A stretch of 57,841 bases of DNA. Source: a virus. Its lineage: Duplodnaviria > Caudoviricetes. The notes beneath the pieces were generated by a model. That model did not search any database. It was not told the DNA's origin and was given only the letters and a program-made list of their open reading frames with translations. The stretch's first letter is position 1. Every line of letters begins with the position of its first letter. This document shows positions 1-57,841 of this stretch, one piece after another. The stretch is from positions 1 to 57,841 of the IMG/VR virus record IMGVR_UViG_3300023213_000324; one strand, 5' to 3'. The position numbers and the translations under genes are program-made.

Positions 1-9360: not shown

Positions 9361-10023
9361 ATGGGCATCAGTTGCTTCATGATCGAACATGCTGGAAAAA
9401 CACAAAGGAGTCTGCGTCGGTATGTCTCGTCTGCTGATATGACTGAAGGAAAATGTTCGGTGTCAATGCATGGCTATCATCAGACGATGGTCGACTTGGA
9501 TGTAGTTCCTGAAATATGGGGTGTTTTGCCTGGTCATGATTTTGAATGTTGGCACAATACCGCACCCGAGGTACCACATACTGACGATAGATGGAACAAT
9601 GTTTGTGCCTGTGGTTATGTTTTTACTGAACAAGATCAGTGGCAGATTTTCACTGATTCAATTTATCGTCGTACCGATAATGGTTTGGAATATACTCTGC
9701 GTAGTGCACCTGCTGGTGCAATGTGGTGGGCTACTTGGATGCCGAAGAATATGTATTGGGATGACAAGACTGACGATCATCTTGTAGTTCGTTTGCCGGA
9801 TGGAACGGACTGGGATATCGATAGTCGTTGTAACAATTGTCCGTGGCCAGGAAATAGACAGCATCGTTGTTGGGGTAGAAGTGGTTAGCCACCAATGGTT
9901 AGTGCTGGAAAAATAGGAAACACTTGTCCTGCTGGTGGGGGTTCTATAAAATCACCACGTTACCACGGCTTCTTGACCAACGGCGAACTGGTGGCTACGA
10001 GCGATTCGGAGACGGGAACATGA
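9361..10023 (+). pseudogene. Conserved phage hypothetical protein (DUF6527-like C-terminus) interrupted by in-frame TAG at 9886-9888
   Basis: Frame continues PPMVSAGKIGNTCPAGGGSIKSPRYHGFLTNGEL to TGA 10021-10023, which overlaps the next ATG. Confidence 0.65.
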
Positions 10024-10265
10024 CGTTACTTGAATATATTGCCGCTGCTGAGTTACAAGCTCGTGATGTTTCGATAAAAGAAAGAAAAAGCCTGGCGAAA
10101 GAAGGTAACGCTTTACCTCATGGCGGTTTTCCGATTGCCAATAAACACGACCTGAAAAACGCACAGCGAGCTATAGGTCGTGCAAAGAATCCTAATGCTG
10201 CAAGGAGACTGATTCGTAAGAGGGCCAAGGAACTTCACGTCAAATTGTCCGAAGCTTGGAGGTAG
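10020..10265 (+). CDS. DUF6582-like head-associated domain protein
   Basis: ALPHGGFPIANKHDLKNAQRAIGRA...IRKRAKEL motif. Confidence 0.65.
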   Translation: MTLLEYIAAAELQARDVSIKERKSLAKEGNALPHGGFPIANKHDLKNAQRAIGRAKNPNAARRLIRKRAKELHVKLSEAWR

Positions 10266-10441
10266 AGTTGTGTTTGTATATTTTGTTGACATAGAATTTC
10301 GTGGCGGTGATCTTGGTTTTTTCCGGGTTGTGTCGGATCATATCTTGTCCGACGCTGAAATTGTTAGTAAGACAGACGAGCTCTTTCAGACGTATGGTGC
10401 TGGTACGGTTCGTCGTTTTAGCTGTGAGGCTTAAGAAAATC

Positions 10442-10876
10442 ATGCTTAAGAAAATATTTTTTCTGTTGCTTTTAGCTTCACCTGTTGTGGCTCAACAGCG
10501 GGAGTTGCCTGAAAATCCTGTTCCTAAAATTGAACGGGAACAGAAAGTTGTTGATAAGCATTTCTGGATTGTGACTAGTGTCGCTTTGGCTTCCAATGCT
10601 GCGCCTTTGTTTGGTGGTGTTCATTGTCGGGATGTAAACGGTGTTGAACCTTGTACTGCGCACTATGGGGCTTTCTATCAGACGTGGGCTTGGACTGCCG
10701 GCATTTCTGCTTTTGCTGGAACTGGATTGTATCATATGTGTCGAAAAGAGACACACAATAGCTTGAAGTGCGATTTGATACAGCACACGATTACGTCTGT
10801 CAATATCGGGTGGGGCGTACATGAATGGACTATCCGTGACAAGAAAGAAGTAGTTCATGGTTTGAAGAGGCATTGA
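10442..10876 (+). CDS. Secreted/membrane hypothetical protein
   Basis: Signal peptide MLKKIFFLLLLASPVVA; LPENP...VVDKHFW motif. Confidence 0.6.
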   Translation: MLKKIFFLLLLASPVVAQQRELPENPVPKIEREQKVVDKHFWIVTSVALASNAAPLFGGVHCRDVNGVEPCTAHYGAFYQTWAWTAGISAFAGTGLYHMCRKETHNSLKCDLIQHTITSVNIGWGVHEWTIRDKKEVVHGLKRH

Positions 10877-10877
10877 G

Positions 10878-11042
10878 ATGGATGAAGTCGTAAAAAAAGA
10901 AACTCGTCGGCATCATTTCCATCTTCGTTGCGTGAGATGTAAGAAGCCTTTGATGGAAGAGAAAATAGACGAAGAGACGTGGTGGCTTATTACGAAATGC
11001 GAATGTGGTGGTCAGCTTTGGGAGCATGACGACGACAAATGA
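10878..11042 (+). CDS. Small Zn-ribbon protein (54 aa)
   Basis: Manual translation ...LRCVRCKKPL...KCECGGQLW; stop overlaps next ATG. Confidence 0.55.
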   Translation: MDEVVKKETRRHHFHLRCVRCKKPLMEEKIDEETWWLITKCECGGQLWEHDDDK

Positions 11043-12094
11043 AACTGCGTGACTACATAGACGTAAGAGCACAAGCCATAGAAGAGAGTGTACTTGCTCC
11101 TGTGCGTCTTGACGATACGCCTGCGCCGAGTATCAAGGGCCCTGCTAGAGAGCCAAGAAACTGGTGGGCTTTGGGTTGTACGTCGATTGCTAGGGCTTTG
11201 GCAGAAAATCCTTTAAAGAATCCTGTCAATCCAAACGACTGGCTGTTAAGACAGAAGCCAGAGAACGTCGTCGTACAAGCCGGCGGACCGGGTAGTGGTC
11301 GTCACAAAGAACTGTTTAAGCAGGCTGGCGTTGAGATGCCGATAATTAATTACGTCGTCAATCATAAGAGTCAATATGAAAGCCAAAGAAATGTTGAGTT
11401 CAACACTTCACACGGAACGTTTTTTCAGCGTGGGGATTCAGTAAAAGACGCTAAAGAAAAGTTCCTGTCTTGGTATCTTGAGAAGGAGTTGAGGAAGAGA
11501 ACTGTACAAGCAGGTGGCCCCGGATCGGGATGTCATGGCGACAACTGTGGTCGTCCTGCAGGCCCGGGTCATCAGTTGTCTTGGAAAGAAAGTACGTTGA
11601 GAAAGGAGGGCTTGAAGAAAAGTAGAAAGACCGGAATCGTCACTATTCCCCTGCAAGCGACGCCGAGGAGCCAAGTTAAGACGGTACATCAGTCACCTTC
11701 GGGTTACAAAATAACCGAGCTGAAGACACCTAGACGTGGTAGACCTACGGGCACTACGGGTATACAACAAAGTATACTGAACAGGGAAAGTCCTTTGAAG
11801 GGTAGCTTCGTCAAGGAACAAGAAAACGTTAAAGGTACGGGGTGGAAAGGCGTTGCTACCATTTGGACTGCAAAAAGAGGTGCTACTGAAGGCGCTGGTA
11901 CTTCCGTCATGGCTTTGCGAGACATTGGTAAGATGGCTGTAACTGTCATGGAAGTGAGAACTGAACGGTATGCTGAAATAGGCCAGACGCGTGTCATCCG
12001 TTTCAACAATTTTGGGCAAGCCGCGGGATTCCTGAAATCCCGTTACGGCGTTTCGTGGAAGCTGCCACCGAAAGGAGCGTTTAATGAAGCTTAG
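11039..12094 (+). CDS. GGPGSG-motif putative head protein
   Basis: Two VQAGGPGSG motifs. Confidence 0.7.
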   Translation: MKLRDYIDVRAQAIEESVLAPVRLDDTPAPSIKGPAREPRNWWALGCTSIARALAENPLKNPVNPNDWLLRQKPENVVVQAGGPGSGRHKELFKQAGVEMPIINYVVNHKSQYESQRNVEFNTSHGTFFQRGDSVKDAKEKFLSWYLEKELRKRTVQAGGPGSGCHGDNCGRPAGPGHQLSWKESTLRKEGLKKSRKTGIVTIPLQATPRSQVKTVHQSPSGYKITELKTPRRGRPTGTTGIQQSILNRESPLKGSFVKEQENVKGTGWKGVATIWTAKRGATEGAGTSVMALRDIGKMAVTVMEVRTERYAEIGQTRVIRFNNFGQAAGFLKSRYGVSWKLPPKGAFNEA

Positions 12095-12362
12095 TGGTAC
12101 GATTGAACTATATGCTGGTGGTCCAGGAAGTGGTCGTCATCCCGAAGGTGGTCCACATAAAGAGATGCACGAAAAATTGATGAGTGCTGGATTCAAATTT
12201 GATCGTATATCTAATAGAGGTTTTGGAGCAGGTAGCTACACTCCTAGGCCAACGGGTATATACAATCATCCAAGTACTGGAATGTCTGTTTATACTAGGA
12301 AGAATGGAGACTGGACTGGTTTTGGGGGTGGTAAGTCTCATATGTATGAGTGGGAATTATAA
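12084..12362 (+). CDS. GGPGSG-motif small protein
   Basis: MKLSGTIELYAGGPGSGRHPEGG. Confidence 0.7.
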   Translation: MKLSGTIELYAGGPGSGRHPEGGPHKEMHEKLMSAGFKFDRISNRGFGAGSYTPRPTGIYNHPSTGMSVYTRKNGDWTGFGGGKSHMYEWEL

Positions 12363-12404
12363 TGCTCAGCCGGAAAGTTTTATGTCTCATATTCGGAGTT
12401 AGCA

Positions 12405-12608
12405 ATGAGTCTATCTCTTACTGACGCAATAACGCATTTGTCGCCAAGAGAGCTGGAGTATGTCACTGAACATGCTTTGGCTGATGGTGGGCCGTTCACT
12501 ATCGAATCCGTCGAAGAGATTCCACAGCGTGCAATGAAAGTTGTTGTAGTCAGGTACAGGACACAAAGACAGATTGAAATAGAAGTACCATCGTGGCAGT
12601 TGAGATAA
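12405..12608 (+). CDS. Hypothetical protein
   Basis: GGAG RBS; 67 aa. Confidence 0.55.
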   Translation: MSLSLTDAITHLSPRELEYVTEHALADGGPFTIESVEEIPQRAMKVVVVRYRTQRQIEIEVPSWQLR

Positions 12609-12619
12609 GGAGAAAATAG

Positions 12620-13072
12620 ATGCCTTTGAACGAAGAAGAAAAACAGTGGTTGTCTGTAATGCGTGATGCTGCAAACGCCGCAGGTCATATCTATCCCGAC
12701 ATGGCTGCGTGTGAAGCTGCTCTTGAATCGCGATTTGGAAAGTCAGGTCTTGCTGTTGAAGCAAAAAATCTGTTCGGCATGAAACAGCATAAGCATCCTG
12801 AATATGGAACACTGAGTTTACCAACGAAAGAATTTGAACACGGTGAGTGGGTAGCAACGACAGCCGAGTGGGTGGAGTATCCCGATTTCCCGTCGTGCTT
12901 TGAAGACAGGATGGCGACTTTGAAAAGACTATCGTCATACTATTCTGAATACGCCGACGCACTTGAAGCTGTTAGTGTGACGGAGTATATCGTTGACGTT
13001 AGTAAGAAGTGGAGTACTGATCCTAATCGTGCGCGGAAGGTGCAAGACATCTGGAATGAGTGGAATTCTTAG
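12620..13072 (+). CDS. GH73/FlgJ-type peptidoglycan hydrolase (endolysin candidate)
   Basis: AACEAALESRFG...NLFGMK...TKE...WSTDPN matches glucosaminidase motifs. Confidence 0.88.
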   Translation: MPLNEEEKQWLSVMRDAANAAGHIYPDMAACEAALESRFGKSGLAVEAKNLFGMKQHKHPEYGTLSLPTKEFEHGEWVATTAEWVEYPDFPSCFEDRMATLKRLSSYYSEYADALEAVSVTEYIVDVSKKWSTDPNRARKVQDIWNEWNS

Positions 13073-13087
13073 CAGGAGAAAGAAAAA

Positions 13088-13879
13088 ATGAACCTAACAC
13101 AAGCCGTAGAATTTGCCGACATTCGTCGTGGTCAGCGACCGGTTCCTACGGGCCAGAAGACCGCCTTGGAAGTTGCCGAGTATGTCTTTCAACAAGGCGA
13201 AATCAAACACAACCCGTTTCTGTATATGGAACCTGAAGACTGGCAGAAGAAGTGGCTTCATTCGAAAAGTTTCAGGCTTGTGGAATTGCCTATTGCTGCT
13301 GCTGCTCTTTCCACTATTCCGCGTGATCAGAATTGGGTGCTTACGAGAATTCATGCCCGAGCCGACCATCCTGTCGTGGTTGACTTGAACAAAAACAAAG
13401 TCGGAAAGCATTCTGTAGGTTATGTGCCTCCGATTGTCGTACTGGACGGGAAGCACAGGTTCAAGGCCGCATCACTGAGAGGCGACAGTCATATTTTGGC
13501 GTGGGTTGGTGAAGATGCCTTGAAAGCTATTGAGGCTAGTAAAACAAAGTATAAGCCAAAGGAAGCCATCGGTATTGAAGCAGCGACTGAATTTGAAAAC
13601 CAGACGAAGTTGTACGCAGGTGGCCCGGGAAGTGGCCGTCATCCTGAAGGTGGTCTTTCTAGACATGATGTATTATCTAGTAGTGGATGGAAGCGTGATA
13701 GAGGCAGAGGAGCAAACACATACACCCATTCTGACAAACCCGGACATGAAGTAAAATTGAGTGGTAGTGGTAGATGGTCGCATTTTATCTGGAATGATGA
13801 TAAGTACAGGACTGCTGGTAGTGGTAATGGTGGAGCTTCATTAGCAGGGCATCTGAATAAATACGAGACAAGAATATGA
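13088..13879 (+). CDS. ParB/Srx-like domain protein with GGPGSG motif
   Basis: IVVLDGKHRFKAASLRG (ParB-N); LYAGGPGSGRHPEGG. Confidence 0.75.
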   Translation: MNLTQAVEFADIRRGQRPVPTGQKTALEVAEYVFQQGEIKHNPFLYMEPEDWQKKWLHSKSFRLVELPIAAAALSTIPRDQNWVLTRIHARADHPVVVDLNKNKVGKHSVGYVPPIVVLDGKHRFKAASLRGDSHILAWVGEDALKAIEASKTKYKPKEAIGIEAATEFENQTKLYAGGPGSGRHPEGGLSRHDVLSSSGWKRDRGRGANTYTHSDKPGHEVKLSGSGRWSHFIWNDDKYRTAGSGNGGASLAGHLNKYETRI

Positions 13880-14052
13880 AACTCATTCGTACTTTGAATG
13901 TCAAAAAAGTTCTACCGAATTTGAAACAGATAGATTCTGTAGCACCTCCGGGCCGTGAAGACCAGGTGAAAGCTTTGAAAAAGAAAGTCGGCGTACCTGC
14001 TGCCTACAAAATCGCTTGGAGCCAGCATAACGATTCAAAAGGGAAAAAATGA
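13876..14052 (+). CDS. Small basic protein (58 aa)
   Basis: Manual translation MKLIRTLNV...APPGREDQVKALKKK...AYKIAWSQHN; ATGA overlaps at both ends. Confidence 0.6.
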   Translation: MKLIRTLNVKKVLPNLKQIDSVAPPGREDQVKALKKKVGVPAAYKIAWSQHNDSKGKK

Positions 14053-14615
14053 AAACCACATTAGCGTTTCTGATGCTGCTTTTACTGCCGGGGCTTTCTT
14101 TGGGACAGTCCTGTGGTAAAGAACGCTGGCCGGTGAAAACTCTGCACGATTTGGATGCTGCTGATGTCATCAAGACGAAGCCCATACTGACTACTATCTC
14201 CCAGCTTATGGTTAAGACGGCACCACCACGGTCAGTGCTGGAAAAAGCCGAAACAAAAAGATATCCTGATGAGATGAAAGTGTATGAGTTACATGTTCTA
14301 GTTGTTGGTTACAAGAAAGAAGCTGATAGTGATTTTCATATCGTCATTTCTGATTCAAGGAATAGGGCTGTGACGATGATTGTCGAGATTCCTTCTGGTA
14401 ATTGCACTGGTAGAATCTATCAAAAGATGTTCAATGACTTGCAGTCTGAATTCGCAAAAGAGTTTTCTAAGCCTGGCAAATACAAAAAACTTAAGACGCC
14501 TGTGGCTGTAGATGTCGTTGGTGTTGGGTTTTTTGATTTCATTCATGGCCAGACAGGCGTGGCGAAGAATGGTTTTGAATTGCATCCTGTGTTGAGTTTA
14601 AAGAAGGAGAACTAA
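14049..14615 (+). CDS. Secreted conserved hypothetical (OB-fold-like) protein
   Basis: Signal peptide; CG.ERWPVKT, EADSDFHIVI, GFFDFIHGQ, ELHPV motifs. Confidence 0.7.
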   Translation: MKTTLAFLMLLLLPGLSLGQSCGKERWPVKTLHDLDAADVIKTKPILTTISQLMVKTAPPRSVLEKAETKRYPDEMKVYELHVLVVGYKKEADSDFHIVISDSRNRAVTMIVEIPSGNCTGRIYQKMFNDLQSEFAKEFSKPGKYKKLKTPVAVDVVGVGFFDFIHGQTGVAKNGFELHPVLSLKKEN

Positions 14616-14618
14616 AAA

Positions 14619-15173
14619 ATGAGGATAGGCCAACTAGTCGAACAAGAGAAGTTTCGTACTGGTTGTTTTCATGTTGAAGCTGCTGTTGACAAGAAAAACA
14701 CCGGAACAACTAAAAAAGCTGCGTCTGCCAAACAGGCAGGCTCTAATAACGGCGTAAGGAACGCGCCAGGAGCCGGTTTGCCAAAAGGCAAGCCGCCTAT
14801 CTCCTCAAATCATCAGAAGCTGCATGGAATGGCTAGAACTCACGGTTTCAAGCATGTAGGTATGTCGGTTTATCAACATCCTTCTGCTGGTTTGACGCTT
14901 TCTGTAGGGCCACAGGGTTGGTCGCTTTCTGATGGTAGTTCAGGGGCTGATTGGCAGGACTTGCAGGCTCATCTGGAGAAGTCATTCGGTCTGCCGATGC
15001 AAGATCCGAACGCAGTTGATCCGAATACCGGTATGTCTATGAATCAGATGCAGCAGCCACAGCAGCAAAAGAAGCCTGGACAGAGCCAGTCGGGCTTTGG
15101 TGGTGGAAATGGTATGCAAGGGCCCAAGCAGAAGAATCCGAATCCGTTCCAGCAGTCTTTCATGGGGCATTAG
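14619..15173 (+). CDS. Low-complexity G/Q/P-rich hypothetical protein
   Basis: AAGGAG RBS; 184 aa. Confidence 0.65.
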   Translation: MRIGQLVEQEKFRTGCFHVEAAVDKKNTGTTKKAASAKQAGSNNGVRNAPGAGLPKGKPPISSNHQKLHGMARTHGFKHVGMSVYQHPSAGLTLSVGPQGWSLSDGSSGADWQDLQAHLEKSFGLPMQDPNAVDPNTGMSMNQMQQPQQQKKPGQSQSGFGGGNGMQGPKQKNPNPFQQSFMGH

Positions 15174-15223
15174 AGGGTAAGAGAAAAAGAGTTTGTAGTT
15201 GTTGGATAGAAAAGGAGAAAGCA

Positions 15224-15406
15224 ATGTCAAGACCTACCGCACCGAACGCAACACCGACTCCGTTGAAGAAGCCTGAGCCGACGAACAAAGACTGGAAGCA
15301 GAGTGGAACGACAGATGTCGGCGACGCTTTGTCTCACGACAAGAATGATGTCAGGAAGCCTGTTGATGGAGGAAATGGAACAAGTACTGACACGGGCCGC
15401 TCCTAA
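15224..15406 (+). CDS. Hypothetical protein
   Basis: AAGGAG RBS; 60 aa. Confidence 0.6.
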   Translation: MSRPTAPNATPTPLKKPEPTNKDWKQSGTTDVGDALSHDKNDVRKPVDGGNGTSTDTGRS

Positions 15407-15417
15407 TTTTGTAAAAT
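15407..15417 (+). promoter_or_regulatory. TTTTGTAAAAT promoter-like motif
   Basis: Recurrent intergenic motif directly after a stop codon. Confidence 0.55.
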
Positions 15418-15422
15418 AAAAA

Positions 15423-16313
15423 TTGGGAGGTGTTGTTGTGACAATAAAAGGGTTGAGGGAAGCTGTACAGAAGACCCTCGATGATCCTGTCATCCAGAAT
15501 CGCTCTGTTCTGGAAGCAAATATGATCATCGAGGGTATGTCGCGAACGAAAGCTGGAGTGTATGTTGACTGTGGATGCTGGGCTGGTTTACTTGCTAGAG
15601 ATGTTGTCAAACGAAGCTCGTCTGACAAGTCAGGTCCGGTGAAGTTTGCTTTACTAATCGACGGTGTAGAGTATTTCGTCCAGCGTGCCGAGGAGCTTAT
15701 CCAAAAAGCCGCCACTGGTGTCGTCACTAATTTCCTGACCGCACTGCTGGTTCCGGACACAACTTATGGAAGCTCGATGAGGTTGCATATTAGTGACACG
15801 TCCGCTGCTTCTGTTTTCGAAAATAGAAAAGACAGTGAGCTTATCATACCGAAACAGGTTCTGACTGCTGGAAAGTTGAAAGAAACAGTTTTGCCGTGGG
15901 ATCAGAAATCTGCTTACGTGAAATTGGATTTAGATGGATTGGACATTTCGTTTCTGAAAGCGCTTTTTAGAGCTGGCTATCGTCCTGCTGTTGTGCACTT
16001 TGAAGTTAAAGATGCTGAAGAGTACGACTCGTTTATGCCCGTTCTTGTTTTGAATGGTTATTATCCGCCATCTCTTCCCAAGGGAATAATGGAGCCTGAA
16101 GAAGAGACCAGCCCCAGCGATCCTGAAGTTGATAAGCAGTCTGTGCGTAAGCTCAAGAAACATGAATTCTGGTCTGTTGCTTGTGGTCCAGATTTCGCCT
16201 ATGTATTAGGCATCAATCCTGATGAAGTTTATGGGCCTATGTTGAGAGAGGAGCCTTTGTCGTGGCTGAAACTGAACGAACCACCATTGCCAGTACAAAA
16301 AGTGGGCCAATAG
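15423..16313 (+). CDS. FkbM-like SAM-dependent methyltransferase
   Basis: YVDCGCWAG motif I; YVKLDLDGLD FkbM-like motif. Confidence 0.6.
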   Translation: MGGVVVTIKGLREAVQKTLDDPVIQNRSVLEANMIIEGMSRTKAGVYVDCGCWAGLLARDVVKRSSSDKSGPVKFALLIDGVEYFVQRAEELIQKAATGVVTNFLTALLVPDTTYGSSMRLHISDTSAASVFENRKDSELIIPKQVLTAGKLKETVLPWDQKSAYVKLDLDGLDISFLKALFRAGYRPAVVHFEVKDAEEYDSFMPVLVLNGYYPPSLPKGIMEPEEETSPSDPEVDKQSVRKLKKHEFWSVACGPDFAYVLGINPDEVYGPMLREEPLSWLKLNEPPLPVQKVGQ

Positions 16314-16339
16314 AATTGGTGTTGATCCAAGGTGCTGCA

Positions 16340-16675
16340 ATGACTTTGCAGTTCAATTGTGAATGTCTTGATGCTTTGCCTTATTGTAAGGCGATGTGTT
16401 GTAGACTTCGTTCAGGCTTGAATGTTTTGCTTGACGTTGACGAAGTGCAAAAGTTCAAGTCAAGGCCATTCAAGGGTCATCATATCCTACAGAGTCAGCC
16501 GGAGACGGATGCTTGTGTGTATCTCTCAAGGGATTGTTTGTGCCAGACTCATTCTGACAAGCCGAGGATGTGTAAGGCGTGGCATTGTAGTCCGGGTGGT
16601 AAAGGTGAAGGAATAGAAGTACGCGATAGTGGTTGGTTTATGTCGCCAATGTTTGGGAACCAGCAGCAGATCTAG
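16340..16675 (+). CDS. YkgJ/UPF0153-type CxxCxxCC cluster protein
   Basis: CKAMCC...CVYL...C..H..KPRMCKAWHC. Confidence 0.75.
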   Translation: MTLQFNCECLDALPYCKAMCCRLRSGLNVLLDVDEVQKFKSRPFKGHHILQSQPETDACVYLSRDCLCQTHSDKPRMCKAWHCSPGGKGEGIEVRDSGWFMSPMFGNQQQI

Positions 16676-16677
16676 AA

Positions 16678-17163
16678 ATGAACCAGTTAGCGTCAATTGA
16701 ACTTCGATGTGGTGGCCCCGGCTCCGGTTGTACAGGTCCAAATTGTGGACGTAAATCCAGTAGTAGTAAGATGTATCATGCGACGACTATGGATAGGATT
16801 CCAAGAATTCTTAAAAAAGGGTTACGTACTGGAGAAAGAGAGCAGTATCCGATGTCCGATAAGAATGTTGTGTATTTAGTAAGGAGTAAGAAAGAAGCAG
16901 AATTGTACGGAGCGTTGTTCTCACAGTATAGTGGTAAGTTCAGGGGGAAAGAAGATAATTATTCCCCGATTTTTGATTTTAGCAAGAAACGAGATTTTGC
17001 TGTTGTTCAAGTGCCAGTTCCAGAGCACAAACTTAGTAAAGATTTGGCACCAATACAACGTACTGGAAGCGAAACGAAGCATATCGGAAATATTCCAGTT
17101 AAAAATTTGGAAAAAGTTTTTTACTATAGGAATGGGAAATTTGATAGAGTAGAGAGCCTGTGA
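16678..17163 (+). CDS. Putative ADP-ribosyltransferase-fold protein with GGPGSG leader
   Basis: MYHATT...ILKKGLR...VVYL ... HIGNIP pattern of Tpt1/KptA-like ART folds. Confidence 0.6.
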   Translation: MNQLASIELRCGGPGSGCTGPNCGRKSSSSKMYHATTMDRIPRILKKGLRTGEREQYPMSDKNVVYLVRSKKEAELYGALFSQYSGKFRGKEDNYSPIFDFSKKRDFAVVQVPVPEHKLSKDLAPIQRTGSETKHIGNIPVKNLEKVFYYRNGKFDRVESL

Positions 17164-17188
17164 AAACTTGAAAGGTAGAACTAGACAG

Positions 17189-17956
17189 ATGGAAAAGAAA
17201 ATCAAAGGCGTCGTTTTAGCCGGTGGTTTAGGTACCAGACTGAGACCATTGACAGATGTTCTGAACAAGCATCTATTGCCGGTGTTTGATCAGCCGATGG
17301 TTTTTTATCCTTTACAGATGTTGGCTGCCGCAGGAATAAAAGAAGTAATGTTGGTTGTTGGAGGACAGTCAACCGGTGATTTCTTGAAGCTTCTCAAAAA
17401 CGGGCGACAGTTTGGTTTTGACTCGTTGTATTATGCCTACCAAGAAGGTGAAGGTGGGATTGCTCATGCTCTCTCCCTTGCGAAGTCGTTTGTTGGCGAC
17501 GATGATTGTTGCGTGGTGCTTGGCGACAATATTTTGGGCGAAGGCCTATCGCCTTTTGTCAAGGATTTTCTAGACCAAAGAATCGACGGTGAAGAACATG
17601 GTGGTGCTAGAGTCCTTCTTACCAGTGTGAAAGACCCGAGACAGTATGGTGTACCGAATATTAGTTTCGATCATAGAATTTTGGCTATAGAAGAAAAGCC
17701 CTCGAATCCAAAAACCAATTTTGCTGTTATCGGTGTGTATTTCTACGACAACACTCTGTGGTCGAAAATAGAAAAGCTTACGCCATCTGAAAGAGGTGAA
17801 CTGGAAATAACCGACGTGAACAATATGTATGCCATTAGTGGACAGTTGTTTTATTCGGTACTGAAAGACTGGTGGGTAGACGCTGGTGCTTCATTACACG
17901 CTTTGCATGTGGCTAGTTCTACTGTATGTACTAGAAAACTGTTTGCATCAAAGTAA
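17189..17956 (+). CDS. rmlA: Glucose-1-phosphate thymidylyltransferase
   Basis: GVVLAGGLGTRLRPLT...NKHLLPV...LGDN...EEKP...PSERGELEITDVN. Confidence 0.93.
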   Translation: MEKKIKGVVLAGGLGTRLRPLTDVLNKHLLPVFDQPMVFYPLQMLAAAGIKEVMLVVGGQSTGDFLKLLKNGRQFGFDSLYYAYQEGEGGIAHALSLAKSFVGDDDCCVVLGDNILGEGLSPFVKDFLDQRIDGEEHGGARVLLTSVKDPRQYGVPNISFDHRILAIEEKPSNPKTNFAVIGVYFYDNTLWSKIEKLTPSERGELEITDVNNMYAISGQLFYSVLKDWWVDAGASLHALHVASSTVCTRKLFASK

Positions 17957-17978
17957 AGAATCCTGAGAGGATTAGACT

Positions 17979-20186
17979 GTGAAGATACTCGTTACTGGTG
18001 CTTCTGGTTTTATTGGCAGTGCCTTTGTCATTCGTTTACTGGGTACCACCCAGTATTCTGTTGTTGCACTTACTCGGTGGACTGAAAAGAAGAACTACGC
18101 TAGACTACACGGTCCAGTTCGTGGAACTATTGTCAAGAAGGCTGAAGATGATGGTAGGTTGCGAGTGGTTTGTGGTGATTTACTACAGGACGTTTCCGGT
18201 CTCTGTGAAGGATGTGATGCTGTTATAAATTTTGCCGCGAAAACTTTTGTTGATCATTGCTATTCTGCCGATACAGAAGTTCTGACTAAACGTGGTTGGT
18301 TGTTTTGGCCTGAGGTAAAAGATGACGACATATTTGCTACACGCCATCCTAAAAGTGGATTGTTTCAATGGCAGAATGCTTTTGAAGTAGTTAGGGCTCC
18401 GTACGAAGGAGCTATGCTCAGATTTTCAGGAAAAAGTTTGGATTTGTTGGTAACACCAAATCATCGTATGATTGGTAGAAAAGTAGTTGATACTAGGAAC
18501 TGGGTTTTGGGGAAAGAAGAGATTTTGAAAGCTAGAGATGTAGCTTCTATGCCTGTTTGTCATAGAGGAGTACCTTTTAGATTACCATCTGTTGTTTCTG
18601 GCTGGAATGGTAAGAAGGTAGATTCTACAATCTATTTGAGTCTTTTGGATGATTTTGGAGTTAAGTATAGTCGTAAATCGTATTCTTTGCAGCTTAGAGA
18701 TTGGGTGGCTTTTTTGGGCTTATTTATTGCTGAGGGGTTTGTCGCTGGGACTTTAAGAAAAGAGAAGACAAATCGCCAGAAAAAGCCTTTGTTTGTTAGA
18801 GCTATAGCAGCCTCTTCTAGCGAAGAGAAGACAATCCCAGTAGCTAAAGGTCATTATTCTGTTTCTATTTGCCAATCATTTTCTAGTCGGCATATTACAA
18901 AGATAAGAGCTTTGTTGAAAAGGTTACCGTGGAGGTTTAGTTTCCAAAAAAATAGCTTTACTACTTCGAACAAAGTCTTATATTCAAATCTTTCTGTTCT
19001 TGGAAATTCTTATACAAAAAGAGTCCCACAATGGTTAAAAGAATTACCTACTGAATATTTGGAAGAGTTTGTTAAGTGGGCTTGTATGGGTGATGGTTGG
19101 GTTGGGAGCAGGAAAAGTGGGCGCTCATATTCTTATTCTACAGTTTGTCGTGGTTTGTCTGAAGATATGTTAGAGATTTTTCAGAAGTTGGGGATGGCAG
19201 CCAGCCTGGGTGTAAGCTCTGTGCCGTTGAAAGTTAGGCGTTTTGTTGGGAAGGGTTTATCAGATATAGCTCCATTGTATCAAGTTCGGGGTAGATCGAA
19301 GATGGTAGTAGCGATTTCTAAAGCTTGTGAAGAACAATACAAAGGAGTAGTTTATTGTGCAGAAGTTCCGAATGGTAGCTTGTTTATAAGGACTAAAAGA
19401 AGGAATAGTTACTATCCAGTATGGTGTGGAAACTCGATAAGAGACCCTTGGCCATTTATCAATACCAATGTCGTAGGAACGTACAGGATTCTCGAAGACG
19501 CTAGAAAACAAGGAGTCAAATATTTCATTCAAGTCTCGACGGATGAAGTTTACGGTGCGATACTCGATGGTGCCTACAGTGAAGATTCTAGAATCAATCC
19601 TACGAACCCGTATGCTGCTTCGAAGGCCGGTGCCGATGCTTTGGTTATATCGTATGCGCATACGTTCGGGATGTGGACGGCTGTAACTAGAACTGAGAAC
19701 AACTATGGGCCGTTTCAGCATCCGCAGAAGGTGTTTCCGACTTTTGTGGGTAAGGCACTTAGAGGCGAGAAACTTCCTGTTTATGGTGATGGAAAACATC
19801 GGAGGCAATGGCTTTGGGTTGATGACCATGTTGACGCGATCCTCAAATTATTGTCTCGTGCCATAGAAGGTGAAATTCATTACGGTGACAAGATAAGTTC
19901 CGGGCAAGTGTTTCATGTTGCTGGTTCTCAAGAGTTGGAGAATTTGGAGCTTGCCAGAAAGGTTCTTGATGTCCTTGTCGCAAAGAAGAGCATTCCTTCT
20001 TATGGAGACTATGACAGTTGGATAGAGATGATTCCTGATCATAATATTCGTCCGGGTCATGATAGAAGGTATGCTTTGGTTTGCGACAAGATGCAAAGTT
20101 TGGGTTGGTCGCCTAAAGTTTCTTTGCAGGAGGGAATAGAAAGAGCTGTGGCGTGGTATGCCGAAAACAGGTGGTGGCTTTCTTGA
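17979..20186 (+). CDS. rmlB: dTDP-glucose 4,6-dehydratase containing an intein
   Basis: TGASGFIG, STDEVYG, PYAASKAGAD, NNYGPFQHPQK, RPGHDRRYA. Confidence 0.92.
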   Translation: MKILVTGASGFIGSAFVIRLLGTTQYSVVALTRWTEKKNYARLHGPVRGTIVKKAEDDGRLRVVCGDLLQDVSGLCEGCDAVINFAAKTFVDHCYSADTEVLTKRGWLFWPEVKDDDIFATRHPKSGLFQWQNAFEVVRAPYEGAMLRFSGKSLDLLVTPNHRMIGRKVVDTRNWVLGKEEILKARDVASMPVCHRGVPFRLPSVVSGWNGKKVDSTIYLSLLDDFGVKYSRKSYSLQLRDWVAFLGLFIAEGFVAGTLRKEKTNRQKKPLFVRAIAASSSEEKTIPVAKGHYSVSICQSFSSRHITKIRALLKRLPWRFSFQKNSFTTSNKVLYSNLSVLGNSYTKRVPQWLKELPTEYLEEFVKWACMGDGWVGSRKSGRSYSYSTVCRGLSEDMLEIFQKLGMAASLGVSSVPLKVRRFVGKGLSDIAPLYQVRGRSKMVVAISKACEEQYKGVVYCAEVPNGSLFIRTKRRNSYYPVWCGNSIRDPWPFINTNVVGTYRILEDARKQGVKYFIQVSTDEVYGAILDGAYSEDSRINPTNPYAASKAGADALVISYAHTFGMWTAVTRTENNYGPFQHPQKVFPTFVGKALRGEKLPVYGDGKHRRQWLWVDDHVDAILKLLSRAIEGEIHYGDKISSGQVFHVAGSQELENLELARKVLDVLVAKKSIPSYGDYDSWIEMIPDHNIRPGHDRRYALVCDKMQSLGWSPKVSLQEGIERAVAWYAENRWWLS
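18258..19433 (+). mobile_element. Intein with LAGLIDADG homing endonuclease in RmlB (392 aa)
   Basis: N-junction VDH|CYSADTEVLTKRGW; block B VTPNHRM; FLGLFIAEG and MGDG motifs; C-junction WCGN|S. Confidence 0.9.
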
Positions 20187-20201
20187 AAAGGAGCATAATC
20201 C

Positions 20202-20804
20202 ATGTCCAGCGATATGATTGCTTGCCGTGGTTGCGGATTGTCTCAGCCGATGTCCGCCAGCGAATATTGCCGAAACTGCCAACATGCATTGACGCTACTC
20301 CGATATCTGGACGATCAGTTTCCTGAATGGCGACCGGTGTACGAAAGACGTAGGGGAAGACACGTCACAACTATTTCGGCATCATCGATCAGGAAAAGAA
20401 CCTCAAAGCGGTTTGCTATTGAATTAGGAGTTCGTCTGCGTATGCTGAGAGAAACGCAGGGCAAAACACGTGAAGATATGAAACGTGTTATGCAATCTAG
20501 CTCCCTCAGTCGTGTTGAGAACGGTGTTCATTACCCTAGCCTTCACACGTTGGAGTTGTATTCCAAAGAATTTGGTGTGGATCTACACGACTTGCTTTCC
20601 TTACAGCCGCCGGCCGAAACCAATATCTTGCAAGATCCGTTTGTAAAGGAAGTAGCGATACTTATGCGTGCCGTCTCGTGGCCTCATTGGGTTGAGTTGA
20701 TTATAGCGATGAAGAAAATGACGATGTCATTGGGTGTCGAAGCTTTGCGGTTCAGGGCTCAAATAGAAAGAGAGTATTGTATGGAGTTGGTTGCTGAACT
20801 TTAG
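20202..20804 (+). CDS. XRE-family HTH regulator with N-terminal Zn ribbon
   Basis: LGVRLRMLRETQGKTREDM...SSLSRVENGVHYPSLHTL; CRGC..CRNC. Confidence 0.8.
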   Translation: MSSDMIACRGCGLSQPMSASEYCRNCQHALTLLRYLDDQFPEWRPVYERRRGRHVTTISASSIRKRTSKRFAIELGVRLRMLRETQGKTREDMKRVMQSSSLSRVENGVHYPSLHTLELYSKEFGVDLHDLLSLQPPAETNILQDPFVKEVAILMRAVSWPHWVELIIAMKKMTMSLGVEALRFRAQIEREYCMELVAEL

Positions 20805-20995
20805 AAAGGAAAATAGACCGATGGAAAAAGTATTTTGTGACATATGCAGTAAAGAAATGAAGGATAGAAATACGGTTGAAGTCTACGATGCCGAGAAAGA
20901 TGATATGTCTTTGGCCTTTGATGTTTGTAAACCTTGTGAGAACAAAGTTGTTAAGGCATTGAATGCTTTGAAAAAATCTGTAAAGTAGGAAGGAC
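20804..20995 (+). repeat. 192-bp exact repeat, copy 1 (copy 2 at 47884-48075)
   Basis: Base-by-base comparison shows identity. Confidence 0.95.
20821..20988 (+). CDS. Small Zn-finger protein, copy 1
   Basis: MEKVFCDICSKE...DVCKPCE; AAGGA RBS. Confidence 0.75.
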   Translation: MEKVFCDICSKEMKDRNTVEVYDAEKDDMSLAFDVCKPCENKVVKALNALKKSVK

Positions 20996-21003
20996 AAAAT
21001 CTG

Positions 21004-21798
21004 ATGAATAAGTTGTTGTGTACCTTTAGTGGCAAAACTGGAGACATACTTTGGTCTCTGGCGACCATTCATTATCTCTGGAAGAGACGTCTGAGTTTGA
21101 TTGAGGGTGGTAAAGAAGAGTTGGCGAAGATTGATTTTGCCTGTATGCCTCAATACGAAAAACTTTTGCCCTTGATCAAGGCCCAGCCCTACATTTCTGA
21201 CGCCTTCATTTTGAAGGATTGGATTTGTCAGGGTAGTCCGTTTGGTGATCAGCCGTGGTTGCCGCCTACCATTCCGCCGAATAATTACGATGATGTGATG
21301 CATCTCACGTATAAGTACCACCCTAACGGCGAAACGTTGGTCGATCATATTGCCAGGCAATACATGTTGAAGTTGCCTGACATTTGCTCACCGTTCATTT
21401 ATGTACCTGAAGTGTCGAGGTTGTTGTTTCAGAAGCCGACAATCGTTTATGGTTTCAATTGGATGGGATCGACACAGAAAGACGTATTTCTGAAATCCCT
21501 TTTCAAGCATCTGGAAGAAAAAGGTTTGGAGTTTACCTTTGTTGATTCGACTTTGTTGGATTGGTTAACAGCTGCTGCTGCAATGAAGGCTGGGGTCTTT
21601 TTCATCGGTTGTCGTTCTGCCAACTACGTTCTTGCTCATGGTTTAGGTAAGAAAGTGTTATGTTTCGAACCAGCACCTGAAAGACGACCCAGTACGTTTG
21701 GTTTTGGTTCTCATGGAACTGAATGTATGCCGGACGTGACGGATTTTCAGGCGTTTGTAAAACAGGCTGAAGAGTGGCTGAAAGGAGTTGTAGAATGA
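21004..21798 (+). CDS. GT9 (heptosyltransferase)-like glycosyltransferase
   Basis: GKTGDILWSLATI; FFIGCRSANYVLAHGLGK. Confidence 0.7.
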   Translation: MNKLLCTFSGKTGDILWSLATIHYLWKRRLSLIEGGKEELAKIDFACMPQYEKLLPLIKAQPYISDAFILKDWICQGSPFGDQPWLPPTIPPNNYDDVMHLTYKYHPNGETLVDHIARQYMLKLPDICSPFIYVPEVSRLLFQKPTIVYGFNWMGSTQKDVFLKSLFKHLEEKGLEFTFVDSTLLDWLTAAAAMKAGVFFIGCRSANYVLAHGLGKKVLCFEPAPERRPSTFGFGSHGTECMPDVTDFQAFVKQAEEWLKGVVE

Positions 21799-22250
21799 GA
21801 GTTGTGAATCCAGGTCCGGGTGAGCTGTACGATAGGTTGTCAATTCTTGCTTTGAAGGTCCAGTATGGGAAAGAAAAGAACATCGATGTATCTGATTGGG
21901 AGCAAGAAGAGTACGAAGTGTTGTGTGCTATAAGTGCCCACTTTACCGTCGATAGTTCGAAGATTAAGGTTTCTGGATCTAAAGACAATTTACAGTTAGT
22001 TGGTGAGTTGAATGCTGTGAACAAGAATGTGTGGGTCGCCATAGACCAACAAAGAGAATACCAGAAAGTCGATTTACATTCTGCCAGTGAGCCTACTTTG
22101 CGTGAGATTGCCAGACTTGGTTTGTATGTTATGGAGATGAACGATGTCAGAGCGAAGTTAATCGGAGAAATCAATGAGCTCTATGGCATCAAACGGACAG
22201 AAAAAATTCCCTATTCATCTGGTAACTTTGAAAACGTTGGTAGAAGATAG
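21795..22250 (+). CDS. DUF6165-like protein
   Basis: GELYDRLSILALK...NDVRAKLIGEINEL. Confidence 0.65.
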   Translation: MRVVNPGPGELYDRLSILALKVQYGKEKNIDVSDWEQEEYEVLCAISAHFTVDSSKIKVSGSKDNLQLVGELNAVNKNVWVAIDQQREYQKVDLHSASEPTLREIARLGLYVMEMNDVRAKLIGEINELYGIKRTEKIPYSSGNFENVGRR

Positions 22251-22482
22251 GTGGGCTGTTGCAGGAGAATTGCTTTCGTCTTTGAGAGATGCTGAATGTT
22301 TTTGTATAGATATTAGTCCGTCATGTTTGCGTTGTCCATTTTGTCATCAGTTGGTGTCGATGACAAAAGCTACTTTACGTCTGGGAGTAGACGGAAGGAT
22401 TCTTGAAGACGTTGTATTGGAACATGAATCTTGTACAATACAAATAGTGGACGGAGTCGCGTCGAAAGTGGGTGTGGGGTGA
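22174..22482 (+). CDS. Hypothetical protein
   Basis: Fills the gap; CPFC motif; start uncertain. Confidence 0.45.
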   Translation: MSSMASNGQKKFPIHLVTLKTLVEDRWAVAGELLSSLRDAECFCIDISPSCLRCPFCHQLVSMTKATLRLGVDGRILEDVVLEHESCTIQIVDGVASKVGVG

Positions 22483-22961
22483 CAGAGCTCGAGTTGCTCA
22501 TTTCCAAAAATGCCAATGTTGCTAGAGGTATCGTTGTCAAAATGCTAAGACGATATCCTGACGACGTTGATGATGTATTGCAAAATGCTGCGATAAAAGT
22601 TTTTCGTTTCTCGCGAACGTTTCGTGCCGAGTCGTCTTGGAGGACGTGGTACTGTAGAATCGTTATACGTGAAGCATTGATGATGCTTCGCAAGAAAGCT
22701 TCAGAAAGATTTTGTCCTCTTGAAGATGTTGTTCAGTATTTTCATGGGAATCCCACCGTTAGGTTTTCCGATCGGTTTGAAGTTCGTAGAGAGCTGTATA
22801 GAGGTGTGCGTTTGCTTTCGCCCAAGAGGCGTGGTGCTATCCTTATGTATTTACTGGGTGTGGAGCAGACAGACAATACTTTGAAGAGTCGTAGGTTCCA
22901 GGCCAGGTCTTCTCTGAAGAAGTATTTTGCTGAGCGAGGTTTCTTGGAAGAGGTTGTATGA
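22479..22961 (+). CDS. ECF-type sigma-70 family factor
   Basis: DVDDVLQNAAIKVFR...FRAESSWRTWYCRIVIREALMMLRK (region 2); LSPKRR...TLKSRRFQAR (reduced region 4). Confidence 0.85.
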   Translation: MTELELLISKNANVARGIVVKMLRRYPDDVDDVLQNAAIKVFRFSRTFRAESSWRTWYCRIVIREALMMLRKKASERFCPLEDVVQYFHGNPTVRFSDRFEVRRELYRGVRLLSPKRRGAILMYLLGVEQTDNTLKSRRFQARSSLKKYFAERGFLEEVV

Positions 22962-24007
22962 AGAATGCTTTGGTTTTCGGTGCCAATGGCCAGGCTGGTT
23001 CGTATATGTGTCAGTTTTTGTTGGATAAGGGCTATACTGTTGTTGGGACAGTTCGTGAGAGTCTTAACACTTCTACTACACATAAAAACGTTGGAAAAGT
23101 TTGTGACTATGCTACTTCCGATGTTGGGCGTAGGTTTTTTATTCAGGGTTCAGTGGATGTAACGATGTATGGCGAAGTTTTTACTATTCTGACTCGCCCT
23201 TTTGGTTATGCTGTTGAGAACTTTGACGAAGTTTATAATTTCACCGGAAAGATGTTCGCTCCTGATTCTTGGCGAGAGCCTAATAAGTATATTGAAGTGA
23301 ATGGCTTGTCGGTTGTTCCTATGCTGCAGGCTTTAGTGCATACTGAAACGAAATTTTTCAACGCCGGTTCTGCTGAGATGTTTGACAAGAGTACAATCTA
23401 TCAAGATGAACAGACGAAGAGAGCACCAGAGAATCCCTATGGGTGGGCAAAGTATTTAGCTGAAGGGCTAGTTGCTTCGTACAGAAAGAAGTATGGGATG
23501 TTTGCTTGTACTGGAATCTTTTTCAATATGGAATCTCCTCGTAGGCCACAGTCGTTCTTTGCACAAAAAGTGGCTTGGGGAGTTGCTCGTGCTAAAAGAC
23601 AGACGTTAAACCATCAAGTAGTTGATCAGTTGAAGTTCGGAAAACTATCTGCTGTAAGAGACTGGGGCTGGACTCCTAATTACGTTGAGGCAGCTTGGAG
23701 AATACTTCAAGCCGCTGAACCAAAAGACTACGTTATAGGAACTGGTTCTTGTTTTACTTGTAAGAATATGCTCGAGGAGGCTTTGTCTGCTGCTGGGTTT
23801 TCTAAAGACGTAGATTCTACGCCTTGGATTACTTACGAAGGTGGTTCGTCTGGCGATTACGATTCAATGTGTGCGAATCCTAAAGCTATTTCTAACGACC
23901 TTTGTTGGGAAGCGTCTTACACCATGCCTGATGTTGTAAAGATGCTGGTCGAACAAGAGTTAAAGAACGAAGGGGTGTTGGTTGACCAAAGTCATTTTGA
24001 TAGATAG
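22958..24007 (+). CDS. gmd: GDP-mannose 4,6-dehydratase-like SDR (divergent copy)
   Basis: GANGQAGSY, PENPYGWAK, FNMESPRR, RDWGW. Confidence 0.8.
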   Translation: MKNALVFGANGQAGSYMCQFLLDKGYTVVGTVRESLNTSTTHKNVGKVCDYATSDVGRRFFIQGSVDVTMYGEVFTILTRPFGYAVENFDEVYNFTGKMFAPDSWREPNKYIEVNGLSVVPMLQALVHTETKFFNAGSAEMFDKSTIYQDEQTKRAPENPYGWAKYLAEGLVASYRKKYGMFACTGIFFNMESPRRPQSFFAQKVAWGVARAKRQTLNHQVVDQLKFGKLSAVRDWGWTPNYVEAAWRILQAAEPKDYVIGTGSCFTCKNMLEEALSAAGFSKDVDSTPWITYEGGSSGDYDSMCANPKAISNDLCWEASYTMPDVVKMLVEQELKNEGVLVDQSHFDR

Positions 24008-25415
24008 CCCTAGTTGGCGGCTTTTCGATCCGCGGCTACATTTGCACCTCGGAATTTTGTATTTGGCTGGGTCTTTGCGTGCTGCTAGCCATAATGTACA
24101 AGTTGTTGATTGCCACGAAGTAACGACGTGGGATGGTAAGACGCTTGGTATAAAGCAAGAGTTGTTGGAGCCGTGTGATGTACTAGGCGTCTCTGCTACA
24201 ACTGCTAACGTTCATTGGGGTCAGCAGTTGGCAAAAGCTTGGCCAGCGAAAGTTAAAGTGCTGGGTGGTACTCATGTTACCCATATCATGGAGGGGCCTC
24301 ATGAGCGTTTTCGTCAAGCCAAGTACTTTGAAGGTTTTGATTATGTCATGCACGGCGAGTGCGAAGAATCCTTCGTACAATTCTGTACAGCTATCGGCGG
24401 GGGGCTTGACGTTAGAAGATTGTTTATCCCAGGTCTCGTCTGGTGGGATCAGTTTGGGCGACAGCAAATGCCAGCTCCATCTCTTCCCGATGTCACTAAA
24501 AACCCCGGGCCGGCGTTTGACCTTTGGAAGTCTGGGTTTTTGAAAGGCGCTTTGTCTAGTCCGTCAGCTCATGGAAGGCAGTTGAATGCTAATCAGTTGA
24601 TGACAGCTTCTCTCTATAGCTCTAGGGGATGTCCATTCGGGTGCACTTTCTGTGCTGATGCGAGGACGAAACTCCGTGAAGAAACCATTGAGCAGACTAC
24701 GTCGCAAATCAAAATGTTGGCGGAACTCGGTGTACAGGCCATACGCATTCAGGACGACACTTTTACCATCAAAGAAAGTAGATGCAGAGAAATTGCCGAC
24801 GTTCTCCAATTCTATGGAATGCGGTGGAGAGCAACTACCAGAGTCAACTTGCGAAACGCAGAACTGTTCCACTACATGGCCGAAAGAGGTTGCACAGAAC
24901 TCGGTTTTGGGATCGAGCACGGAAGTGCCAGAATGTTGAAAGCCATGAACAAAGGTACTACTCCTGAAGCGAATGAAGTTGGTGTAAAGATGTGCCAGGA
25001 GGCTGGGATGTTTGCAAGAGCGTTTCTGATGATTGGCTTTCCGGGTGAGACTGAAGAGTCGATTGAAGAAATGAAAGAGTGGGTGGATCGTGTTAGACCG
25101 GATGCAGTTACATTCTCTATTTTTCAGCCGTTCCCAGGCTCAGCGGTGTGGAATCAGCCTGAAAAATTTGGAGTGTCTATACTAGACGGGAGTTTTGATA
25201 AGTTCTGGCAGCTCGGGCTTGAAGGAACTGAAGAGGAGCTTATCCTATCCCTACCTAGCCTGTCGAAAGATAAATTGCTCAGAGCTAGACGAGAGCTTGG
25301 GGATTGGTTTGATAGAGAGATTGGAAATCGTGACCGCACACGGTTACATGGGAACATTGGAACTTTTGGGCCAAGAGTGATTGACGCTGGTTTACAGTCG
25401 GAGTCCTGTGTATGA
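23982..25415 (+). CDS. B12-binding radical SAM protein
   Basis: HLGILYLAG, GGTHVT, GECE, SRGCPFGCTFC, MIGFPGET. Confidence 0.9.
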   Translation: MTKVILIDSPSWRLFDPRLHLHLGILYLAGSLRAASHNVQVVDCHEVTTWDGKTLGIKQELLEPCDVLGVSATTANVHWGQQLAKAWPAKVKVLGGTHVTHIMEGPHERFRQAKYFEGFDYVMHGECEESFVQFCTAIGGGLDVRRLFIPGLVWWDQFGRQQMPAPSLPDVTKNPGPAFDLWKSGFLKGALSSPSAHGRQLNANQLMTASLYSSRGCPFGCTFCADARTKLREETIEQTTSQIKMLAELGVQAIRIQDDTFTIKESRCREIADVLQFYGMRWRATTRVNLRNAELFHYMAERGCTELGFGIEHGSARMLKAMNKGTTPEANEVGVKMCQEAGMFARAFLMIGFPGETEESIEEMKEWVDRVRPDAVTFSIFQPFPGSAVWNQPEKFGVSILDGSFDKFWQLGLEGTEEELILSLPSLSKDKLLRARRELGDWFDREIGNRDRTRLHGNIGTFGPRVIDAGLQSESCV

Positions 25416-25531
25416 TGAAAGACTGGTTCGATAAGAACTACAAGTCTTTGATGTTAAGCTTCATGATTGTAGAGCTTGCAGCTTTGCTGTGGATCGCTTT
25501 GGTCGATACTTACGTGGCGTTTTTCAAATGA
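25412..25531 (+). CDS. Small membrane peptide (39 aa)
   Basis: Manual translation MMKDWFDKNYKSLMLSFMIVELAALLWIALVDTYVAFFK; ATGA overlaps at both ends. Confidence 0.5.
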   Translation: MMKDWFDKNYKSLMLSFMIVELAALLWIALVDTYVAFFK

Positions 25532-25821
25532 GCCCTTTGACTTGGCTTAGAGAACTGATTGAGAAACATTGGGTCATTACTGTCTGTGTACCGTTAATTG
25601 GTTTGGTTGTTAGATTGTTGATAGCGCTTAAAGAAAAAAGACGTAGAAAGTATTGGAATAGATTTGAGCCGGTTCCAGAACGTATGTGTGTGAAGATAGG
25701 TTGCTATCGTATAGATAATTTGGTTGAAGTACGGATGTGTTATGATGTAGTAGGAACTGTTGTAGCTTGTCCAGATCATTTAGAGTGGGCAAGAATTAAT
25801 TTTGGAGGGAAAGTTTATTGA
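25528..25821 (+). CDS. Membrane hypothetical protein
   Basis: One TM helix. Confidence 0.55.
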   Translation: MSPLTWLRELIEKHWVITVCVPLIGLVVRLLIALKEKRRRKYWNRFEPVPERMCVKIGCYRIDNLVEVRMCYDVVGTVVACPDHLEWARINFGGKVY

Positions 25822-26768
25822 GAGTTGTCATATTAAGCAATCGTGATGAACAATGTGGTAACTTCACTTATGCTAGAAATCTGTTGAATGCCTTGAAGCA
25901 TTGGTATGACGTAGAGATACTCGACAATGCTCTGTGGACTGCAAATCATGGGAACCCCGATGTGGTGATTATCAATTGGCATCCCGCTAGAGTTTCCACC
26001 AGTACTGAGCATGTGCGGTTTTTGCAGCATACTCATGGAGCTAAAGTTATTTTGTTGCATCAGAATTCCCATGACTCGACTGTACACATAGGCGATGACG
26101 ACATATTGCTCGCTTCTGATGCTGTAGTTGCACATGAGCCGTTGAAGGTAGTTACTGCTGGCGAGAAGAAGCCTAATTTATATTTCATACCGCATGGCAT
26201 ACTTGAATGTAGAGATCTTCACCGATGGGACGGTTCAGTTGTTCCAATTATCGGGACTGCTGGGTTTCAGTTTGACTGGAAAAGGCCAGATGTGACTGTG
26301 GAAGCTGCCCGCTATCTAAAAGTGCAGGCTAGAATCTTTTGTCCGCCTTATCCGGGGTTTGATAGGAACAGGGCAATAGATAGATGGACGACCAGATATA
26401 ATGCCCTTCATGTCGACAGAAATTTTTTGCTTGAGGAACAAGTAATCAGATGCCTTTCCGAACACTTGCTGAATATTTTCTGGTTTCAGTCACAGTCGAT
26501 TCATGATCAGTATGGCCAATCGGGTGCTGTACGGATGGGTATTGCTGCCAGAAGGCCGGTGATTTTGTCTCGTCACAGGAAATTCCTGACGTTGTTTCCT
26601 TATGAAGACGAGTTGTATTTTGCTGATACAGAGGAACAAGTCTATAAATATGCCGAAGAGATTCTAGCCAATCCTTCTGTTGCTAGAGTACCGAATAGAA
26701 TATTCTCTGACATGGGGTGGTCGAAGACGGGTCAGATGTATAAAGAAGTGATTGAGAGTCTTGTATGA
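25818..26768 (+). CDS. GT-B (GT4-like) glycosyltransferase
   Basis: CGNFTYARNL, FIPHGI, SGAVRMGIAARRPVILS. Confidence 0.75.
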   Translation: MRVVILSNRDEQCGNFTYARNLLNALKHWYDVEILDNALWTANHGNPDVVIINWHPARVSTSTEHVRFLQHTHGAKVILLHQNSHDSTVHIGDDDILLASDAVVAHEPLKVVTAGEKKPNLYFIPHGILECRDLHRWDGSVVPIIGTAGFQFDWKRPDVTVEAARYLKVQARIFCPPYPGFDRNRAIDRWTTRYNALHVDRNFLLEEQVIRCLSEHLLNIFWFQSQSIHDQYGQSGAVRMGIAARRPVILSRHRKFLTLFPYEDELYFADTEEQVYKYAEEILANPSVARVPNRIFSDMGWSKTGQMYKEVIESLV

Positions 26769-27547
26769 TCTATTCAAAAGTGATGGAAGATATTGACGAT
26801 CGAGATTTTGAGGGTTTTACATTTTACCTTAAGCTAGTTGAAACAGCATTAGGCGGTTGGGATCCTGTGCAGCATCCCGCACGTCGATGGGAATACACGA
26901 TGATGATGGCTGCATATAGTAAATGGTGTGATTTGGGAAATGTACCAAATTTAGGAAATATGCCAGGTGACCGTGTTTTGAATGTTGCTGATGTTGGTTG
27001 TGGTATAGGTCTGTCACCAATTTTGATGTTGATGTGTGGCCACAATGTAACGATGTATGAGCCGTGGGTGTATGGGGATGAATCTGTTAAGCTTAATAAT
27101 CAGATAGTTAAAGCGAAATCATATTTTGCTGAGCGTCTACAGTCTAGTCGTAAGTGGGGTGAAGCAGTTATTACTAGACGTCCTTTGTGTGAGTTACTCG
27201 ATAGTGATAGGAACGTTTATGATGTTGTCAATTGTATATCCACGATGGAGCATATCGGCGAATACATGCGAGCGTGGAAAGATTTGTTGTCTATGGTCAA
27301 GCCCGGCGGTCTGGTTTTTATCACTACTGATTTTGCTGAGGATGAACAAGACCACTACCGACACGCTAATCTGCGAGCTGGGAAGATGTTTACAGGCAGG
27401 ATCTATGACGATCTACATAGAATAGGTTCTGACATGGGGTTCTATTTGCTGGACGGGGTTTCGAATTGGGTATGGAGTGAAGAATGTCGGTTGGTTAACG
27501 ACTATTCTTTTGCTTCTATGGCTTTGGTTCGGAGAGTTGTAAGTTGA
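26765..27547 (+). CDS. Class I SAM methyltransferase
   Basis: RRWEY, ADVGCG, CISTMEHI, VKPGG. Confidence 0.85.
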   Translation: MIYSKVMEDIDDRDFEGFTFYLKLVETALGGWDPVQHPARRWEYTMMMAAYSKWCDLGNVPNLGNMPGDRVLNVADVGCGIGLSPILMLMCGHNVTMYEPWVYGDESVKLNNQIVKAKSYFAERLQSSRKWGEAVITRRPLCELLDSDRNVYDVVNCISTMEHIGEYMRAWKDLLSMVKPGGLVFITTDFAEDEQDHYRHANLRAGKMFTGRIYDDLHRIGSDMGFYLLDGVSNWVWSEECRLVNDYSFASMALVRRVVS

Positions 27548-27584
27548 AATTTGTAAACGGTCTTAGAAAGTTAGGAGTTATTCC

Positions 27585-28286
27585 ATGAGATTTGGTGTTG
27601 TGTTGCCTACGCATTGCTATAATCATCAGAGGTTCGTTTGGGCTGTTGCTGCTTTCCAAAGTCTTGCGAAAACGATAAGACCTGTTGCGCAACCCGTGCT
27701 ATTGATTATCGAACATCCTGATAGTTTGATGAGAAAGTCGCCACATCTTTTGTATAATCCGCCGGTTTTTAGTATCCATATAGTCGAGCAGCCAGTTGAG
27801 ATTGGCGGAACTGAACAGACTTTGGCTTGGGGCACTGAAAAGCTTTTTATGCAGCATGATGTATGTCACTGTGTGTGGATGGGCGATGATGCTTTGTTTC
27901 ATCCAAACTGGTTGGTTGAATTGGAATCACTTGTTTTACGTCATCCGGACGCGAAGGCATGGTCGGTTTATCGCTCTGCTCATGTTAGGCATCATGCTAC
28001 CATTCGTTTTGATGAACATGATGATGTACTGGTAAAGTCTTTGTGTGGTCATGGTATGACTTTTACCAGAAAAGAATGGACTGAGTGGGGCATCCTTTGG
28101 ACACAGGGACAGAGGTGGCCCGTTCCTTCTGGTGGTAACACTCTGGATTTGCATCATGCTTATCATAGGCCGGGTGAGAGGTGGTGTACAAAAAAGAGCT
28201 ATGTAGAGCATACTGGAACGATAGGCGTAAACGTCGCTCCCGGAATACCAGAACATGCACAGGAGTTTGTTGGTGTAGGAGATTAG
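27585..28286 (+). CDS. GT2-like glycosyltransferase
   Basis: VVLPTH, WMGDDALFHPNWL, SYVEHTG. Confidence 0.7.
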   Translation: MRFGVVLPTHCYNHQRFVWAVAAFQSLAKTIRPVAQPVLLIIEHPDSLMRKSPHLLYNPPVFSIHIVEQPVEIGGTEQTLAWGTEKLFMQHDVCHCVWMGDDALFHPNWLVELESLVLRHPDAKAWSVYRSAHVRHHATIRFDEHDDVLVKSLCGHGMTFTRKEWTEWGILWTQGQRWPVPSGGNTLDLHHAYHRPGERWCTKKSYVEHTGTIGVNVAPGIPEHAQEFVGVGD

Positions 28287-28288
28287 TT

Positions 28289-29599
28289 GTGGCAATCTAT
28301 AGCGAAGTAACTAGATGTAGATGCTGTAGTAACGCTCTGGACGAAGTGTGGGATGGTGGTGAACAGTATGTTGTTCGGTTTCCTAAACTTGAAGAGAACC
28401 GCGAGGATATGCCTAGAGTTCCACTTGTTTTGATGGTTTGTAGTGCTTGTGGTTTAGTTCAGTTGAAACATTCTGTAGATTCTGATGCAATGTTTCATAC
28501 TTTCTGGTACAGGAGTGGTACGAATGAAATGATGCGTGTTGCTTTGCGTGATGTTGTTGAGAAGTCGATGCGGTATGTTGACTTACAAGAAGGAGATATC
28601 GTTGTAGATATTGGATGCAACGATGGGACTTTGTTTCAGTACTATGGTGACAAGAAAGTTCGTAAGATAGGTTTCGATCCGGCAAAAAATATACAGAGCC
28701 CGGGTATGCAAAGAGGTGGTTGGGAATTCATTTGCGACTATTTCAATGCCGGTACCTATCGCAGCTATCTGCATAGAAACAATGTTTTTAAAAAACTAAA
28801 GCCTGAAAAGTTTAAGCCAGCAAAGTTGATTACCGCTTGTGCTATGTTTTATGATTTGGAGAATCCCAAAGAATTCTTGCGTCAGGTAGCAAACATACTT
28901 GATCCGAATGGGGTGTTTGTCGTTCAGATGAATTATCTCGGGACGATGCTTAAGAATAGATGTATAGACAATGTCAGTCATGAACACTTGTGCTACTATT
29001 CGTTGCGTTCGTTTGTGCGTTTGCTTGCTGATACGAGTCTTAGCGTCTTTGCTGCTGAGTTAAATGATGTCAATGGTGGTAGTATTAGAATCTATCTTTC
29101 GTTGAAGAGTAAAGAAGCTCGTGGCGATGGTAGCGCACATAAAATTGTTTCTGATGAAATATCCGAGTTGGATGCTCTTCTGTCATGCTTCCCCACTATG
29201 GTGAAATGCTTGACGGTTGATATACATAGAAAGTTGTACGAACTTTCTCATAAGGAAACCATCTATGCTTATGGTGCTTCCACTAGAGGAACGTCTCTGC
29301 TTCAGTTGCTTGGCGATGTGTCGTCAATGATACAGGCTGTGGCTGAGCGTGATCCATCCAAGTATGGTCGTATGATGGTTGGTAGTTGGATTCCTATTGT
29401 AAGTGAAGAAGACGCTAGGAAGAAGGCTACCGTATTTTTTGTGTTACCGTATCATTTCTTGCCCACTATCCTAAAGCGAGAAAAAGAGTGGATGAAAAAT
29501 GGAGGTAAGCTTTTTGTTCCTTTGCCTAATCCGAGATTGATTAGCTGGAGAGATGTTATGATGAATCCCACTACCGGTGAGTTGTCTGTTAGGAGCTAA
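28289..29599 (+). CDS. NDP-hexose C-methyltransferase (Zn-binding)
   Basis: CRCC...CSACGLVQL, DIGCNDGTL, HEHLCYYS, NGGSIR, YGASTRG. Confidence 0.88.
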   Translation: MAIYSEVTRCRCCSNALDEVWDGGEQYVVRFPKLEENREDMPRVPLVLMVCSACGLVQLKHSVDSDAMFHTFWYRSGTNEMMRVALRDVVEKSMRYVDLQEGDIVVDIGCNDGTLFQYYGDKKVRKIGFDPAKNIQSPGMQRGGWEFICDYFNAGTYRSYLHRNNVFKKLKPEKFKPAKLITACAMFYDLENPKEFLRQVANILDPNGVFVVQMNYLGTMLKNRCIDNVSHEHLCYYSLRSFVRLLADTSLSVFAAELNDVNGGSIRIYLSLKSKEARGDGSAHKIVSDEISELDALLSCFPTMVKCLTVDIHRKLYELSHKETIYAYGASTRGTSLLQLLGDVSSMIQAVAERDPSKYGRMMVGSWIPIVSEEDARKKATVFFVLPYHFLPTILKREKEWMKNGGKLFVPLPNPRLISWRDVMMNPTTGELSVRS

Positions 29600-29605
29600 A
29601 CTAGA

Positions 29606-30595
29606 ATGAAGACTGCATTGATAACTGGAGTTCTTGGTCAGGATGGTAGTTACTTGGCTGAGTATTTGTTGGGAAATGGGTATACTGTTTTTGGCCTGAC
29701 GAGAAGAGACCCACAGACTTCTGCCAATGTAACTAGTGAGTCATATCATCTGATGCATCAGATTGAATTTTTGTATGGTGATCTACGCGATGCTTCTTCT
29801 CTAGAGTCAGCCATCTGGAAGTCAAAGCCTGATGAGATTTACAATTTTGCCGGGCAAGTTTTCGTTCCCGTAAGTTGGTCAAGGCCTGATTTGACTTTCG
29901 ATGTAAACGTTGGTGGGCTGGCTAGAATACTGGAGATTATCTTTCGTATAAAACCAGATACAAGAGTGTATCAGGCTAGTTCGTCGGAGATGTATGGTAA
30001 TCATGGTGGTTGTGCTGATGAGTCTACTCCGTTTTCTCCGAACTCGCCTTATGGTGCTTCGAAATTATCCGCACATCTGCTTTGCGATGTGTACAGGAAA
30101 GCTGGGTTATTTGTCGCTGCTGGAATTTGTTTCAATCATGAATCCCCCCGTCGTGGTTCTGAAATGGTGACACAAAAGATTGCAAAGCATGTCGCGCGAT
30201 GGGTTCTTGGCGATAAAGATAAGATAGTACTTGGCAACATGGAAGCTCAGAGGGATTGGGGATATGCGAAAGATTATGTTGTTGCTATGTATCAGATGCT
30301 CCAGAATGACAATCCTGTTGACTATGTAATTGGTACGGGTGAGTGCCACAGCGTCGAGGAGTTTCTACAAGAAACCATTTCTGCCGCTGGCCTTTCCTTT
30401 TCTGATTTTTCTGACAAGATTATCAGTGACGAGAGGTTGTCTAGGAAAAACGACATAAAGAAGTTGAAAGCGAACCCATTACTGATTCACACGCAGCTGG
30501 GGTGGAAATCTAAGACATCTTTTAGTCAGTTGGTTAAAATTATGGTTGATTCAGAAGTGGATAGGCTTCGTAGAAAGATGTCCATTGGAAGCTGA
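29606..30595 (+). CDS. gmd: GDP-mannose 4,6-dehydratase
   Basis: ALITGVLGQDGSYLAE, QASSSEMYG, SPYGASK, FNHESPRRG, RDWGYAKDYV. Confidence 0.93.
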   Translation: MKTALITGVLGQDGSYLAEYLLGNGYTVFGLTRRDPQTSANVTSESYHLMHQIEFLYGDLRDASSLESAIWKSKPDEIYNFAGQVFVPVSWSRPDLTFDVNVGGLARILEIIFRIKPDTRVYQASSSEMYGNHGGCADESTPFSPNSPYGASKLSAHLLCDVYRKAGLFVAAGICFNHESPRRGSEMVTQKIAKHVARWVLGDKDKIVLGNMEAQRDWGYAKDYVVAMYQMLQNDNPVDYVIGTGECHSVEEFLQETISAAGLSFSDFSDKIISDERLSRKNDIKKLKANPLLIHTQLGWKSKTSFSQLVKIMVDSEVDRLRRKMSIGS

Positions 30596-30597
30596 TT

Positions 30598-31122
30598 ATG
30601 AATCTTGCTACGACAATCAAATTCGTAACTGGTGATATCCAAGCCGAATCATCTGGACAGATGGGGCCGTCCGATTCCCGTTCTTCTGATGAGTGGATTA
30701 AGAACTGGTTAGAACAGAAGGCTTTGAAGGCGAATGAGATTCGTCAACAGCTTCATAGAACGATAGATCCACACCTTCGTGAATTGCGTTCTGCTGTTCA
30801 AGAGGGAAAAGATGTTTTGGATCAAGATGTCGGGAAGATAGCAGGTAGTGGTCGTTATGTTGTGATGTCGACTGATGGTTTGATTGTTTCCAGACATGAC
30901 GACAGAGATGAAGCTGCTGATGCTGCTATGGGGAAGCGTTATGCGATGGTAGTAGATCTGGGGCCTGAGTTTGAGTATCGACAGAAGGGTCCGCTTGGAA
31001 AAAGATTACCTTTGAATAAAGTGGTTGATGCTCTTCGTAGTAGAGACTTGCAGAGGCTTGGTAATGAAACTCGCTACACTACGGGAGGCACTGGTGGTGT
31101 AGGGACAGGTAGTGGTTTGTAG
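30598..31122 (+). CDS. Hypothetical putative head protein
   Basis: MNLATTIKF...IQAE leader. Confidence 0.65.
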   Translation: MNLATTIKFVTGDIQAESSGQMGPSDSRSSDEWIKNWLEQKALKANEIRQQLHRTIDPHLRELRSAVQEGKDVLDQDVGKIAGSGRYVVMSTDGLIVSRHDDRDEAADAAMGKRYAMVVDLGPEFEYRQKGPLGKRLPLNKVVDALRSRDLQRLGNETRYTTGGTGGVGTGSGL

Positions 31123-31341
31123 TTGAGAAAGAATGAATTCTTTGAAGGGGGTACTTACATGCCGCTTTGGATACACCCGCACTTACGGACTTTGCAGGAA
31201 GATGAAGAAGCAGTAGAGATAATTCAAAAACAGAATTCTTCCGAAGTAATAACTGCCTTGACACGTGAAGCTGCTGGAGTTGCTATTAAGCCTGTTGTTT
31301 ACATAACGAGAATATTTTTGGGTTCTGTTTTTAGGCATTAA
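31123..31341 (+). CDS. Hypothetical protein
   Basis: Short ORF filling the gap. Confidence 0.4.
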   Translation: MRKNEFFEGGTYMPLWIHPHLRTLQEDEEAVEIIQKQNSSEVITALTREAAGVAIKPVVYITRIFLGSVFRH

Positions 31342-31357
31342 GAAAAGGAGTTGTTGT

Positions 31358-31582
31358 ATGTCCGAATGGGTTGATGGTCGTGTGAGAAAGATTTTTGCTG
31401 ACAGGGGATATGGATTCATAGATGCGGGGATGGGAAAAGACATCTTTTTCCATTTAAGGTTTCTCGATAGGGTCAAGCGTGAATTCATAAAGGAAGGCGT
31501 TCAAGTAAAGTTCCAGCTAGAACACAATGGTGATAGATTGAGAGCTCATCGGATTCAGTTGGTTGGTCAAGAAGGAGTCTAG
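31358..31582 (+). CDS. Cold-shock domain protein
   Basis: GRVRKIFADRGYGFI...DIFFH (RNP1/RNP2). Confidence 0.88.
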   Translation: MSEWVDGRVRKIFADRGYGFIDAGMGKDIFFHLRFLDRVKREFIKEGVQVKFQLEHNGDRLRAHRIQLVGQEGV

Positions 31583-31584
31583 CT

Positions 31585-32070
31585 ATGCTTCTTTCCTTGT
31601 TGTTGCAGGTTCATGAAGGCGAGCAGTATTACACGTTCGGATGGAAAGAGACTTTGTTTTTTCTGGTTCCTGTTGTTGTTTGGCTTTTTCTAAAGGCACT
31701 AAAGAGTGAGCCTGAGGTTCATTCTATGAAAATGTTCGTCAATCTGACAAACTCGCGAGGCGGAAACATTCTTGTCTGCTTGTTTTTGACGATTTATTTC
31801 TTTGCTGCCTCGATGAGACTCTTCTATCACGCCTTGGATCTTATTGTTAACAACAAGCTCGACCCAACGAGTGCCGTTCTGATGATGGCATTGCAGTTCG
31901 TAACAGGAACTGCTTTTGGTGGTGCATTCGGTGCTCTGTTGAAGACGATGAGTCCTGATTTAGAAACACGTACGCCTTTGCCTGGTCAGACGCCGGGTGG
32001 TTCGAAAAGTAACAACGGTACAGACACACCTCCTGAAAATAAAGCTCCTATTAGAAAGTACGGTACGTAA
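31585..32070 (+). CDS. 3-TM membrane protein (holin candidate)
   Basis: Three hydrophobic segments and a charged tail. Confidence 0.6.
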   Translation: MLLSLLLQVHEGEQYYTFGWKETLFFLVPVVVWLFLKALKSEPEVHSMKMFVNLTNSRGGNILVCLFLTIYFFAASMRLFYHALDLIVNNKLDPTSAVLMMALQFVTGTAFGGAFGALLKTMSPDLETRTPLPGQTPGGSKSNNGTDTPPENKAPIRKYGT

Positions 32071-32073
32071 AAA

Positions 32074-32370
32074 ATGAATCTACAAGATACCGTCGAGTTT
32101 GTTCATCCTGAGATGTTTGCTGATAGCTCTACTGATGTACAGGTGATACGTGAGCGTCATTCGAAAAATCGTAATTCGATGCAGTCCAAATTAAGAGCTG
32201 CCACTACTGACCCGGGTATGCGTGAGAGGTCTGAAACGAGAAGAAGTCTGAGGCAGTTGCGATATCCAACCATGAGTCCGGGACGGGGAGCTACTTTGAT
32301 GCCGACCAATTACGGACGCTCTGGTACTGGTAGAAGTCCGGGTGGAAGAATGGGTGGGTATAGTTACTGA
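32074..32370 (+). CDS. Hypothetical putative head protein
   Basis: MNLQDTVEF...MFAD leader. Confidence 0.6.
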   Translation: MNLQDTVEFVHPEMFADSSTDVQVIRERHSKNRNSMQSKLRAATTDPGMRERSETRRSLRQLRYPTMSPGRGATLMPTNYGRSGTGRSPGGRMGGYSY

Positions 32371-32371
32371 C

Positions 32372-32620
32372 ATGAATTTGATGCAGACAGTACGGTTGTT
32401 AAATTCTGGCGACTTTATGTCGCCTGGTGCTGTTGCTGTTTCCAAAGTACGAGCCGATGCCTCAGCTTCTGATATAGCTCACCATACAAAGCTGGATAAA
32501 GAATCATCGTCGACGGATATGGATCAGCTTTTGTGGAATGCAAAGAGAACTGCTGAGCATTTTGCCGGAAGGAATCTGGAAGTGTATGAGTTTCTGTCTT
32601 TGCCTAAGCCTAGTACTTGA
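32372..32620 (+). CDS. Hypothetical protein
   Basis: MNLMQTVRL leader. Confidence 0.55.
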   Translation: MNLMQTVRLLNSGDFMSPGAVAVSKVRADASASDIAHHTKLDKESSSTDMDQLLWNAKRTAEHFAGRNLEVYEFLSLPKPST

Positions 32621-32646
32621 AGAAACGGTTGAGCCACGTGCTGGCT

Positions 32647-32657
32647 TTTTGTAAAAT
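32647..32657 (+). promoter_or_regulatory. TTTTGTAAAAT promoter-like motif
   Basis: Recurrent intergenic motif; preceded by an AGCCA-N5-TGGCT hairpin. Confidence 0.5.
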
Positions 32658-32677
32658 TAGTTGGGGTACAATAGCTA

Positions 32678-32860
32678 ATGCCACACTCACTCGATGTAAA
32701 TAGATTGGAAGAAATTTTTGATGGTCTTGAAGAGAACAGTCACAAATTGTTACCGTGGGAGTTAGACCGATTACCGGAGTGGCGTACTTTGTGGGAACGT
32801 GGATTTACTTTATCGGATAAGCAATTGGAATGCCTTGAGAGGATGTGGAACAAGGTATGA
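32678..32860 (+). CDS. Hypothetical protein
   Basis: L.PWE...LSDKQLECLERMW small phage protein pattern. Confidence 0.6.
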   Translation: MPHSLDVNRLEEIFDGLEENSHKLLPWELDRLPEWRTLWERGFTLSDKQLECLERMWNKV

Positions 32861-33333
32861 ATCTCTCAAAAATTTTGTCCATGTCTCAGTCAGTCCATCC
32901 GCAAGATATGAGCCATACTCAGTTTCCGAACGATCTTGAGAACAATCCTAGACAAAGTAGTCGGACGTCTTTGCATAGGCATCCACATACGACAGTGTGT
33001 GTTGATTTTGATGGGGTGATTGCGTCTTATGATGGCTATCGTGGCAGAGGCTCAATAGGTAGAGCGAAACCGGAAGGACTAGAGCTTCTGCATAAGTTAC
33101 ATCAGATGGGTTATTACGTCGTTGTGTTAACTGCTAGACAGGAGCTTGAAATCGTCGGGAAATGGTTGGTAGATAATGGCGTCGGTTTTGCAAAACCAAC
33201 GAATACGAAACAGTCCGCTGTTGCCTATATCGATGACAGGGCAATAGAGTGGAATGATGATATATCTAGAACGGTTAGAAAGTTGAAGGATTTGGATAAA
33301 GCATACATCCGACATATTCGCCCAGGAGCCTAA
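32857..33333 (+). CDS. HAD-superfamily phosphatase-like protein
   Basis: VCVDFDGVI, VLTAR, K...YIDDRA. Confidence 0.85.
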   Translation: MNLSKILSMSQSVHPQDMSHTQFPNDLENNPRQSSRTSLHRHPHTTVCVDFDGVIASYDGYRGRGSIGRAKPEGLELLHKLHQMGYYVVVLTARQELEIVGKWLVDNGVGFAKPTNTKQSAVAYIDDRAIEWNDDISRTVRKLKDLDKAYIRHIRPGA

Positions 33334-33338
33334 ACCAG

Positions 33339-33677
33339 ATGCGATTCCCTAAGGGAGAAACACATCCGAAGTGGCGGGGTGGTTTATACGAGACGAAAGA
33401 TGGTTATGTAGTTGTAAGTGCTGGGAAGCATAGAGGAAAATATCTACATCGTTTGGTTTCTGATGGGAATTTGAAAAAGTATTGGGGTCGTGGCTTGCGG
33501 AAGAATGAAGAAGTACATCACATGGATTTCAATCGTAGTCATAACTGTCCGGGTAATCTTCTCATTATCGATGAAAGACTTCATGATGCTTTTTCCTCTA
33601 ATCATGCTTCACGTGTCAAGCGGGGTTGGTATGAGAAACCTATTCTGGAGATGGCAGCTTCTGTTGAAAAGAAATGA
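33339..33677 (+). CDS. HNH endonuclease
   Basis: YLHRLV...EEVHHMDFNRSHNCPGNL...H. Confidence 0.88.
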   Translation: MRFPKGETHPKWRGGLYETKDGYVVVSAGKHRGKYLHRLVSDGNLKKYWGRGLRKNEEVHHMDFNRSHNCPGNLLIIDERLHDAFSSNHASRVKRGWYEKPILEMAASVEKK

Positions 33678-34396
33678 ACCTGTACTCGGCAACAATGCTT
33701 TTCGCCAGTGACTATCCGATTCACCATCGGATGGTTTTTCAGGGCTTGAAGATTGCCATTGAGAATACAAAAGGTTCTGTTAGAAAAGGTGTAGACAAAC
33801 ATTTCGGCCCTTGGGAAACGAAGATGTTGTGTCCCTACGGTAGAATAACCGGAACAAAAGGAATGGACGGACAAGGAGTTGATTGCTTCATTGGTCCAAA
33901 CGAACAAGCTAAGAATGCATACGTCATCACGATTCTAAAAGTTCCGGATTTCAAAAAAGAAGATGAGCAGAAAGTAATGCTCGGGTTTGATTCTGCCAAG
34001 GCTGCAAGGAAAGCTTTCAATCAGCATTACGATATGCCCGATAAGTTCTTTGGTGGGATGGTGACTTTGTCGATGTCAGAGTTTAAGAAGAAAGTAATGA
34101 ATACTGGTAACGGTGGCCCAAAGAAGATTCAAGCCGGTGATGCTGATGGTAATCCTTCTGCTGGTGTTTCTCATATCGACCCACGTAATACTTTCCATCC
34201 GCCGTCGCTGAAGAATCCGATGAGAGTTCCAACCGATGATCCGCAAGAGACGGATGATAGGTTCATGGATGTAACGAAAAGAAACGAGTATGTAAAGCAA
34301 GGAATGAGAGAACATCTTCTGAAGAGGTCAGCTCCGGGTGGGTCTATGAATGTTTTGCCAATACGAACTACACAAGTAGGATTGCCACCGGCATGA
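33674..34396 (+). CDS. Phage inorganic pyrophosphatase-like (InPase) domain protein
   Basis: GLKIAIENTKGSVRKG...YGRITGTKGMDGQGVDCFIGP...DEQKVMLGF. Confidence 0.8.
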   Translation: MNLYSATMLFASDYPIHHRMVFQGLKIAIENTKGSVRKGVDKHFGPWETKMLCPYGRITGTKGMDGQGVDCFIGPNEQAKNAYVITILKVPDFKKEDEQKVMLGFDSAKAARKAFNQHYDMPDKFFGGMVTLSMSEFKKKVMNTGNGGPKKIQAGDADGNPSAGVSHIDPRNTFHPPSLKNPMRVPTDDPQETDDRFMDVTKRNEYVKQGMREHLLKRSAPGGSMNVLPIRTTQVGLPPA

Positions 34397-34965
34397 GTGA
34401 TTTTTTGTCATTGTCGAAGTTGACTGAAAGGTTTGCTAGAAGGGCATTCAATGCTGCATACAAGGCTGTAGATGTTGGTGATATAAAAGACCCGGGCCCT
34501 GATAAGTACAATTTCGACAGTGAAGAAGAAAAAAGAAAATTGATGGCCGAGATGGCCTTCTATGCCGAGAGTGGGCCAACATTTGATCCTGATGGTGAGT
34601 ACTTGTGTAGTTCATGTTTGTATAGAATGGTGATGGATTGGGATACTCTCAACGCCTGCTATATTGTGTCTGGCGAAACGAAGATGGATGTTGGGACTTG
34701 TATGTTTTACAGGAGAGGAACTCCCGACTCAGAATCCAATCCCTTGCCAATGGGTATAAAATACTCGCAAGCTGAAGCGGGGTATTCCGAAAGGCCGAAA
34801 GCGAAAGGGTTTGGTTGTTATCCCAGATGTGGTCATGCTTCTGTTGCTGAAGGCCAGGATAAAGATGGACGACCTACATGGTGTGGTCAGTTTGGTGTTC
34901 ACGTACAGCCAAAAGCTTGTTGTTACTTTGAAGGTGGTTCTGATTTGGTGACTTTCGATAAGTAG
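34393..34965 (+). CDS. Cys-rich hypothetical protein
   Basis: CSSC...C.IVSG...C..Y duplicated HiPIP-like pattern. Confidence 0.6.
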   Translation: MSDFLSLSKLTERFARRAFNAAYKAVDVGDIKDPGPDKYNFDSEEEKRKLMAEMAFYAESGPTFDPDGEYLCSSCLYRMVMDWDTLNACYIVSGETKMDVGTCMFYRRGTPDSESNPLPMGIKYSQAEAGYSERPKAKGFGCYPRCGHASVAEGQDKDGRPTWCGQFGVHVQPKACCYFEGGSDLVTFDK

Positions 34966-34969
34966 TGGT

Positions 34970-34980
34970 TTTTGTAAAAT
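34970..34980 (+). promoter_or_regulatory. TTTTGTAAAAT promoter-like motif, 5 nt before ATG (possible leaderless mRNA)
   Basis: Recurrent intergenic motif. Confidence 0.55.
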
Positions 34981-34985
34981 AAGTT

Positions 34986-35360
34986 ATGAGATTCAGACAT
35001 TTGATTACGTCAAGGTTGTTGTTGGGGATTGTTGACTTGTTGGGTCATTGCTGTATTGCTTACATCATTGGTGGCCACTACTGGTTCCAGTTCCTGCCTG
35101 ATATTTTCCTGCCTTATCTTCTGGCTGTTAGTTTGATAACGAATAAGTTCATCGATGAGCATAACGCTGTTTTGTTTTGCCACAGATTTATGCATACCAT
35201 CGTTCCAGCCTTGACAGTTTTTGCTTCCGCTTGTGTTCTTGAAAAGAAGATGTTGTTTATTCTTTCAGCTCAGCTTGTAACGCATGTGTTTTGGGATAAG
35301 TTGACACATCCTGAACCTGAATTCAAAAAAGATCTATTGTGGCCAGAGGTAATACAGTGA
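34986..35360 (+). CDS. Membrane protein, metal-dependent hydrolase-like
   Basis: H, LPD, HRFMHT, HVFWDKLTH motifs. Confidence 0.6.
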   Translation: MRFRHLITSRLLLGIVDLLGHCCIAYIIGGHYWFQFLPDIFLPYLLAVSLITNKFIDEHNAVLFCHRFMHTIVPALTVFASACVLEKKMLFILSAQLVTHVFWDKLTHPEPEFKKDLLWPEVIQ

Positions 35361-36217
35361 GAGATGCTATTGTGTTTTTTAGTGGAGGTATGGATAGCTG
35401 GATTCATTTGTTGTGGGCTAGAAGAGAGTTCGATACTATGATGGCTTTGTATGTCGATTTTGGTCATAAGTACGCTGAGAATGAACTCCGTCATGCAGAG
35501 AATTTGTGTGACTATCTAGGCGTCTATTTGAAAGTTGTCAAGCTGCCTTTTGGTGAGTTTGAGCAGGCCGATTCTTTCCTCCCACTCCGTAATCTCTTCC
35601 TACTCCAGATCGGTTCTTATTTTTCTGACAATCTTGTTTTTGGGATGTTGTATCATGAAGGGCCGCCCGATAAGCGTTCGGGTTTTGTGACTAAGATGGA
35701 AAAGTTGTTGAATGCTCAGTATAATGATAAGAAGTATTTTGAGAAAGAAAGAAAGATACGAATTTGGACGCCATTCGCTACGAAGACAAAGACGGAGATG
35801 GTGTCGTGGTATTTTAAGACTATGACTGATGATTATGGGTTCACGCCAGATTTTGTTAGTCAGCTTATGAAAACAATAGGATGCTATGATCCTGTTGGTA
35901 GTTGTGGTAGATGTATAAGTTGCTTCAATCGGTGGGTAGCCCTTACAAACAATGGATTGGAAGAAGAGTATTCTTATTATCCACCGTTGTGGGCTGCTGA
36001 ACAGTTTTTGGTTGGGAAAAAGAAAAGACAGAGTCTGGTTAGTCCACTTGCCGTTCTTTACAAGTGGAAGTACGTGAAAGAGATTTATACTGCCATGAAA
36101 AAAGTGCTTTGTAGAAATCCATTTTTTGTGGCTGTTGAGCTTTGGCGCAGCAAAGATATTCAGGCTTTCAAAGATGCGTGTATTTATCCAAATCGTGTTC
36201 GAAGAGTATCTACATGA
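35357..36217 (+). CDS. queC: 7-cyano-7-deazaguanine synthase-like protein
   Basis: FSGGMDS PP-loop, LPLRNL, CY...CGRCISC. Confidence 0.8.
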   Translation: MRDAIVFFSGGMDSWIHLLWARREFDTMMALYVDFGHKYAENELRHAENLCDYLGVYLKVVKLPFGEFEQADSFLPLRNLFLLQIGSYFSDNLVFGMLYHEGPPDKRSGFVTKMEKLLNAQYNDKKYFEKERKIRIWTPFATKTKTEMVSWYFKTMTDDYGFTPDFVSQLMKTIGCYDPVGSCGRCISCFNRWVALTNNGLEEEYSYYPPLWAAEQFLVGKKKRQSLVSPLAVLYKWKYVKEIYTAMKKVLCRNPFFVAVELWRSKDIQAFKDACIYPNRVRRVST

Positions 36218-36915
36218 CACACCCACAGACGGACATCGTCATACCTGTGCATGGTCGAAGAGATTTGCTAGAACCTCTTGTCGAAGGGATTTTTAAGCAT
36301 ACGCAGAATTTTAGATTAATTCTCGTCGATGATATGTCTGATGTAGAGACAACGGCTTACATGCTTGGTATACTACAGAGGCAGTCGATTGCTTTGTACG
36401 TTAGAACGGGCCAACAGAAGTGGTTTACTAGAGCTAGTAATTTGGGGTTGAGGTTGGTACGGACGCAAAAAACCGTACTTCTGAATTCTGATTGTGTCGT
36501 TGATGTTGGCTGGTTACAAGAGTTGTATGATGTTTGGGATGATGGAATTGCTAAAGGGTTACGGGTCGGTCTTGTCGGGTCGGTCTTGTCAGGTGAAGAG
36601 TTGCGTCGTTGGGCTGAATACAATGAGCCTGGATATGTTACAGGTCATTGTATACTGCTTGACATGGCTATCATTTCAGAAGTAGCCAATAGAAGGGGTA
36701 CGCCTGGATGGTATCTCGATGAAACGAGGCACGATATGTTGCATATCAATTCCGACAGGTTTCTGTCGTATGACATTAACCGGATGGGGTATGCTACGAT
36801 TGCAGCATTCAAATCTGCGGTTGGTCATTACGGAGGACAGTCGTGGGGTTATAACTTAGGACGACTAGCTTCTGTTAAAATTGGTGATGCCGAGAAAGGA
36901 GAAATTTCTGGTTAG
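36214..36915 (+). CDS. GT2 glycosyltransferase
   Basis: DIVIPVH, LILVDDMS, FTRASNLG, LLNSD. Confidence 0.88.
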   Translation: MTHPQTDIVIPVHGRRDLLEPLVEGIFKHTQNFRLILVDDMSDVETTAYMLGILQRQSIALYVRTGQQKWFTRASNLGLRLVRTQKTVLLNSDCVVDVGWLQELYDVWDDGIAKGLRVGLVGSVLSGEELRRWAEYNEPGYVTGHCILLDMAIISEVANRRGTPGWYLDETRHDMLHINSDRFLSYDINRMGYATIAAFKSAVGHYGGQSWGYNLGRLASVKIGDAEKGEISG

Positions 36916-37056
36916 TCGTTATGTATGTTAGTATCGTAATACATGAATGAATTTGTTAAGTGGGAGTGTATCGCGTGGCTCGAATGAATTGACTGGTAGG
37001 ATAGTTTCGAAGTCTGTGAATGACTTAGTTTAGACGAGAGTGTACCGAAGGTCGCG
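36910..37056 (+). ncRNA. TIGR-like dual-repeat guide array 2 (~4 units)
   Basis: gtatcg-taatacatg-aatgaatttg-ttaagtggg-agtgtatcg-cgtggctcg-aatgaattg-actggtagg-atagtttcg-aagtctgtg-aatgactta-gtttagacg-agagtgtaccg-aaggtcgcg. Confidence 0.8.
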
Positions 37057-37065
37057 AGGGTTACA

Positions 37066-37785
37066 ATGGTTGAAAAAAAATCAAATGCTTTGTGGCCACA
37101 GATAATCAGATCTTTCTGTCTGGTTGCTTTTACTGCTGCTGCTGTCTCGTTGCTTCTCGAAGCACGTCTTGTTCTGAAAGACAGTCGTATTTCCATTCAA
37201 ACGACTTTTTCCGGTATCAATACTGCTATGACGAATTTCAATGACGCTGCGATTGCCACAAAAGAAAGGTCTGATGCTGAGCTTAGGGAGGTTCAAAAGA
37301 CGACTGTTGATTTGAAACATTTGATCGGTGCGACTGATTTGAATCTGAATGGGAGGCCGGGACATCCGGGTATGTTGCCTCGTTTGAATTACAGCGTCAA
37401 CGATGTTTTGGTTCCACAGGTAGCTACGAATTTGAAAGATTTGGATAAGCTTGAATTACAAGTCGCACAGAAATTTGTCCAAACCATGGACGAGCTGCAA
37501 CCTACTCTGAAGAATCTGGCTGATGGTAGTGCTTCTTTTGCCCAGATTGCTGGAGATGAGCACATCCGTGAACTGATTATAAACGCTGCTGTGATGAGTG
37601 GTGATGCAGAGAAAGCAGTAAAGGATTTGGAAGGAGTAACGGCTAATCTTGACACGGCCTCGCAGCTGCTATTACAAAGACTACGTGATGCCTTGAAGCC
37701 TGTACCATTTATACGGGCGATTGCCGAAAAGCTTCTTGGGGTGACGTCTCAGGCTGTCCAGATTTACTACGGCACCCACAAGTAG
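37066..37785 (+). CDS. Membrane-anchored coiled-coil protein
   Basis: N-terminal TM and long helical region. Confidence 0.65.
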   Translation: MVEKKSNALWPQIIRSFCLVAFTAAAVSLLLEARLVLKDSRISIQTTFSGINTAMTNFNDAAIATKERSDAELREVQKTTVDLKHLIGATDLNLNGRPGHPGMLPRLNYSVNDVLVPQVATNLKDLDKLELQVAQKFVQTMDELQPTLKNLADGSASFAQIAGDEHIRELIINAAVMSGDAEKAVKDLEGVTANLDTASQLLLQRLRDALKPVPFIRAIAEKLLGVTSQAVQIYYGTHK

Positions 37786-37809
37786 AAAAAGAAAAACGAG
37801 GAGAATAGA

Positions 37810-38277
37810 ATGAGTACAACTGTAATATCCCCAAATGTAGCTGTGGGGCAACAATCCACAATACCGGCTGCACCTGTTGTTCATGCTAGTTGGTGGTCAA
37901 AGGCCGGTACTTGGCTTTTGAAAATCGGTCATGCTATCAAGCATGGTCTTGGTTTGGCTGTCGCAACAGCTCCAAAAATTGCGACAGCTATCAATACCAT
38001 TGCTCCAACGATTGAAGCTGTCAGCGACATGGTTGTTCCGGGAAGTGGGACGTTTGAAGCACATCTTTTGGATGTGTATGGGTATGTTGCTAAAGCCGTT
38101 TCTGATGCAGGCGCCGCTGCAACGGCTGTTACTATCAATACTCCGGCAGGGTCGTTAGCACTTGACCAACAGCTTGTGAGCGACATTAAGAATTTTCTAC
38201 CGTCGGTACAAGCGTATATGCATCCTGCTGCAAATGCTTCTGCTGCTCCTTCGGCTACTCCGACGTCTTCGAAGTGA
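37810..38277 (+). CDS. Ala-rich hypothetical protein
   Basis: GAGGAG RBS; 155 aa. Confidence 0.65.
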   Translation: MSTTVISPNVAVGQQSTIPAAPVVHASWWSKAGTWLLKIGHAIKHGLGLAVATAPKIATAINTIAPTIEAVSDMVVPGSGTFEAHLLDVYGYVAKAVSDAGAAATAVTINTPAGSLALDQQLVSDIKNFLPSVQAYMHPAANASAAPSATPTSSK

Positions 38278-38290
38278 GTTTGTTTTGTTG

Positions 38291-38337
38291 TCGGAGCGGA
38301 TAGTCGAAGAAAAGTTATCCGCTCCGATTATGTTTTT
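38291..38337 (+). terminator. Putative intrinsic terminator hairpin
   Basis: TCGGAGCGGATA (38291-38302) / TATCCGCTCCGA (38316-38327), followed by TTATGTTTTT. Confidence 0.65.
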
Positions 38338-38353
38338 AAGGAGGGTCTAGTCG

Positions 38354-38752
38354 ATGGGTGAGGTAAAAGATCAACCCAGAAAAAGAGAATATCTTCCGCC
38401 TTTGCAGCATACCACCATTGGGACTTTGTTGTCTCAGGGTCAGGATGCCATAAAGATGATTGCTAGTTCGCATGGTCACTCGATGATTGCTGGGACATCT
38501 GGTACCGTCGAAGAAAATTCAGCTCAAGCCGCAAGTATTAGAGCCTCCGTTGCTGCTAAAGAGATTCGTAGTAAGATGCCCAGAGAGCTTACCAGGATTC
38601 GTAGGGGTGGGAGGTATTGGCATACATCCCGTCACGTCAAGGTCACTGTGGTTGAGTGCTCTGTTGATAAGACAGCTATGGGTTTGGTACGCCATCTTGT
38701 AGTTGATGAGGATGGAAATGAGTTCAAAGCCGTAGAAGCGAATCTTGAGTGA
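38354..38752 (+). CDS. Hypothetical protein
   Basis: AAGGAGG RBS. Confidence 0.65.
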   Translation: MGEVKDQPRKREYLPPLQHTTIGTLLSQGQDAIKMIASSHGHSMIAGTSGTVEENSAQAASIRASVAAKEIRSKMPRELTRIRRGGRYWHTSRHVKVTVVECSVDKTAMGLVRHLVVDEDGNEFKAVEANLE

Positions 38753-38753
38753 A

Positions 38754-38764
38754 TTTTGTACAAT
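38754..38764 (+). promoter_or_regulatory. TTTTGTACAAT promoter-like motif
   Basis: Recurrent intergenic motif. Confidence 0.55.
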
Positions 38765-38782
38765 AAGGGATAAGGTGCTTTT

Positions 38783-39037
38783 ATGTTGTATGATGTTTGC
38801 GACGACTATGGTATATGGGTCGTCACTGAAGGCGTTAGATATCTAACTGAAGAGGCAGCACAAGACGAGTGTAATCGTCGTAATCATAAAGAGGGCTCAG
38901 CTGATGTGAACGGCGAGTTGAAATCTGTTATGACTGAAGCTGATGAAGACTTGTGGCGGAAATATCATCTAACACATTCTGATTGTACATGCCAGAAGAA
39001 GTCTGTTGGTCAAGTTAACAGAGAGTTGGCGAATTGA
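38783..39037 (+). CDS. Hypothetical protein
   Basis: 84 aa ORF. Confidence 0.55.
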   Translation: MLYDVCDDYGIWVVTEGVRYLTEEAAQDECNRRNHKEGSADVNGELKSVMTEADEDLWRKYHLTHSDCTCQKKSVGQVNRELAN

Positions 39038-39432
39038 AAAAGAAAAGAAAAGTCGGAAATACTGCTGCAAGGTCGATGGCCTGGTTGAGGAAGTTGGGCT
39101 ATCTTGTTGCCAAGGTCGAGAAGTTCAATTCGTTTATAAAGATAAGGCAAGACATGTTTGGTTTTGCTGACATAGTTGCTATTCGAACTGATAAGTTCGG
39201 TGTTTTGGCGATTCAGACCACGCATGTGAATTTCACCGACGATCATATCGAGTTACTACGGAAGTTGCCTGTTGTCAAAGTGTGGTTGGATGCTAAGAAT
39301 AGAATTTGGCTTATAGGCTGGGGTAAGTTCTGGAATCCTGCTGGTACTAGAAAAATATGGGCCCCATCTGTAGTTGATGTTTCACTAAGTACGAAGAACA
39401 GACTTATGTTCAAGCCACTGAAAGGAAGTTGA
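39034..39432 (+). CDS. PD-(D/E)xK nuclease, Holliday-junction resolvase-like
   Basis: LRKLGYLVAKVE...DMFGFADIVAI...LAIQTT. Confidence 0.7.
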   Translation: MKKKRKVGNTAARSMAWLRKLGYLVAKVEKFNSFIKIRQDMFGFADIVAIRTDKFGVLAIQTTHVNFTDDHIELLRKLPVVKVWLDAKNRIWLIGWGKFWNPAGTRKIWAPSVVDVSLSTKNRLMFKPLKGS

Positions 39433-40034
39433 ATAGAATGAAGATATCGAAGGAGTTTGGTTTTGAGGCAAGTCACATTCTGTTACGCCATCACGGTAAA
39501 TGTTCAAGATTGCATGGTCACAGTTGGCGTATACAGGTAGAAGTAGAGGGTGATGTTCGTAAAGACAGTCAGTTTGTTCTGGACTATGCCGATTTGTCTA
39601 AGTTAGTAGAACCAATCGTAGATAGATTTGACCATCAGCACTTGAATTTCTACATACAGTATCCTTCTGCTGAGAATATTGCTTTGCATATTGCACATGA
39701 ATTAAGGTTGCCGTTGTCTGGTATGGATAGGCTGATTGTGCGAGTTTCCGAGACAGCCAAGACGTGGGCTGTTTGGGATTCTGGTCGAACAGCCGATTTG
39801 AGGATGTTGGAAGATCCATCAGAAGGAAATCAGTGGCGGGCCCCGCGACAAGAGAGAGTCATAACCGATTTGGGTCTTGCTAGAGAAAAGATTCAGAGAC
39901 TGAGTAAGTTAGCCTCTACTAGTTTGGATATCTATACGCAGTACATGACTGAAGCGGCATCCTTGCAAATGTACATTGACTCGCTTGACTTTAATCCCGA
40001 GATTCCGGGTAAAGAGAAAGAGAGTATACATTAA
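39429..40034 (+). CDS. queD: 6-carboxy-5,6,7,8-tetrahydropterin synthase
   Basis: FEASH...GKCSRLHGHSW...DHQHLN...PSAENIA...VSET. Confidence 0.92.
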   Translation: MNRMKISKEFGFEASHILLRHHGKCSRLHGHSWRIQVEVEGDVRKDSQFVLDYADLSKLVEPIVDRFDHQHLNFYIQYPSAENIALHIAHELRLPLSGMDRLIVRVSETAKTWAVWDSGRTADLRMLEDPSEGNQWRAPRQERVITDLGLAREKIQRLSKLASTSLDIYTQYMTEAASLQMYIDSLDFNPEIPGKEKESIH

Positions 40035-40049
40035 AGAGGCGTATGCTTT

Positions 40050-40502
40050 ATGCGTGAGGTTGTTGGGAACTTGTGGCACTATTGGAAGAAACCAAAGACT
40101 GTGATTTTAGTAACTACGAATGGTACAGTGCGATCGGATGGACATCTTGTCATGGGTCGTGGTTGTGCTCTTGAAGCTAAGCAGAGAATATTTGGGCTTT
40201 CGAAGGGTCTGGGTTCGGTTGTTTTAAGAAGTGGAAATAAGATTTATCCGTATCGAGAAAACAAAAAAATCAGACTACTGACGTTTCCTGTAAAGCATAA
40301 CTGGTGGGAGACGGCGGACTTGAAGTTGATAAAGAAGTCTGCTTCGGATTTGCGAAGGATAGTTTTGGCCAATCCACATACGACGTTTGTTTTGCCCAGA
40401 CCGGGTTGTGGGAATGGGGAGCTAAAATGGGAGACGGTGAAAAAAGTAATCGAACAGATACTGGACATGGAAAACTTGTTGGTGATCTCAAAGCCGAACT
40501 AG
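40050..40502 (+). CDS. Macro-domain (ADP-ribose binding/hydrolase) protein
   Basis: TTNG...VMGRGCALEAK...FPVKHNW...LPRPGCGNGELKW. Confidence 0.85.
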   Translation: MREVVGNLWHYWKKPKTVILVTTNGTVRSDGHLVMGRGCALEAKQRIFGLSKGLGSVVLRSGNKIYPYRENKKIRLLTFPVKHNWWETADLKLIKKSASDLRRIVLANPHTTFVLPRPGCGNGELKWETVKKVIEQILDMENLLVISKPN

Positions 40503-40769
40503 AATATGTTTGTTCGGTTTGTAGACAGCCTGTGAGTAATCCAGTTAGAGTTGGAACAGAGCTGGCTGTTTCTTGTAAAAATTGTGGTGGAAGACTTCGC
40601 AAAGCGATACCGAGGACTTGATGCCTAAAGGTAGTTTGCATGAAGAACGTATTTCAGCGCTTCGCACCAATTATGGTTTGAAGTTGAAAGTGCTTTTTGG
40701 GAAAGACCTACAGGACATAGGTGTTCTGGATGCGCGTCAAAAGGTCTCTGTGATAGGAAGGAAGGTGCA

Positions 40770-41811
40770 ATGACGATGCTGCCAGCAGTTGCTTTTCTTC
40801 CGGCATCGATTAGTCGATGCATGTGCCCTTTATCGATTTTTCATACCGCATTTGCATACTCCGAATTCGATGTTTCACTTCCGAGAAGGTGCTCTGGATA
40901 TGTCGCCGTTTTCTCATTGTCGTGTAGTCGCTGTGCAGCGTCTTTGTACAAGAGAAAACTACGACGCGATAATACACATGAAGAAATCGGGCATGAAAAT
41001 AGTTTACGATTTGGATGATAATCTATGGTCGGTACCTACCTACAATCCTGCTCATAGGATTTTTCGGCAGATGGAGAGTGGTTTTCGTTTTTGTGCTGTA
41101 GAGTGTGATGTAATTACTGTCTCGACGGAGCCACTTAGGATTGCTGTTTTCAAGGCTTTGTCGAAGAACAAACATACCAAGAAGATGCCGCCTATAGAGG
41201 TGATTAACAATTCGATGGACTTTACTTGGATGTCGCCTGTTCCAGAAGAGTACAGAAAGAAGAGAGAAGGAAAAGTTGTTATTGGCTGGGCTGGAACGAA
41301 TACCCATCTGGGCGATGTAGGAAGAGTGTTCAATCTGATACCTAAAATTCTTGAGCGTGTTGAGAACCTTTACTTTGAGTTTGTTGGTTTGCCACCGCCT
41401 GATGTTCTTAAGAATCATCCTAGGGTAAGGCAAAGAGATTTCGTACCGATTGCTGAATTTCCCCTCCGGTGGGCTTCTTGGCAATGGGACGCTTCGATAG
41501 CGCCACTTGACGATAATAAGTTCAATGATTCAAAGTCCAATATAAAGATGTTAGAAGCAGCTGCAATGAGTATTCCATGTCTGGTTTCATCGTCGTCTCC
41601 TGCTTATGAGAGTTTTTGTAAGCATAGCCAGTTGTTAGTTAGACATTGTTTGTGCGATAGTACGAATGATTGGGAAAAGAAATTAGTTGCTATAGCTTCT
41701 GATTATGGCTTGCGTGAAGTCGTTGGGAAAGAGATGCGTGTAGTCGGAGAGAAATTCAATGCTGAGATTGTGAGTAAGAAATGGCACAGCTTATTTTCTG
41801 GTTTGGTTTGA
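40770..41811 (+). CDS. GT4-like glycosyltransferase; start possibly frameshifted near 40805-40820
   Basis: DACALYR, VYDLDDNLW, IGWAGTNTH, FNDSKSNIKMLEAA; strong RBS sits before out-of-frame ATG 40770. Confidence 0.8.
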
Positions 41812-42104
41812 AAGATTTAGTTTGGTTAGTCATAGTCGTATCGATTATTGTTCTGGTCTATGTGGGCTGGTTGTGGTTCGATTCATATACCGAAGTAAAA
41901 GGCGCACCACGTCAAGATATGCATTTGTGCCCAAAGCATGGTTTCATTTCAGCAAGCTCTCTGATACGGTTTTCCGAGAAGATGGATATAGGTACGGGTA
42001 GATATGATAAAGATGGCGTTGAGATAACCGAAAGAAAAGAAGTGGTGTATTGTCCTTTGTGCTTTCATGAAAATATGCAGAAAGCTGAAGGAGTTGGTAG
42101 GTGA
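41808..42104 (+). CDS. Membrane-anchored Zn-binding hypothetical protein
   Basis: TM; CPKHG...CPLC. Confidence 0.55.
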   Translation: MKDLVWLVIVVSIIVLVYVGWLWFDSYTEVKGAPRQDMHLCPKHGFISASSLIRFSEKMDIGTGRYDKDGVEITERKEVVYCPLCFHENMQKAEGVGR

Positions 42105-42940
42105 TAGGTAAAGACAAAGTTCTGATTATCATGCCCGAGTATTTCGAAGATTTTCTGTGGGCTCTTCCTGTGGGACAGACATACCTTATGTATGGTGAGT
42201 GGAAGTTGGATAGAATGTCTGAGTGTGTTGTTGTTTGTAAAGAAGAGTACAAGTTTCTCGCCAAGATGGCGTTTCCACTTTCCAATATTTGTTGTAGTGT
42301 AGATAGAGAGAGTCTAGATTTGTTTGACGTAGTGATAGCTTTTGACAGAGAGAAAGCTATCAGGATTGGGTGTGTAGCGAAGCTTCATGCTGTGGTTTGT
42401 TATGGGATATCTTGCGGTGCCAATTCCGGCGCGTTCCTGCCTACAATAGGACAGAAGCTGACTTACGACGATTTGAAGATTGTGTTCGTACAGCGTTCAG
42501 TTATGGATTACAAGGGGCTTGATTACCAGTATCCGTTCAACAAAAACAGGTATATTTTTGAGAAAGCTTTTGCTGGTGCACACCTTTTTGAAATGCCATC
42601 GGATACGCCAGTGGACGTTGCTTATGAAGAACTGAGCTCTGCTGCTTTTGTTTTTGGCGTTGTAGGTGGTTATTCTTTGCTCGCTGCTTCGATGCAAAAA
42701 CCCGTACTGGAAATCTATCCTGAAAAGAGTCTTGTGTATAGAGAGTGGGGCGCGAAGTGGTCTAATTCCATGTACAAAGTGATTCCAGCCGAGATAGAAC
42801 AGGTGGCACCGGAGTTTTTGGCTTCGACGCTTGATAGATTCATAGGCGAGCTCTCAAAGAGGGGGAACAAATGGCGTTCACTGACAACCCTTCCTTCTAC
42901 CGACCGGGCGGGCGAGCGCTTAATTCAGATGGAAGCATAA
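42101..42940 (+). CDS. Divergent GT9-like glycosyltransferase
   Basis: LIIMPEYFEDFLWALP; LLAASMQKPVLEIYP. Confidence 0.6.
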   Translation: MIGKDKVLIIMPEYFEDFLWALPVGQTYLMYGEWKLDRMSECVVVCKEEYKFLAKMAFPLSNICCSVDRESLDLFDVVIAFDREKAIRIGCVAKLHAVVCYGISCGANSGAFLPTIGQKLTYDDLKIVFVQRSVMDYKGLDYQYPFNKNRYIFEKAFAGAHLFEMPSDTPVDVAYEELSSAAFVFGVVGGYSLLAASMQKPVLEIYPEKSLVYREWGAKWSNSMYKVIPAEIEQVAPEFLASTLDRFIGELSKRGNKWRSLTTLPSTDRAGERLIQMEA

Positions 42941-43230
42941 CCATTGTTTGTAGTTTGTGCGAGCGTCCGATAATGAGGAATCGGTATCAGGGCTTCTCAA
43001 CTGCTGTACATTCCAGATGCGATAAATTGTATAATGATGGTATGACGCCTGAAGAGATTCAAACTCTTATGGCCAAAGAGGAAAGTCAGGAAGAAGTAGT
43101 GAGAAAAGTTGTTGATGATTTGGGTTCTGGTATGTTTAGAGCTTCGGGTATGAAAAAGAAAGTGAAAGAAGTAATGGAGGCGATTCGTGAACGAGTTACA
43201 AGAAAACGTCGAAACATCCTTAAAGATTAG
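42871..43230 (+). CDS. Hypothetical protein
   Basis: 119 aa; GAGGGGG RBS. Confidence 0.6.
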   Translation: MAFTDNPSFYRPGGRALNSDGSITIVCSLCERPIMRNRYQGFSTAVHSRCDKLYNDGMTPEEIQTLMAKEESQEEVVRKVVDDLGSGMFRASGMKKKVKEVMEAIRERVTRKRRNILKD

Positions 43231-43942
43231 TGACAAGAAGTATCCGGTAGCTGAGATTTTCACCTCACCGCAGGGTGAAGGGTTGTATACCGGAACTTTG
43301 ATGACATTTATTCGTCTCGCTGGCTGTTCTGTTGGAAAAAAGTTTCCAACAGAAATGTATCATGATACTGATTTTCCGGTTTATCTTGAGCAATGCACGA
43401 CGTATGACGGAAGGGCGTTTTGTTGTGATACAGATTTTAGAACAAAGAGTGTAATGAGTTTAAAAGACATCATGAAGCAAATTCCAGATGATGTTGTTCA
43501 TGTTTGTATAACTGGTGGTGAGCCATTAATTCATGATTTGTCGCCATTGATTGCGTTTCTTATTGCTCGACAGACTAATGCGAAAGTGTATGGTCCGTTT
43601 ATCCATATAGAGACGTCTGGTACTGTTTCTTTGTCGTCATATATTGCTGAATGTATAGAAAACGGAATAATTTGGTTGACAGTAAGCCCAAAGCTGGGAG
43701 TATTGCCTGATGTTCTAGACTTGGCTGATGAAGTTAAGCTTTTGGTGGATGATGATTTTGATGAAAGTAAACTTCCAGTGGGCAAGTGGCAAGATAAAGT
43801 TGGGACTATTGTTTGGATTCAGCCGATCAATGGTGAGAAGTCGATACACGCACGGAATATGGGAAAAGTTTTGGGGCTCCAGAAGAGACATTCTCTTTGG
43901 CGTATCTCCAGCCAGATGCATAAGATTTGGAGTGTTCGTTGA
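43187..43942 (+). CDS. queE: 7-carboxy-7-deazaguanine synthase (radical SAM)
   Basis: EIFTSPQGEG...FIRLAGC...CDTDF...CITGGEPL...IETSG...TVSPK...QMHKIW. Confidence 0.9.
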   Translation: MNELQENVETSLKISDKKYPVAEIFTSPQGEGLYTGTLMTFIRLAGCSVGKKFPTEMYHDTDFPVYLEQCTTYDGRAFCCDTDFRTKSVMSLKDIMKQIPDDVVHVCITGGEPLIHDLSPLIAFLIARQTNAKVYGPFIHIETSGTVSLSSYIAECIENGIIWLTVSPKLGVLPDVLDLADEVKLLVDDDFDESKLPVGKWQDKVGTIVWIQPINGEKSIHARNMGKVLGLQKRHSLWRISSQMHKIWSVR

Positions 43943-43943
43943 T

Positions 43944-44228
43944 ATGGCTACAGAGACACGTATTTTCACTTGTACGAATTGTAAGAAAGAAGTCCTTGTC
44001 GAGCTTCCTGCCTTTGAGGTTGTAAACGGAAAATTTGTTTCTGCTGTGTTTTTTGCCCACCCGAAGCCTGATGTTTGTAATCATTGTGGGCAGACGTTTT
44101 TGTTTGCTATAAATAAGCAGGCCGCAGTGAATGTTAATTTTGCTTGGTATCCTATCGTTGTAGAAAAAGAGCAAGAATCAAACATTATTCTGCCACCATC
44201 GAATGTTGATAAAAAGAAATTCATGTGA
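43944..44228 (+). CDS. Zn-ribbon hypothetical protein
   Basis: CTNC...CNHC. Confidence 0.6.
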   Translation: MATETRIFTCTNCKKEVLVELPAFEVVNGKFVSAVFFAHPKPDVCNHCGQTFLFAINKQAAVNVNFAWYPIVVEKEQESNIILPPSNVDKKKFM

Positions 44229-44236
44229 GGTGAAGG

Positions 44237-44824
44237 ATGTCGTTGTATAGAACACGCCAAGTAGATTTGAAGAATAAGATAGCAGAATTGGTCAGGAAGG
44301 CTTACGACGAATGTGGTGTATCTGTAGGTTTGCTAAAAAACACCTATCTTGTACGGGTTTTGCCGAAAGAGCAGAGATCTGGAAATGTCATAATACCAGA
44401 CTTGGATGGCCCGGGAAAACAGAACAAACCATTGTATGAGGCTGTTGTGCTTGCTGTTTATGAGTCGTATACAGTTGATGAGTGGATAAAGAATAGTTAC
44501 AAACAAACAGAAAGTGAGCCTGATTGGGTCTGTAAACGTTATTGGGTCGAACCAGCTTGTAAAGTAAATGACCATATCTTGTTTCAGCATTGGGAAGGTA
44601 TTCCTGTGCCACCATTAGATATGGGAATTGGCGAGTACAGGATTCTGAAAGAGCACATGATTGTAGCGATCGTCACGTACGATAGAGAGAAAATAGAAGA
44701 CGAATTGCATGCTTTGTTTGGTGAACGAGTTTTGTTGCAAGTCGATGAAGTTGTTAAAAGCATACTTAGTAAGTACGATGTCATTCCAAAAAATTTATCA
44801 TGCAAAACTTTGTCGGGGGCTTAG
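44237..44824 (+). CDS. GroES/Cpn10-like co-chaperonin with extensions
   Basis: LVRVLPKEQRSGNVIIPD...AVVLAV...KVNDHILF...YRILKEHMIVAIV. Confidence 0.75.
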   Translation: MSLYRTRQVDLKNKIAELVRKAYDECGVSVGLLKNTYLVRVLPKEQRSGNVIIPDLDGPGKQNKPLYEAVVLAVYESYTVDEWIKNSYKQTESEPDWVCKRYWVEPACKVNDHILFQHWEGIPVPPLDMGIGEYRILKEHMIVAIVTYDREKIEDELHALFGERVLLQVDEVVKSILSKYDVIPKNLSCKTLSGA

Positions 44825-47743
44825 ATGGCTACAGCCCCTGCGGGCTTTGTAAGCAAAACGAAGACGCTAAACAAACCAGACCCAGTATTGTGCCGAGAGC
44901 AGTTGGAAGCTCTTAACATACTCTGGAAAGCCTGGGGCCCTGAAGTCTTTTGTCGATTTTTTGTTAGTATCCTTCTAAAGAAACCTGTCCAGAGAACTAT
45001 TTCCGGAAAAATCGTAAATACCAGACTTGTTCCGTATACGTACCACCGTATCAACAAAGATATGGAGAAGACGTTTACGAAGCGGAATATCACTCTGAAG
45101 CCTCGTCAGATTGGCGCTACGACGTACCACATCATCCGTCGTTTGTATCTGCCAACAATACTCGAGATGGGGACTTCGTCGTTGTTGATTTCTCAGACGA
45201 AGTCTTACGGCTTGCAACATTTCGCTATTCTGTCGCGTGCCCATAAACATTTCATGCAGCATCTGCCGATGGGCATGTCTCATCTGAACGATATCGCTGA
45301 AGAGCTTCATAGGAATTTGTTACACACTCAGTATTCTCCACGACATGAGCTGGTGTTTGATTTTCTCGATAGTCGGATACTTGTCGATTGTCTTGGTCCA
45401 AATACTTTTGTACAGATGGGTGATGGTGAGTTGAAGAAAATATGTGAAGTTAAAGTAGGAGATTGGGTGTCGTCTTCTAAGGGCTACAAGACGAGAGTTA
45501 GTTGGGTTGGTTCGAAAGATGCTGAAGACCATCAATATAAAGGTCAGGCTTATAGAGTAGAAGTTAGACATCACACAGGTTTTGATGTAATTTGTAGTCC
45601 AAATCATAAGTTCTTGACTCAGCGAGGTTTGGTTAAGGCTAAAGATTTGTTAGTCGAAAAAGATTTTTTGGCTATACCCAAGAAGAAGTTTACTGGAATT
45701 GTTAAGTGTTTAAAATTAAATCAGCTACAACGTTTGCCTGGAAGTGGTAGTGGTTCTCAGCCAGTTAGGGTGAAAGAAGACTTTGAGCTTAATAGAGAAA
45801 CTGGTTTTGCTTGTGGTTTGTATTTGGCAGAAGGAACAATGAATGCGAATAGACCAATTGGTTTTGGATTTTGTCTAGCTGGAGAAAGTGAGATTGCCTT
45901 GTTTAAGAGGGCAGCTAAAGCATTTCGACCTTATCTGGTTGGTGTGAAAACTTATAGATATCATCGTGGGCCAAAGAAGATAATTTTCAGCTGTACTGGA
46001 AAGGTGTTTACTGAGTGGTTAAAACAGAATATTGGTTGCAAAAAAAACAAACATGTTCCTGACTGGATATGGGATTCGCCAAAAGATTTTGCTATCGGGT
46101 TTCTTGAAGGATGGCTTTGCGGAGATGGGGGAGTTGGTTGTAGAGGAAGAAGCGTAACAGGAGTTTCTATTCTTTCTCGTGTAGCAGTAGTTATGAGAGA
46201 TGTGGCTATAGCTCTTGGTCTTGGTGGAATCGGATTACTTTATCAGAAGTTAAGGCGCAGAGAAGTAGTTATGCCTGACGGACATATTGCTCGTATGTAT
46301 CCGAATAGGTTTGAAGTTAGAATAATTGGCGTTTCGATGGATAGGTTGATGTCGCTTGTAGGTGGTAAGAGGCTTAGTGGAAAGTATAGTTATAAGTCTT
46401 ATGTCTCTAAAAAGAAAGTTCAACCATCGCCAAAATATTGGTTTGAAGATGAACAGTTTGTTTATTTTAGGTTGAAATCAGTTTCGAAAACTTTTTGTAA
46501 GAAGTTTTGGGATTTGACGGTAGAGAACCCAGAACATTTGTACAGATTGCCATTTGCTGTAACGCACAATACTTCCGAGAATCCTGAGGTGGGTCAAGGG
46601 TTACCGGGTATTAGCCATCTTGTCTGTACGGAGATGTCGAGGTGGAAAGTCGGGCCACTCCATAGTCCTGAAGAGGCTATGGCCAACGTGAAAGAATCTG
46701 TTCACAGTGAAGGTACAGTTGACATTGAATGTACGGCTAATGGTATGGGTGGTTATTTCTTTGAAGAGTGGCAGAGAGCCAAAAACGGTGGCGAGTTCGT
46801 ACCGCATTTTTACCAGTGGTGGTTCATGGAGGAGTATGAAGAGCGAAATACGAAGCTGACCTATTCCGAGCTTGATGATAGAGAGAAAGAGTTAGTCAAG
46901 CAAGCCAATCTGACTTTGGGCCAATTGTCATGGCGAAGAGGAAAGGTAATCTCACTACGTCATAATTTTCCTGAAAAATATCCCGAGGATGACATGCTGT
47001 GCTTTTTGACGACAGGGTCTGGTTTCTTTGAGAGAGATATTTTGGCTAGAAAGAAACTGGAACTGATGAACCAGAAGCCTATTGAAGTTCATGGTAATGG
47101 TGATTATGTTGTTTACAAGCGCAGAGTGAAGGGCAGAAGGTATGTAATCGGTGCTGATTGTTGTGAAGGTAAAGAAGTATCAGAAGGTAATTCTGACTTT
47201 AATGCTGCAGTTGTTCTTGATGAAGAGACTGGTGAAGAGATGGCTGCCTATCGTTCAAAACTTCCACCTGAAGATTACGGTGTAGAGTTGGTTGATATAG
47301 CTAGAGAGTACAACAATGCCTTGCTTGGTATTGAGAGAAACAATCATGGTGGAACGGTGCTGTTGGTAGTTCAAAGGCAATGTATGTACGGGAACATTTA
47401 CTATCACAAGGAATGGTTCAGGGAGAGAAAGCAGGTAGTTGAAGTTGCTGGGTTCCCCACAAACCAACGTACACGACCAATCGCTCTGAATAAATGTGCC
47501 GCATGGGTCAGAGACGTTCCTGAGCTGATTCACGATACTACGTTTGTTGATGAAGCACTTGTTTTTGTGCGTGATAAGAAAACCGGGAAGCCACAAGCAC
47601 AAGCTGGCTGCCATGATGATACTGTAATGGCGAGGGCTGTGGCAACTTACATTCGTCTTGTAAAGTTGGGTTATCTCGACCCCATCGAATCCCCATCTGA
47701 AAAGTATGGTGAAACTGAGGCCGAAGAAGATAAGGCTGCCTAG
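44825..47743 (+). CDS. terL: Terminase large subunit containing an intein
   Basis: LKPRQIGATT Walker A, ECTANG motif III, IGAD...D.NA RNase H-like domain, ERNNHG, HDDTVMA. Confidence 0.93.
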   Translation: MATAPAGFVSKTKTLNKPDPVLCREQLEALNILWKAWGPEVFCRFFVSILLKKPVQRTISGKIVNTRLVPYTYHRINKDMEKTFTKRNITLKPRQIGATTYHIIRRLYLPTILEMGTSSLLISQTKSYGLQHFAILSRAHKHFMQHLPMGMSHLNDIAEELHRNLLHTQYSPRHELVFDFLDSRILVDCLGPNTFVQMGDGELKKICEVKVGDWVSSSKGYKTRVSWVGSKDAEDHQYKGQAYRVEVRHHTGFDVICSPNHKFLTQRGLVKAKDLLVEKDFLAIPKKKFTGIVKCLKLNQLQRLPGSGSGSQPVRVKEDFELNRETGFACGLYLAEGTMNANRPIGFGFCLAGESEIALFKRAAKAFRPYLVGVKTYRYHRGPKKIIFSCTGKVFTEWLKQNIGCKKNKHVPDWIWDSPKDFAIGFLEGWLCGDGGVGCRGRSVTGVSILSRVAVVMRDVAIALGLGGIGLLYQKLRRREVVMPDGHIARMYPNRFEVRIIGVSMDRLMSLVGGKRLSGKYSYKSYVSKKKVQPSPKYWFEDEQFVYFRLKSVSKTFCKKFWDLTVENPEHLYRLPFAVTHNTSENPEVGQGLPGISHLVCTEMSRWKVGPLHSPEEAMANVKESVHSEGTVDIECTANGMGGYFFEEWQRAKNGGEFVPHFYQWWFMEEYEERNTKLTYSELDDREKELVKQANLTLGQLSWRRGKVISLRHNFPEKYPEDDMLCFLTTGSGFFERDILARKKLELMNQKPIEVHGNGDYVVYKRRVKGRRYVIGADCCEGKEVSEGNSDFNAAVVLDEETGEEMAAYRSKLPPEDYGVELVDIAREYNNALLGIERNNHGGTVLLVVQRQCMYGNIYYHKEWFRERKQVVEVAGFPTNQRTRPIALNKCAAWVRDVPELIHDTTFVDEALVFVRDKKTGKPQAQAGCHDDTVMARAVATYIRLVKLGYLDPIESPSEKYGETEAEEDKAA
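45389..46570 (+). mobile_element. Intein with LAGLIDADG homing endonuclease in TerL (394 aa)
   Basis: N-junction LVD|CLGPNT; CSPNHKF; GLYLAEG and GWLCGDG; C-junction WDLTV...VTHN|T. Confidence 0.92.
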
Positions 47744-47756
47744 CTGAAAATAGTAC

Positions 47757-47803
47757 TTGACATGAAAATAGGTTTAACCTATAATTATTCGTGTACGGGA
47801 TAC
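47757..47803 (+). promoter_or_regulatory. Consensus sigma70 promoter P1 with TGTACGGGATAC leader
   Basis: TTGACA 47757-62, 17 nt, TATAAT 47780-85. Confidence 0.85.
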
Positions 47804-47883
47804 CGCCTTTAGTAGTTAGAGTAGGCTGTTATTGGTATCCCATAGGGCTGCTCCAAAACGGGCAGCCCTATATCCTTTAAAAG

Positions 47884-48075
47884 GAAAGGAAAATAGACCG
47901 ATGGAAAAAGTATTTTGTGACATATGCAGTAAAGAAATGAAGGATAGAAATACGGTTGAAGTCTACGATGCCGAGAAAGATGATATGTCTTTGGCCTTTG
48001 ATGTTTGTAAACCTTGTGAGAACAAAGTTGTTAAGGCATTGAATGCTTTGAAAAAATCTGTAAAGTAGGAAGGAC
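47884..48075 (+). repeat. 192-bp exact repeat, copy 2
   Basis: Identical to 20804-20995. Confidence 0.95.
47901..48068 (+). CDS. Small Zn-finger protein, copy 2
   Basis: Identical to 20821-20988. Confidence 0.75.
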   Translation: MEKVFCDICSKEMKDRNTVEVYDAEKDDMSLAFDVCKPCENKVVKALNALKKSVK

Positions 48076-48142
48076 GAAAAGTAGTTAAGTAGTTGGGTCA
48101 GTTCAATAGAACGAAAAATTTTGAAAAGAGAGGTAGCGAACG

Positions 48143-49156
48143 ATGTCGAATGAGAAAGAAGTGAAGAATCTAATCGATCCTGAGGCTTTGCCAATCGTCA
48201 GTTCTGGAACGCCGACAGTACAACACAAAGAAGATTTTGAAACTATCGCTCATAACGCTGGTGTGGGTATCGGCGGAGATGATTTGTATGAGCGTTACGG
48301 GAAGTTGGTTTATCTTTTTGACAACAGCGGGTCGATGGACAGCCGGATGCCGATGTCTGATAGTCCATCTTTGTATGAGTGGGATGCAGAGCTTTTGAAA
48401 AAGTTCCGTAAAGCCATGCAAGAGTATCTTGAAGCACAGAAAGATTGTGATGTTGATGAAGGAGAAGAAGATGAGTTCGATGACGTGCTTGATGCCGAGC
48501 CGCTCTTTGACTCCATTCCTTTTGACGATGAAGAACTCAAGCGTCTGATTGTTGATGCTGACCTTGCCGATGAGTTCAAAATCAAACTGCCGAAAACGTA
48601 TAACCCTTACGGCAGTTCCGGTAAGTCGAAGATTCAAGCTGTAAAAGATGCGGCTAGGGGGTTTGTCGAGAATCGATTCGAAAAGTATCCTGATGCCAAT
48701 GTCATGGTTTTTGGTTTTGCCGAATCCGCTTCTGTTTTTGCTCGAGGTGCTGGCAAAGAAGAAGTTCTGAACGGTGTTGAAAGTCTTGATGCTCAGGGCG
48801 GTAATACCAGAATCTTTACTGCCATGAGAACAGTGATTGGTGAGTTCAAGAAACGTCCGTCACAAGTTCGATGCCATCATGTTGTTTTGGTGACTGATGG
48901 GTTCGATAACGATTCAGATCTCATGACGGGTCATCTGTCAAATTTGCAAGAACTGGGAATCGTTGTTGATTTCATCTTTGTAAAGGGGCATGACGATTCA
49001 CAAGACGACAATCGTCTCTACAAAGAAAAGATTGACGCCATCAGGTTGGTTTGCGAAAAGACAGGCGGTGAGTATACCGAAGTCAATACCGTTGATGACT
49101 TCGAAACAAAGTTCCTTGCTGTTTCCAATCGACCAATGCTTCCTTGGAAGGGCTAG
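48143..49156 (+). CDS. von Willebrand factor A domain protein
   Basis: MIDAS DNSGSM...GGNT...LVTDG. Confidence 0.85.
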   Translation: MSNEKEVKNLIDPEALPIVSSGTPTVQHKEDFETIAHNAGVGIGGDDLYERYGKLVYLFDNSGSMDSRMPMSDSPSLYEWDAELLKKFRKAMQEYLEAQKDCDVDEGEEDEFDDVLDAEPLFDSIPFDDEELKRLIVDADLADEFKIKLPKTYNPYGSSGKSKIQAVKDAARGFVENRFEKYPDANVMVFGFAESASVFARGAGKEEVLNGVESLDAQGGNTRIFTAMRTVIGEFKKRPSQVRCHHVVLVTDGFDNDSDLMTGHLSNLQELGIVVDFIFVKGHDDSQDDNRLYKEKIDAIRLVCEKTGGEYTEVNTVDDFETKFLAVSNRPMLPWKG

Positions 49157-49160
49157 TTAG

Positions 49161-49171
49161 TTTTGTATAAT
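49161..49171 (+). promoter_or_regulatory. TTTTGTATAAT promoter-like motif
   Basis: Recurrent motif; upstream of small ORF and array 3. Confidence 0.55.
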
Positions 49172-49185
49172 AAGAGAGACTAGCT

Positions 49186-49384
49186 ATGACGCATACTTTC
49201 AAGAAGGGCGAACAGGTTCTGTGGCGGGAGTGGATTGGTGTAGTCCACTCCCTTAGACCTACAAAGGTGTATGTGTTGTTCTACGGTGGATGATGGCCGA
49301 ACTGTTACAGGAGGCCATTGGCACAAGCCGGAAGAACTTCTAAAGATGGAGGATTTGAAGAAGTACTTCCAATATGCCAATTAG
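49186..49384 (+). pseudogene. Small SH3/Tudor-like ORF apparently split by a 1-nt frameshift
   Basis: MTHTFKKGEQVLWREWIGVV...VLFY then +1 frame VDDGRTVTGGHWHKPEELLK...YAN*. Confidence 0.4.
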
Positions 49385-49584
49385 AGATTCGGCGCATGTG
49401 TGATGTATCGTTGGTGGTAGAAAGATTTGCTGATTTCGTTTGTTTCGTGTCAAGAGAAAGATTTGTGCTTTATGTTTGTTTCGTGTTATAAGAAAGATTC
49501 GTAGACTACGATTAAATGTCGCAACATGTGAAAGATTTGCGCATGCAGTGTTGTACCGAAAAACTTGTAAGACTGTGGAGGTAG
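49383..49584 (+). ncRNA. TIGR-like dual-repeat guide array 3 (~5 units)
   Basis: gtatcg-ttggtggtag-aaagatttg-ctgatttcg-tttgtttcg-tgtcaagag-aaagatttg-tgctttatg-tttgtttcg-tgttataag-aaagattcg-tagactacg; exact 36-nt period in the centre. Confidence 0.85.
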
Positions 49585-49587
49585 CAA

Positions 49588-50700
49588 ATGGCTAGAAGAA
49601 ATAGAACGTCGGCGCCACCAATCCCTAAACCGCCGAAGCCTCAGCGGCCACAAGGCAAGGCTTTACGGGAGCTGTATAAAGGTTTGGTGACGTTGTCTAC
49701 TTCAAATCGCATCAATTCTTTGGCTTCTGCATTGCAGTGGTTCGATTCTGCACAGGTGTGGATGTTGTCTAGAAACAAGGGCCAGCCTCTCGATCCGAAA
49801 ATCGTCAGAGCCATAGAAATTGCTGTAAAGAGTAGAAAGGTCGGGATATCAGCAACTATGGAGGGAGAGAAGGAAACCGCTTTCTTGATGTCCGTACGGA
49901 ACTATGAGAAAGCTTGTAGTATAGTCAAACCTGTTTCAGTAGACAAGTATTATACTGAGCTTGAAGCGAAGAAACAGAAACTCGAACAGCGCCAACAAGT
50001 TGCTGCGAATCAGTACGGAAACCTTTTATCTGAACTGGCTGTTGCTGGCGGTGGCGAAGTACGGATGCTTGTTTTCGATGGGCCCAAGACACGCCAGCTG
50101 GTGCCATCTTCGTTTGAGATTATCTACAATCGTGAAGGCGCCAAACAAGTTGTGGAAACGATAAAGCGTCAGGGTATGCTTTCTGCTTTCGTTGCCGAGC
50201 TCGATATGATGTCTCGTTGCTTGGCTTTCGAATCGAACGGTGTTGGTGGCTTTCAAGTCAACGCTGAGAAGTATATCGCTGCGCAGAGTCGTTTGATGAA
50301 GAACTTCGTCAAACATTATGGAACCATGCCGAACGCCAACCGTTTGGTACGGCCTGGCGCTACGGCTGAACATGGTTTAATACAACAGCCTCAGCCGGCA
50401 TCTACCCAGCCTAAGGCTCCTCGGCAGGGAGCGCCACAGCGGACGCCTATTCGTCGTAGTAGTGCTCCTAAAGTGGCTGGAAGGTATGATGCCGCCTCCA
50501 CTATGGCATTGCTTTACAATAAGCTGAGAGACGGGCATCTCCACAAAATAACCGATATCCTGCAGGGAGTTCCTGCTGCTGACCCAAAGGGTCGTTTGGT
50601 CAATCTCGGGAAAGATGTCAAGCGATTCAATTGGGGTACTTTCGAGTGGTTGGGTGACGGTGTGAGAATGATACTGACACAAGAACAGGCGGCTGTATGA
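49588..50700 (+). CDS. Hypothetical protein with C-terminal putative winged-helix-like domain
   Basis: GGAGG RBS; C-terminus similar to a domain in 56090-56914. Confidence 0.75.
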   Translation: MARRNRTSAPPIPKPPKPQRPQGKALRELYKGLVTLSTSNRINSLASALQWFDSAQVWMLSRNKGQPLDPKIVRAIEIAVKSRKVGISATMEGEKETAFLMSVRNYEKACSIVKPVSVDKYYTELEAKKQKLEQRQQVAANQYGNLLSELAVAGGGEVRMLVFDGPKTRQLVPSSFEIIYNREGAKQVVETIKRQGMLSAFVAELDMMSRCLAFESNGVGGFQVNAEKYIAAQSRLMKNFVKHYGTMPNANRLVRPGATAEHGLIQQPQPASTQPKAPRQGAPQRTPIRRSSAPKVAGRYDAASTMALLYNKLRDGHLHKITDILQGVPAADPKGRLVNLGKDVKRFNWGTFEWLGDGVRMILTQEQAAV

Positions 50701-50957
50701 GTCTCAGACTTTTCAGGTTGTCAAATAAAGCCCGCATGGGTTGTTGGGTGTTTGCTGAGAATGAAGAAGAAGCTAGAGAAATTTTCAAACTCGATGGGCG
50801 GGTTAAGTCTCTAGCAAACATAACTTTTGTACAAGATCAGACTGACTTTTACACACCCACCACAAATCTTTCTGAAGTGACCGAGAAGGGTCCTGCTTGC
50901 ATGAGGATTCCGGGACGTATTTGGGAAGTTTCTTCTCTCTGGAGAAGGGCTGTATGA
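50697..50957 (+). CDS. Hypothetical protein
   Basis: ATGA overlap; VFAENEEEARE motif. Confidence 0.65.
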   Translation: MSLRLFRLSNKARMGCWVFAENEEEAREIFKLDGRVKSLANITFVQDQTDFYTPTTNLSEVTEKGPACMRIPGRIWEVSSLWRRAV

Positions 50958-51169
50958 GCCAAGTAGCCGAAAGCAAACTGTGCCTTGAGACAGGGAAGCA
51001 TCGTCACAAATCTAGGGTTGCAGCACAAGCCCATCTACGTTCTGCGGTGGAACAAAATATTTTGGAAGGTGTAGTTGTTGATAGAGTCGTTTATTCCTGT
51101 AAGTATTGCCTTGGTTGGCATATCGGACGACAGAAGAAAAGTGCTCATAAAAACAAATATCGAGTTTGA
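50954..51169 (+). CDS. Small Zn-binding phage protein
   Basis: C..GKHRH...VYSCKYCLGWHIG. Confidence 0.7.
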   Translation: MSQVAESKLCLETGKHRHKSRVAAQAHLRSAVEQNILEGVVVDRVVYSCKYCLGWHIGRQKKSAHKNKYRV

Positions 51170-51172
51170 TTT

Positions 51173-51272
51173 TGTACGGGATGGGATGACCTAACACACG
51201 GGGAGTTGCTACCTCGCCCTTGTGGACAAGAGATTAGCATCTTTCGTTCTCTCTAGTCTCTTGGTCATCCCT
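51173..51272 (+). ncRNA. Structured leader upstream of the TasA-like gene
   Basis: GGGATGACC/GGTCATCCC closing stem enclosing two hairpins; starts with TGTACGGGAT. Confidence 0.5.
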
Positions 51273-51326
51273 AGAAATTCGGAGAACGTGGGCCAAGTAA
51301 AAATTGAACGAAGGAGATGATAGTAA

Positions 51327-52265
51327 ATGAGAAGCACTACAGTTGCACCGGTTGAAGGTTTCGATCCGGTAAGTAAGTTGACAGCTGACATCAAGAAAGC
51401 GGCTATTACCTTGACCGACAAGGAAGCAAGATTTCTTGTCGACGGGTATTACTCGTTGCAAGGGTACAGAGTCGCATCAGGGAACCAGATTATCGCTCTG
51501 AGGAAATCAAACGAACCGAATGCTGTGTTGCGTTGGTTCAATGAAAACGCCGAGACTCTTGAAATGCAGATGAGGCGTGCTCTTGACGCTTACTCCGAAA
51601 CGAAAGTAGTCGGTCGTTGGTCAAAGTCCATTTGTGGAATAGGGCCAGTGATTTCTGCCGGCTTGCTTGCGCATATTGATATGTATCCTTGGCGTTGTCA
51701 GGTAGCAAAACTCGATCCGAAAGAAGACGCTTGTTCAGAGAAGAAGCCTCACGAAAAAATGGGTTGTGGTAAGCAACCCATTGCAACTGCCGGCCAGATT
51801 TGGCGATTTGCCGGTCTTGATCCTACTGATGTTTGGAACAAGGGTGAGAAACGGCCTTGGAATGCCGCCCTCAAAACTCTCTGTTGGAAGCTGGGAGAGT
51901 CGTTTGTAAAAGTCCACAACAATCCAAATGACTTTTACGGAAAATTGTATACCGCTCGTAAAGAGTGGGAGACTGAGAAGAACAAACGTAAGGAGTATGC
52001 CCACCTAGCTGCTGACAAACTGGCAAAGTTCAAAATCGGAAAGAAGACTGAAGCGTACAAAGCCTATATCGAAGGGTTTCTTCCTGATGGTAGAATCCAT
52101 GAGCGTGCCAAACGATACGCCGTGAAGATTTTTCTATCTCACTGGTTCACGGTTGCCTATGAATCGACTTTCAACAAGCCGGCTCCGACGCCATATGTCA
52201 TTGCCTATCAGGGGCATACGCATATGATTCAAGTCCCGAACTGGCCGATGGTTGAGGAGAAGTAG
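51327..52265 (+). CDS. TasA-like Nop-domain protein (IS110 C-terminal-like, no nuclease domain)
   Basis: RFLVDGYYSLQGYRVASGNQI coil; ICGIGPVISAGLLAHID; TAGQIWRFAGLDP; RPWNAALKTLCW; HERAKRYAVKIFLSH; no DEDD RuvC or HNH; dual-repeat array directly downstream. Confidence 0.8.
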   Translation: MRSTTVAPVEGFDPVSKLTADIKKAAITLTDKEARFLVDGYYSLQGYRVASGNQIIALRKSNEPNAVLRWFNENAETLEMQMRRALDAYSETKVVGRWSKSICGIGPVISAGLLAHIDMYPWRCQVAKLDPKEDACSEKKPHEKMGCGKQPIATAGQIWRFAGLDPTDVWNKGEKRPWNAALKTLCWKLGESFVKVHNNPNDFYGKLYTARKEWETEKNKRKEYAHLAADKLAKFKIGKKTEAYKAYIEGFLPDGRIHERAKRYAVKIFLSHWFTVAYESTFNKPAPTPYVIAYQGHTHMIQVPNWPMVEEK

Positions 52266-52269
52266 AAAA

Positions 52270-52397
52270 CATCATTCGGACGATGTGTGAGTACCGGATA
52301 GTAGAAGTGAATTGTTACTAGGGACTTTGTATCGTTGACATAGAATGAGTTGCAGTTTCAGTTAGTTTCGTTGAAATGGAATGAACAGAGAGGCTAG
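52270..52397 (+). ncRNA. TIGR-like dual-repeat guide array 4 (~3.5 units), adjacent to the TasA-like gene
   Basis: gtaccg-gatagtaga-agtgaattg-ttactaggg-actttgtatcg-ttgacatag-aatgagttg-cagtttcag-ttagtttcg-ttgaaatgg-aatgaacag-agaggctag. Confidence 0.8.
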
Positions 52398-53255
52398 ATG
52401 AAAAGAGCCTTATTCAAGTGCTGTAATCTGATAGGAGACGCTCTGTTTGCGTCCCCTATTCTCCAGCAGTGGCACGAGAAGAATCCTGATTTCGAAATAG
52501 ATCTCTTGACGCTACCTGATCACGTTGCTGAAGTGTATAGACATTTTGGTGTTCCTTTGAACGTATTGTTTGACGCTGACAGTTCAAAGTATGACTTCTA
52601 TCACAATTTCGACATCGGGAAAGCATTTAGCTTGGGTGATGCTAAGAAGCTTCATGCTGTAGAGGCTGTAGGACAGATTCTGTTTGGCCCGGATTACATC
52701 GCTCCAACGTTGAAGCCAATCTTCATTCCCGATGAGGAAGAGCATGAGAAAGATTTGATTCTCATTAGCCCGTTTTCTAGGAGTTGTTCTTCGAACCAGA
52801 AAGATAGCTTAGGTAGGAGTAATCCACCTAACAAAATGATTCAGTGGCCACACTGGCTACAGATAGTAACTCTGCTTAGAGCTTATGGGTCGATTGGTGT
52901 TTTGGGTGGAAAAGATGACCACTGTCCTTTGCCTATCGCCGAAGACGAGTACTATCTGAATCTATCGTTAAATCATGTAGCCTTGTTGCTACGCGATTGT
53001 AGGATGTTTGTTACCATCGATAACGGTATGGCCCATTTAGCTTCGTCTCAGACGACGCCAACGATAGAATTCTATCCTGCCTGCTTGGCGGTTAGGTGGG
53101 CTGCACCGTTGGGCAATCCAAATCTGTACATAGCTCAAGTAGATCCAGCAAACATTTCCGTACCGCAGGCACTCTATGTTGTTAGAAGTGGAATTGAAGC
53201 TTTATTTTTGAGGAGGAAGAAAGATGAAAAAATCTGGCAAGAAGAAGTCCGCTAA
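52398..53255 (+). CDS. GT9-like glycosyltransferase
   Basis: LIGDALFASP; FVTIDNGMAHLAS. Confidence 0.85.
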   Translation: MKRALFKCCNLIGDALFASPILQQWHEKNPDFEIDLLTLPDHVAEVYRHFGVPLNVLFDADSSKYDFYHNFDIGKAFSLGDAKKLHAVEAVGQILFGPDYIAPTLKPIFIPDEEEHEKDLILISPFSRSCSSNQKDSLGRSNPPNKMIQWPHWLQIVTLLRAYGSIGVLGGKDDHCPLPIAEDEYYLNLSLNHVALLLRDCRMFVTIDNGMAHLASSQTTPTIEFYPACLAVRWAAPLGNPNLYIAQVDPANISVPQALYVVRSGIEALFLRRKKDEKIWQEEVR

Positions 53256-53751
53256 AGTGTCGTCTAGAAAAGCGTCAAAACAGAAACAGTCTTCGACGAA
53301 GTTTGCTCAGGTTGGTAGTCCAAAAGAGGTAAAACAAAAAGGTGGCTATCTGGTTCAGATTGAGAACACAACACGTGATGTAAATGGTATTGTGACTTCG
53401 TCTGAGTTTGTCCAATATGTTGGTTCGAAGAGACAGCCGTTGACTTTACAGAAGGCAGAAAATGTACGTGATGGTTTGAAGGCTATAGGTAGTGGTGGTC
53501 GCATACTAAATGTTCCTGAAATGACGGAACATGAGAAGTGGGAATCTCTTGCGACACTGGAAGCCGCTAGTAAAGCTGAGAATATGAGCCAAAACAAGGC
53601 TACTGAGTCAGTCGAGCCTGGCTCCCAAACCCCCCCCCCTCTACGGAGCCGGCCCAACCCCTTAGCCAAGAAAAAAGTACTTGACATCAAAATAGGGGTA
53701 TCCTATAATTATTGCTGTACGGGATACTGCCAATCTAGGGTTCCTGTATAG
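53224..53751 (+). CDS. Basic hypothetical protein (3' end uncertain, runs through promoter P2)
   Basis: GAGGAGG RBS; K/S-rich N-terminus. Confidence 0.55.
   Translation: MKKSGKKKSAKVSSRKASKQKQSSTKFAQVGSPKEVKQKGGYLVQIENTTRDVNGIVTSSEFVQYVGSKRQPLTLQKAENVRDGLKAIGSGGRILNVPEMTEHEKWESLATLEAASKAENMSQNKATESVEPGSQTPPPLRSRPNPLAKKKVLDIKIGVSYNYCCTGYCQSRVPV
53681..53727 (+). promoter_or_regulatory. Consensus sigma70 promoter P2 with TGTACGGGATAC leader
   Basis: TTGACA 53681-86, 17 nt, TATAAT 53704-09; near-identical to P1. Confidence 0.85.
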
Positions 53752-53796
53752 CTGTTTTCGGGGTGGTAGCACACTCATTCAAAAAGGAGAACGAAG

Positions 53797-54012
53797 ATGG
53801 AAAAAGTTACAGTCTCGGTGAACGGAGTTCCGGTGGAAAAGTATTTGGCCGAACAGAAGTCGATTGAAAAGTCGAGAGAGATTTCTCAATTTCTTCGCGA
53901 TGAGTTCAGGTCGATGCACAATTCTTGTCGGCACCATTCGGTTTCTGGTTCTGGTTGCCGTAACACTTCCAAGGTGACAGACGTAGGCAATGGTTCCATT
54001 CGTTGCAAGTAA
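53797..54012 (+). CDS. Hypothetical protein
   Basis: AAGGAG RBS. Confidence 0.65.
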   Translation: MEKVTVSVNGVPVEKYLAEQKSIEKSREISQFLRDEFRSMHNSCRHHSVSGSGCRNTSKVTDVGNGSIRCK

Positions 54013-54082
54013 GTAAAGAGGAATTTGATTTGGGCAGGTAGAGAGCCTGGAATCTCTATCAAAATTGAAAGAGGGACTCGCG

Positions 54083-54604
54083 ATGCAAAATAAATCGAAC
54101 GGCAAAAGGCTGATAAAGCCACTTGACCCATCGATGGTTGTTGAATACACGAAAAAAAATCTTGCCAAAGGACAGCTGGAGAAAGAAGTGAAGGCCCTTC
54201 GCGGTGATATCGTTTTGATGATGAGGGGCAGACATCCCAAGCATCCCAACATCAGATTCGTCAGCCCTGTTAGCTGTATGTATTTGTTGAAGCTCAACTA
54301 TCAGAAACGGTCTCAGATGGAATGGGAGCTGTATGCTGAGAGCTTGTTGCTCATTGTTCTCAAACTGTTTCAATCGAACGGAAAAGGAAGTATTTATTCT
54401 CCTGAAGAAGTAGAAGAGCGAATCAGTAAGTATGCCGACAAGCTTGCGACACAGCCGAAGGAGATGGCGTATCTCCACGAACGGGCTGCTGAAGTTATGG
54501 CCAAGGTGAAAGCTTCTGCTGGTTTCAAGAGAATCCCGATGCTTGAGCCTCCGAGGATTAATCCAAACTATGTTGCGGTAGCTCAAGAGCAGGCGGTGGC
54601 GTGA
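54083..54604 (+). CDS. Hypothetical protein
   Basis: GAGGG RBS. Confidence 0.65.
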   Translation: MQNKSNGKRLIKPLDPSMVVEYTKKNLAKGQLEKEVKALRGDIVLMMRGRHPKHPNIRFVSPVSCMYLLKLNYQKRSQMEWELYAESLLLIVLKLFQSNGKGSIYSPEEVEERISKYADKLATQPKEMAYLHERAAEVMAKVKASAGFKRIPMLEPPRINPNYVAVAQEQAVA

Positions 54605-54819
54605 TGCCTATGTCAAAAAAGCTTGCAGCTGCTGTTGCTGAAATACTTGTTCAAGAGGTTGGTCGCGAGAAAGCCGAGAAACTCATGGATAGACTAGTCG
54701 ACCTAGTCATCATAGAGAAGGCTCCACATTCGCCAAAACAGTCTGTGATAGCCATCAGGAACTACGTTCTATTGTACCTAGCCAGTAGCTTTAAGAAAGG
54801 AGCAGCCGGTGGCAACTAG
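54601..54819 (+). CDS. Hypothetical protein
   Basis: GTGA overlap. Confidence 0.6.
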   Translation: MMPMSKKLAAAVAEILVQEVGREKAEKLMDRLVDLVIIEKAPHSPKQSVIAIRNYVLLYLASSFKKGAAGGN

Positions 54820-55729
54820 TTTCCAGATTGCTTACAGGGTTCTGGAGACAGACCTTATCAAACAGACTGACAAGGAGAGGGCGGCTTCGGTCGCCCTCAT
54901 GGTTACAAACGATGATGATGCCAAGAAACTGGCAGGCCATGAGTACTTTGGCTACAAACACATCGATATGATTAATGGTCGGGCTGGAGTCATTACCTAT
55001 CGCGGCGCAGAGATTGTACTTCTGTTCAAGCGGAAGGTAATGGAATTATCGGTAGGCCCGTCTGATCCTGTACCATCGTGTGAGATAAAAGATCCTAACG
55101 ATGTCTGGGTTAGGGTCAATCTTCTCGATCCGAAGGTTCCTTACTTCCAGCGTTCTGAATTAAGCAAAGCGCATCAAGAAGCTGACAGACTTCGTATGCT
55201 TTTGAAAGCCGCAAGAGTGGACTTGAGTGAATCGGCGACGACAGTAAACACTGCTAGGGTTCAGCGAGATGAAGTATCGAAGTTGAATGCCAGGATTAAG
55301 AATCTTGAAAACTCGCTGGAAGCTTATGGGAAAGACTTGGAGGCTGCCAACAACAAAATCCAAACAATTCGACAAGAGAACGAAAATAAAAACGTACAGC
55401 TTGTTCAGGAAGTTCTCCCAAGCTACGACACGGTCAGGATGGCTCTTGAAATAGATCCTGAAAACAAACTCATGCGTGCTTTGAGTAAACAGCTTCAAGC
55501 TATGGTTCGTAGTTATGACTGCGATGTCATTGAGCCGATGCTTTGGACGAAGTTCGATCATAGTCTTCACAACGCTGTACATGGCTACCCTATCAAAGTA
55601 GGTGACCCACGGATAGGTCAGATTGTGAAACTCTCCACCGTTGGTTTGCGAAAAGGTAATCGAGTCATCAAAGCTGCAAATGTCGCTGTTGCTGTTGAAG
55701 AAACATTAGAAGGAGGTAGCGCGTCGTGA
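54809..55729 (+). CDS. GrpE-like nucleotide exchange factor domain protein
   Basis: Coiled coil then EVLPSYDTVRMAL...FDHSLHNAV...GLRKGNRVIKAANVAV. Confidence 0.8.
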   Translation: MATSFQIAYRVLETDLIKQTDKERAASVALMVTNDDDAKKLAGHEYFGYKHIDMINGRAGVITYRGAEIVLLFKRKVMELSVGPSDPVPSCEIKDPNDVWVRVNLLDPKVPYFQRSELSKAHQEADRLRMLLKAARVDLSESATTVNTARVQRDEVSKLNARIKNLENSLEAYGKDLEAANNKIQTIRQENENKNVQLVQEVLPSYDTVRMALEIDPENKLMRALSKQLQAMVRSYDCDVIEPMLWTKFDHSLHNAVHGYPIKVGDPRIGQIVKLSTVGLRKGNRVIKAANVAVAVEETLEGGSAS

Positions 55730-56109
55730 GCTTTACTCAAGTCATGAACGATGTGGTAACTCAGTTAAAAGCGTTAGACCCAAGAATTTTGTCGCGAGAA
55801 CAGAGGAAGTTGCTACAGAATCTTGATGAGACACTCAAAAAATTTGTAGCTTCCCAGACGCCGTTCTATGTCGGCTCGGTTACTGTTGAAGAGGTAATAC
55901 GAGCTGTACGTCCGGAAGCTTTAGAGAAGTGGGATAGGTGGAGTTATAAAATATGCCCACCAATATCCCTTGACGATTCTTCTTATCTGCGCGTTGTGTT
56001 GACAAACAAAGATGGTAGCTACATGACGGTTATCCTGAACCTGCTCGGTGCTCAAGTTGCACTTGAGAATAGAAAAAAGGGGGTGGCCGATGTCCCTGCT
56101 ATCTCATGA
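55726..56109 (+). CDS. Hypothetical protein
   Basis: GGAGG RBS, GTGA overlap. Confidence 0.65.
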   Translation: MSFTQVMNDVVTQLKALDPRILSREQRKLLQNLDETLKKFVASQTPFYVGSVTVEEVIRAVRPEALEKWDRWSYKICPPISLDDSSYLRVVLTNKDGSYMTVILNLLGAQVALENRKKGVADVPAIS

Positions 56110-56914
56110 AGAAAGAGAGAAGCTGAAGCAGGAAGGCTTGTACGTAAAAGAGAAATGTGACAGTTGTGGCAAACCAATTCTGACGCCTATGAAGGCTGTG
56201 AAGGATGGCAAAGATCTTTGTACGGGATTGGGTAGTTGCTACGAACAGATGAAAGCGTCGGGCCAATGGAAAGTTGGGATTCCTAGGAAACAAAAATCAA
56301 ATCAGGAGGAAGCTGGAAGTATGGCTACTACTAAGAAAGAAAGCAGTGGTTCTGGTGGTGCTGAAAAAGTTGGAGGACACTATCGTAAAGGTTCAACGCT
56401 AGCGAACTTTTACGAAGTGCTTTCTGACGAGAAGAAGCATTCCGTCAAGCAGATTCTGAAAACTGCCGGCAAGGACGCCAAGAATCCAATGTTCCTGCTC
56501 AAGGCTTTGAAGAAAGATGGTGAGAAGAAATTCAAAGAGTGGGGCATCGCTATCAACGATGATGAGGTTCAGATGAAGATGGGAAAGTCGGCCGCCGCAG
56601 CTGCTGCCAAGGCTCCGGCCAAGCCTTCCCCCTCCACACCCTCAGCTGGCCAAAAGAATGCGCCAAAACAGCCGCCAGCCACTGCCAAAACAGGCTCTAA
56701 ACAGGCCCCCCAGCCGGTTAGCAAGAGCCTGGCCGCTGTTGTCTCCCTGCTCCGCAAGACCTTGAAGTCGGCCGGCACTTGGACCAAAAACAAGCTGGTC
56801 GAAGAGCTGAAGACGAAAGCTGGTATCGATCAGAAAGAAACGCTGACTGCCTTGAGCCGTGAAATCAATCTTGGCGGAATTATCCAGAAGAAAGGAGTAT
56901 TCTCTCTGGCCTAA
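56090..56914 (+). CDS. Basic K/A/P-rich putative DNA-binding protein with N-terminal Zn finger
   Basis: CDSCGK...C....C; AAAAAAKAPAKP linker; two helical domains. Confidence 0.7.
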   Translation: MSLLSHEEREKLKQEGLYVKEKCDSCGKPILTPMKAVKDGKDLCTGLGSCYEQMKASGQWKVGIPRKQKSNQEEAGSMATTKKESSGSGGAEKVGGHYRKGSTLANFYEVLSDEKKHSVKQILKTAGKDAKNPMFLLKALKKDGEKKFKEWGIAINDDEVQMKMGKSAAAAAAKAPAKPSPSTPSAGQKNAPKQPPATAKTGSKQAPQPVSKSLAAVVSLLRKTLKSAGTWTKNKLVEELKTKAGIDQKETLTALSREINLGGIIQKKGVFSLA

Positions 56915-56915
56915 A

Positions 56916-57106
56916 GTTCCTGTGCACAAGGAACAGGGGAGTAGAGTAACTCACTTTCCTGACTAGACGAAGCTTCGACTTCGTCAGTGAAATCGATGGA
57001 GGCGTCACAACGAGTACGGGCGAGTCTTGCAGCAGTACGGTAGTTTGATGGCTGTAAGTCTGAATGACAACGTACCGTGGCAACAGCCGGTGGTGCCTCC
57101 GTCGAT
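56916..57106 (+). ncRNA. Putative structured non-coding RNA / 5' leader
   Basis: 17-bp stem 56992-57008 / 57090-57106 with three G-U pairs, plus nested and flanking hairpins. Confidence 0.55.
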
Positions 57107-57128
57107 AAAATTCTGAGGAAAAAGAAGA

Positions 57129-57527
57129 ATGAAAAAGATTAAACAAAGTCGTGGTAGAAGAGTCGAACCGAAGACAGTGATGTTCGACAGAGCCGGAACT
57201 ATTCGCATATCTCATGACTTGATTCCACCACATCTGTACTCGAAGAAGATAGCCTTTGTTGTTGGTGTAAAGCCGTTTGCGAAATCTGGTGGAGAAGTAA
57301 CGCTGATACCCATCGAACAAAGTGGCGCAAAGAAGATTTCCTCTGATGGTTATGTAGTGAGAGCGTGGTTTCCTTCCAAGACCAGTAAGAGTCCGCTGGC
57401 CTCTGCTTCGTCAATTCTCAGCTCTCTGTCCATGTCGAAGCCTGAAAAGAAAAAAGTGTATCCGGCTGAAATGGTCAAGTTGAAGAGTGGGATGTGGGCC
57501 ATTCGTTTTTCTGTTTCGTCAGATTGA
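57129..57527 (+). CDS. Hypothetical protein
   Basis: GAGGA RBS; 132 aa. Confidence 0.65.
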   Translation: MKKIKQSRGRRVEPKTVMFDRAGTIRISHDLIPPHLYSKKIAFVVGVKPFAKSGGEVTLIPIEQSGAKKISSDGYVVRAWFPSKTSKSPLASASSILSSLSMSKPEKKKVYPAEMVKLKSGMWAIRFSVSSD

Positions 57528-57542
57528 AAGGAGAAAGATTGT

Positions 57543-57841
57543 ATGTACCAGATTTTAGAAGAACGGTTAAAGAAAGTTGAAAAGCTATCACTCAAACAAG
57601 GAGCGCACTCTCCGGATTCTACTTTCTGCGTAATGGAGGCAGTTGCCTTCGTGGCCGGTGAAAAATGGACGGATTCTCCCGTATGCGCTTGTCCAATCAT
57701 TTCGGCGTTTATGCGTAATTGGAATGATTCGCTATCGAGCGATGCAGATCGCGACCGCCTGCTCAAGCCGCTAATACCCCGGTTAGTGAACACTCGCAAT
57801 GAGAAGTTGGAATTGAGGCGTAGTTTGATGTGCGCTGACTG
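57543..57841 (+). CDS. Conserved phage hypothetical protein, 3'-truncated by window end
   Basis: AAGGAG RBS; GAH....CVMEAVAFVAGEKWTDSPVCACPIISAFMRNWND. Confidence 0.75.
   Translation, partial: MYQILEERLKKVEKLSLKQGAHSPDSTFCVMEAVAFVAGEKWTDSPVCACPIISAFMRNWNDSLSSDADRDRLLKPLIPRLVNTRNEKLELRRSLMCAD

Follow-up and report, generated by a model that had tools for sequence, protein, structure and literature searches.

A probable TIGR-type mini-array between two phage genes, remote from the tas gene

All predicted genes of the virus record analyzed here (57.8 kb, rated about 48% complete) lie on the + strand, and a 150-nt gap separating a family 2 glycosyltransferase (GT2) gene from a gene for a putative membrane protein contains short sequence motifs that recur at regular intervals. 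Is this gap a source of guide RNAs and, if so, which effector would it serve? A sequence-only reading of the window (the whole stretch of DNA that was analyzed, 57,841 nt) had proposed that the gap holds guide-type units, that similar cassettes lie at four separate loci, and that all of them supply a single effector. Our follow-up indicates that the gap is probably a short dual-repeat TIGR array serving the only TasA protein of the phage. The analysis shows the anatomy of the array, its kinship with the tas-adjacent arrays of relatives, and the predicted fold of TasA. The features discussed in the text are listed in Table 1.

Table 1. Arrays, genes and promoter-like sites of the window, numbered from its first nucleotide
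Feature	Position	Strand	Evidence or remarks
Array 1	2413-2905	+	12 clear units and a weaker first unit; ahead of GerE/sigma-region-4 gene 2885-3361
Upstream gene, family 2 glycosyltransferase	36142-36915	+	Pfam PF00535 (E 1e-13); PHROG 3692
Gap between two genes	36916-37065 (150 nt)	+	From GT2 stop codon (36913-36915) to ATG (37066)
Array 2, probable TIGR-type dual-repeat mini-array	36926-37047	+	Direct reading, unit table, HMM, shuffles
Array 2 tail	37048-37065	+	Degenerate loop-like GAGGGTTACA, which is the Shine-Dalgarno sequence (GAGG) of the downstream gene
Downstream gene, 239 aa, one N-terminal hydrophobic helix	37066-37785	+	Translation
Perfect promoter-like site (12/12), TTGACA-17-TATAAT	47757-47785	+	In the gap after the terminase gene
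Promoter-like site (10/12)	49144-49171		Ahead of array 3
Array 3	49405-49558	+	4 units and closing GTACCG; Tandem Repeats Finder period 36 (49419-49499)
tas gene, TasA-type, Nop domain and coiled coil	51327-52265	+	PDB sequence search, AF2, Foldseek
Array 4	52291-52397	+	3 units directly after tas, into the start of a GT9-type glycosyltransferase gene
Perfect promoter-like site (12/12), TTGACA-17-TATAAT	53681-53709	+	Within ORF 53224-53751

Anatomy of the gap and its candidate effector

Dual-repeat TIGR arrays are described as successions of an edge repeat, a spacer A, a loop repeat and a spacer B, with repeats of 8–12 nt (PMC12045711). The same text gives spacers of about 9 nt, with exceptions, and a tigRNA of 36 nt; for example, SpTIGR has 16 variable nt per unit and a spacer A of 8 nt (PMC12045711). 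Read directly, array 2 comprises three complete head-to-tail units of 37, 36 and 38 nt and a closing edge. The edges GTATCG, GTATCG and GTTTCG start at 36931, 36968 and 37004, respectively, and each is followed after 8 nt by a loop, GAATGAATT in the first two units and GAATGACTT in the third, before GTACCG closes the array at 37042-37047. Edge and loop repeats alternate in all three units. The consensus of 22 aligned units is an edge of 10–12 nt (G-R-n2-4-GTWTCG), 8 variable nt, a loop of 10 nt resembling GAAWGAWTYG and another 8 variable nt. Array 2 has this spacing, with 8 nt after the edge in 3/3 units and 8 nt between the loop and a conserved G. The anatomy matches the published definition, and the guide-type units that had been proposed take the dual-repeat TIGR form.

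Some details of the sequence-only reading need adjustment. It had described 9-nt spacers ending in G, and the nearly invariant G is better taken as the first base of the next edge, which leaves spacers of 8 + 8 nt. Its count of about 4 units is fair if the closing edge is taken together with the 8 nt and the degenerate loop GAGGGTTACA that follow it, but the complete units number three. It was right that the array fills the gap, which spares about 10 nt for a leader and 18 nt from the closing edge to the ATG.

The loops of array 2 resemble GAATGAWTTG but depart from the commonest form at their ends. Both repeat types begin GA/GR and mostly end YG across the 22 aligned units, and the loops of array 1 end CG in 8 of the 12 clear units (TCG in six); those of array 2 end TTT, TTG and TTA and could be somewhat degenerate. 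In published TIGR arrays the ends of the edge and loop repeats go together as box C/D-like motifs (PMC12045711). The starts (GA or GG) and frequent YG ends of both repeats across the aligned units may accord with this rule, although the loops of array 2 end otherwise.

Generic tools gave little at this site. Tandem Repeats Finder placed none of its 17 rows at array 2, the 8-mer GAATGAAT taken alone was not enriched (6 matches versus 3.7 expected), and a repeat search of the gap recovered fragments only, such as GAATGAATT twice at a spacing of 37 and a 38-nt pair at a spacing of 73. No Rfam family matched the gap and its folding yielded no stable structure (z +0.46), both as expected for dual-repeat arrays.

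We trained an HMM on the 19 units of the other three arrays, none of them from 36916-37065, and searched both strands of the window. The array 2 units were the best matches outside the training set, at 36967, 36927 and 37000 (10.8, 9.7 and 7.4 bits; whole-window E 0.035, 0.081 and 0.45), all on the + strand, in phase and spaced by 36–40 nt. The sole comparable untrained match (E 0.58), at 2416, was a further unit at the head of array 1 that had been omitted from training; outside the four arrays the next match had an E of about 1 and the remainder of at least 5. With 7.4–10.8 bits, array 2 falls among the lower half of the scores of array 1 units (9.5–16 bits). When the gap was shuffled 5000 times with its dinucleotides preserved and scored with the same HMM, no shuffle scored as high as 9.7 bits, three came to at least 7 bits and in no case did two matches of at least 7 bits occur together. 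The periodicity claimed earlier is thus significant against shuffled intergenic DNA. A loose regular expression (edge, 6–11 nt, loop start) run over the window matched once on the - strand and eight times on the + strand, the latter in three gaps (2490/2679/2869, 36931/36968/37004 and 52329/52365).

The candidate effector is the 312-aa product of the tas gene. It was detected only through PHROG 4285, annotated as 'transposase' (E 5e-45), and a sequence search of the PDB, where phmmer matched TasR in 9MTY, the TasR RNP entry of Faure et al. (E 5.7e-12), and TasH chains (E 0.004). A profile of the TasA family, which has 5653 proteins at E ≤0.001, matched 9MTY with an E of 3e-19. The Pfam Nop family (PF01798) had no match in a six-frame search of the window, nor was a Nop match found in a Pfam scan of 60 ORFs. 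An AF2 model built from a 27-sequence alignment (pLDDT 89.3, pTM 0.86) is all-helical from residue 14, and a Foldseek search of the PDB puts a TasH or TasR chain in each of its first ten ranks (probability 1.00), with the IS621 recombinase next. The match to TasR begins at chain residue 125, past the N-terminal nuclease part of TasR, which identifies the protein, by sequence and predicted fold, as TasA-type and nuclease-less. Consistent with this, Pfam finds no nuclease family (HNH or RuvC) in it. The family profile has exactly one match in the six frames of the window, in agreement with the single effector of the sequence-only reading.

TasA also has candidate processing residues. H297 is invariant in 27/27 sequences and Y290 in the 6 closest, and the two are 7 residues apart. 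The processing residues of SpTasH, Y289 and H296, are also 7 apart (PMC13421893); the profile alignment of TasA and TasH ends before the C-terminal Tyr/His loop. We also considered the gene beside array 1 (1660-2391) as an effector and rejected it, its best PDB match having an E of 0.56 and no Pfam or PHROG family being assigned to it.

Arrays of the window and of related loci

The four loci announced by the sequence-only reading are indeed separate arrays, and their 22–23 units come close to the roughly 25 guides that it had estimated. All four are on the coding strand and upstream of genes, and arrays 2, 3 and 4 run directly into the ribosome-binding site of the next gene with no terminator. 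The tas-adjacent array 4 is the joint-smallest of the four, and 19–20 of the 22–23 units lie outside it. Array 2 is 14,280 nt from tas, with about 20 predicted ORFs between them; for array 1, the largest, the distance along the contig is 48 kb or more.

Arrays 1 and 3 have an identical 8-nt stretch and loop in common (TGTCAAGA plus GAAAGA). The stretch at 2608-2621 equals that at 49448-49461, both reading the spacer A and loop start TGTCAAGAGAAAGA, and a 15-nt piece, TTTCGTTTGTTTCGT, also occurs in both arrays, the pieces being in a different order. These identities suggest that units were exchanged between arrays 1 and 3.

We searched the window for targets of 22 guides, taking spacer A with the reverse complement of spacer B in both joint arrangements and on both strands. 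The best self-targets had 2 mismatches in 14–16 nt, the same distribution as that obtained in 20 rounds with letter-shuffled spacers. The window covers about half of the genome, so self-targeting is compatible with this null result. The targets may belong to the host or to competitors, or be located in the half of the genome outside the window. In 596 billion bases of public genome sequence, chance alone would by calculation give hundreds of matches to the 16-nt target of each guide.

Among relatives, repeats of the same type adjoin tas. In locus L004, whose TasA is 54% identical, tas is for example immediately followed by an array of 2.2 kb that reads GTAYCG, 8 nt, GAGTGAGCC and about 8 nt, and that ends in a hairpin and T-run typical of a terminator. 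Arrays reading GTAYCG-N8-GARYGAG are next to tas in L004, L082, G002 and G003, and matches to the regular expression cluster solely downstream of tas in L002-L004, L014, L016, L069 and L071. We scanned G003 (111,942 bp, rated complete) and G002 (72,794 bp) over their whole length, each with an HMM of its own array. All 34 units of G003 and all 49 of G002 form one block beside tas; outside the block there were no clusters and only scattered single matches on both strands (E at least 0.59). The layout of the window is therefore unusual, as the sequence-only reading had held. How unusual is a matter of degree: array 2 is many genes away from tas, but other loci have sub-arrays a gene or two off it (L031 and L090, below).

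The closest comparison is with L082, a metagenome contig of 10.7 kb that encodes a TasA 75% identical to that of the window and is colinear with window positions 42611-53553, the encoded proteins being 60–80% identical. After tas, L082 has 8 units and a closing GTACCG versus 3 units in the window; before tas it has 3 units and a closing GTACCG versus none in the window; and where the window has the 4 units of array 3, L082 has a small ORF and at most one degenerate unit. The L082 array before tas has the same format as array 2. The edge (GTAYCG) and loop (GAAYGAGTYG) are kept in L082 and none of its variable stretches is common to the window. By these sequences, the repeats are conserved and the guides are not, and arrays were gained, lost and resized as the two lineages diverged. 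This retention of repeats with different guides argues for the TIGR interpretation. It also bears on the spacer turnover raised in the sequence-only reading, which is seen between the arrays of L082 and the window; for the site of array 2 itself no relative covering it was found.

A further comparison comes from G004, a complete 128.6-kb phage with terminal repeats whose GT2 homologue, the one found for this gene, is 61% identical to that of the window and which is colinear with it over at least 34.5–39.7 kb. Neither a tas gene nor, downstream of GT2, a TIGR unit is present in G004. The sequence of this one genome fits the idea that arrays travel with tas. Other searches for relatives were less productive. 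Single-sequence searches with tas against GenBank phages and IMG/VR (exact peptides) returned none, and neither did the QueC-like neighbor as a synteny probe. The Tas protein of the closest relative (P0003) as query recovered one 42% identical locus (L001), in which the repeat regular expression had no match.

We also ran a crude detector (chains of at least four exact 6-mers; length 3 gave 2.8 false positives per 57.8 kb) on 73 tas loci of at least 12 kb. Thirteen rows, corresponding to 11 distinct records, had two or three separate array regions, most of them flanking tas. L031, for example, has a second array behind a 400-aa gene, and L090 has three arrays within 2.4 kb. The dispersal of array 2 is thus an extension of a smaller-scale dispersal in relatives and differs from it in degree rather than in kind.

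The same detector found no array in 11/73 long tas loci (L007, L021, L026, L028-L030, L043, L052, L113, L126 and L152), which extend no more than 10 kb to either side of tas and are candidates for remote or divergent arrays. At 1580-1760 in L066, 8.4 kb upstream of tas, there is a periodic repeat of other sequence, with CGGACCCCTC and GGCTGCTC motifs, that is unlike the tas-adjacent array of that locus, may run on the opposite strand and could represent an additional array with no kinship to the first. In four long arrays of relatives, neighboring units resemble each other no more closely than remote ones do (mean Hamming distance 5.5–6.1 of 8 in either class), and on this ground we rejected array growth through tandem duplication followed by drift.

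Expression context and competing explanations

The + strand of the gap has no sigma-70-type promoter and no terminator-like hairpin, which suggests that array 2 is transcribed with its own operon. Most simply, the sequence predicts co-transcription with an operon of auxiliary genes, which around array 2 comprises QueC-like, GT2, PTPS, QueE-like and further glycosyltransferase genes. The gene downstream of the array matches no Pfam or PHROG family; a search of 5.8 billion proteins returned only the protein itself among 2229 candidates, and none was found in IMG/VR or GenBank phages. We found no relatives spanning both genes around array 2.

The operon belongs to an auxiliary block (17168-44228) that also encodes a nucleotidyltransferase, three GDP-mannose-dehydratase-type enzymes, a B12/radical-SAM enzyme, C-methyltransferases, an inorganic pyrophosphatase and several glycosyltransferases, in addition to the QueC-like, PTPS (QueD-like) and QueE-like proteins. 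This content suggests pathways of deazaguanine and sugar modification. Within the block, gene 17979-20186 codes for a 735-aa sugar-nucleotide epimerase/dehydratase whose N- and C-terminal matches are split by a weak LAGLIDADG match (residues 370–410), and probably carries an intein. It would be the second of the window, as the 972-aa terminase large subunit (44825-47743; PHROGs 24361 and 2) has a Pfam intein splicing domain. The terminase insert, of about 1.18 kb (about 45389-46567), is missing from L082 (2330-4024), an intein presence/absence difference between the two. The window has two sigma-related genes, one for the GerE/sigma-region-4 protein right after array 1 and one for a sigma-70 region-2 protein (22431-22961) after a 180-nt gap. 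Chaperone-like genes (44237-44824 and 54809-55729) encode proteins with a weak Cpn10 match and a GrpE domain, respectively, and a 33-nt tandem repeat (8903-8983; 2.4 copies, TRF score 99) lies within ORF 7996-9009.

What has been published on other TIGR-Tas systems suggests, by analogy, that array 2 may be transcribed, processed and used for target binding and repression as follows. The array would be part of a polycistronic message running from the glycosyltransferase gene to the membrane-protein gene, and TasA dimers would assemble on its edge and loop repeats. Cuts inside the edge repeats, for which either a host RNase or the Tyr/His loop at the TasA C terminus could be responsible, would release three tigRNAs of 36–38 nt. 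A DNA site of 16 bp would then be recognized through both of its strands, one paired with each of the two 8-nt guides of a tigRNA. Since TasA has no nuclease domain, the expected outcome is DNA binding and transcriptional blocking rather than cleavage. RNA-guided repression by TasA has been demonstrated (Xu et al., 2026, preprint). The idea of the sequence-only reading that arrays in different operons could supply stage-specific sets of guides is a hypothesis compatible with this layout.

Several observations weigh against the TIGR interpretation: array 2 has only three units, is remote from tas, lacks a terminator, deviates at its loop ends, scores lower with the HMM and has no guide target in the window. 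Some of them would also be expected if array 2 were a decaying or by-product copy, moved by recombination between arrays and passively transcribed, with no working guides. The low number of units, the loop ends off the commonest form and the profile scores in the lower range are consistent with decay; the coming and going of arrays between the window and L082 fits as well, and the 8-nt stretch and loop common to arrays 1 and 3 indicate that units are copied between loci. However, the exact architecture (8 nt, 10-nt loop, 8 nt, G-initial edge) is preserved in 3/3 units, the array closes with a proper GTACCG, as do array 3 and both L082 arrays, and L082 has a three-unit array of this format immediately before its tas. 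We consider a decaying copy unlikely, though it is the alternative that survives best.

In a second alternative, the repeats would encode no guide RNAs and would instead serve as tandem promoters or as sites to which a phage regulator binds. The units of array 1 can be read as TGTWTC-N17/18-CGTn, a form that resembles ECF-type promoters. The position of all four arrays upstream of coding-strand genes and the presence of regulator genes (2885-3361 and 22431-22961) fit as well. But array 2 has no CGTn element, and relatives hold 34–49 units in one 2-kb block beside tas, which in L004 ends in a terminator. Blocks of dozens of units ending in this manner argue against promoters or operator sites. 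Furthermore, the repeat type tracks tas, and the tas-less G004 has the GT2 gene without the repeats. This makes a regulatory role of the repeats very improbable. The weakest alternative, a chance resemblance in AT-rich intergenic DNA, has in its favor the silence of Tandem Repeats Finder and the unenriched GAATGAAT but is refuted by three in-phase matches to a profile never trained on the gap and by the failure of all 5000 shuffles to attain the second-best real score, and its probability is negligible.

Array 2 among known guide arrays

A TIGR array at the position of array 2 combines familiar and unfamiliar traits. Like the dual-repeat arrays described to date, it has alternating edges and loops, two short guides and a unit of about 36 nt, and it is phage-borne with a Nop-domain Tas in the same genome (PMC12045711). 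Its repeat type is, in addition, that of the tas-adjacent arrays of relatives. It differs in size, TIGR arrays having most often 5–15 units (PMC12045711), and in its position 14.3 kb and about 20 ORFs from tas, arrays being typically adjacent; Xu et al. (2026), for instance, place them on either side of tas or within it. It also has no terminator and runs into the next ribosome-binding site, whereas TIGR arrays typically end in a truncated edge followed by a rho-independent terminator (PMC12045711). Finally, it is one of four arrays in one genome.

A precedent for several physically separate arrays with one effector is a stem-loop TIGR array split in three sub-arrays with intergenic separations of ~450 nt (Faure et al., 2025; PMC12045711). 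Those sub-arrays are within the tas locus, whereas the arrays of the window are of the dual-repeat type and have many genes between them. The TIGR-Tas texts searched do not name 'orphan' arrays, and the supplementary tables and figures of these papers might contain remote arrays or the repeats of this clade. The term 'multiple arrays' is absent from the texts of Faure et al. (2025) and Xu et al. (2026), and 'distant' from the text of the latter.

Two other guide systems invite comparison. Orphan or mini CRISPR arrays occur in phages and plasmids and depend on an effector encoded elsewhere. Array 2 resembles them as a short guide array apart from the effector gene but has two repeats, a guide split in 8 + 8 nt and an effector of another family, which is encoded in the same phage genome. 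The other system is that of clustered, polycistronic box C/D snoRNA genes, which Faure et al. (2025; PMC12045711) mention in discussing their results. In both cases, guides bound by Nop proteins would be excised from transcripts carrying other genes. The snoRNAs, however, guide RNA methylation with fibrillarin, L7Ae and K-turns, none of which was seen here.

First described in 2025, TIGR-Tas still poses questions about its natural roles, its targets and the dynamics of its arrays. The system itself is known; what is new in this phage is the placement and organization of the arrays, not the mechanism. The comparison with L082, in which TasA is 75% identical, the neighboring genes are colinear and the guides are fully changed, bears on how TIGR arrays evolve. 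We propose, tentatively, that the guides of a single TasA may be distributed, in this lineage of phages, over small intercistronic cassettes with no promoter or terminator of their own. If so, the supply of guides would be tied to the transcription of particular operons, and the excision of guides would also sever the messages of those operons just ahead of the next ribosome-binding site. The present phage has TIGR units far from tas, in numbers as low as three and between the genes of an operon. With 19–20 of the 22–23 units outside the tas-adjacent array, annotation around tas alone would miss most of its guides. A locus-bound search recovered 6,685 arrays for 20,096 tas loci, leaving about two thirds array-less (Xu et al., 2026), and remote arrays, if common, may explain part of that fraction.

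What the first reader, a model, noticed from the sequence alone, without database searches (positions are those of the whole stretch)
47754..53695. Guides appear aimed at sigma70 -35 boxes, including the phage's own two strong promoters
Seen: revcomp(TGTCAAGAG)=CTCTTGACA contains TTGACA, and a third spacer (52335-52343) reads TTGACATAG. Joining revcomp(A)+B gives CTCTTGACATCAATTTCG, which matches P2 53678-53695 TACTTGACATCAAAATAG at 13/18 with 11 contiguous across the A/B junction. The other guide gives CTCTTGACATGCTTTATG, matching P1 47754-47771 TACTTGACATGAAAATAG at 10/18 with 9 contiguous. The B halves start TCAA vs TG, exactly as P2 and P1 differ. Inference: a nuclease-dead RNA-guided repressor of early promoters (own, host or competing phage), like natural CRISPRi. 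Caveats: matches are partial, and this joining geometry may not be the canonical TIGR one.
Basis: partly seen in the sequence, partly recalled or inferred. Interest (0 to 1): 0.85.

Follow-up and report, generated by a model that had tools for sequence, protein, structure and literature searches.

The report
Phage TIGR-TasA guides, promoter match unsupported
This phage carries a nuclease-free RNA-guided DNA binder (TIGR-TasA) with three guide arrays, and although three guides contain the bacterial promoter word TTGACA, they do not form a valid match to the phage's own two strong promoters.

Summary
The sequence facts hold. Three spacers carry TTGACA or TGTCAA (2608, 49448, 52335). P1 and P2 are the only perfect TTGACA-N17-TATAAT promoters in the genome.

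The locus is a TIGR-TasA system. tasA lies at 51327-52265 and has no nuclease domain; its fold is closest to solved TasH and TasR. There are three dual-repeat arrays, at 2430-2892, 49383-49577 and 52269-52388.

The promoter reading fails on geometry. He also used the orientation rc(first)+second. Published cleavage and cryo-EM data imply the target reads spacer A followed by rc(spacer B), and guides with reverse-complemented spacers were inactive.

In that geometry the three guides match P1/P2 at only 9-11 of 16 positions. Across 148 guide-by-geometry tests nothing survives correction. No geometry finds a full target in this genome or in the closest relative's contig.

TTGACA is over-represented among the 40 spacers here (3 against 0.11 expected). 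One such spacer recurs in the relative whose Tas is 75% identical. Family-wide enrichment is marginal. The true targets are probably in another genome.

The parts
51327..52265 (+). tasA: 312-aa TIGR-associated protein with coiled coil plus Nop-like domain and no nuclease domain
   Evidence: phmmer against PDB: TasR 9mty E=5.7e-12, aligned from query 45 to chain 125; TasH E=0.004. AF2 pLDDT 87.4, N-terminus helices only. Foldseek top 9 chains are all TasH/TasR, followed by IS110-family recombinases. No Pfam hit. 5653 homologs, some carrying PF02371. Y290 nearly invariant and H297 invariant in 23 homologs.
2430..2892 (+). TIGR array 0: 12 units with edge GAAWGATTYG-type and loop TTTGTWTCG-type repeats; periods 36-41 nt
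   Evidence: Holds the spacers TGTCAAGA (2608-2615, unit 0.5, second spacer) and TCAATTTC (2627-2634, unit 0.6, first spacer).
49383..49577 (+). TIGR array 1: 5 units, the last two degenerate
   Evidence: Unit 1.2 has first spacer CTGATTTC (49430-49437) and second spacer TGTCAAGA (49448-49455).
52269..52388 (+). TIGR array 2: 3 units, starting 4 nt after the tasA stop codon
   Evidence: Unit 2.2 has second spacer TTGACATA (52335-52342). The homologous position in L081 holds an array of about 8 units.
47754..47785 (+). P1: consensus sigma-70-type promoter (TTGACA 47757-47762, 17 nt, TATAAT 47780-47785)
   Evidence: 12 of 12 consensus positions
53678..53709 (+). P2: second copy of the same promoter (TTGACA 53681-53686, TATAAT 53704-53709)
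49588..51169 (+). Three ORFs of unknown function between array 1 and tasA (370, 86 and 90 aa)
   Evidence: no Pfam family. The 370-aa ORF has a 371-aa counterpart in the same position in L081.
52398..53255 (+). Glycosyltransferase family 9-like gene directly after array 2; the same arrangement is seen in L081

Best explanation
The region between the two consensus promoters holds a TIGR-TasA system. tasA encodes a Nop-domain protein without a nuclease. Three dual-repeat arrays of 10-nt repeats and 8-nt spacers are probably cut into roughly 36-nt tigRNAs. By homology with solved TasR, TasH and TasA complexes, a TasA dimer loaded with one tigRNA should unwind a 16-bp site and pair the first spacer with one strand and the second spacer with the other. 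One strand of that target reads spacer A followed by the reverse complement of spacer B. The complex should then sit there without cutting and block transcription or replication. This mechanism is inferred, not shown here.

The apparent aim at the phage's own promoters P1 and P2 comes from three spacers that contain the -35 hexamer, plus a join that does not correspond to one guide or to the known target geometry. P1 and P2 are not full targets. No full target exists in this genome, so the targets most likely lie in another genome, either the host or competing mobile elements.
For: TasA identity rests. Array anatomy and the edge/loop assignment rest.

The canonical geometry comes from the literature. 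PMC12045711 section 7 reports opposite strands, a cut at the 5th spacer base, 8-nt 3' overhangs, inactive reverse-complemented spacers, active swapped spacers and tolerance of only 1-2 bp gaps. PMC13421893 passages give strand numbering in which the strand displaced over spacer B continues 3' from the flanking duplex. 10.64898/2026.08.11.744272 section 5 places the first paired tigRNA base at each outer unwinding junction, in a TasA as well.

In the own-genome search, the mean best match is 13.5-13.6 of 18 in all four geometries, and shuffled guides mostly give 13-14. Canonical joins of the three TTGACA guides score 9-11 of 16 on P1/P2. In the promoter-window test nothing survives 148 tests. 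Repression by TasA when targeted has been shown experimentally elsewhere.
Against: The hexamer pair is over-represented among the 40 spacers: 3 against 0.11-0.14 expected, with Poisson P(3 or more) of 2e-4 to 5e-4 and P(2 or more) of 0.005-0.009. All three sit in units with an exact 36-nt period, and only 6 of 20 units have that.

The single best promoter hit of all 148 tests is unit 1.2 on P1, at 13 of 16 with p=0.0009 uncorrected. That hit is in a same-strand join that no Tas structure supports.

The geometry was worked out from prose in papers, not from figures, and from TasR, TasH and a stem-loop TasA, not from this clade. tigRNA ends were not observed. The mismatch tolerance of TasA binding, as opposed to cleavage, is not known to me.
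Confidence: 0.7

Rival explanations
1. TasA loaded with these guides binds the -35 boxes of the phage's own P1 and P2 and represses them, as autoregulation or an early-to-late switch. This would work through a non-canonical pairing geometry or through half-site (8-nt) recognition.
For: His joins score 13/18 (11 contiguous) and 10/18 (9 contiguous), and each scores higher against the promoter he assigned it than against the other. tasA and arrays 1 and 2 lie between P1 and P2, so feedback would make sense. The second spacers pair with 7 of 8 positions at the -35 box of both promoters, on either strand.
Against: The join crosses an edge repeat. Its orientation is the one for which reverse-complemented spacers were inactive in TasR, and tigRNAs with a single spacer did not guide cleavage. 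It gives p=0.029 for one pair and more than 0.1 for the other, before correction for 148 tests. The best matches in that geometry lie elsewhere in the genome.
Confidence: 0.07
2. The three TTGACA guides are aimed, in the canonical geometry, at promoter -35 regions of another genome, either host sigma-70 promoters or a competing phage. Units 0.5 and 1.2 would cover about -45 to -30. Unit 2.2 would cover about -35 to -20. Either position would block sigma region 4 binding.
For: The hexamer is enriched in this genome's spacers. The 8-mers equal or extend the consensus (TCTTGACA as the reverse complement, TTGACAT directly), and the hexamer sits at the 5' end of the second spacer in all three.

The 75% relative L081 carries CTGTCAAG as a second spacer, flanked by first spacers resembling those here, although the repeat between them has diverged. 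Its canonical join and that of unit 1.2 agree at 12 of 15 positions when slid by one; that count was made by hand.

TasA represses when targeted. No target lies in the phage's own genome.
Against: The host is unknown and no target was found. A 7-of-8 match between some L081 spacer and some window spacer is expected by chance: the null is 6% per spacer, and there are 17 spacers. Family-wide enrichment is marginal: 7 against 2.8 expected among 1787 unique spacers from 85 arrays, and two of the seven are homologous. An unparsed count gave 8 against 7.8 and 13 against 7.8. A motif scan of 131 loci (1.67 Mb) found only three sites outside the window's arrays, about chance level.
Confidence: 0.2
3. 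The TTGACA content is chance plus duplication of one spacer-and-edge block between arrays 0 and 1. The arrays are partly decayed, with irregular periods and degenerate repeats, so many units may no longer guide anything.
For: Two of the three hits are the same 8-mer followed by the same edge sequence. With random genome 8-mers, some hexamer pair reaches 3 in 12% of 5000 trials; with 9-mers the figure is 24%. 14 of 20 units deviate from 36 nt. There is no family-wide signal.
Against: For the TTGACA pair specifically, 2 or more occurs in 0.7-1.1% of trials. The three hits are in the regular 36-nt units. There is a related spacer in L081.
Confidence: 0.3

Closest known systems
TIGR-TasA systems with dual-repeat arrays (Faure et al. 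2025, PMC12045711; FpTasA named there)
   Same: Nop-domain protein without a nuclease. Arrays of two alternating short repeats with short spacers at about 36-nt period, placed up- and downstream of tas. Encoded by a phage. Shares the fold of TasR and TasH.
   Different: Repeats end in YG instead of the CCA reported for TasR arrays and seen in most relatives fetched here. Three short arrays, one of them about 48 kb away from tasA along the record. Irregular unit lengths.
MbTasA and catalytically dead TasR as RNA-guided transcriptional repressors (Xu et al. 2026 preprint, 10.64898/2026.09.09.750476)
   Same: A nuclease-free Tas. Repression by steric block is the most likely activity here too.
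   Different: Those experiments used designed guides on reporters and on cysG in E. coli, with stem-loop tigRNAs. The authors state that natural targets cannot yet be determined. Here nothing about activity was measured.
Natural CRISPR-based repression without cleavage (type IV and V-M systems are cited in PMC12045711 section 10; Cas9 autoregulation by long tracrRNA is recalled, not checked)
   Same: An RNA-guided binder that silences rather than cuts.
   Different: Those guides pair fully with one strand and use a PAM. Here the guide is split over both strands, and no matching promoter was found.
IS110-family bridge-RNA recombinases and box C/D snoRNPs
   Same: Related RNA-binding fold (Foldseek ranks 10-13; PF02371 in some homologs) and split-guide logic.
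   Different: No DEDD/RuvC-like catalytic domain, no transposon ends and no methyltransferase partner seen here.

Membership tests
TIGR-Tas | Tas protein with the coiled-coil plus Nop-like RNA-binding fold of TasR/TasH | tested here: met
   phmmer to 9mty (TaTasR, identity of the entry confirmed) E=5.7e-12 and to TasH E=0.004. AF2 pLDDT 87.4. Foldseek E=2e-7 to 7e-6 for 9 TasH/TasR chains, TM 0.47-0.70.
TIGR-Tas | Array of two alternating short repeats (edge, loop) separated by short spacers with period about 36 nt, next to tas | tested here: met
   20 units in 3 arrays. Array 2 starts 4 nt after the tasA stop. The period is exactly 36 in 6 units and 37-41 in 14.
TIGR-Tas | Edge and loop repeats share their first and last bases (box D / box C covariation) | tested here: met
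   By my segmentation 20 of 20 edges and 17 of 20 loops end in CG or TG, and the base after each 8-nt spacer is mostly G. The motif differs from the published UG...CCA. Relatives show GAG...CCA or ...CCG.
TIGR-Tas | Processing into about 36-nt tigRNAs bound by Tas | not testable with these tools
   No sequencing run was listed for this DNA. Indirect only: Y290 and H297 are conserved, spaced 7 apart as are the Y289/H296 processing residues named for SpTasH. Their equivalence was not aligned.
TasA subtype (no nuclease) | Absence of an N-terminal HNH or RuvC domain | tested here: met
   312 aa. The alignment to TasR starts at chain residue 125. Model residues 14-91 are three long helices. No Pfam nuclease family.
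   Canonical joins score 9-11 of 16 on P1/P2. Best canonical p=0.027 uncorrected, for unit 0.1.
   Needs EMSA, ChIP or reporter assays.

The most novel reading that the evidence does not exclude
A phage TasA whose best-formed guides carry the extended -35 consensus at the junction-proximal 5' end of the second spacer would be a natural promoter-silencing device. It would park a nuclease-free RNA-guided dimer on -35 regions of host or rival-phage sigma-70 promoters. That would be the first natural target class for TIGR systems. A second open reading concerns two units whose two spacers are contiguous in the phage's own genes. They may record how TIGR spacer pairs are born, from one contiguous stretch of DNA split by a loop repeat.
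Probability: 0.15. Interest if true: 0.8.

Novelty: new member of a known kind. Interest (0 to 1): 0.33.

Why it matters
The natural targets and biological role of TIGR-Tas systems are open questions. Both the 2025 discovery paper (section 10) and the 2026 repression preprint (section 13) say that natural targets cannot yet be determined. My two literature searches listed no paper reporting natural promoter targets. A complete 57.8-kb phage genome with a TasA, 20 guides and clearly readable promoters is a good test case.

The result here is mostly negative. The guides do not target the phage's own promoters, any other site in its genome, or the closest relative's 10.6-kb contig. This argues against self-regulation and for foreign targets. 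The -35-like spacers remain a testable lead once a host is known.

Tried and rejected
Own-genome targets. All 20 units were searched in four joining geometries, plus 17 cross-edge pairs, with 8- and 9-nt spacers and gaps of 0-2 nt. Nothing rose above the shuffled null.

Targeting of the closest relative's alleles. A 12-nt contiguous hit of unit 1.2's canonical join in the L081 371-aa ORF looked promising. However, 13 of 16 is reached by 18% of shuffled guides on L081 (273 of 1500, counting 13 or more). No geometry was enriched in either direction. Rejected.

Family-wide -35 enrichment. Unparsed variable hexamers gave 8 against 7.8 and 13 against 7.8. Parsed spacers gave 7 against 2.8 among 1787 spacers (one search was an earlier, smaller parse of 1023 spacers). 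This is marginal. All hits are in registers 1-2 of the spacer, which is not significant on 7.

Same-strand loop-removed joins. Two exact hits, of 16 and 14 nt, occur in the window. There is no excess in the 20-kb flanks of related loci. Left as unexplained.

TTGACA in the arrays as real promoters. No acceptable -10 lies at 16-18 nt on either strand; this was read by eye, and the scan lists none there.

Searches that gave nothing. tblastn of TasA against phage records found no match. A single-protein scan of viral contigs found no relative, and the alignment then worked. Rfam gave no family in the window. For sequencing runs, none was listed and no RNA holder was listed. The host could not be named. 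The terminase has only distant relatives, under 33% identity. The Tas relatives in prokaryote genomes come from many phyla, and the nearest ones are mostly Acidobacteriota MAGs at about 50% identity.

Literature limits. Supplementary files and figures were not seen. Fig. 4A, fig. S7 and table S1 of PMC12045711, and the TIGRSafari resource, may already list this locus or show the geometry directly. I derived the geometry from prose.

Full report
What is in the sequence.

The window is a complete virus record of 57,841 bp with 44.6% G+C. P1 (47754-47785) and P2 (53678-53709) are near-identical consensus promoters. They are the only two TTGACA-N15-19-TATAAT sites on either strand, against 0.05 expected.

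Between them lie, all on the + strand:
- a small zinc-ribbon-like ORF and a VWA-domain gene
- a short ORF, then a repeat array at 49383-49577
- three ORFs without a family
- a 312-aa gene at 51327-52265
- a second array at 52269-52388
- a GT9-like gene and a 175-aa ORF

A third and largest array of 12 units lies at 2430-2892.

The protein.

The 312-aa product has 5653 homologs in the large protein collection, and some carry PF02371, the IS110 C-terminal domain. Against PDB sequences it matches 9MTY with E=5.7e-12, aligned from chain residue 125 onward, and TasH with E=0.004. 9MTY is the TaTasR-tigRNA-DNA complex of Faure et al. (confirmed).

An AlphaFold2 model from 23 homologs has mean pLDDT 87.4, with three long N-terminal helices and no extra domain. 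Foldseek against the PDB returns nine TasH/TasR chains first (E 2e-7 to 7e-6), then IS110-family recombinases. It is therefore a TasA, the nuclease-free type.

The arrays.

All three arrays alternate a GAAWGATTYG-type repeat with a TTTGTWTCG-type repeat. Relatives fetched from viral contigs (Tas 45-54% identical) and a metagenome contig, L081 (75% identical), show the regular form of this family: two 10-nt repeats, 8-nt spacers and a period of 36. So the spacers here are 8 nt long, and the ninth base, mostly G, belongs to the next repeat.

Every array here begins and ends with the first repeat type. In L081 that repeat overlaps the tas stop codon. By the published definition it is therefore the edge repeat, and a guide consists of the spacer after an edge (A), the loop, and the spacer after the loop (B).

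Only 6 of 20 units have an exact 36-nt period.

Checking the observation.

His joins score 13/18 with 11 contiguous on P2, and 10/18 with 9 contiguous on P1.

Both TGTCAAGA spacers and TTGACATA are B spacers, of units 0.5, 1.2 and 2.2.

Target geometry.

I read sections 4-8, 10 and the figure legends of PMC12045711. I read passages of PMC13421893 and sections 5-6 of the preprint 10.64898/2026.08.11.744272. The two spacers pair with opposite strands of adjacent half-sites.

Several lines fix the order of the halves:
- The cut at the fifth spacer base leaves 8-nt 3' overhangs. This is possible only if one strand reads 5'-A then rc(B)-3'.
- The TasH strand numbering agrees with that order.
- In TasA, the first paired guide base sits at each outer unwinding junction.
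- tigRNAs with reverse-complemented spacers were inactive.
- Swapped spacers worked, and only 1-2 bp gaps were tolerated.

This conclusion does not depend on which repeat is the edge.

Tests.

In the canonical geometry the three TTGACA guides match P1/P2 at 9-11 of 16 positions.

Over the whole genome, the best 18-mer matches average 13.5-13.6 in each of four geometries. Shuffled guides mostly give 13-14.

A test restricted to promoter windows covered 80 within-unit and 68 cross-edge guide-by-geometry combinations. Three reached p<0.01 and eleven reached p<0.05. The overall best, p=0.0009, was unit 1.2 on P1 in a same-strand join. None survives correction.

Window guides against L081, and L081 guides against the window, show no enrichment in any geometry.

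Is the -35 word in the spacers meaningful?

Within this genome, probably yes. The TTGACA/TGTCAA pair is the most frequent hexamer pair among the 40 spacers, with 3 against 0.11-0.14 expected. Random genome words reach 2 or more for this pair in 0.7-1.1% of 5000 trials. Two of the three are one duplicated spacer, though.

All three sit in regular 36-nt units, with the hexamer at spacer positions 1-6.

L081 has CTGTCAAG as a B spacer, flanked by A spacers that resemble those here. Taken alone, a 7-of-8 match between the two spacer sets is expected by chance.

Across 85 parsed arrays and 1787 unique spacers, the pair occurs 7 times against 2.8 expected, which is marginal.

So a lead remains that these guides are aimed at -35 regions of some other genome. 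In the canonical geometry units 0.5 and 1.2 would cover roughly -45 to -30, and unit 2.2 roughly -35 to -20. I found no such target and cannot name the host.

Comparison with what is known.

TIGR-Tas was described in 2025. TasA and dead TasR were shown to repress transcription with designed guides in a September 2026 preprint, of which I read sections 5, 12 and 13. That preprint reports 20,096 tas loci and says natural targets cannot yet be determined.

This locus is a new member of that known kind, with divergent repeat ends and three scattered, irregular arrays.

The idea of a nuclease-free RNA-guided repressor is therefore no longer new. The specific claim of self-promoter targeting is not supported.

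Unexplained.

Two array-0 units have their spacers contiguous, with the loop removed, in + strand ORFs of the same genome. Unit 0.7 has a 16-nt exact match at 43015-43030, and unit 0.11 a 14-nt exact match at 14950-14963.

The null rates are 9 of 3000 and 6 of 1520 for 14 nt or more, and 1 of 3000 and 0 of 1520 for 16 nt or more.

This is not a known target geometry, and it does not recur in the flanks of relatives.

Limits.

No expression data were listed. Figures and supplements of the papers were not seen.

Noticed in passing
window 2663-2693 vs 43015-43040; 2818-2845 vs 14950-14963: Spacer A directly followed by spacer B (loop removed) of units 0.7 and 0.11 occurs as 16-nt and 14-nt exact stretches inside + strand ORFs of the same genome. 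For 0.7 the next edge bases AATGAT also recur 2 nt further on. Null rates are 0.3-0.4% for 14 nt or more and at most 0.03% for 16 nt or more, per guide. This could be a trace of spacer origin, or chance.
   Followed up: partly
window 2885-3361 (+): The ORF that starts inside the last edge repeat of array 0 has a GerE/LuxR helix-turn-helix (E=6e-17). It also matches sigma-70 region 4, the part of sigma that reads -35 boxes (E=1.3e-6).
   Followed up: no
window 47793, 51174, 53717, 56220 (+): GTACGGGAT occurs four times on the + strand. Two copies start 7 nt after the -10 boxes of P1 and P2, one lies about 150 nt upstream of tasA, and one lies at 56220. It may be a shared transcript leader. There is no Rfam match.
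   Followed up: no
window 2385, 27751, 43028, 49164 (+): TGTATAAT occurs four times, all on the + strand. One site is 45 nt before array 0, one precedes the short ORF and array 1, and one sits at the own-genome copy of unit 0.7. These may be -10-type promoters for the arrays.
   Followed up: no
window 2430-2892, 49383-49577, 52269-52388: Only 6 of 20 units have the exact 36-nt period (0.4, 0.5, 1.2, 1.3, 2.2, 2.3), and the rest are 37-41 nt. The preprint read describes a fixed 36-nt length for self-processing dual-repeat systems, so many units may be poorly processed.
   Followed up: partly
window 44825-47743 (+): Large terminase subunit of 972 aa with an intein-like insert. Pfam Intein_splicing is below its cut-off. 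The terminase matches cover only residues 583-960.
   Followed up: no
window 53630-53639: A run of ten C inside ORF 53224-53751, about 40 nt before P2. It could be a slippage-prone tract or an assembly weak point.
   Followed up: no
window 54809-55729 (+): A phage ORF with a GrpE nucleotide-exchange-factor domain (E=9e-12).
   Followed up: no
L081 9167-9490: The closest relative keeps all of its roughly 8 units directly after tas, and its first edge repeat overlaps the tas stop codon. It has no array at the position of window array 1. So arrays have moved or been duplicated within this lineage.
   Followed up: partly

Follow-up and report, generated by a model that had tools for sequence, protein, structure and literature searches.

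TIGR-Tas systems were described only in 2025 (Faure 2025, Science, PMC12045711). In dual-repeat arrays, edge and loop repeats of 8–12 nt alternate and separate spacers of ∼9 nt, the tigRNAs are ∼36 nt long, and a Tas protein with a Nop domain is encoded adjoining the array (PMC12045711). Nuclease-less proteins of the TasA type, when guided to a gene, have been reported to repress transcription (Xu 2026 preprint). The main TIGR papers give the way in which arrays emerge, expand and acquire spacers as unknown and state the natural targets and the biological role as open, and one of them proposes that recombination may be limited by the shortness of the repeats. Term searches in the text of these main papers and in the library turned up no account of unit duplication, shared spacers or dispersed arrays.

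Here we analysed a 57,841-nt IMG/VR record (the window, meaning the whole stretch of DNA) with a completeness estimate of 48% and a GC content of 44.6%. Nearly all of its long ORFs lie on the + strand, and a terminase-like gene is located at 44825–47743. The window is about half of the genome of an uncultured phage with a dual-repeat TIGR-Tas system of the TasA type, which is a system of known kind: two alternating repeats with spacers, a Nop-type Tas protein beside an array and common box motifs were all found. Like the TasA-subtype systems of FpTasA and MbTasA, it has two alternating short repeats and two short spacers in a unit of ∼36 nt, a Tas protein of Nop-type fold encoded beside an array, no nuclease domain, a phage as carrier and a Y/H pair at the C-terminal processing position. 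In contrast to described dual-repeat systems, it has four arrays spread over 50 kb and up to 49 kb from tas, and these arrays abut start codons without a terminator, have more degenerate repeats and consist of units of 36–40 nt. The spacers are 8 nt long, as reported for SpTIGR, and not 9 nt.

Arrays and Tas protein of the phage fragment

By reading and parsing the sequence, we found four arrays on the + strand with 24 complete units in total; the initial annotation had counted three, leaving out the one at 52269–52388. [quoted passage not shown] The variable parts had initially been given as 9 nt, but the ninth base is the conserved first G of the following repeat (20/24 after one repeat type and 23/24 after the other). 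Both repeat types start with G in most copies; G also predominates at positions 5 (19/24 and 22/24) and 10 (23/24 in each), and position 9 is occupied by C or T. Such a common skeleton is what would be expected for a symmetric Tas dimer, and box C and box D bases can putatively be assigned within it. The annotated arrangement in paired short guide spacers is the published TIGR architecture. Predicted array RNA showed no excess of secondary structure (z +0.73), and the lack of a stable fold fits the dual-repeat rather than the stem-loop type.

Array 1 (2412–2892, + strand) contains 13 edge-type and 13 loop-type repeats, forming 12 complete units and a leading partial one with a period of 36–40 nt, and runs into the start of an ORF for a LuxR/GerE-type HTH regulator (2885–3361, + strand) directly 3′ of it. 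The listed ATG of this ORF, at 2885, is inside the last edge repeat, and a second in-frame ATG follows at 2903, after a further GAATGA motif; either may be the true start. Array 2 (36909–37065, + strand) has four units; its first, degenerate edge repeat overlaps the stop codon of a GT2 gene, and its last, also degenerate, contains an SD-like GAGGG just 5′ of the ATG at 37066. Array 3 (49382–49576, + strand) has five units, opens with an edge-type repeat (49382–49391) and closes with a degenerate edge (49567–49576), directly followed by an SD-like GGAGG and the ATG at 49588. The ORF beginning there, 12 nt after the array (49588–50700, + strand), encodes 370 aa of unassigned function. Array 4 (52269–52388, + strand), with three units, comes directly 3′ of the tas stop codon; 9 nt separate its end from the ATG at 52398, which belongs to a GT9-like glycosyltransferase gene (52398–53255). 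A GT9-like ORF is also found near tas in L035, a metagenome contig. Units measure 36–38 nt in arrays 2–4 and 36–40 nt in array 1, and the repeat sequences vary.

The exact 36-nt period that had been noticed in the centre of array 3 was recovered by TRF (49419–49499; period 36, 2.2 copies, 84% matches). Here TTTGTTTCG occurs at 49439 and 49475, and AAAGATTTG at 49421 and 49457. Across the window, these words have 10 and 11 copies, respectively, against ∼1 expected, as many being reached in 0/100 shuffles, and the copies lie in intergenic clusters. A loop variant ending in GTACCG is present in the last unit of array 2 (37038–37047), of array 3 (49549–49558) and of an array in another phage fragment, G001, as well as in the first unit of array 4 (52287–52296). 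Variants with GTACCA stand at the ends of sub-arrays in the related phage L085, and these variants may be a boundary signal.

The tas gene (51327–52265, + strand) encodes a 312-aa protein with a Nop/IS110-like RNA-binding fold and coiled-coil helices. It matches a 346-aa ORF of L035 (phmmer, E 1.2e-81), TIGR-TasR in PDB entry 9mty (E 5.7e-12) and TasH (E 0.004). An AlphaFold model built from a 30-sequence alignment reached a pLDDT of 89.9. In a Foldseek search of the PDB with this model, each of the top ten matches listed was a TasH or TasR chain (E 2.6e-8 to 2.1e-6), with IS110-type recombinases ranking after them (E ∼2e-3). The alignment with TasR spans only TasR residues 125–326, the Nop part, and ∼44 residues of the window protein precede it. 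Pfam gave no nuclease family for the protein at E up to 0.1, neither HNH nor RuvC. Because the alignment covers the Nop part only and Pfam finds no nuclease domain, we assign the protein to the TasA type. The Pfam Nop family itself (PF01798) did not match the window Tas and was found neither in G000 nor in G001.

Residues Y290 (Y in 26 of the 30 aligned homologues) and H297 (H in 30/30) align with the processing residues Y289 and H296 of SpTasH. The Tas family is large, with 5,653 proteins at E ≤ 0.001, some of which match Pfam PF02371, and the closest homologues (P0006 and P0007) are 75–76% identical to the window protein. Around residues ∼120–153 lies an insertion with three cysteines (C123, C136 and C147), a pattern that recurs in the family consensus; it may be a metal-binding knuckle without counterpart in TasR and TasH. 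Three other ORFs considered as Tas candidates, at 411–1301 and 1660–2391 beside array 1 and at 56048–56914, had no match in the PDB. Among the viral contigs, no close relative was confirmed for the ORF at 49588–50700, nor for Tas as a single query.

Some proteins of the window are recorded here in their own right. A 735-aa protein (17979–20186) matches phrog_540, annotated as nucleotide-sugar epimerase (E 1e-81), as well as a phrog resembling thymidylate synthase. This protein, among the few that the window and G001 have in common (33% identity), may be a DNA base-modification enzyme. A domain of ∼70 aa, of unassigned function, occurs in the C-terminal part of the 49588–50700 product, in the ORF at 56048–56914 and in one G001 ORF (53342–53665 of the reversed copy). 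The last two share 53% identity, and one of the carriers of the domain is the gene directly 3′ of array 3. A tRNA scan of the whole window found none, and blastn with 1600–3400 and 49000–50800 against the phage collection returned no nucleotide match.

The best matches in both sequence and fold are SpTasH of Salicola phage CGphi29 (PDB 9w03, 9w04 and 21kl) and TaTasR (9mty). Identity in the structural alignments is only 18–22%, however, and the window Tas differs from both in having no HNH or RuvC domain and in carrying the Cys-containing insertion at ∼120–153. Other systems share some features. IS110/IS1111 recombinases with their bridge (seek) RNAs and box C/D sRNPs have a related RNA-binding fold and a two-part guide logic, whereas the window has no DEDD or serine recombinase domain and no single structured bridge RNA. 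In box C/D sRNAs, the C (RUGAUGA) and D (CUGA) boxes form K-turns; the window lacks K-turn C/D boxes, and a scan of its whole length gave no Rfam family at gathering score, which led us to reject a box C/D sRNA. CRISPR arrays are likewise tandem arrays of repeats and guide spacers, with one repeat of 25–36 nt and spacers of similar size. In contrast, the window arrays have two kinds of 10-nt repeats and 8-nt spacers working in pairs, with no cas genes, and a CRISPR array was discarded as well.

To place the arrays among relatives, we used array motif scans and a Tas profile search. The motif scans yielded nine stretches in viral contigs, of which one is a real array (G001), 16 in metagenome contigs, again with one real array (L035), and four in genome contigs, none of them an array. 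L035 carries eight units of the same repeat family directly 3′ of its 346-aa ORF, which matches 9mty (E 1.8e-11) and TasH (E 9.7e-7). G001 is a distantly related phage fragment of 59.6 kb (60% complete) with only two or three proteins in common with the window. Its array (∼28950–29820, − strand of the record; 870 nt) has ∼24 repeat units, 21 of them parsed as regular, belongs to the same repeat family as the window arrays and abuts a 97-aa ORF. In the available part of G001 no Tas homologue was found, and Pfam recognised only a helicase among the ORFs around the array. The Tas profile search gave 80 viral loci, including three related phages, L085, L097 and L098, whose arrays have 47–49 units of the same repeat family in a strict 36-nt period. 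These three come from one metagenome assembly set and so do not count as independent cases, and their repeats may contain assembly errors. The window arrays are more degenerate than those of L085. At 5040–5140 of L085, and at the same place in L097 and L098, the array is split by ∼100 nt of non-array sequence with two copies of a ∼24-nt element, which may hold an internal promoter or terminator between sub-arrays.

These relatives also bear on whether the repeats are guide arrays at all. They might instead be arrayed DNA sites to which a regulator binds, or a tandem series of ECF-sigma-like promoters (TGTAAC, 17 nt, CGT) for the LuxR-type gene and other genes. The loop repeat and its fixed spacing do resemble the −35/−10 spacing of the ECF-type consensus, a LuxR-type HTH gene stands 3′ of array 1, and all arrays lie directly upstream of genes. 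However, the gene of a genuine Tas homologue lies between arrays 3 and 4, 1.7 kb from the former and 4 nt from the latter, the same repeat family is found directly 3′ of tas in L035, L044 and L085–L098 with terminators at the end, and the skeleton common to both repeat types is that expected for a symmetric Tas dimer. We consider regulator sites or promoters hardly credible for these reasons. Once Tas had been found, the ECF-promoter idea and that of hairpins or covariation between neighbouring repeats were dropped.

Unit boundaries and pairing of spacers

Published TIGR arrays have a truncated edge repeat at either end (Faure 2025, PMC12045711). The final repeat is of the edge type (GAAWGA), often with a degenerate 3′ half, in L035, L044, L085 and G001 and in all four window arrays; directly 3′ of it, L035 and L044 have a rho-independent terminator. 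L035, G001 and window arrays 2, 3 and 4 also start on an edge-type repeat, whereas L085 starts on a loop-type one. Together with the conservation of spacer pairs in three related phage arrays, these array ends indicate that GAAWGAWTYG is probably the edge repeat and marks the unit boundary. The unit register of the initial annotation, and with it the choice of the spacer called A, was therefore probably off by half a unit.

Spacer pairs were followed unit by unit between L085, L097 and L098 in six directional comparisons, three of which are given here as conserved and re-paired units. From L085 to L097, 43 pairs were conserved and 3 re-paired (n = 47) when GAAWGA was taken as edge, against 40 and 7 (n = 49) with the loop repeat as edge. 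From L085 to L098 the corresponding counts were 34 and 6 (n = 47) against 28 and 15 (n = 49), and from L097 to L098 they were 38 and 4 (n = 46) against 31 and 14 (n = 48). Across all six comparisons, the GAAWGA-edge register left 1–6 re-pairings of 46–47, and in this register the arrays of the three phages differ by insertion or deletion of whole units. Besides the start of L085 and the residual re-pairings, one count runs against it: within L098, similar unit pairs (≥12/16) number 6 in the other register versus 2, an excess made up mainly of A/T-rich low-complexity spacers and tandem copies. The loop-type repeat was also tried as the edge and rejected, as the frequent A/B re-pairing that it seemed to reveal in the three phages mostly dissolves in the other register.

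The initial annotation had proposed that half-guides are reused modularly, one fixed half recognising a common motif and a variable half conferring locus specificity; on this reading, the combinations would come about by exchange at the repeat that separates the two spacers. The check suggested for it, a look for A/B shuffling in homologous arrays, was carried out on these three phages: a few re-pairings persist in either register, and with GAAWGA as edge the pairs are mostly kept, with little reassortment. Re-pairings are two to three times commoner with the loop repeat as edge than in the GAAWGA-edge register, where those left are mostly matches with one mismatch between A-rich spacers or the result of a deletion between similar units. 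Such a comparison alone indicates which repeat probably bounds the inherited unit and hence which two spacers would work together; without the register step, arguments from shared spacers mislead. In the related arrays, moreover, the most similar unit pairs (12–13/16) are direct neighbours, that is, tandem duplicates, indicating that whole-unit duplication occurs in this family.

A spacer common to arrays 1 and 3

As initially annotated, TGTCAAGAG occurs exactly twice in the window, at 2608–2616 and 49448–49456, both on the + strand, and the 9-mers that come after it in the next spacer position (2627–2635 and 49466–49474) differ. As a bare 9-mer this is weak evidence, since at least two copies arose in 18/100 shuffles. 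Both copies stand in the same array register, between TTGTWWC(G/A) and GAAAGA(A)TTTG motifs. With GAAWGA as edge, the favoured register, both units have the shared 8-mer as their spacer B. The unit in array 3 (49420–49465, + strand, counted to the end of the next edge) consists of edge 49420–49429, spacer A 49430–49437, loop 49438–49447 and spacer B 49448–49455, with the next edge at 49456–49465. Its paralogue in array 1 (2580–2626, + strand) consists of edge 2580–2589, spacer A 2590–2597, loop 2598–2607 and spacer B 2608–2615, with the next edge at 2616–2626.

The partner spacers in these units (2590–2597 and 49430–49437) are identical at 5/8 positions, which with 8/8 for spacer B gives 13/16 variable positions shared by the whole units. 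Among the 276 unit pairs of the window, the next best pair reaches 9/16 (column-shuffle P 0.0023, 3000 trials), and among 1176 pairs including G001 and L035 the next best is 10/16 (P 0.011). Chance identity of two unrelated spacers could account for a bare 9-mer found twice, as the shuffles show, and even one identical pair among 5565 spacer pairs has a probability of ∼0.13. In view of the 13/16 agreement against 9–10 for the next best pairs (P 0.002–0.011), and of the same rare edge variant directly 3′ of both copies, chance is nevertheless a very remote explanation.

The repeats of the two units differ at 2/10 positions in the upstream edge and 4/10 in the loop, with one indel in the downstream edge. 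Repeats and spacers have thus diverged alike, by ∼20–30%, which fits an old copy of a whole unit followed by drift. The units next to the two paralogues agree at 7/16 and 4/16 (hand count) and are not clearly related, suggesting that only one unit was copied or that the rest has since been replaced. We conclude that one whole unit was probably copied from one array to the other, presumably long ago, and that both copies then drifted. On this account, 3/16 spacer positions and 6/20 repeat positions (upstream edge and loop) have changed since the copying.

The three spacer differences are confined to spacer A, a split that is not significant on 16 positions. For an intact 8/8 at 20–30% divergence, we estimate a probability of ∼0.06–0.17, and selection on spacer B is also compatible with it. 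The paralogous units could, for instance, be kept by selection because they address two related targets with one common half-site, such as a pair of promoters or a repeated element present twice, B being constrained as A tracks its site. One of the differences is at spacer position 4, which by our mapping is in or next to the seed, so that the two guides would not be interchangeable, and TasA proteins have been reported as RNA-guided repressors (Xu 2026 preprint). However, no such targets were found in the 57.8-kb window, and with the 0-versus-3 split short of significance we regard selection as an unlikely cause of the shared spacer.

The modular reading can draw on the same 8-mer, which is identical in both arrays while the spacer 3′ of it agrees at only 3/8 (hand count), so that the units match at 11/16 with the loop repeat as edge. 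In the register supported by array ends and homologues, however, the partners are similar (5/8). A second identical 8-mer links array 4 (52371–52378) with the G001 array (30282 of the reversed copy), amid unrelated neighbours. Two identical pairs were thus counted among 5565 spacer pairs against 0.13–0.14 expected (P 0.006–0.009), in a test done, like the first self-target search, in the loop-as-edge register since superseded. Spacer identities of 7/8 and 6/8 are nonetheless at chance level, and the 8-mer of array 4 and G001 resembles the start of the edge repeat and so may derive from a repeat. Read in reverse complement, the shared spacer includes TTGACA, which equals the sigma-70 −35 consensus and could be a common motif targeted by a repressor. 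The likeness was noticed post hoc, and the hexamer shows no enrichment in the window (52 found versus 47 expected). TTGACA also occurs in forward sense in a spacer of array 4, at 52335–52340.

With partners agreeing at 5/8 and whole units at 13/16 in the favoured register, modular reuse of half-guides is quite improbable, and a combinatorial half-guide code is not supported here. Duplication of a whole unit followed by drift had been named beforehand as the outcome that would contradict modular reuse, and the comparison matches that outcome. Exchange between arrays, which had been offered as the alternative, stands in part: a spacer shared beyond chance speaks for some exchange or copying, and not for a modular fixed half with different partners. 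The window and the related arrays offer examples of whole-unit duplication with subsequent drift, both in tandem and between arrays.

Arrays ahead of genes and the predicted use of their guides

In two genomes of related phages (96% and 100% complete), all array matches lie in one ∼2-kb cluster adjoining tas. In contrast, three of the window arrays are placed 49 kb, 14 kb and 1.7 kb 5′ of tas and the fourth 4 nt 3′ of it; each runs up to the SD sequence and start codon of a protein gene. No + strand terminator was found between any of the four arrays and the next gene. Because the arrays are degenerate and lack the terminator reported for TIGR arrays, some of them may be decaying. Gene-abutting arrays may be working guide sources expressed with different operons or, alternatively, decaying copies. 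Annotation confined to the neighbourhood of tas would miss the arrays 14 and 49 kb away.

By analogy with described systems, each array is predicted to be transcribed, and here it seems to form the 5′ leader of the gene that follows. Upstream of array 3 by ∼210 nt, a sigma-70-like promoter match (49144–49171, + strand; 10/12) is a candidate for the start of the array transcript by its consensus. A Tas dimer would then cut the transcript within the edge repeats into tigRNAs of ∼36 nt, with Y290 and H297, at the position of the TasH processing dyad, as candidate processing residues. Within a tigRNA, spacer A would pair with one strand and spacer B with the other, at adjacent 8-bp half-sites, and TasA would bind the guided DNA, most likely repressing transcription.

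The predicted 16-bp target reads as spacer A and then spacer B in reverse complement, a geometry derived from the reported 8-nt 3′ overhangs and cleavage rule (Faure 2025, PMC12045711). A search of the 57.8-kb window with 22 units gave two hits with up to two mismatches in the predicted geometry, versus 3, 6 and 2 in control geometries, and none with up to one mismatch. The other two units gave 0 and 1 hits at two mismatches.

A tentative and somewhat doubtful reading of this layout is that arrays left the tas locus and became 5′ leaders of at least four genes or operons and that, separately, they grew by whole-unit duplication and drift. The genes possibly led in this way are those for the LuxR-type regulator, a 239-aa coiled-coil or membrane-like protein, the 370-aa protein and the glycosyltransferase. 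If this is true, distinct sets of tigRNAs would be released only upon transcription of each operon, a single TasA repressor would receive a stage-specific guide repertoire, and processing of mRNA 5′ ends would be coupled to guide production. The arrays may also spread by edge-to-edge duplication of units, in tandem and between arrays, followed by point drift and not by acquisition of foreign DNA, and such duplication would bear on how TIGR arrays expand.
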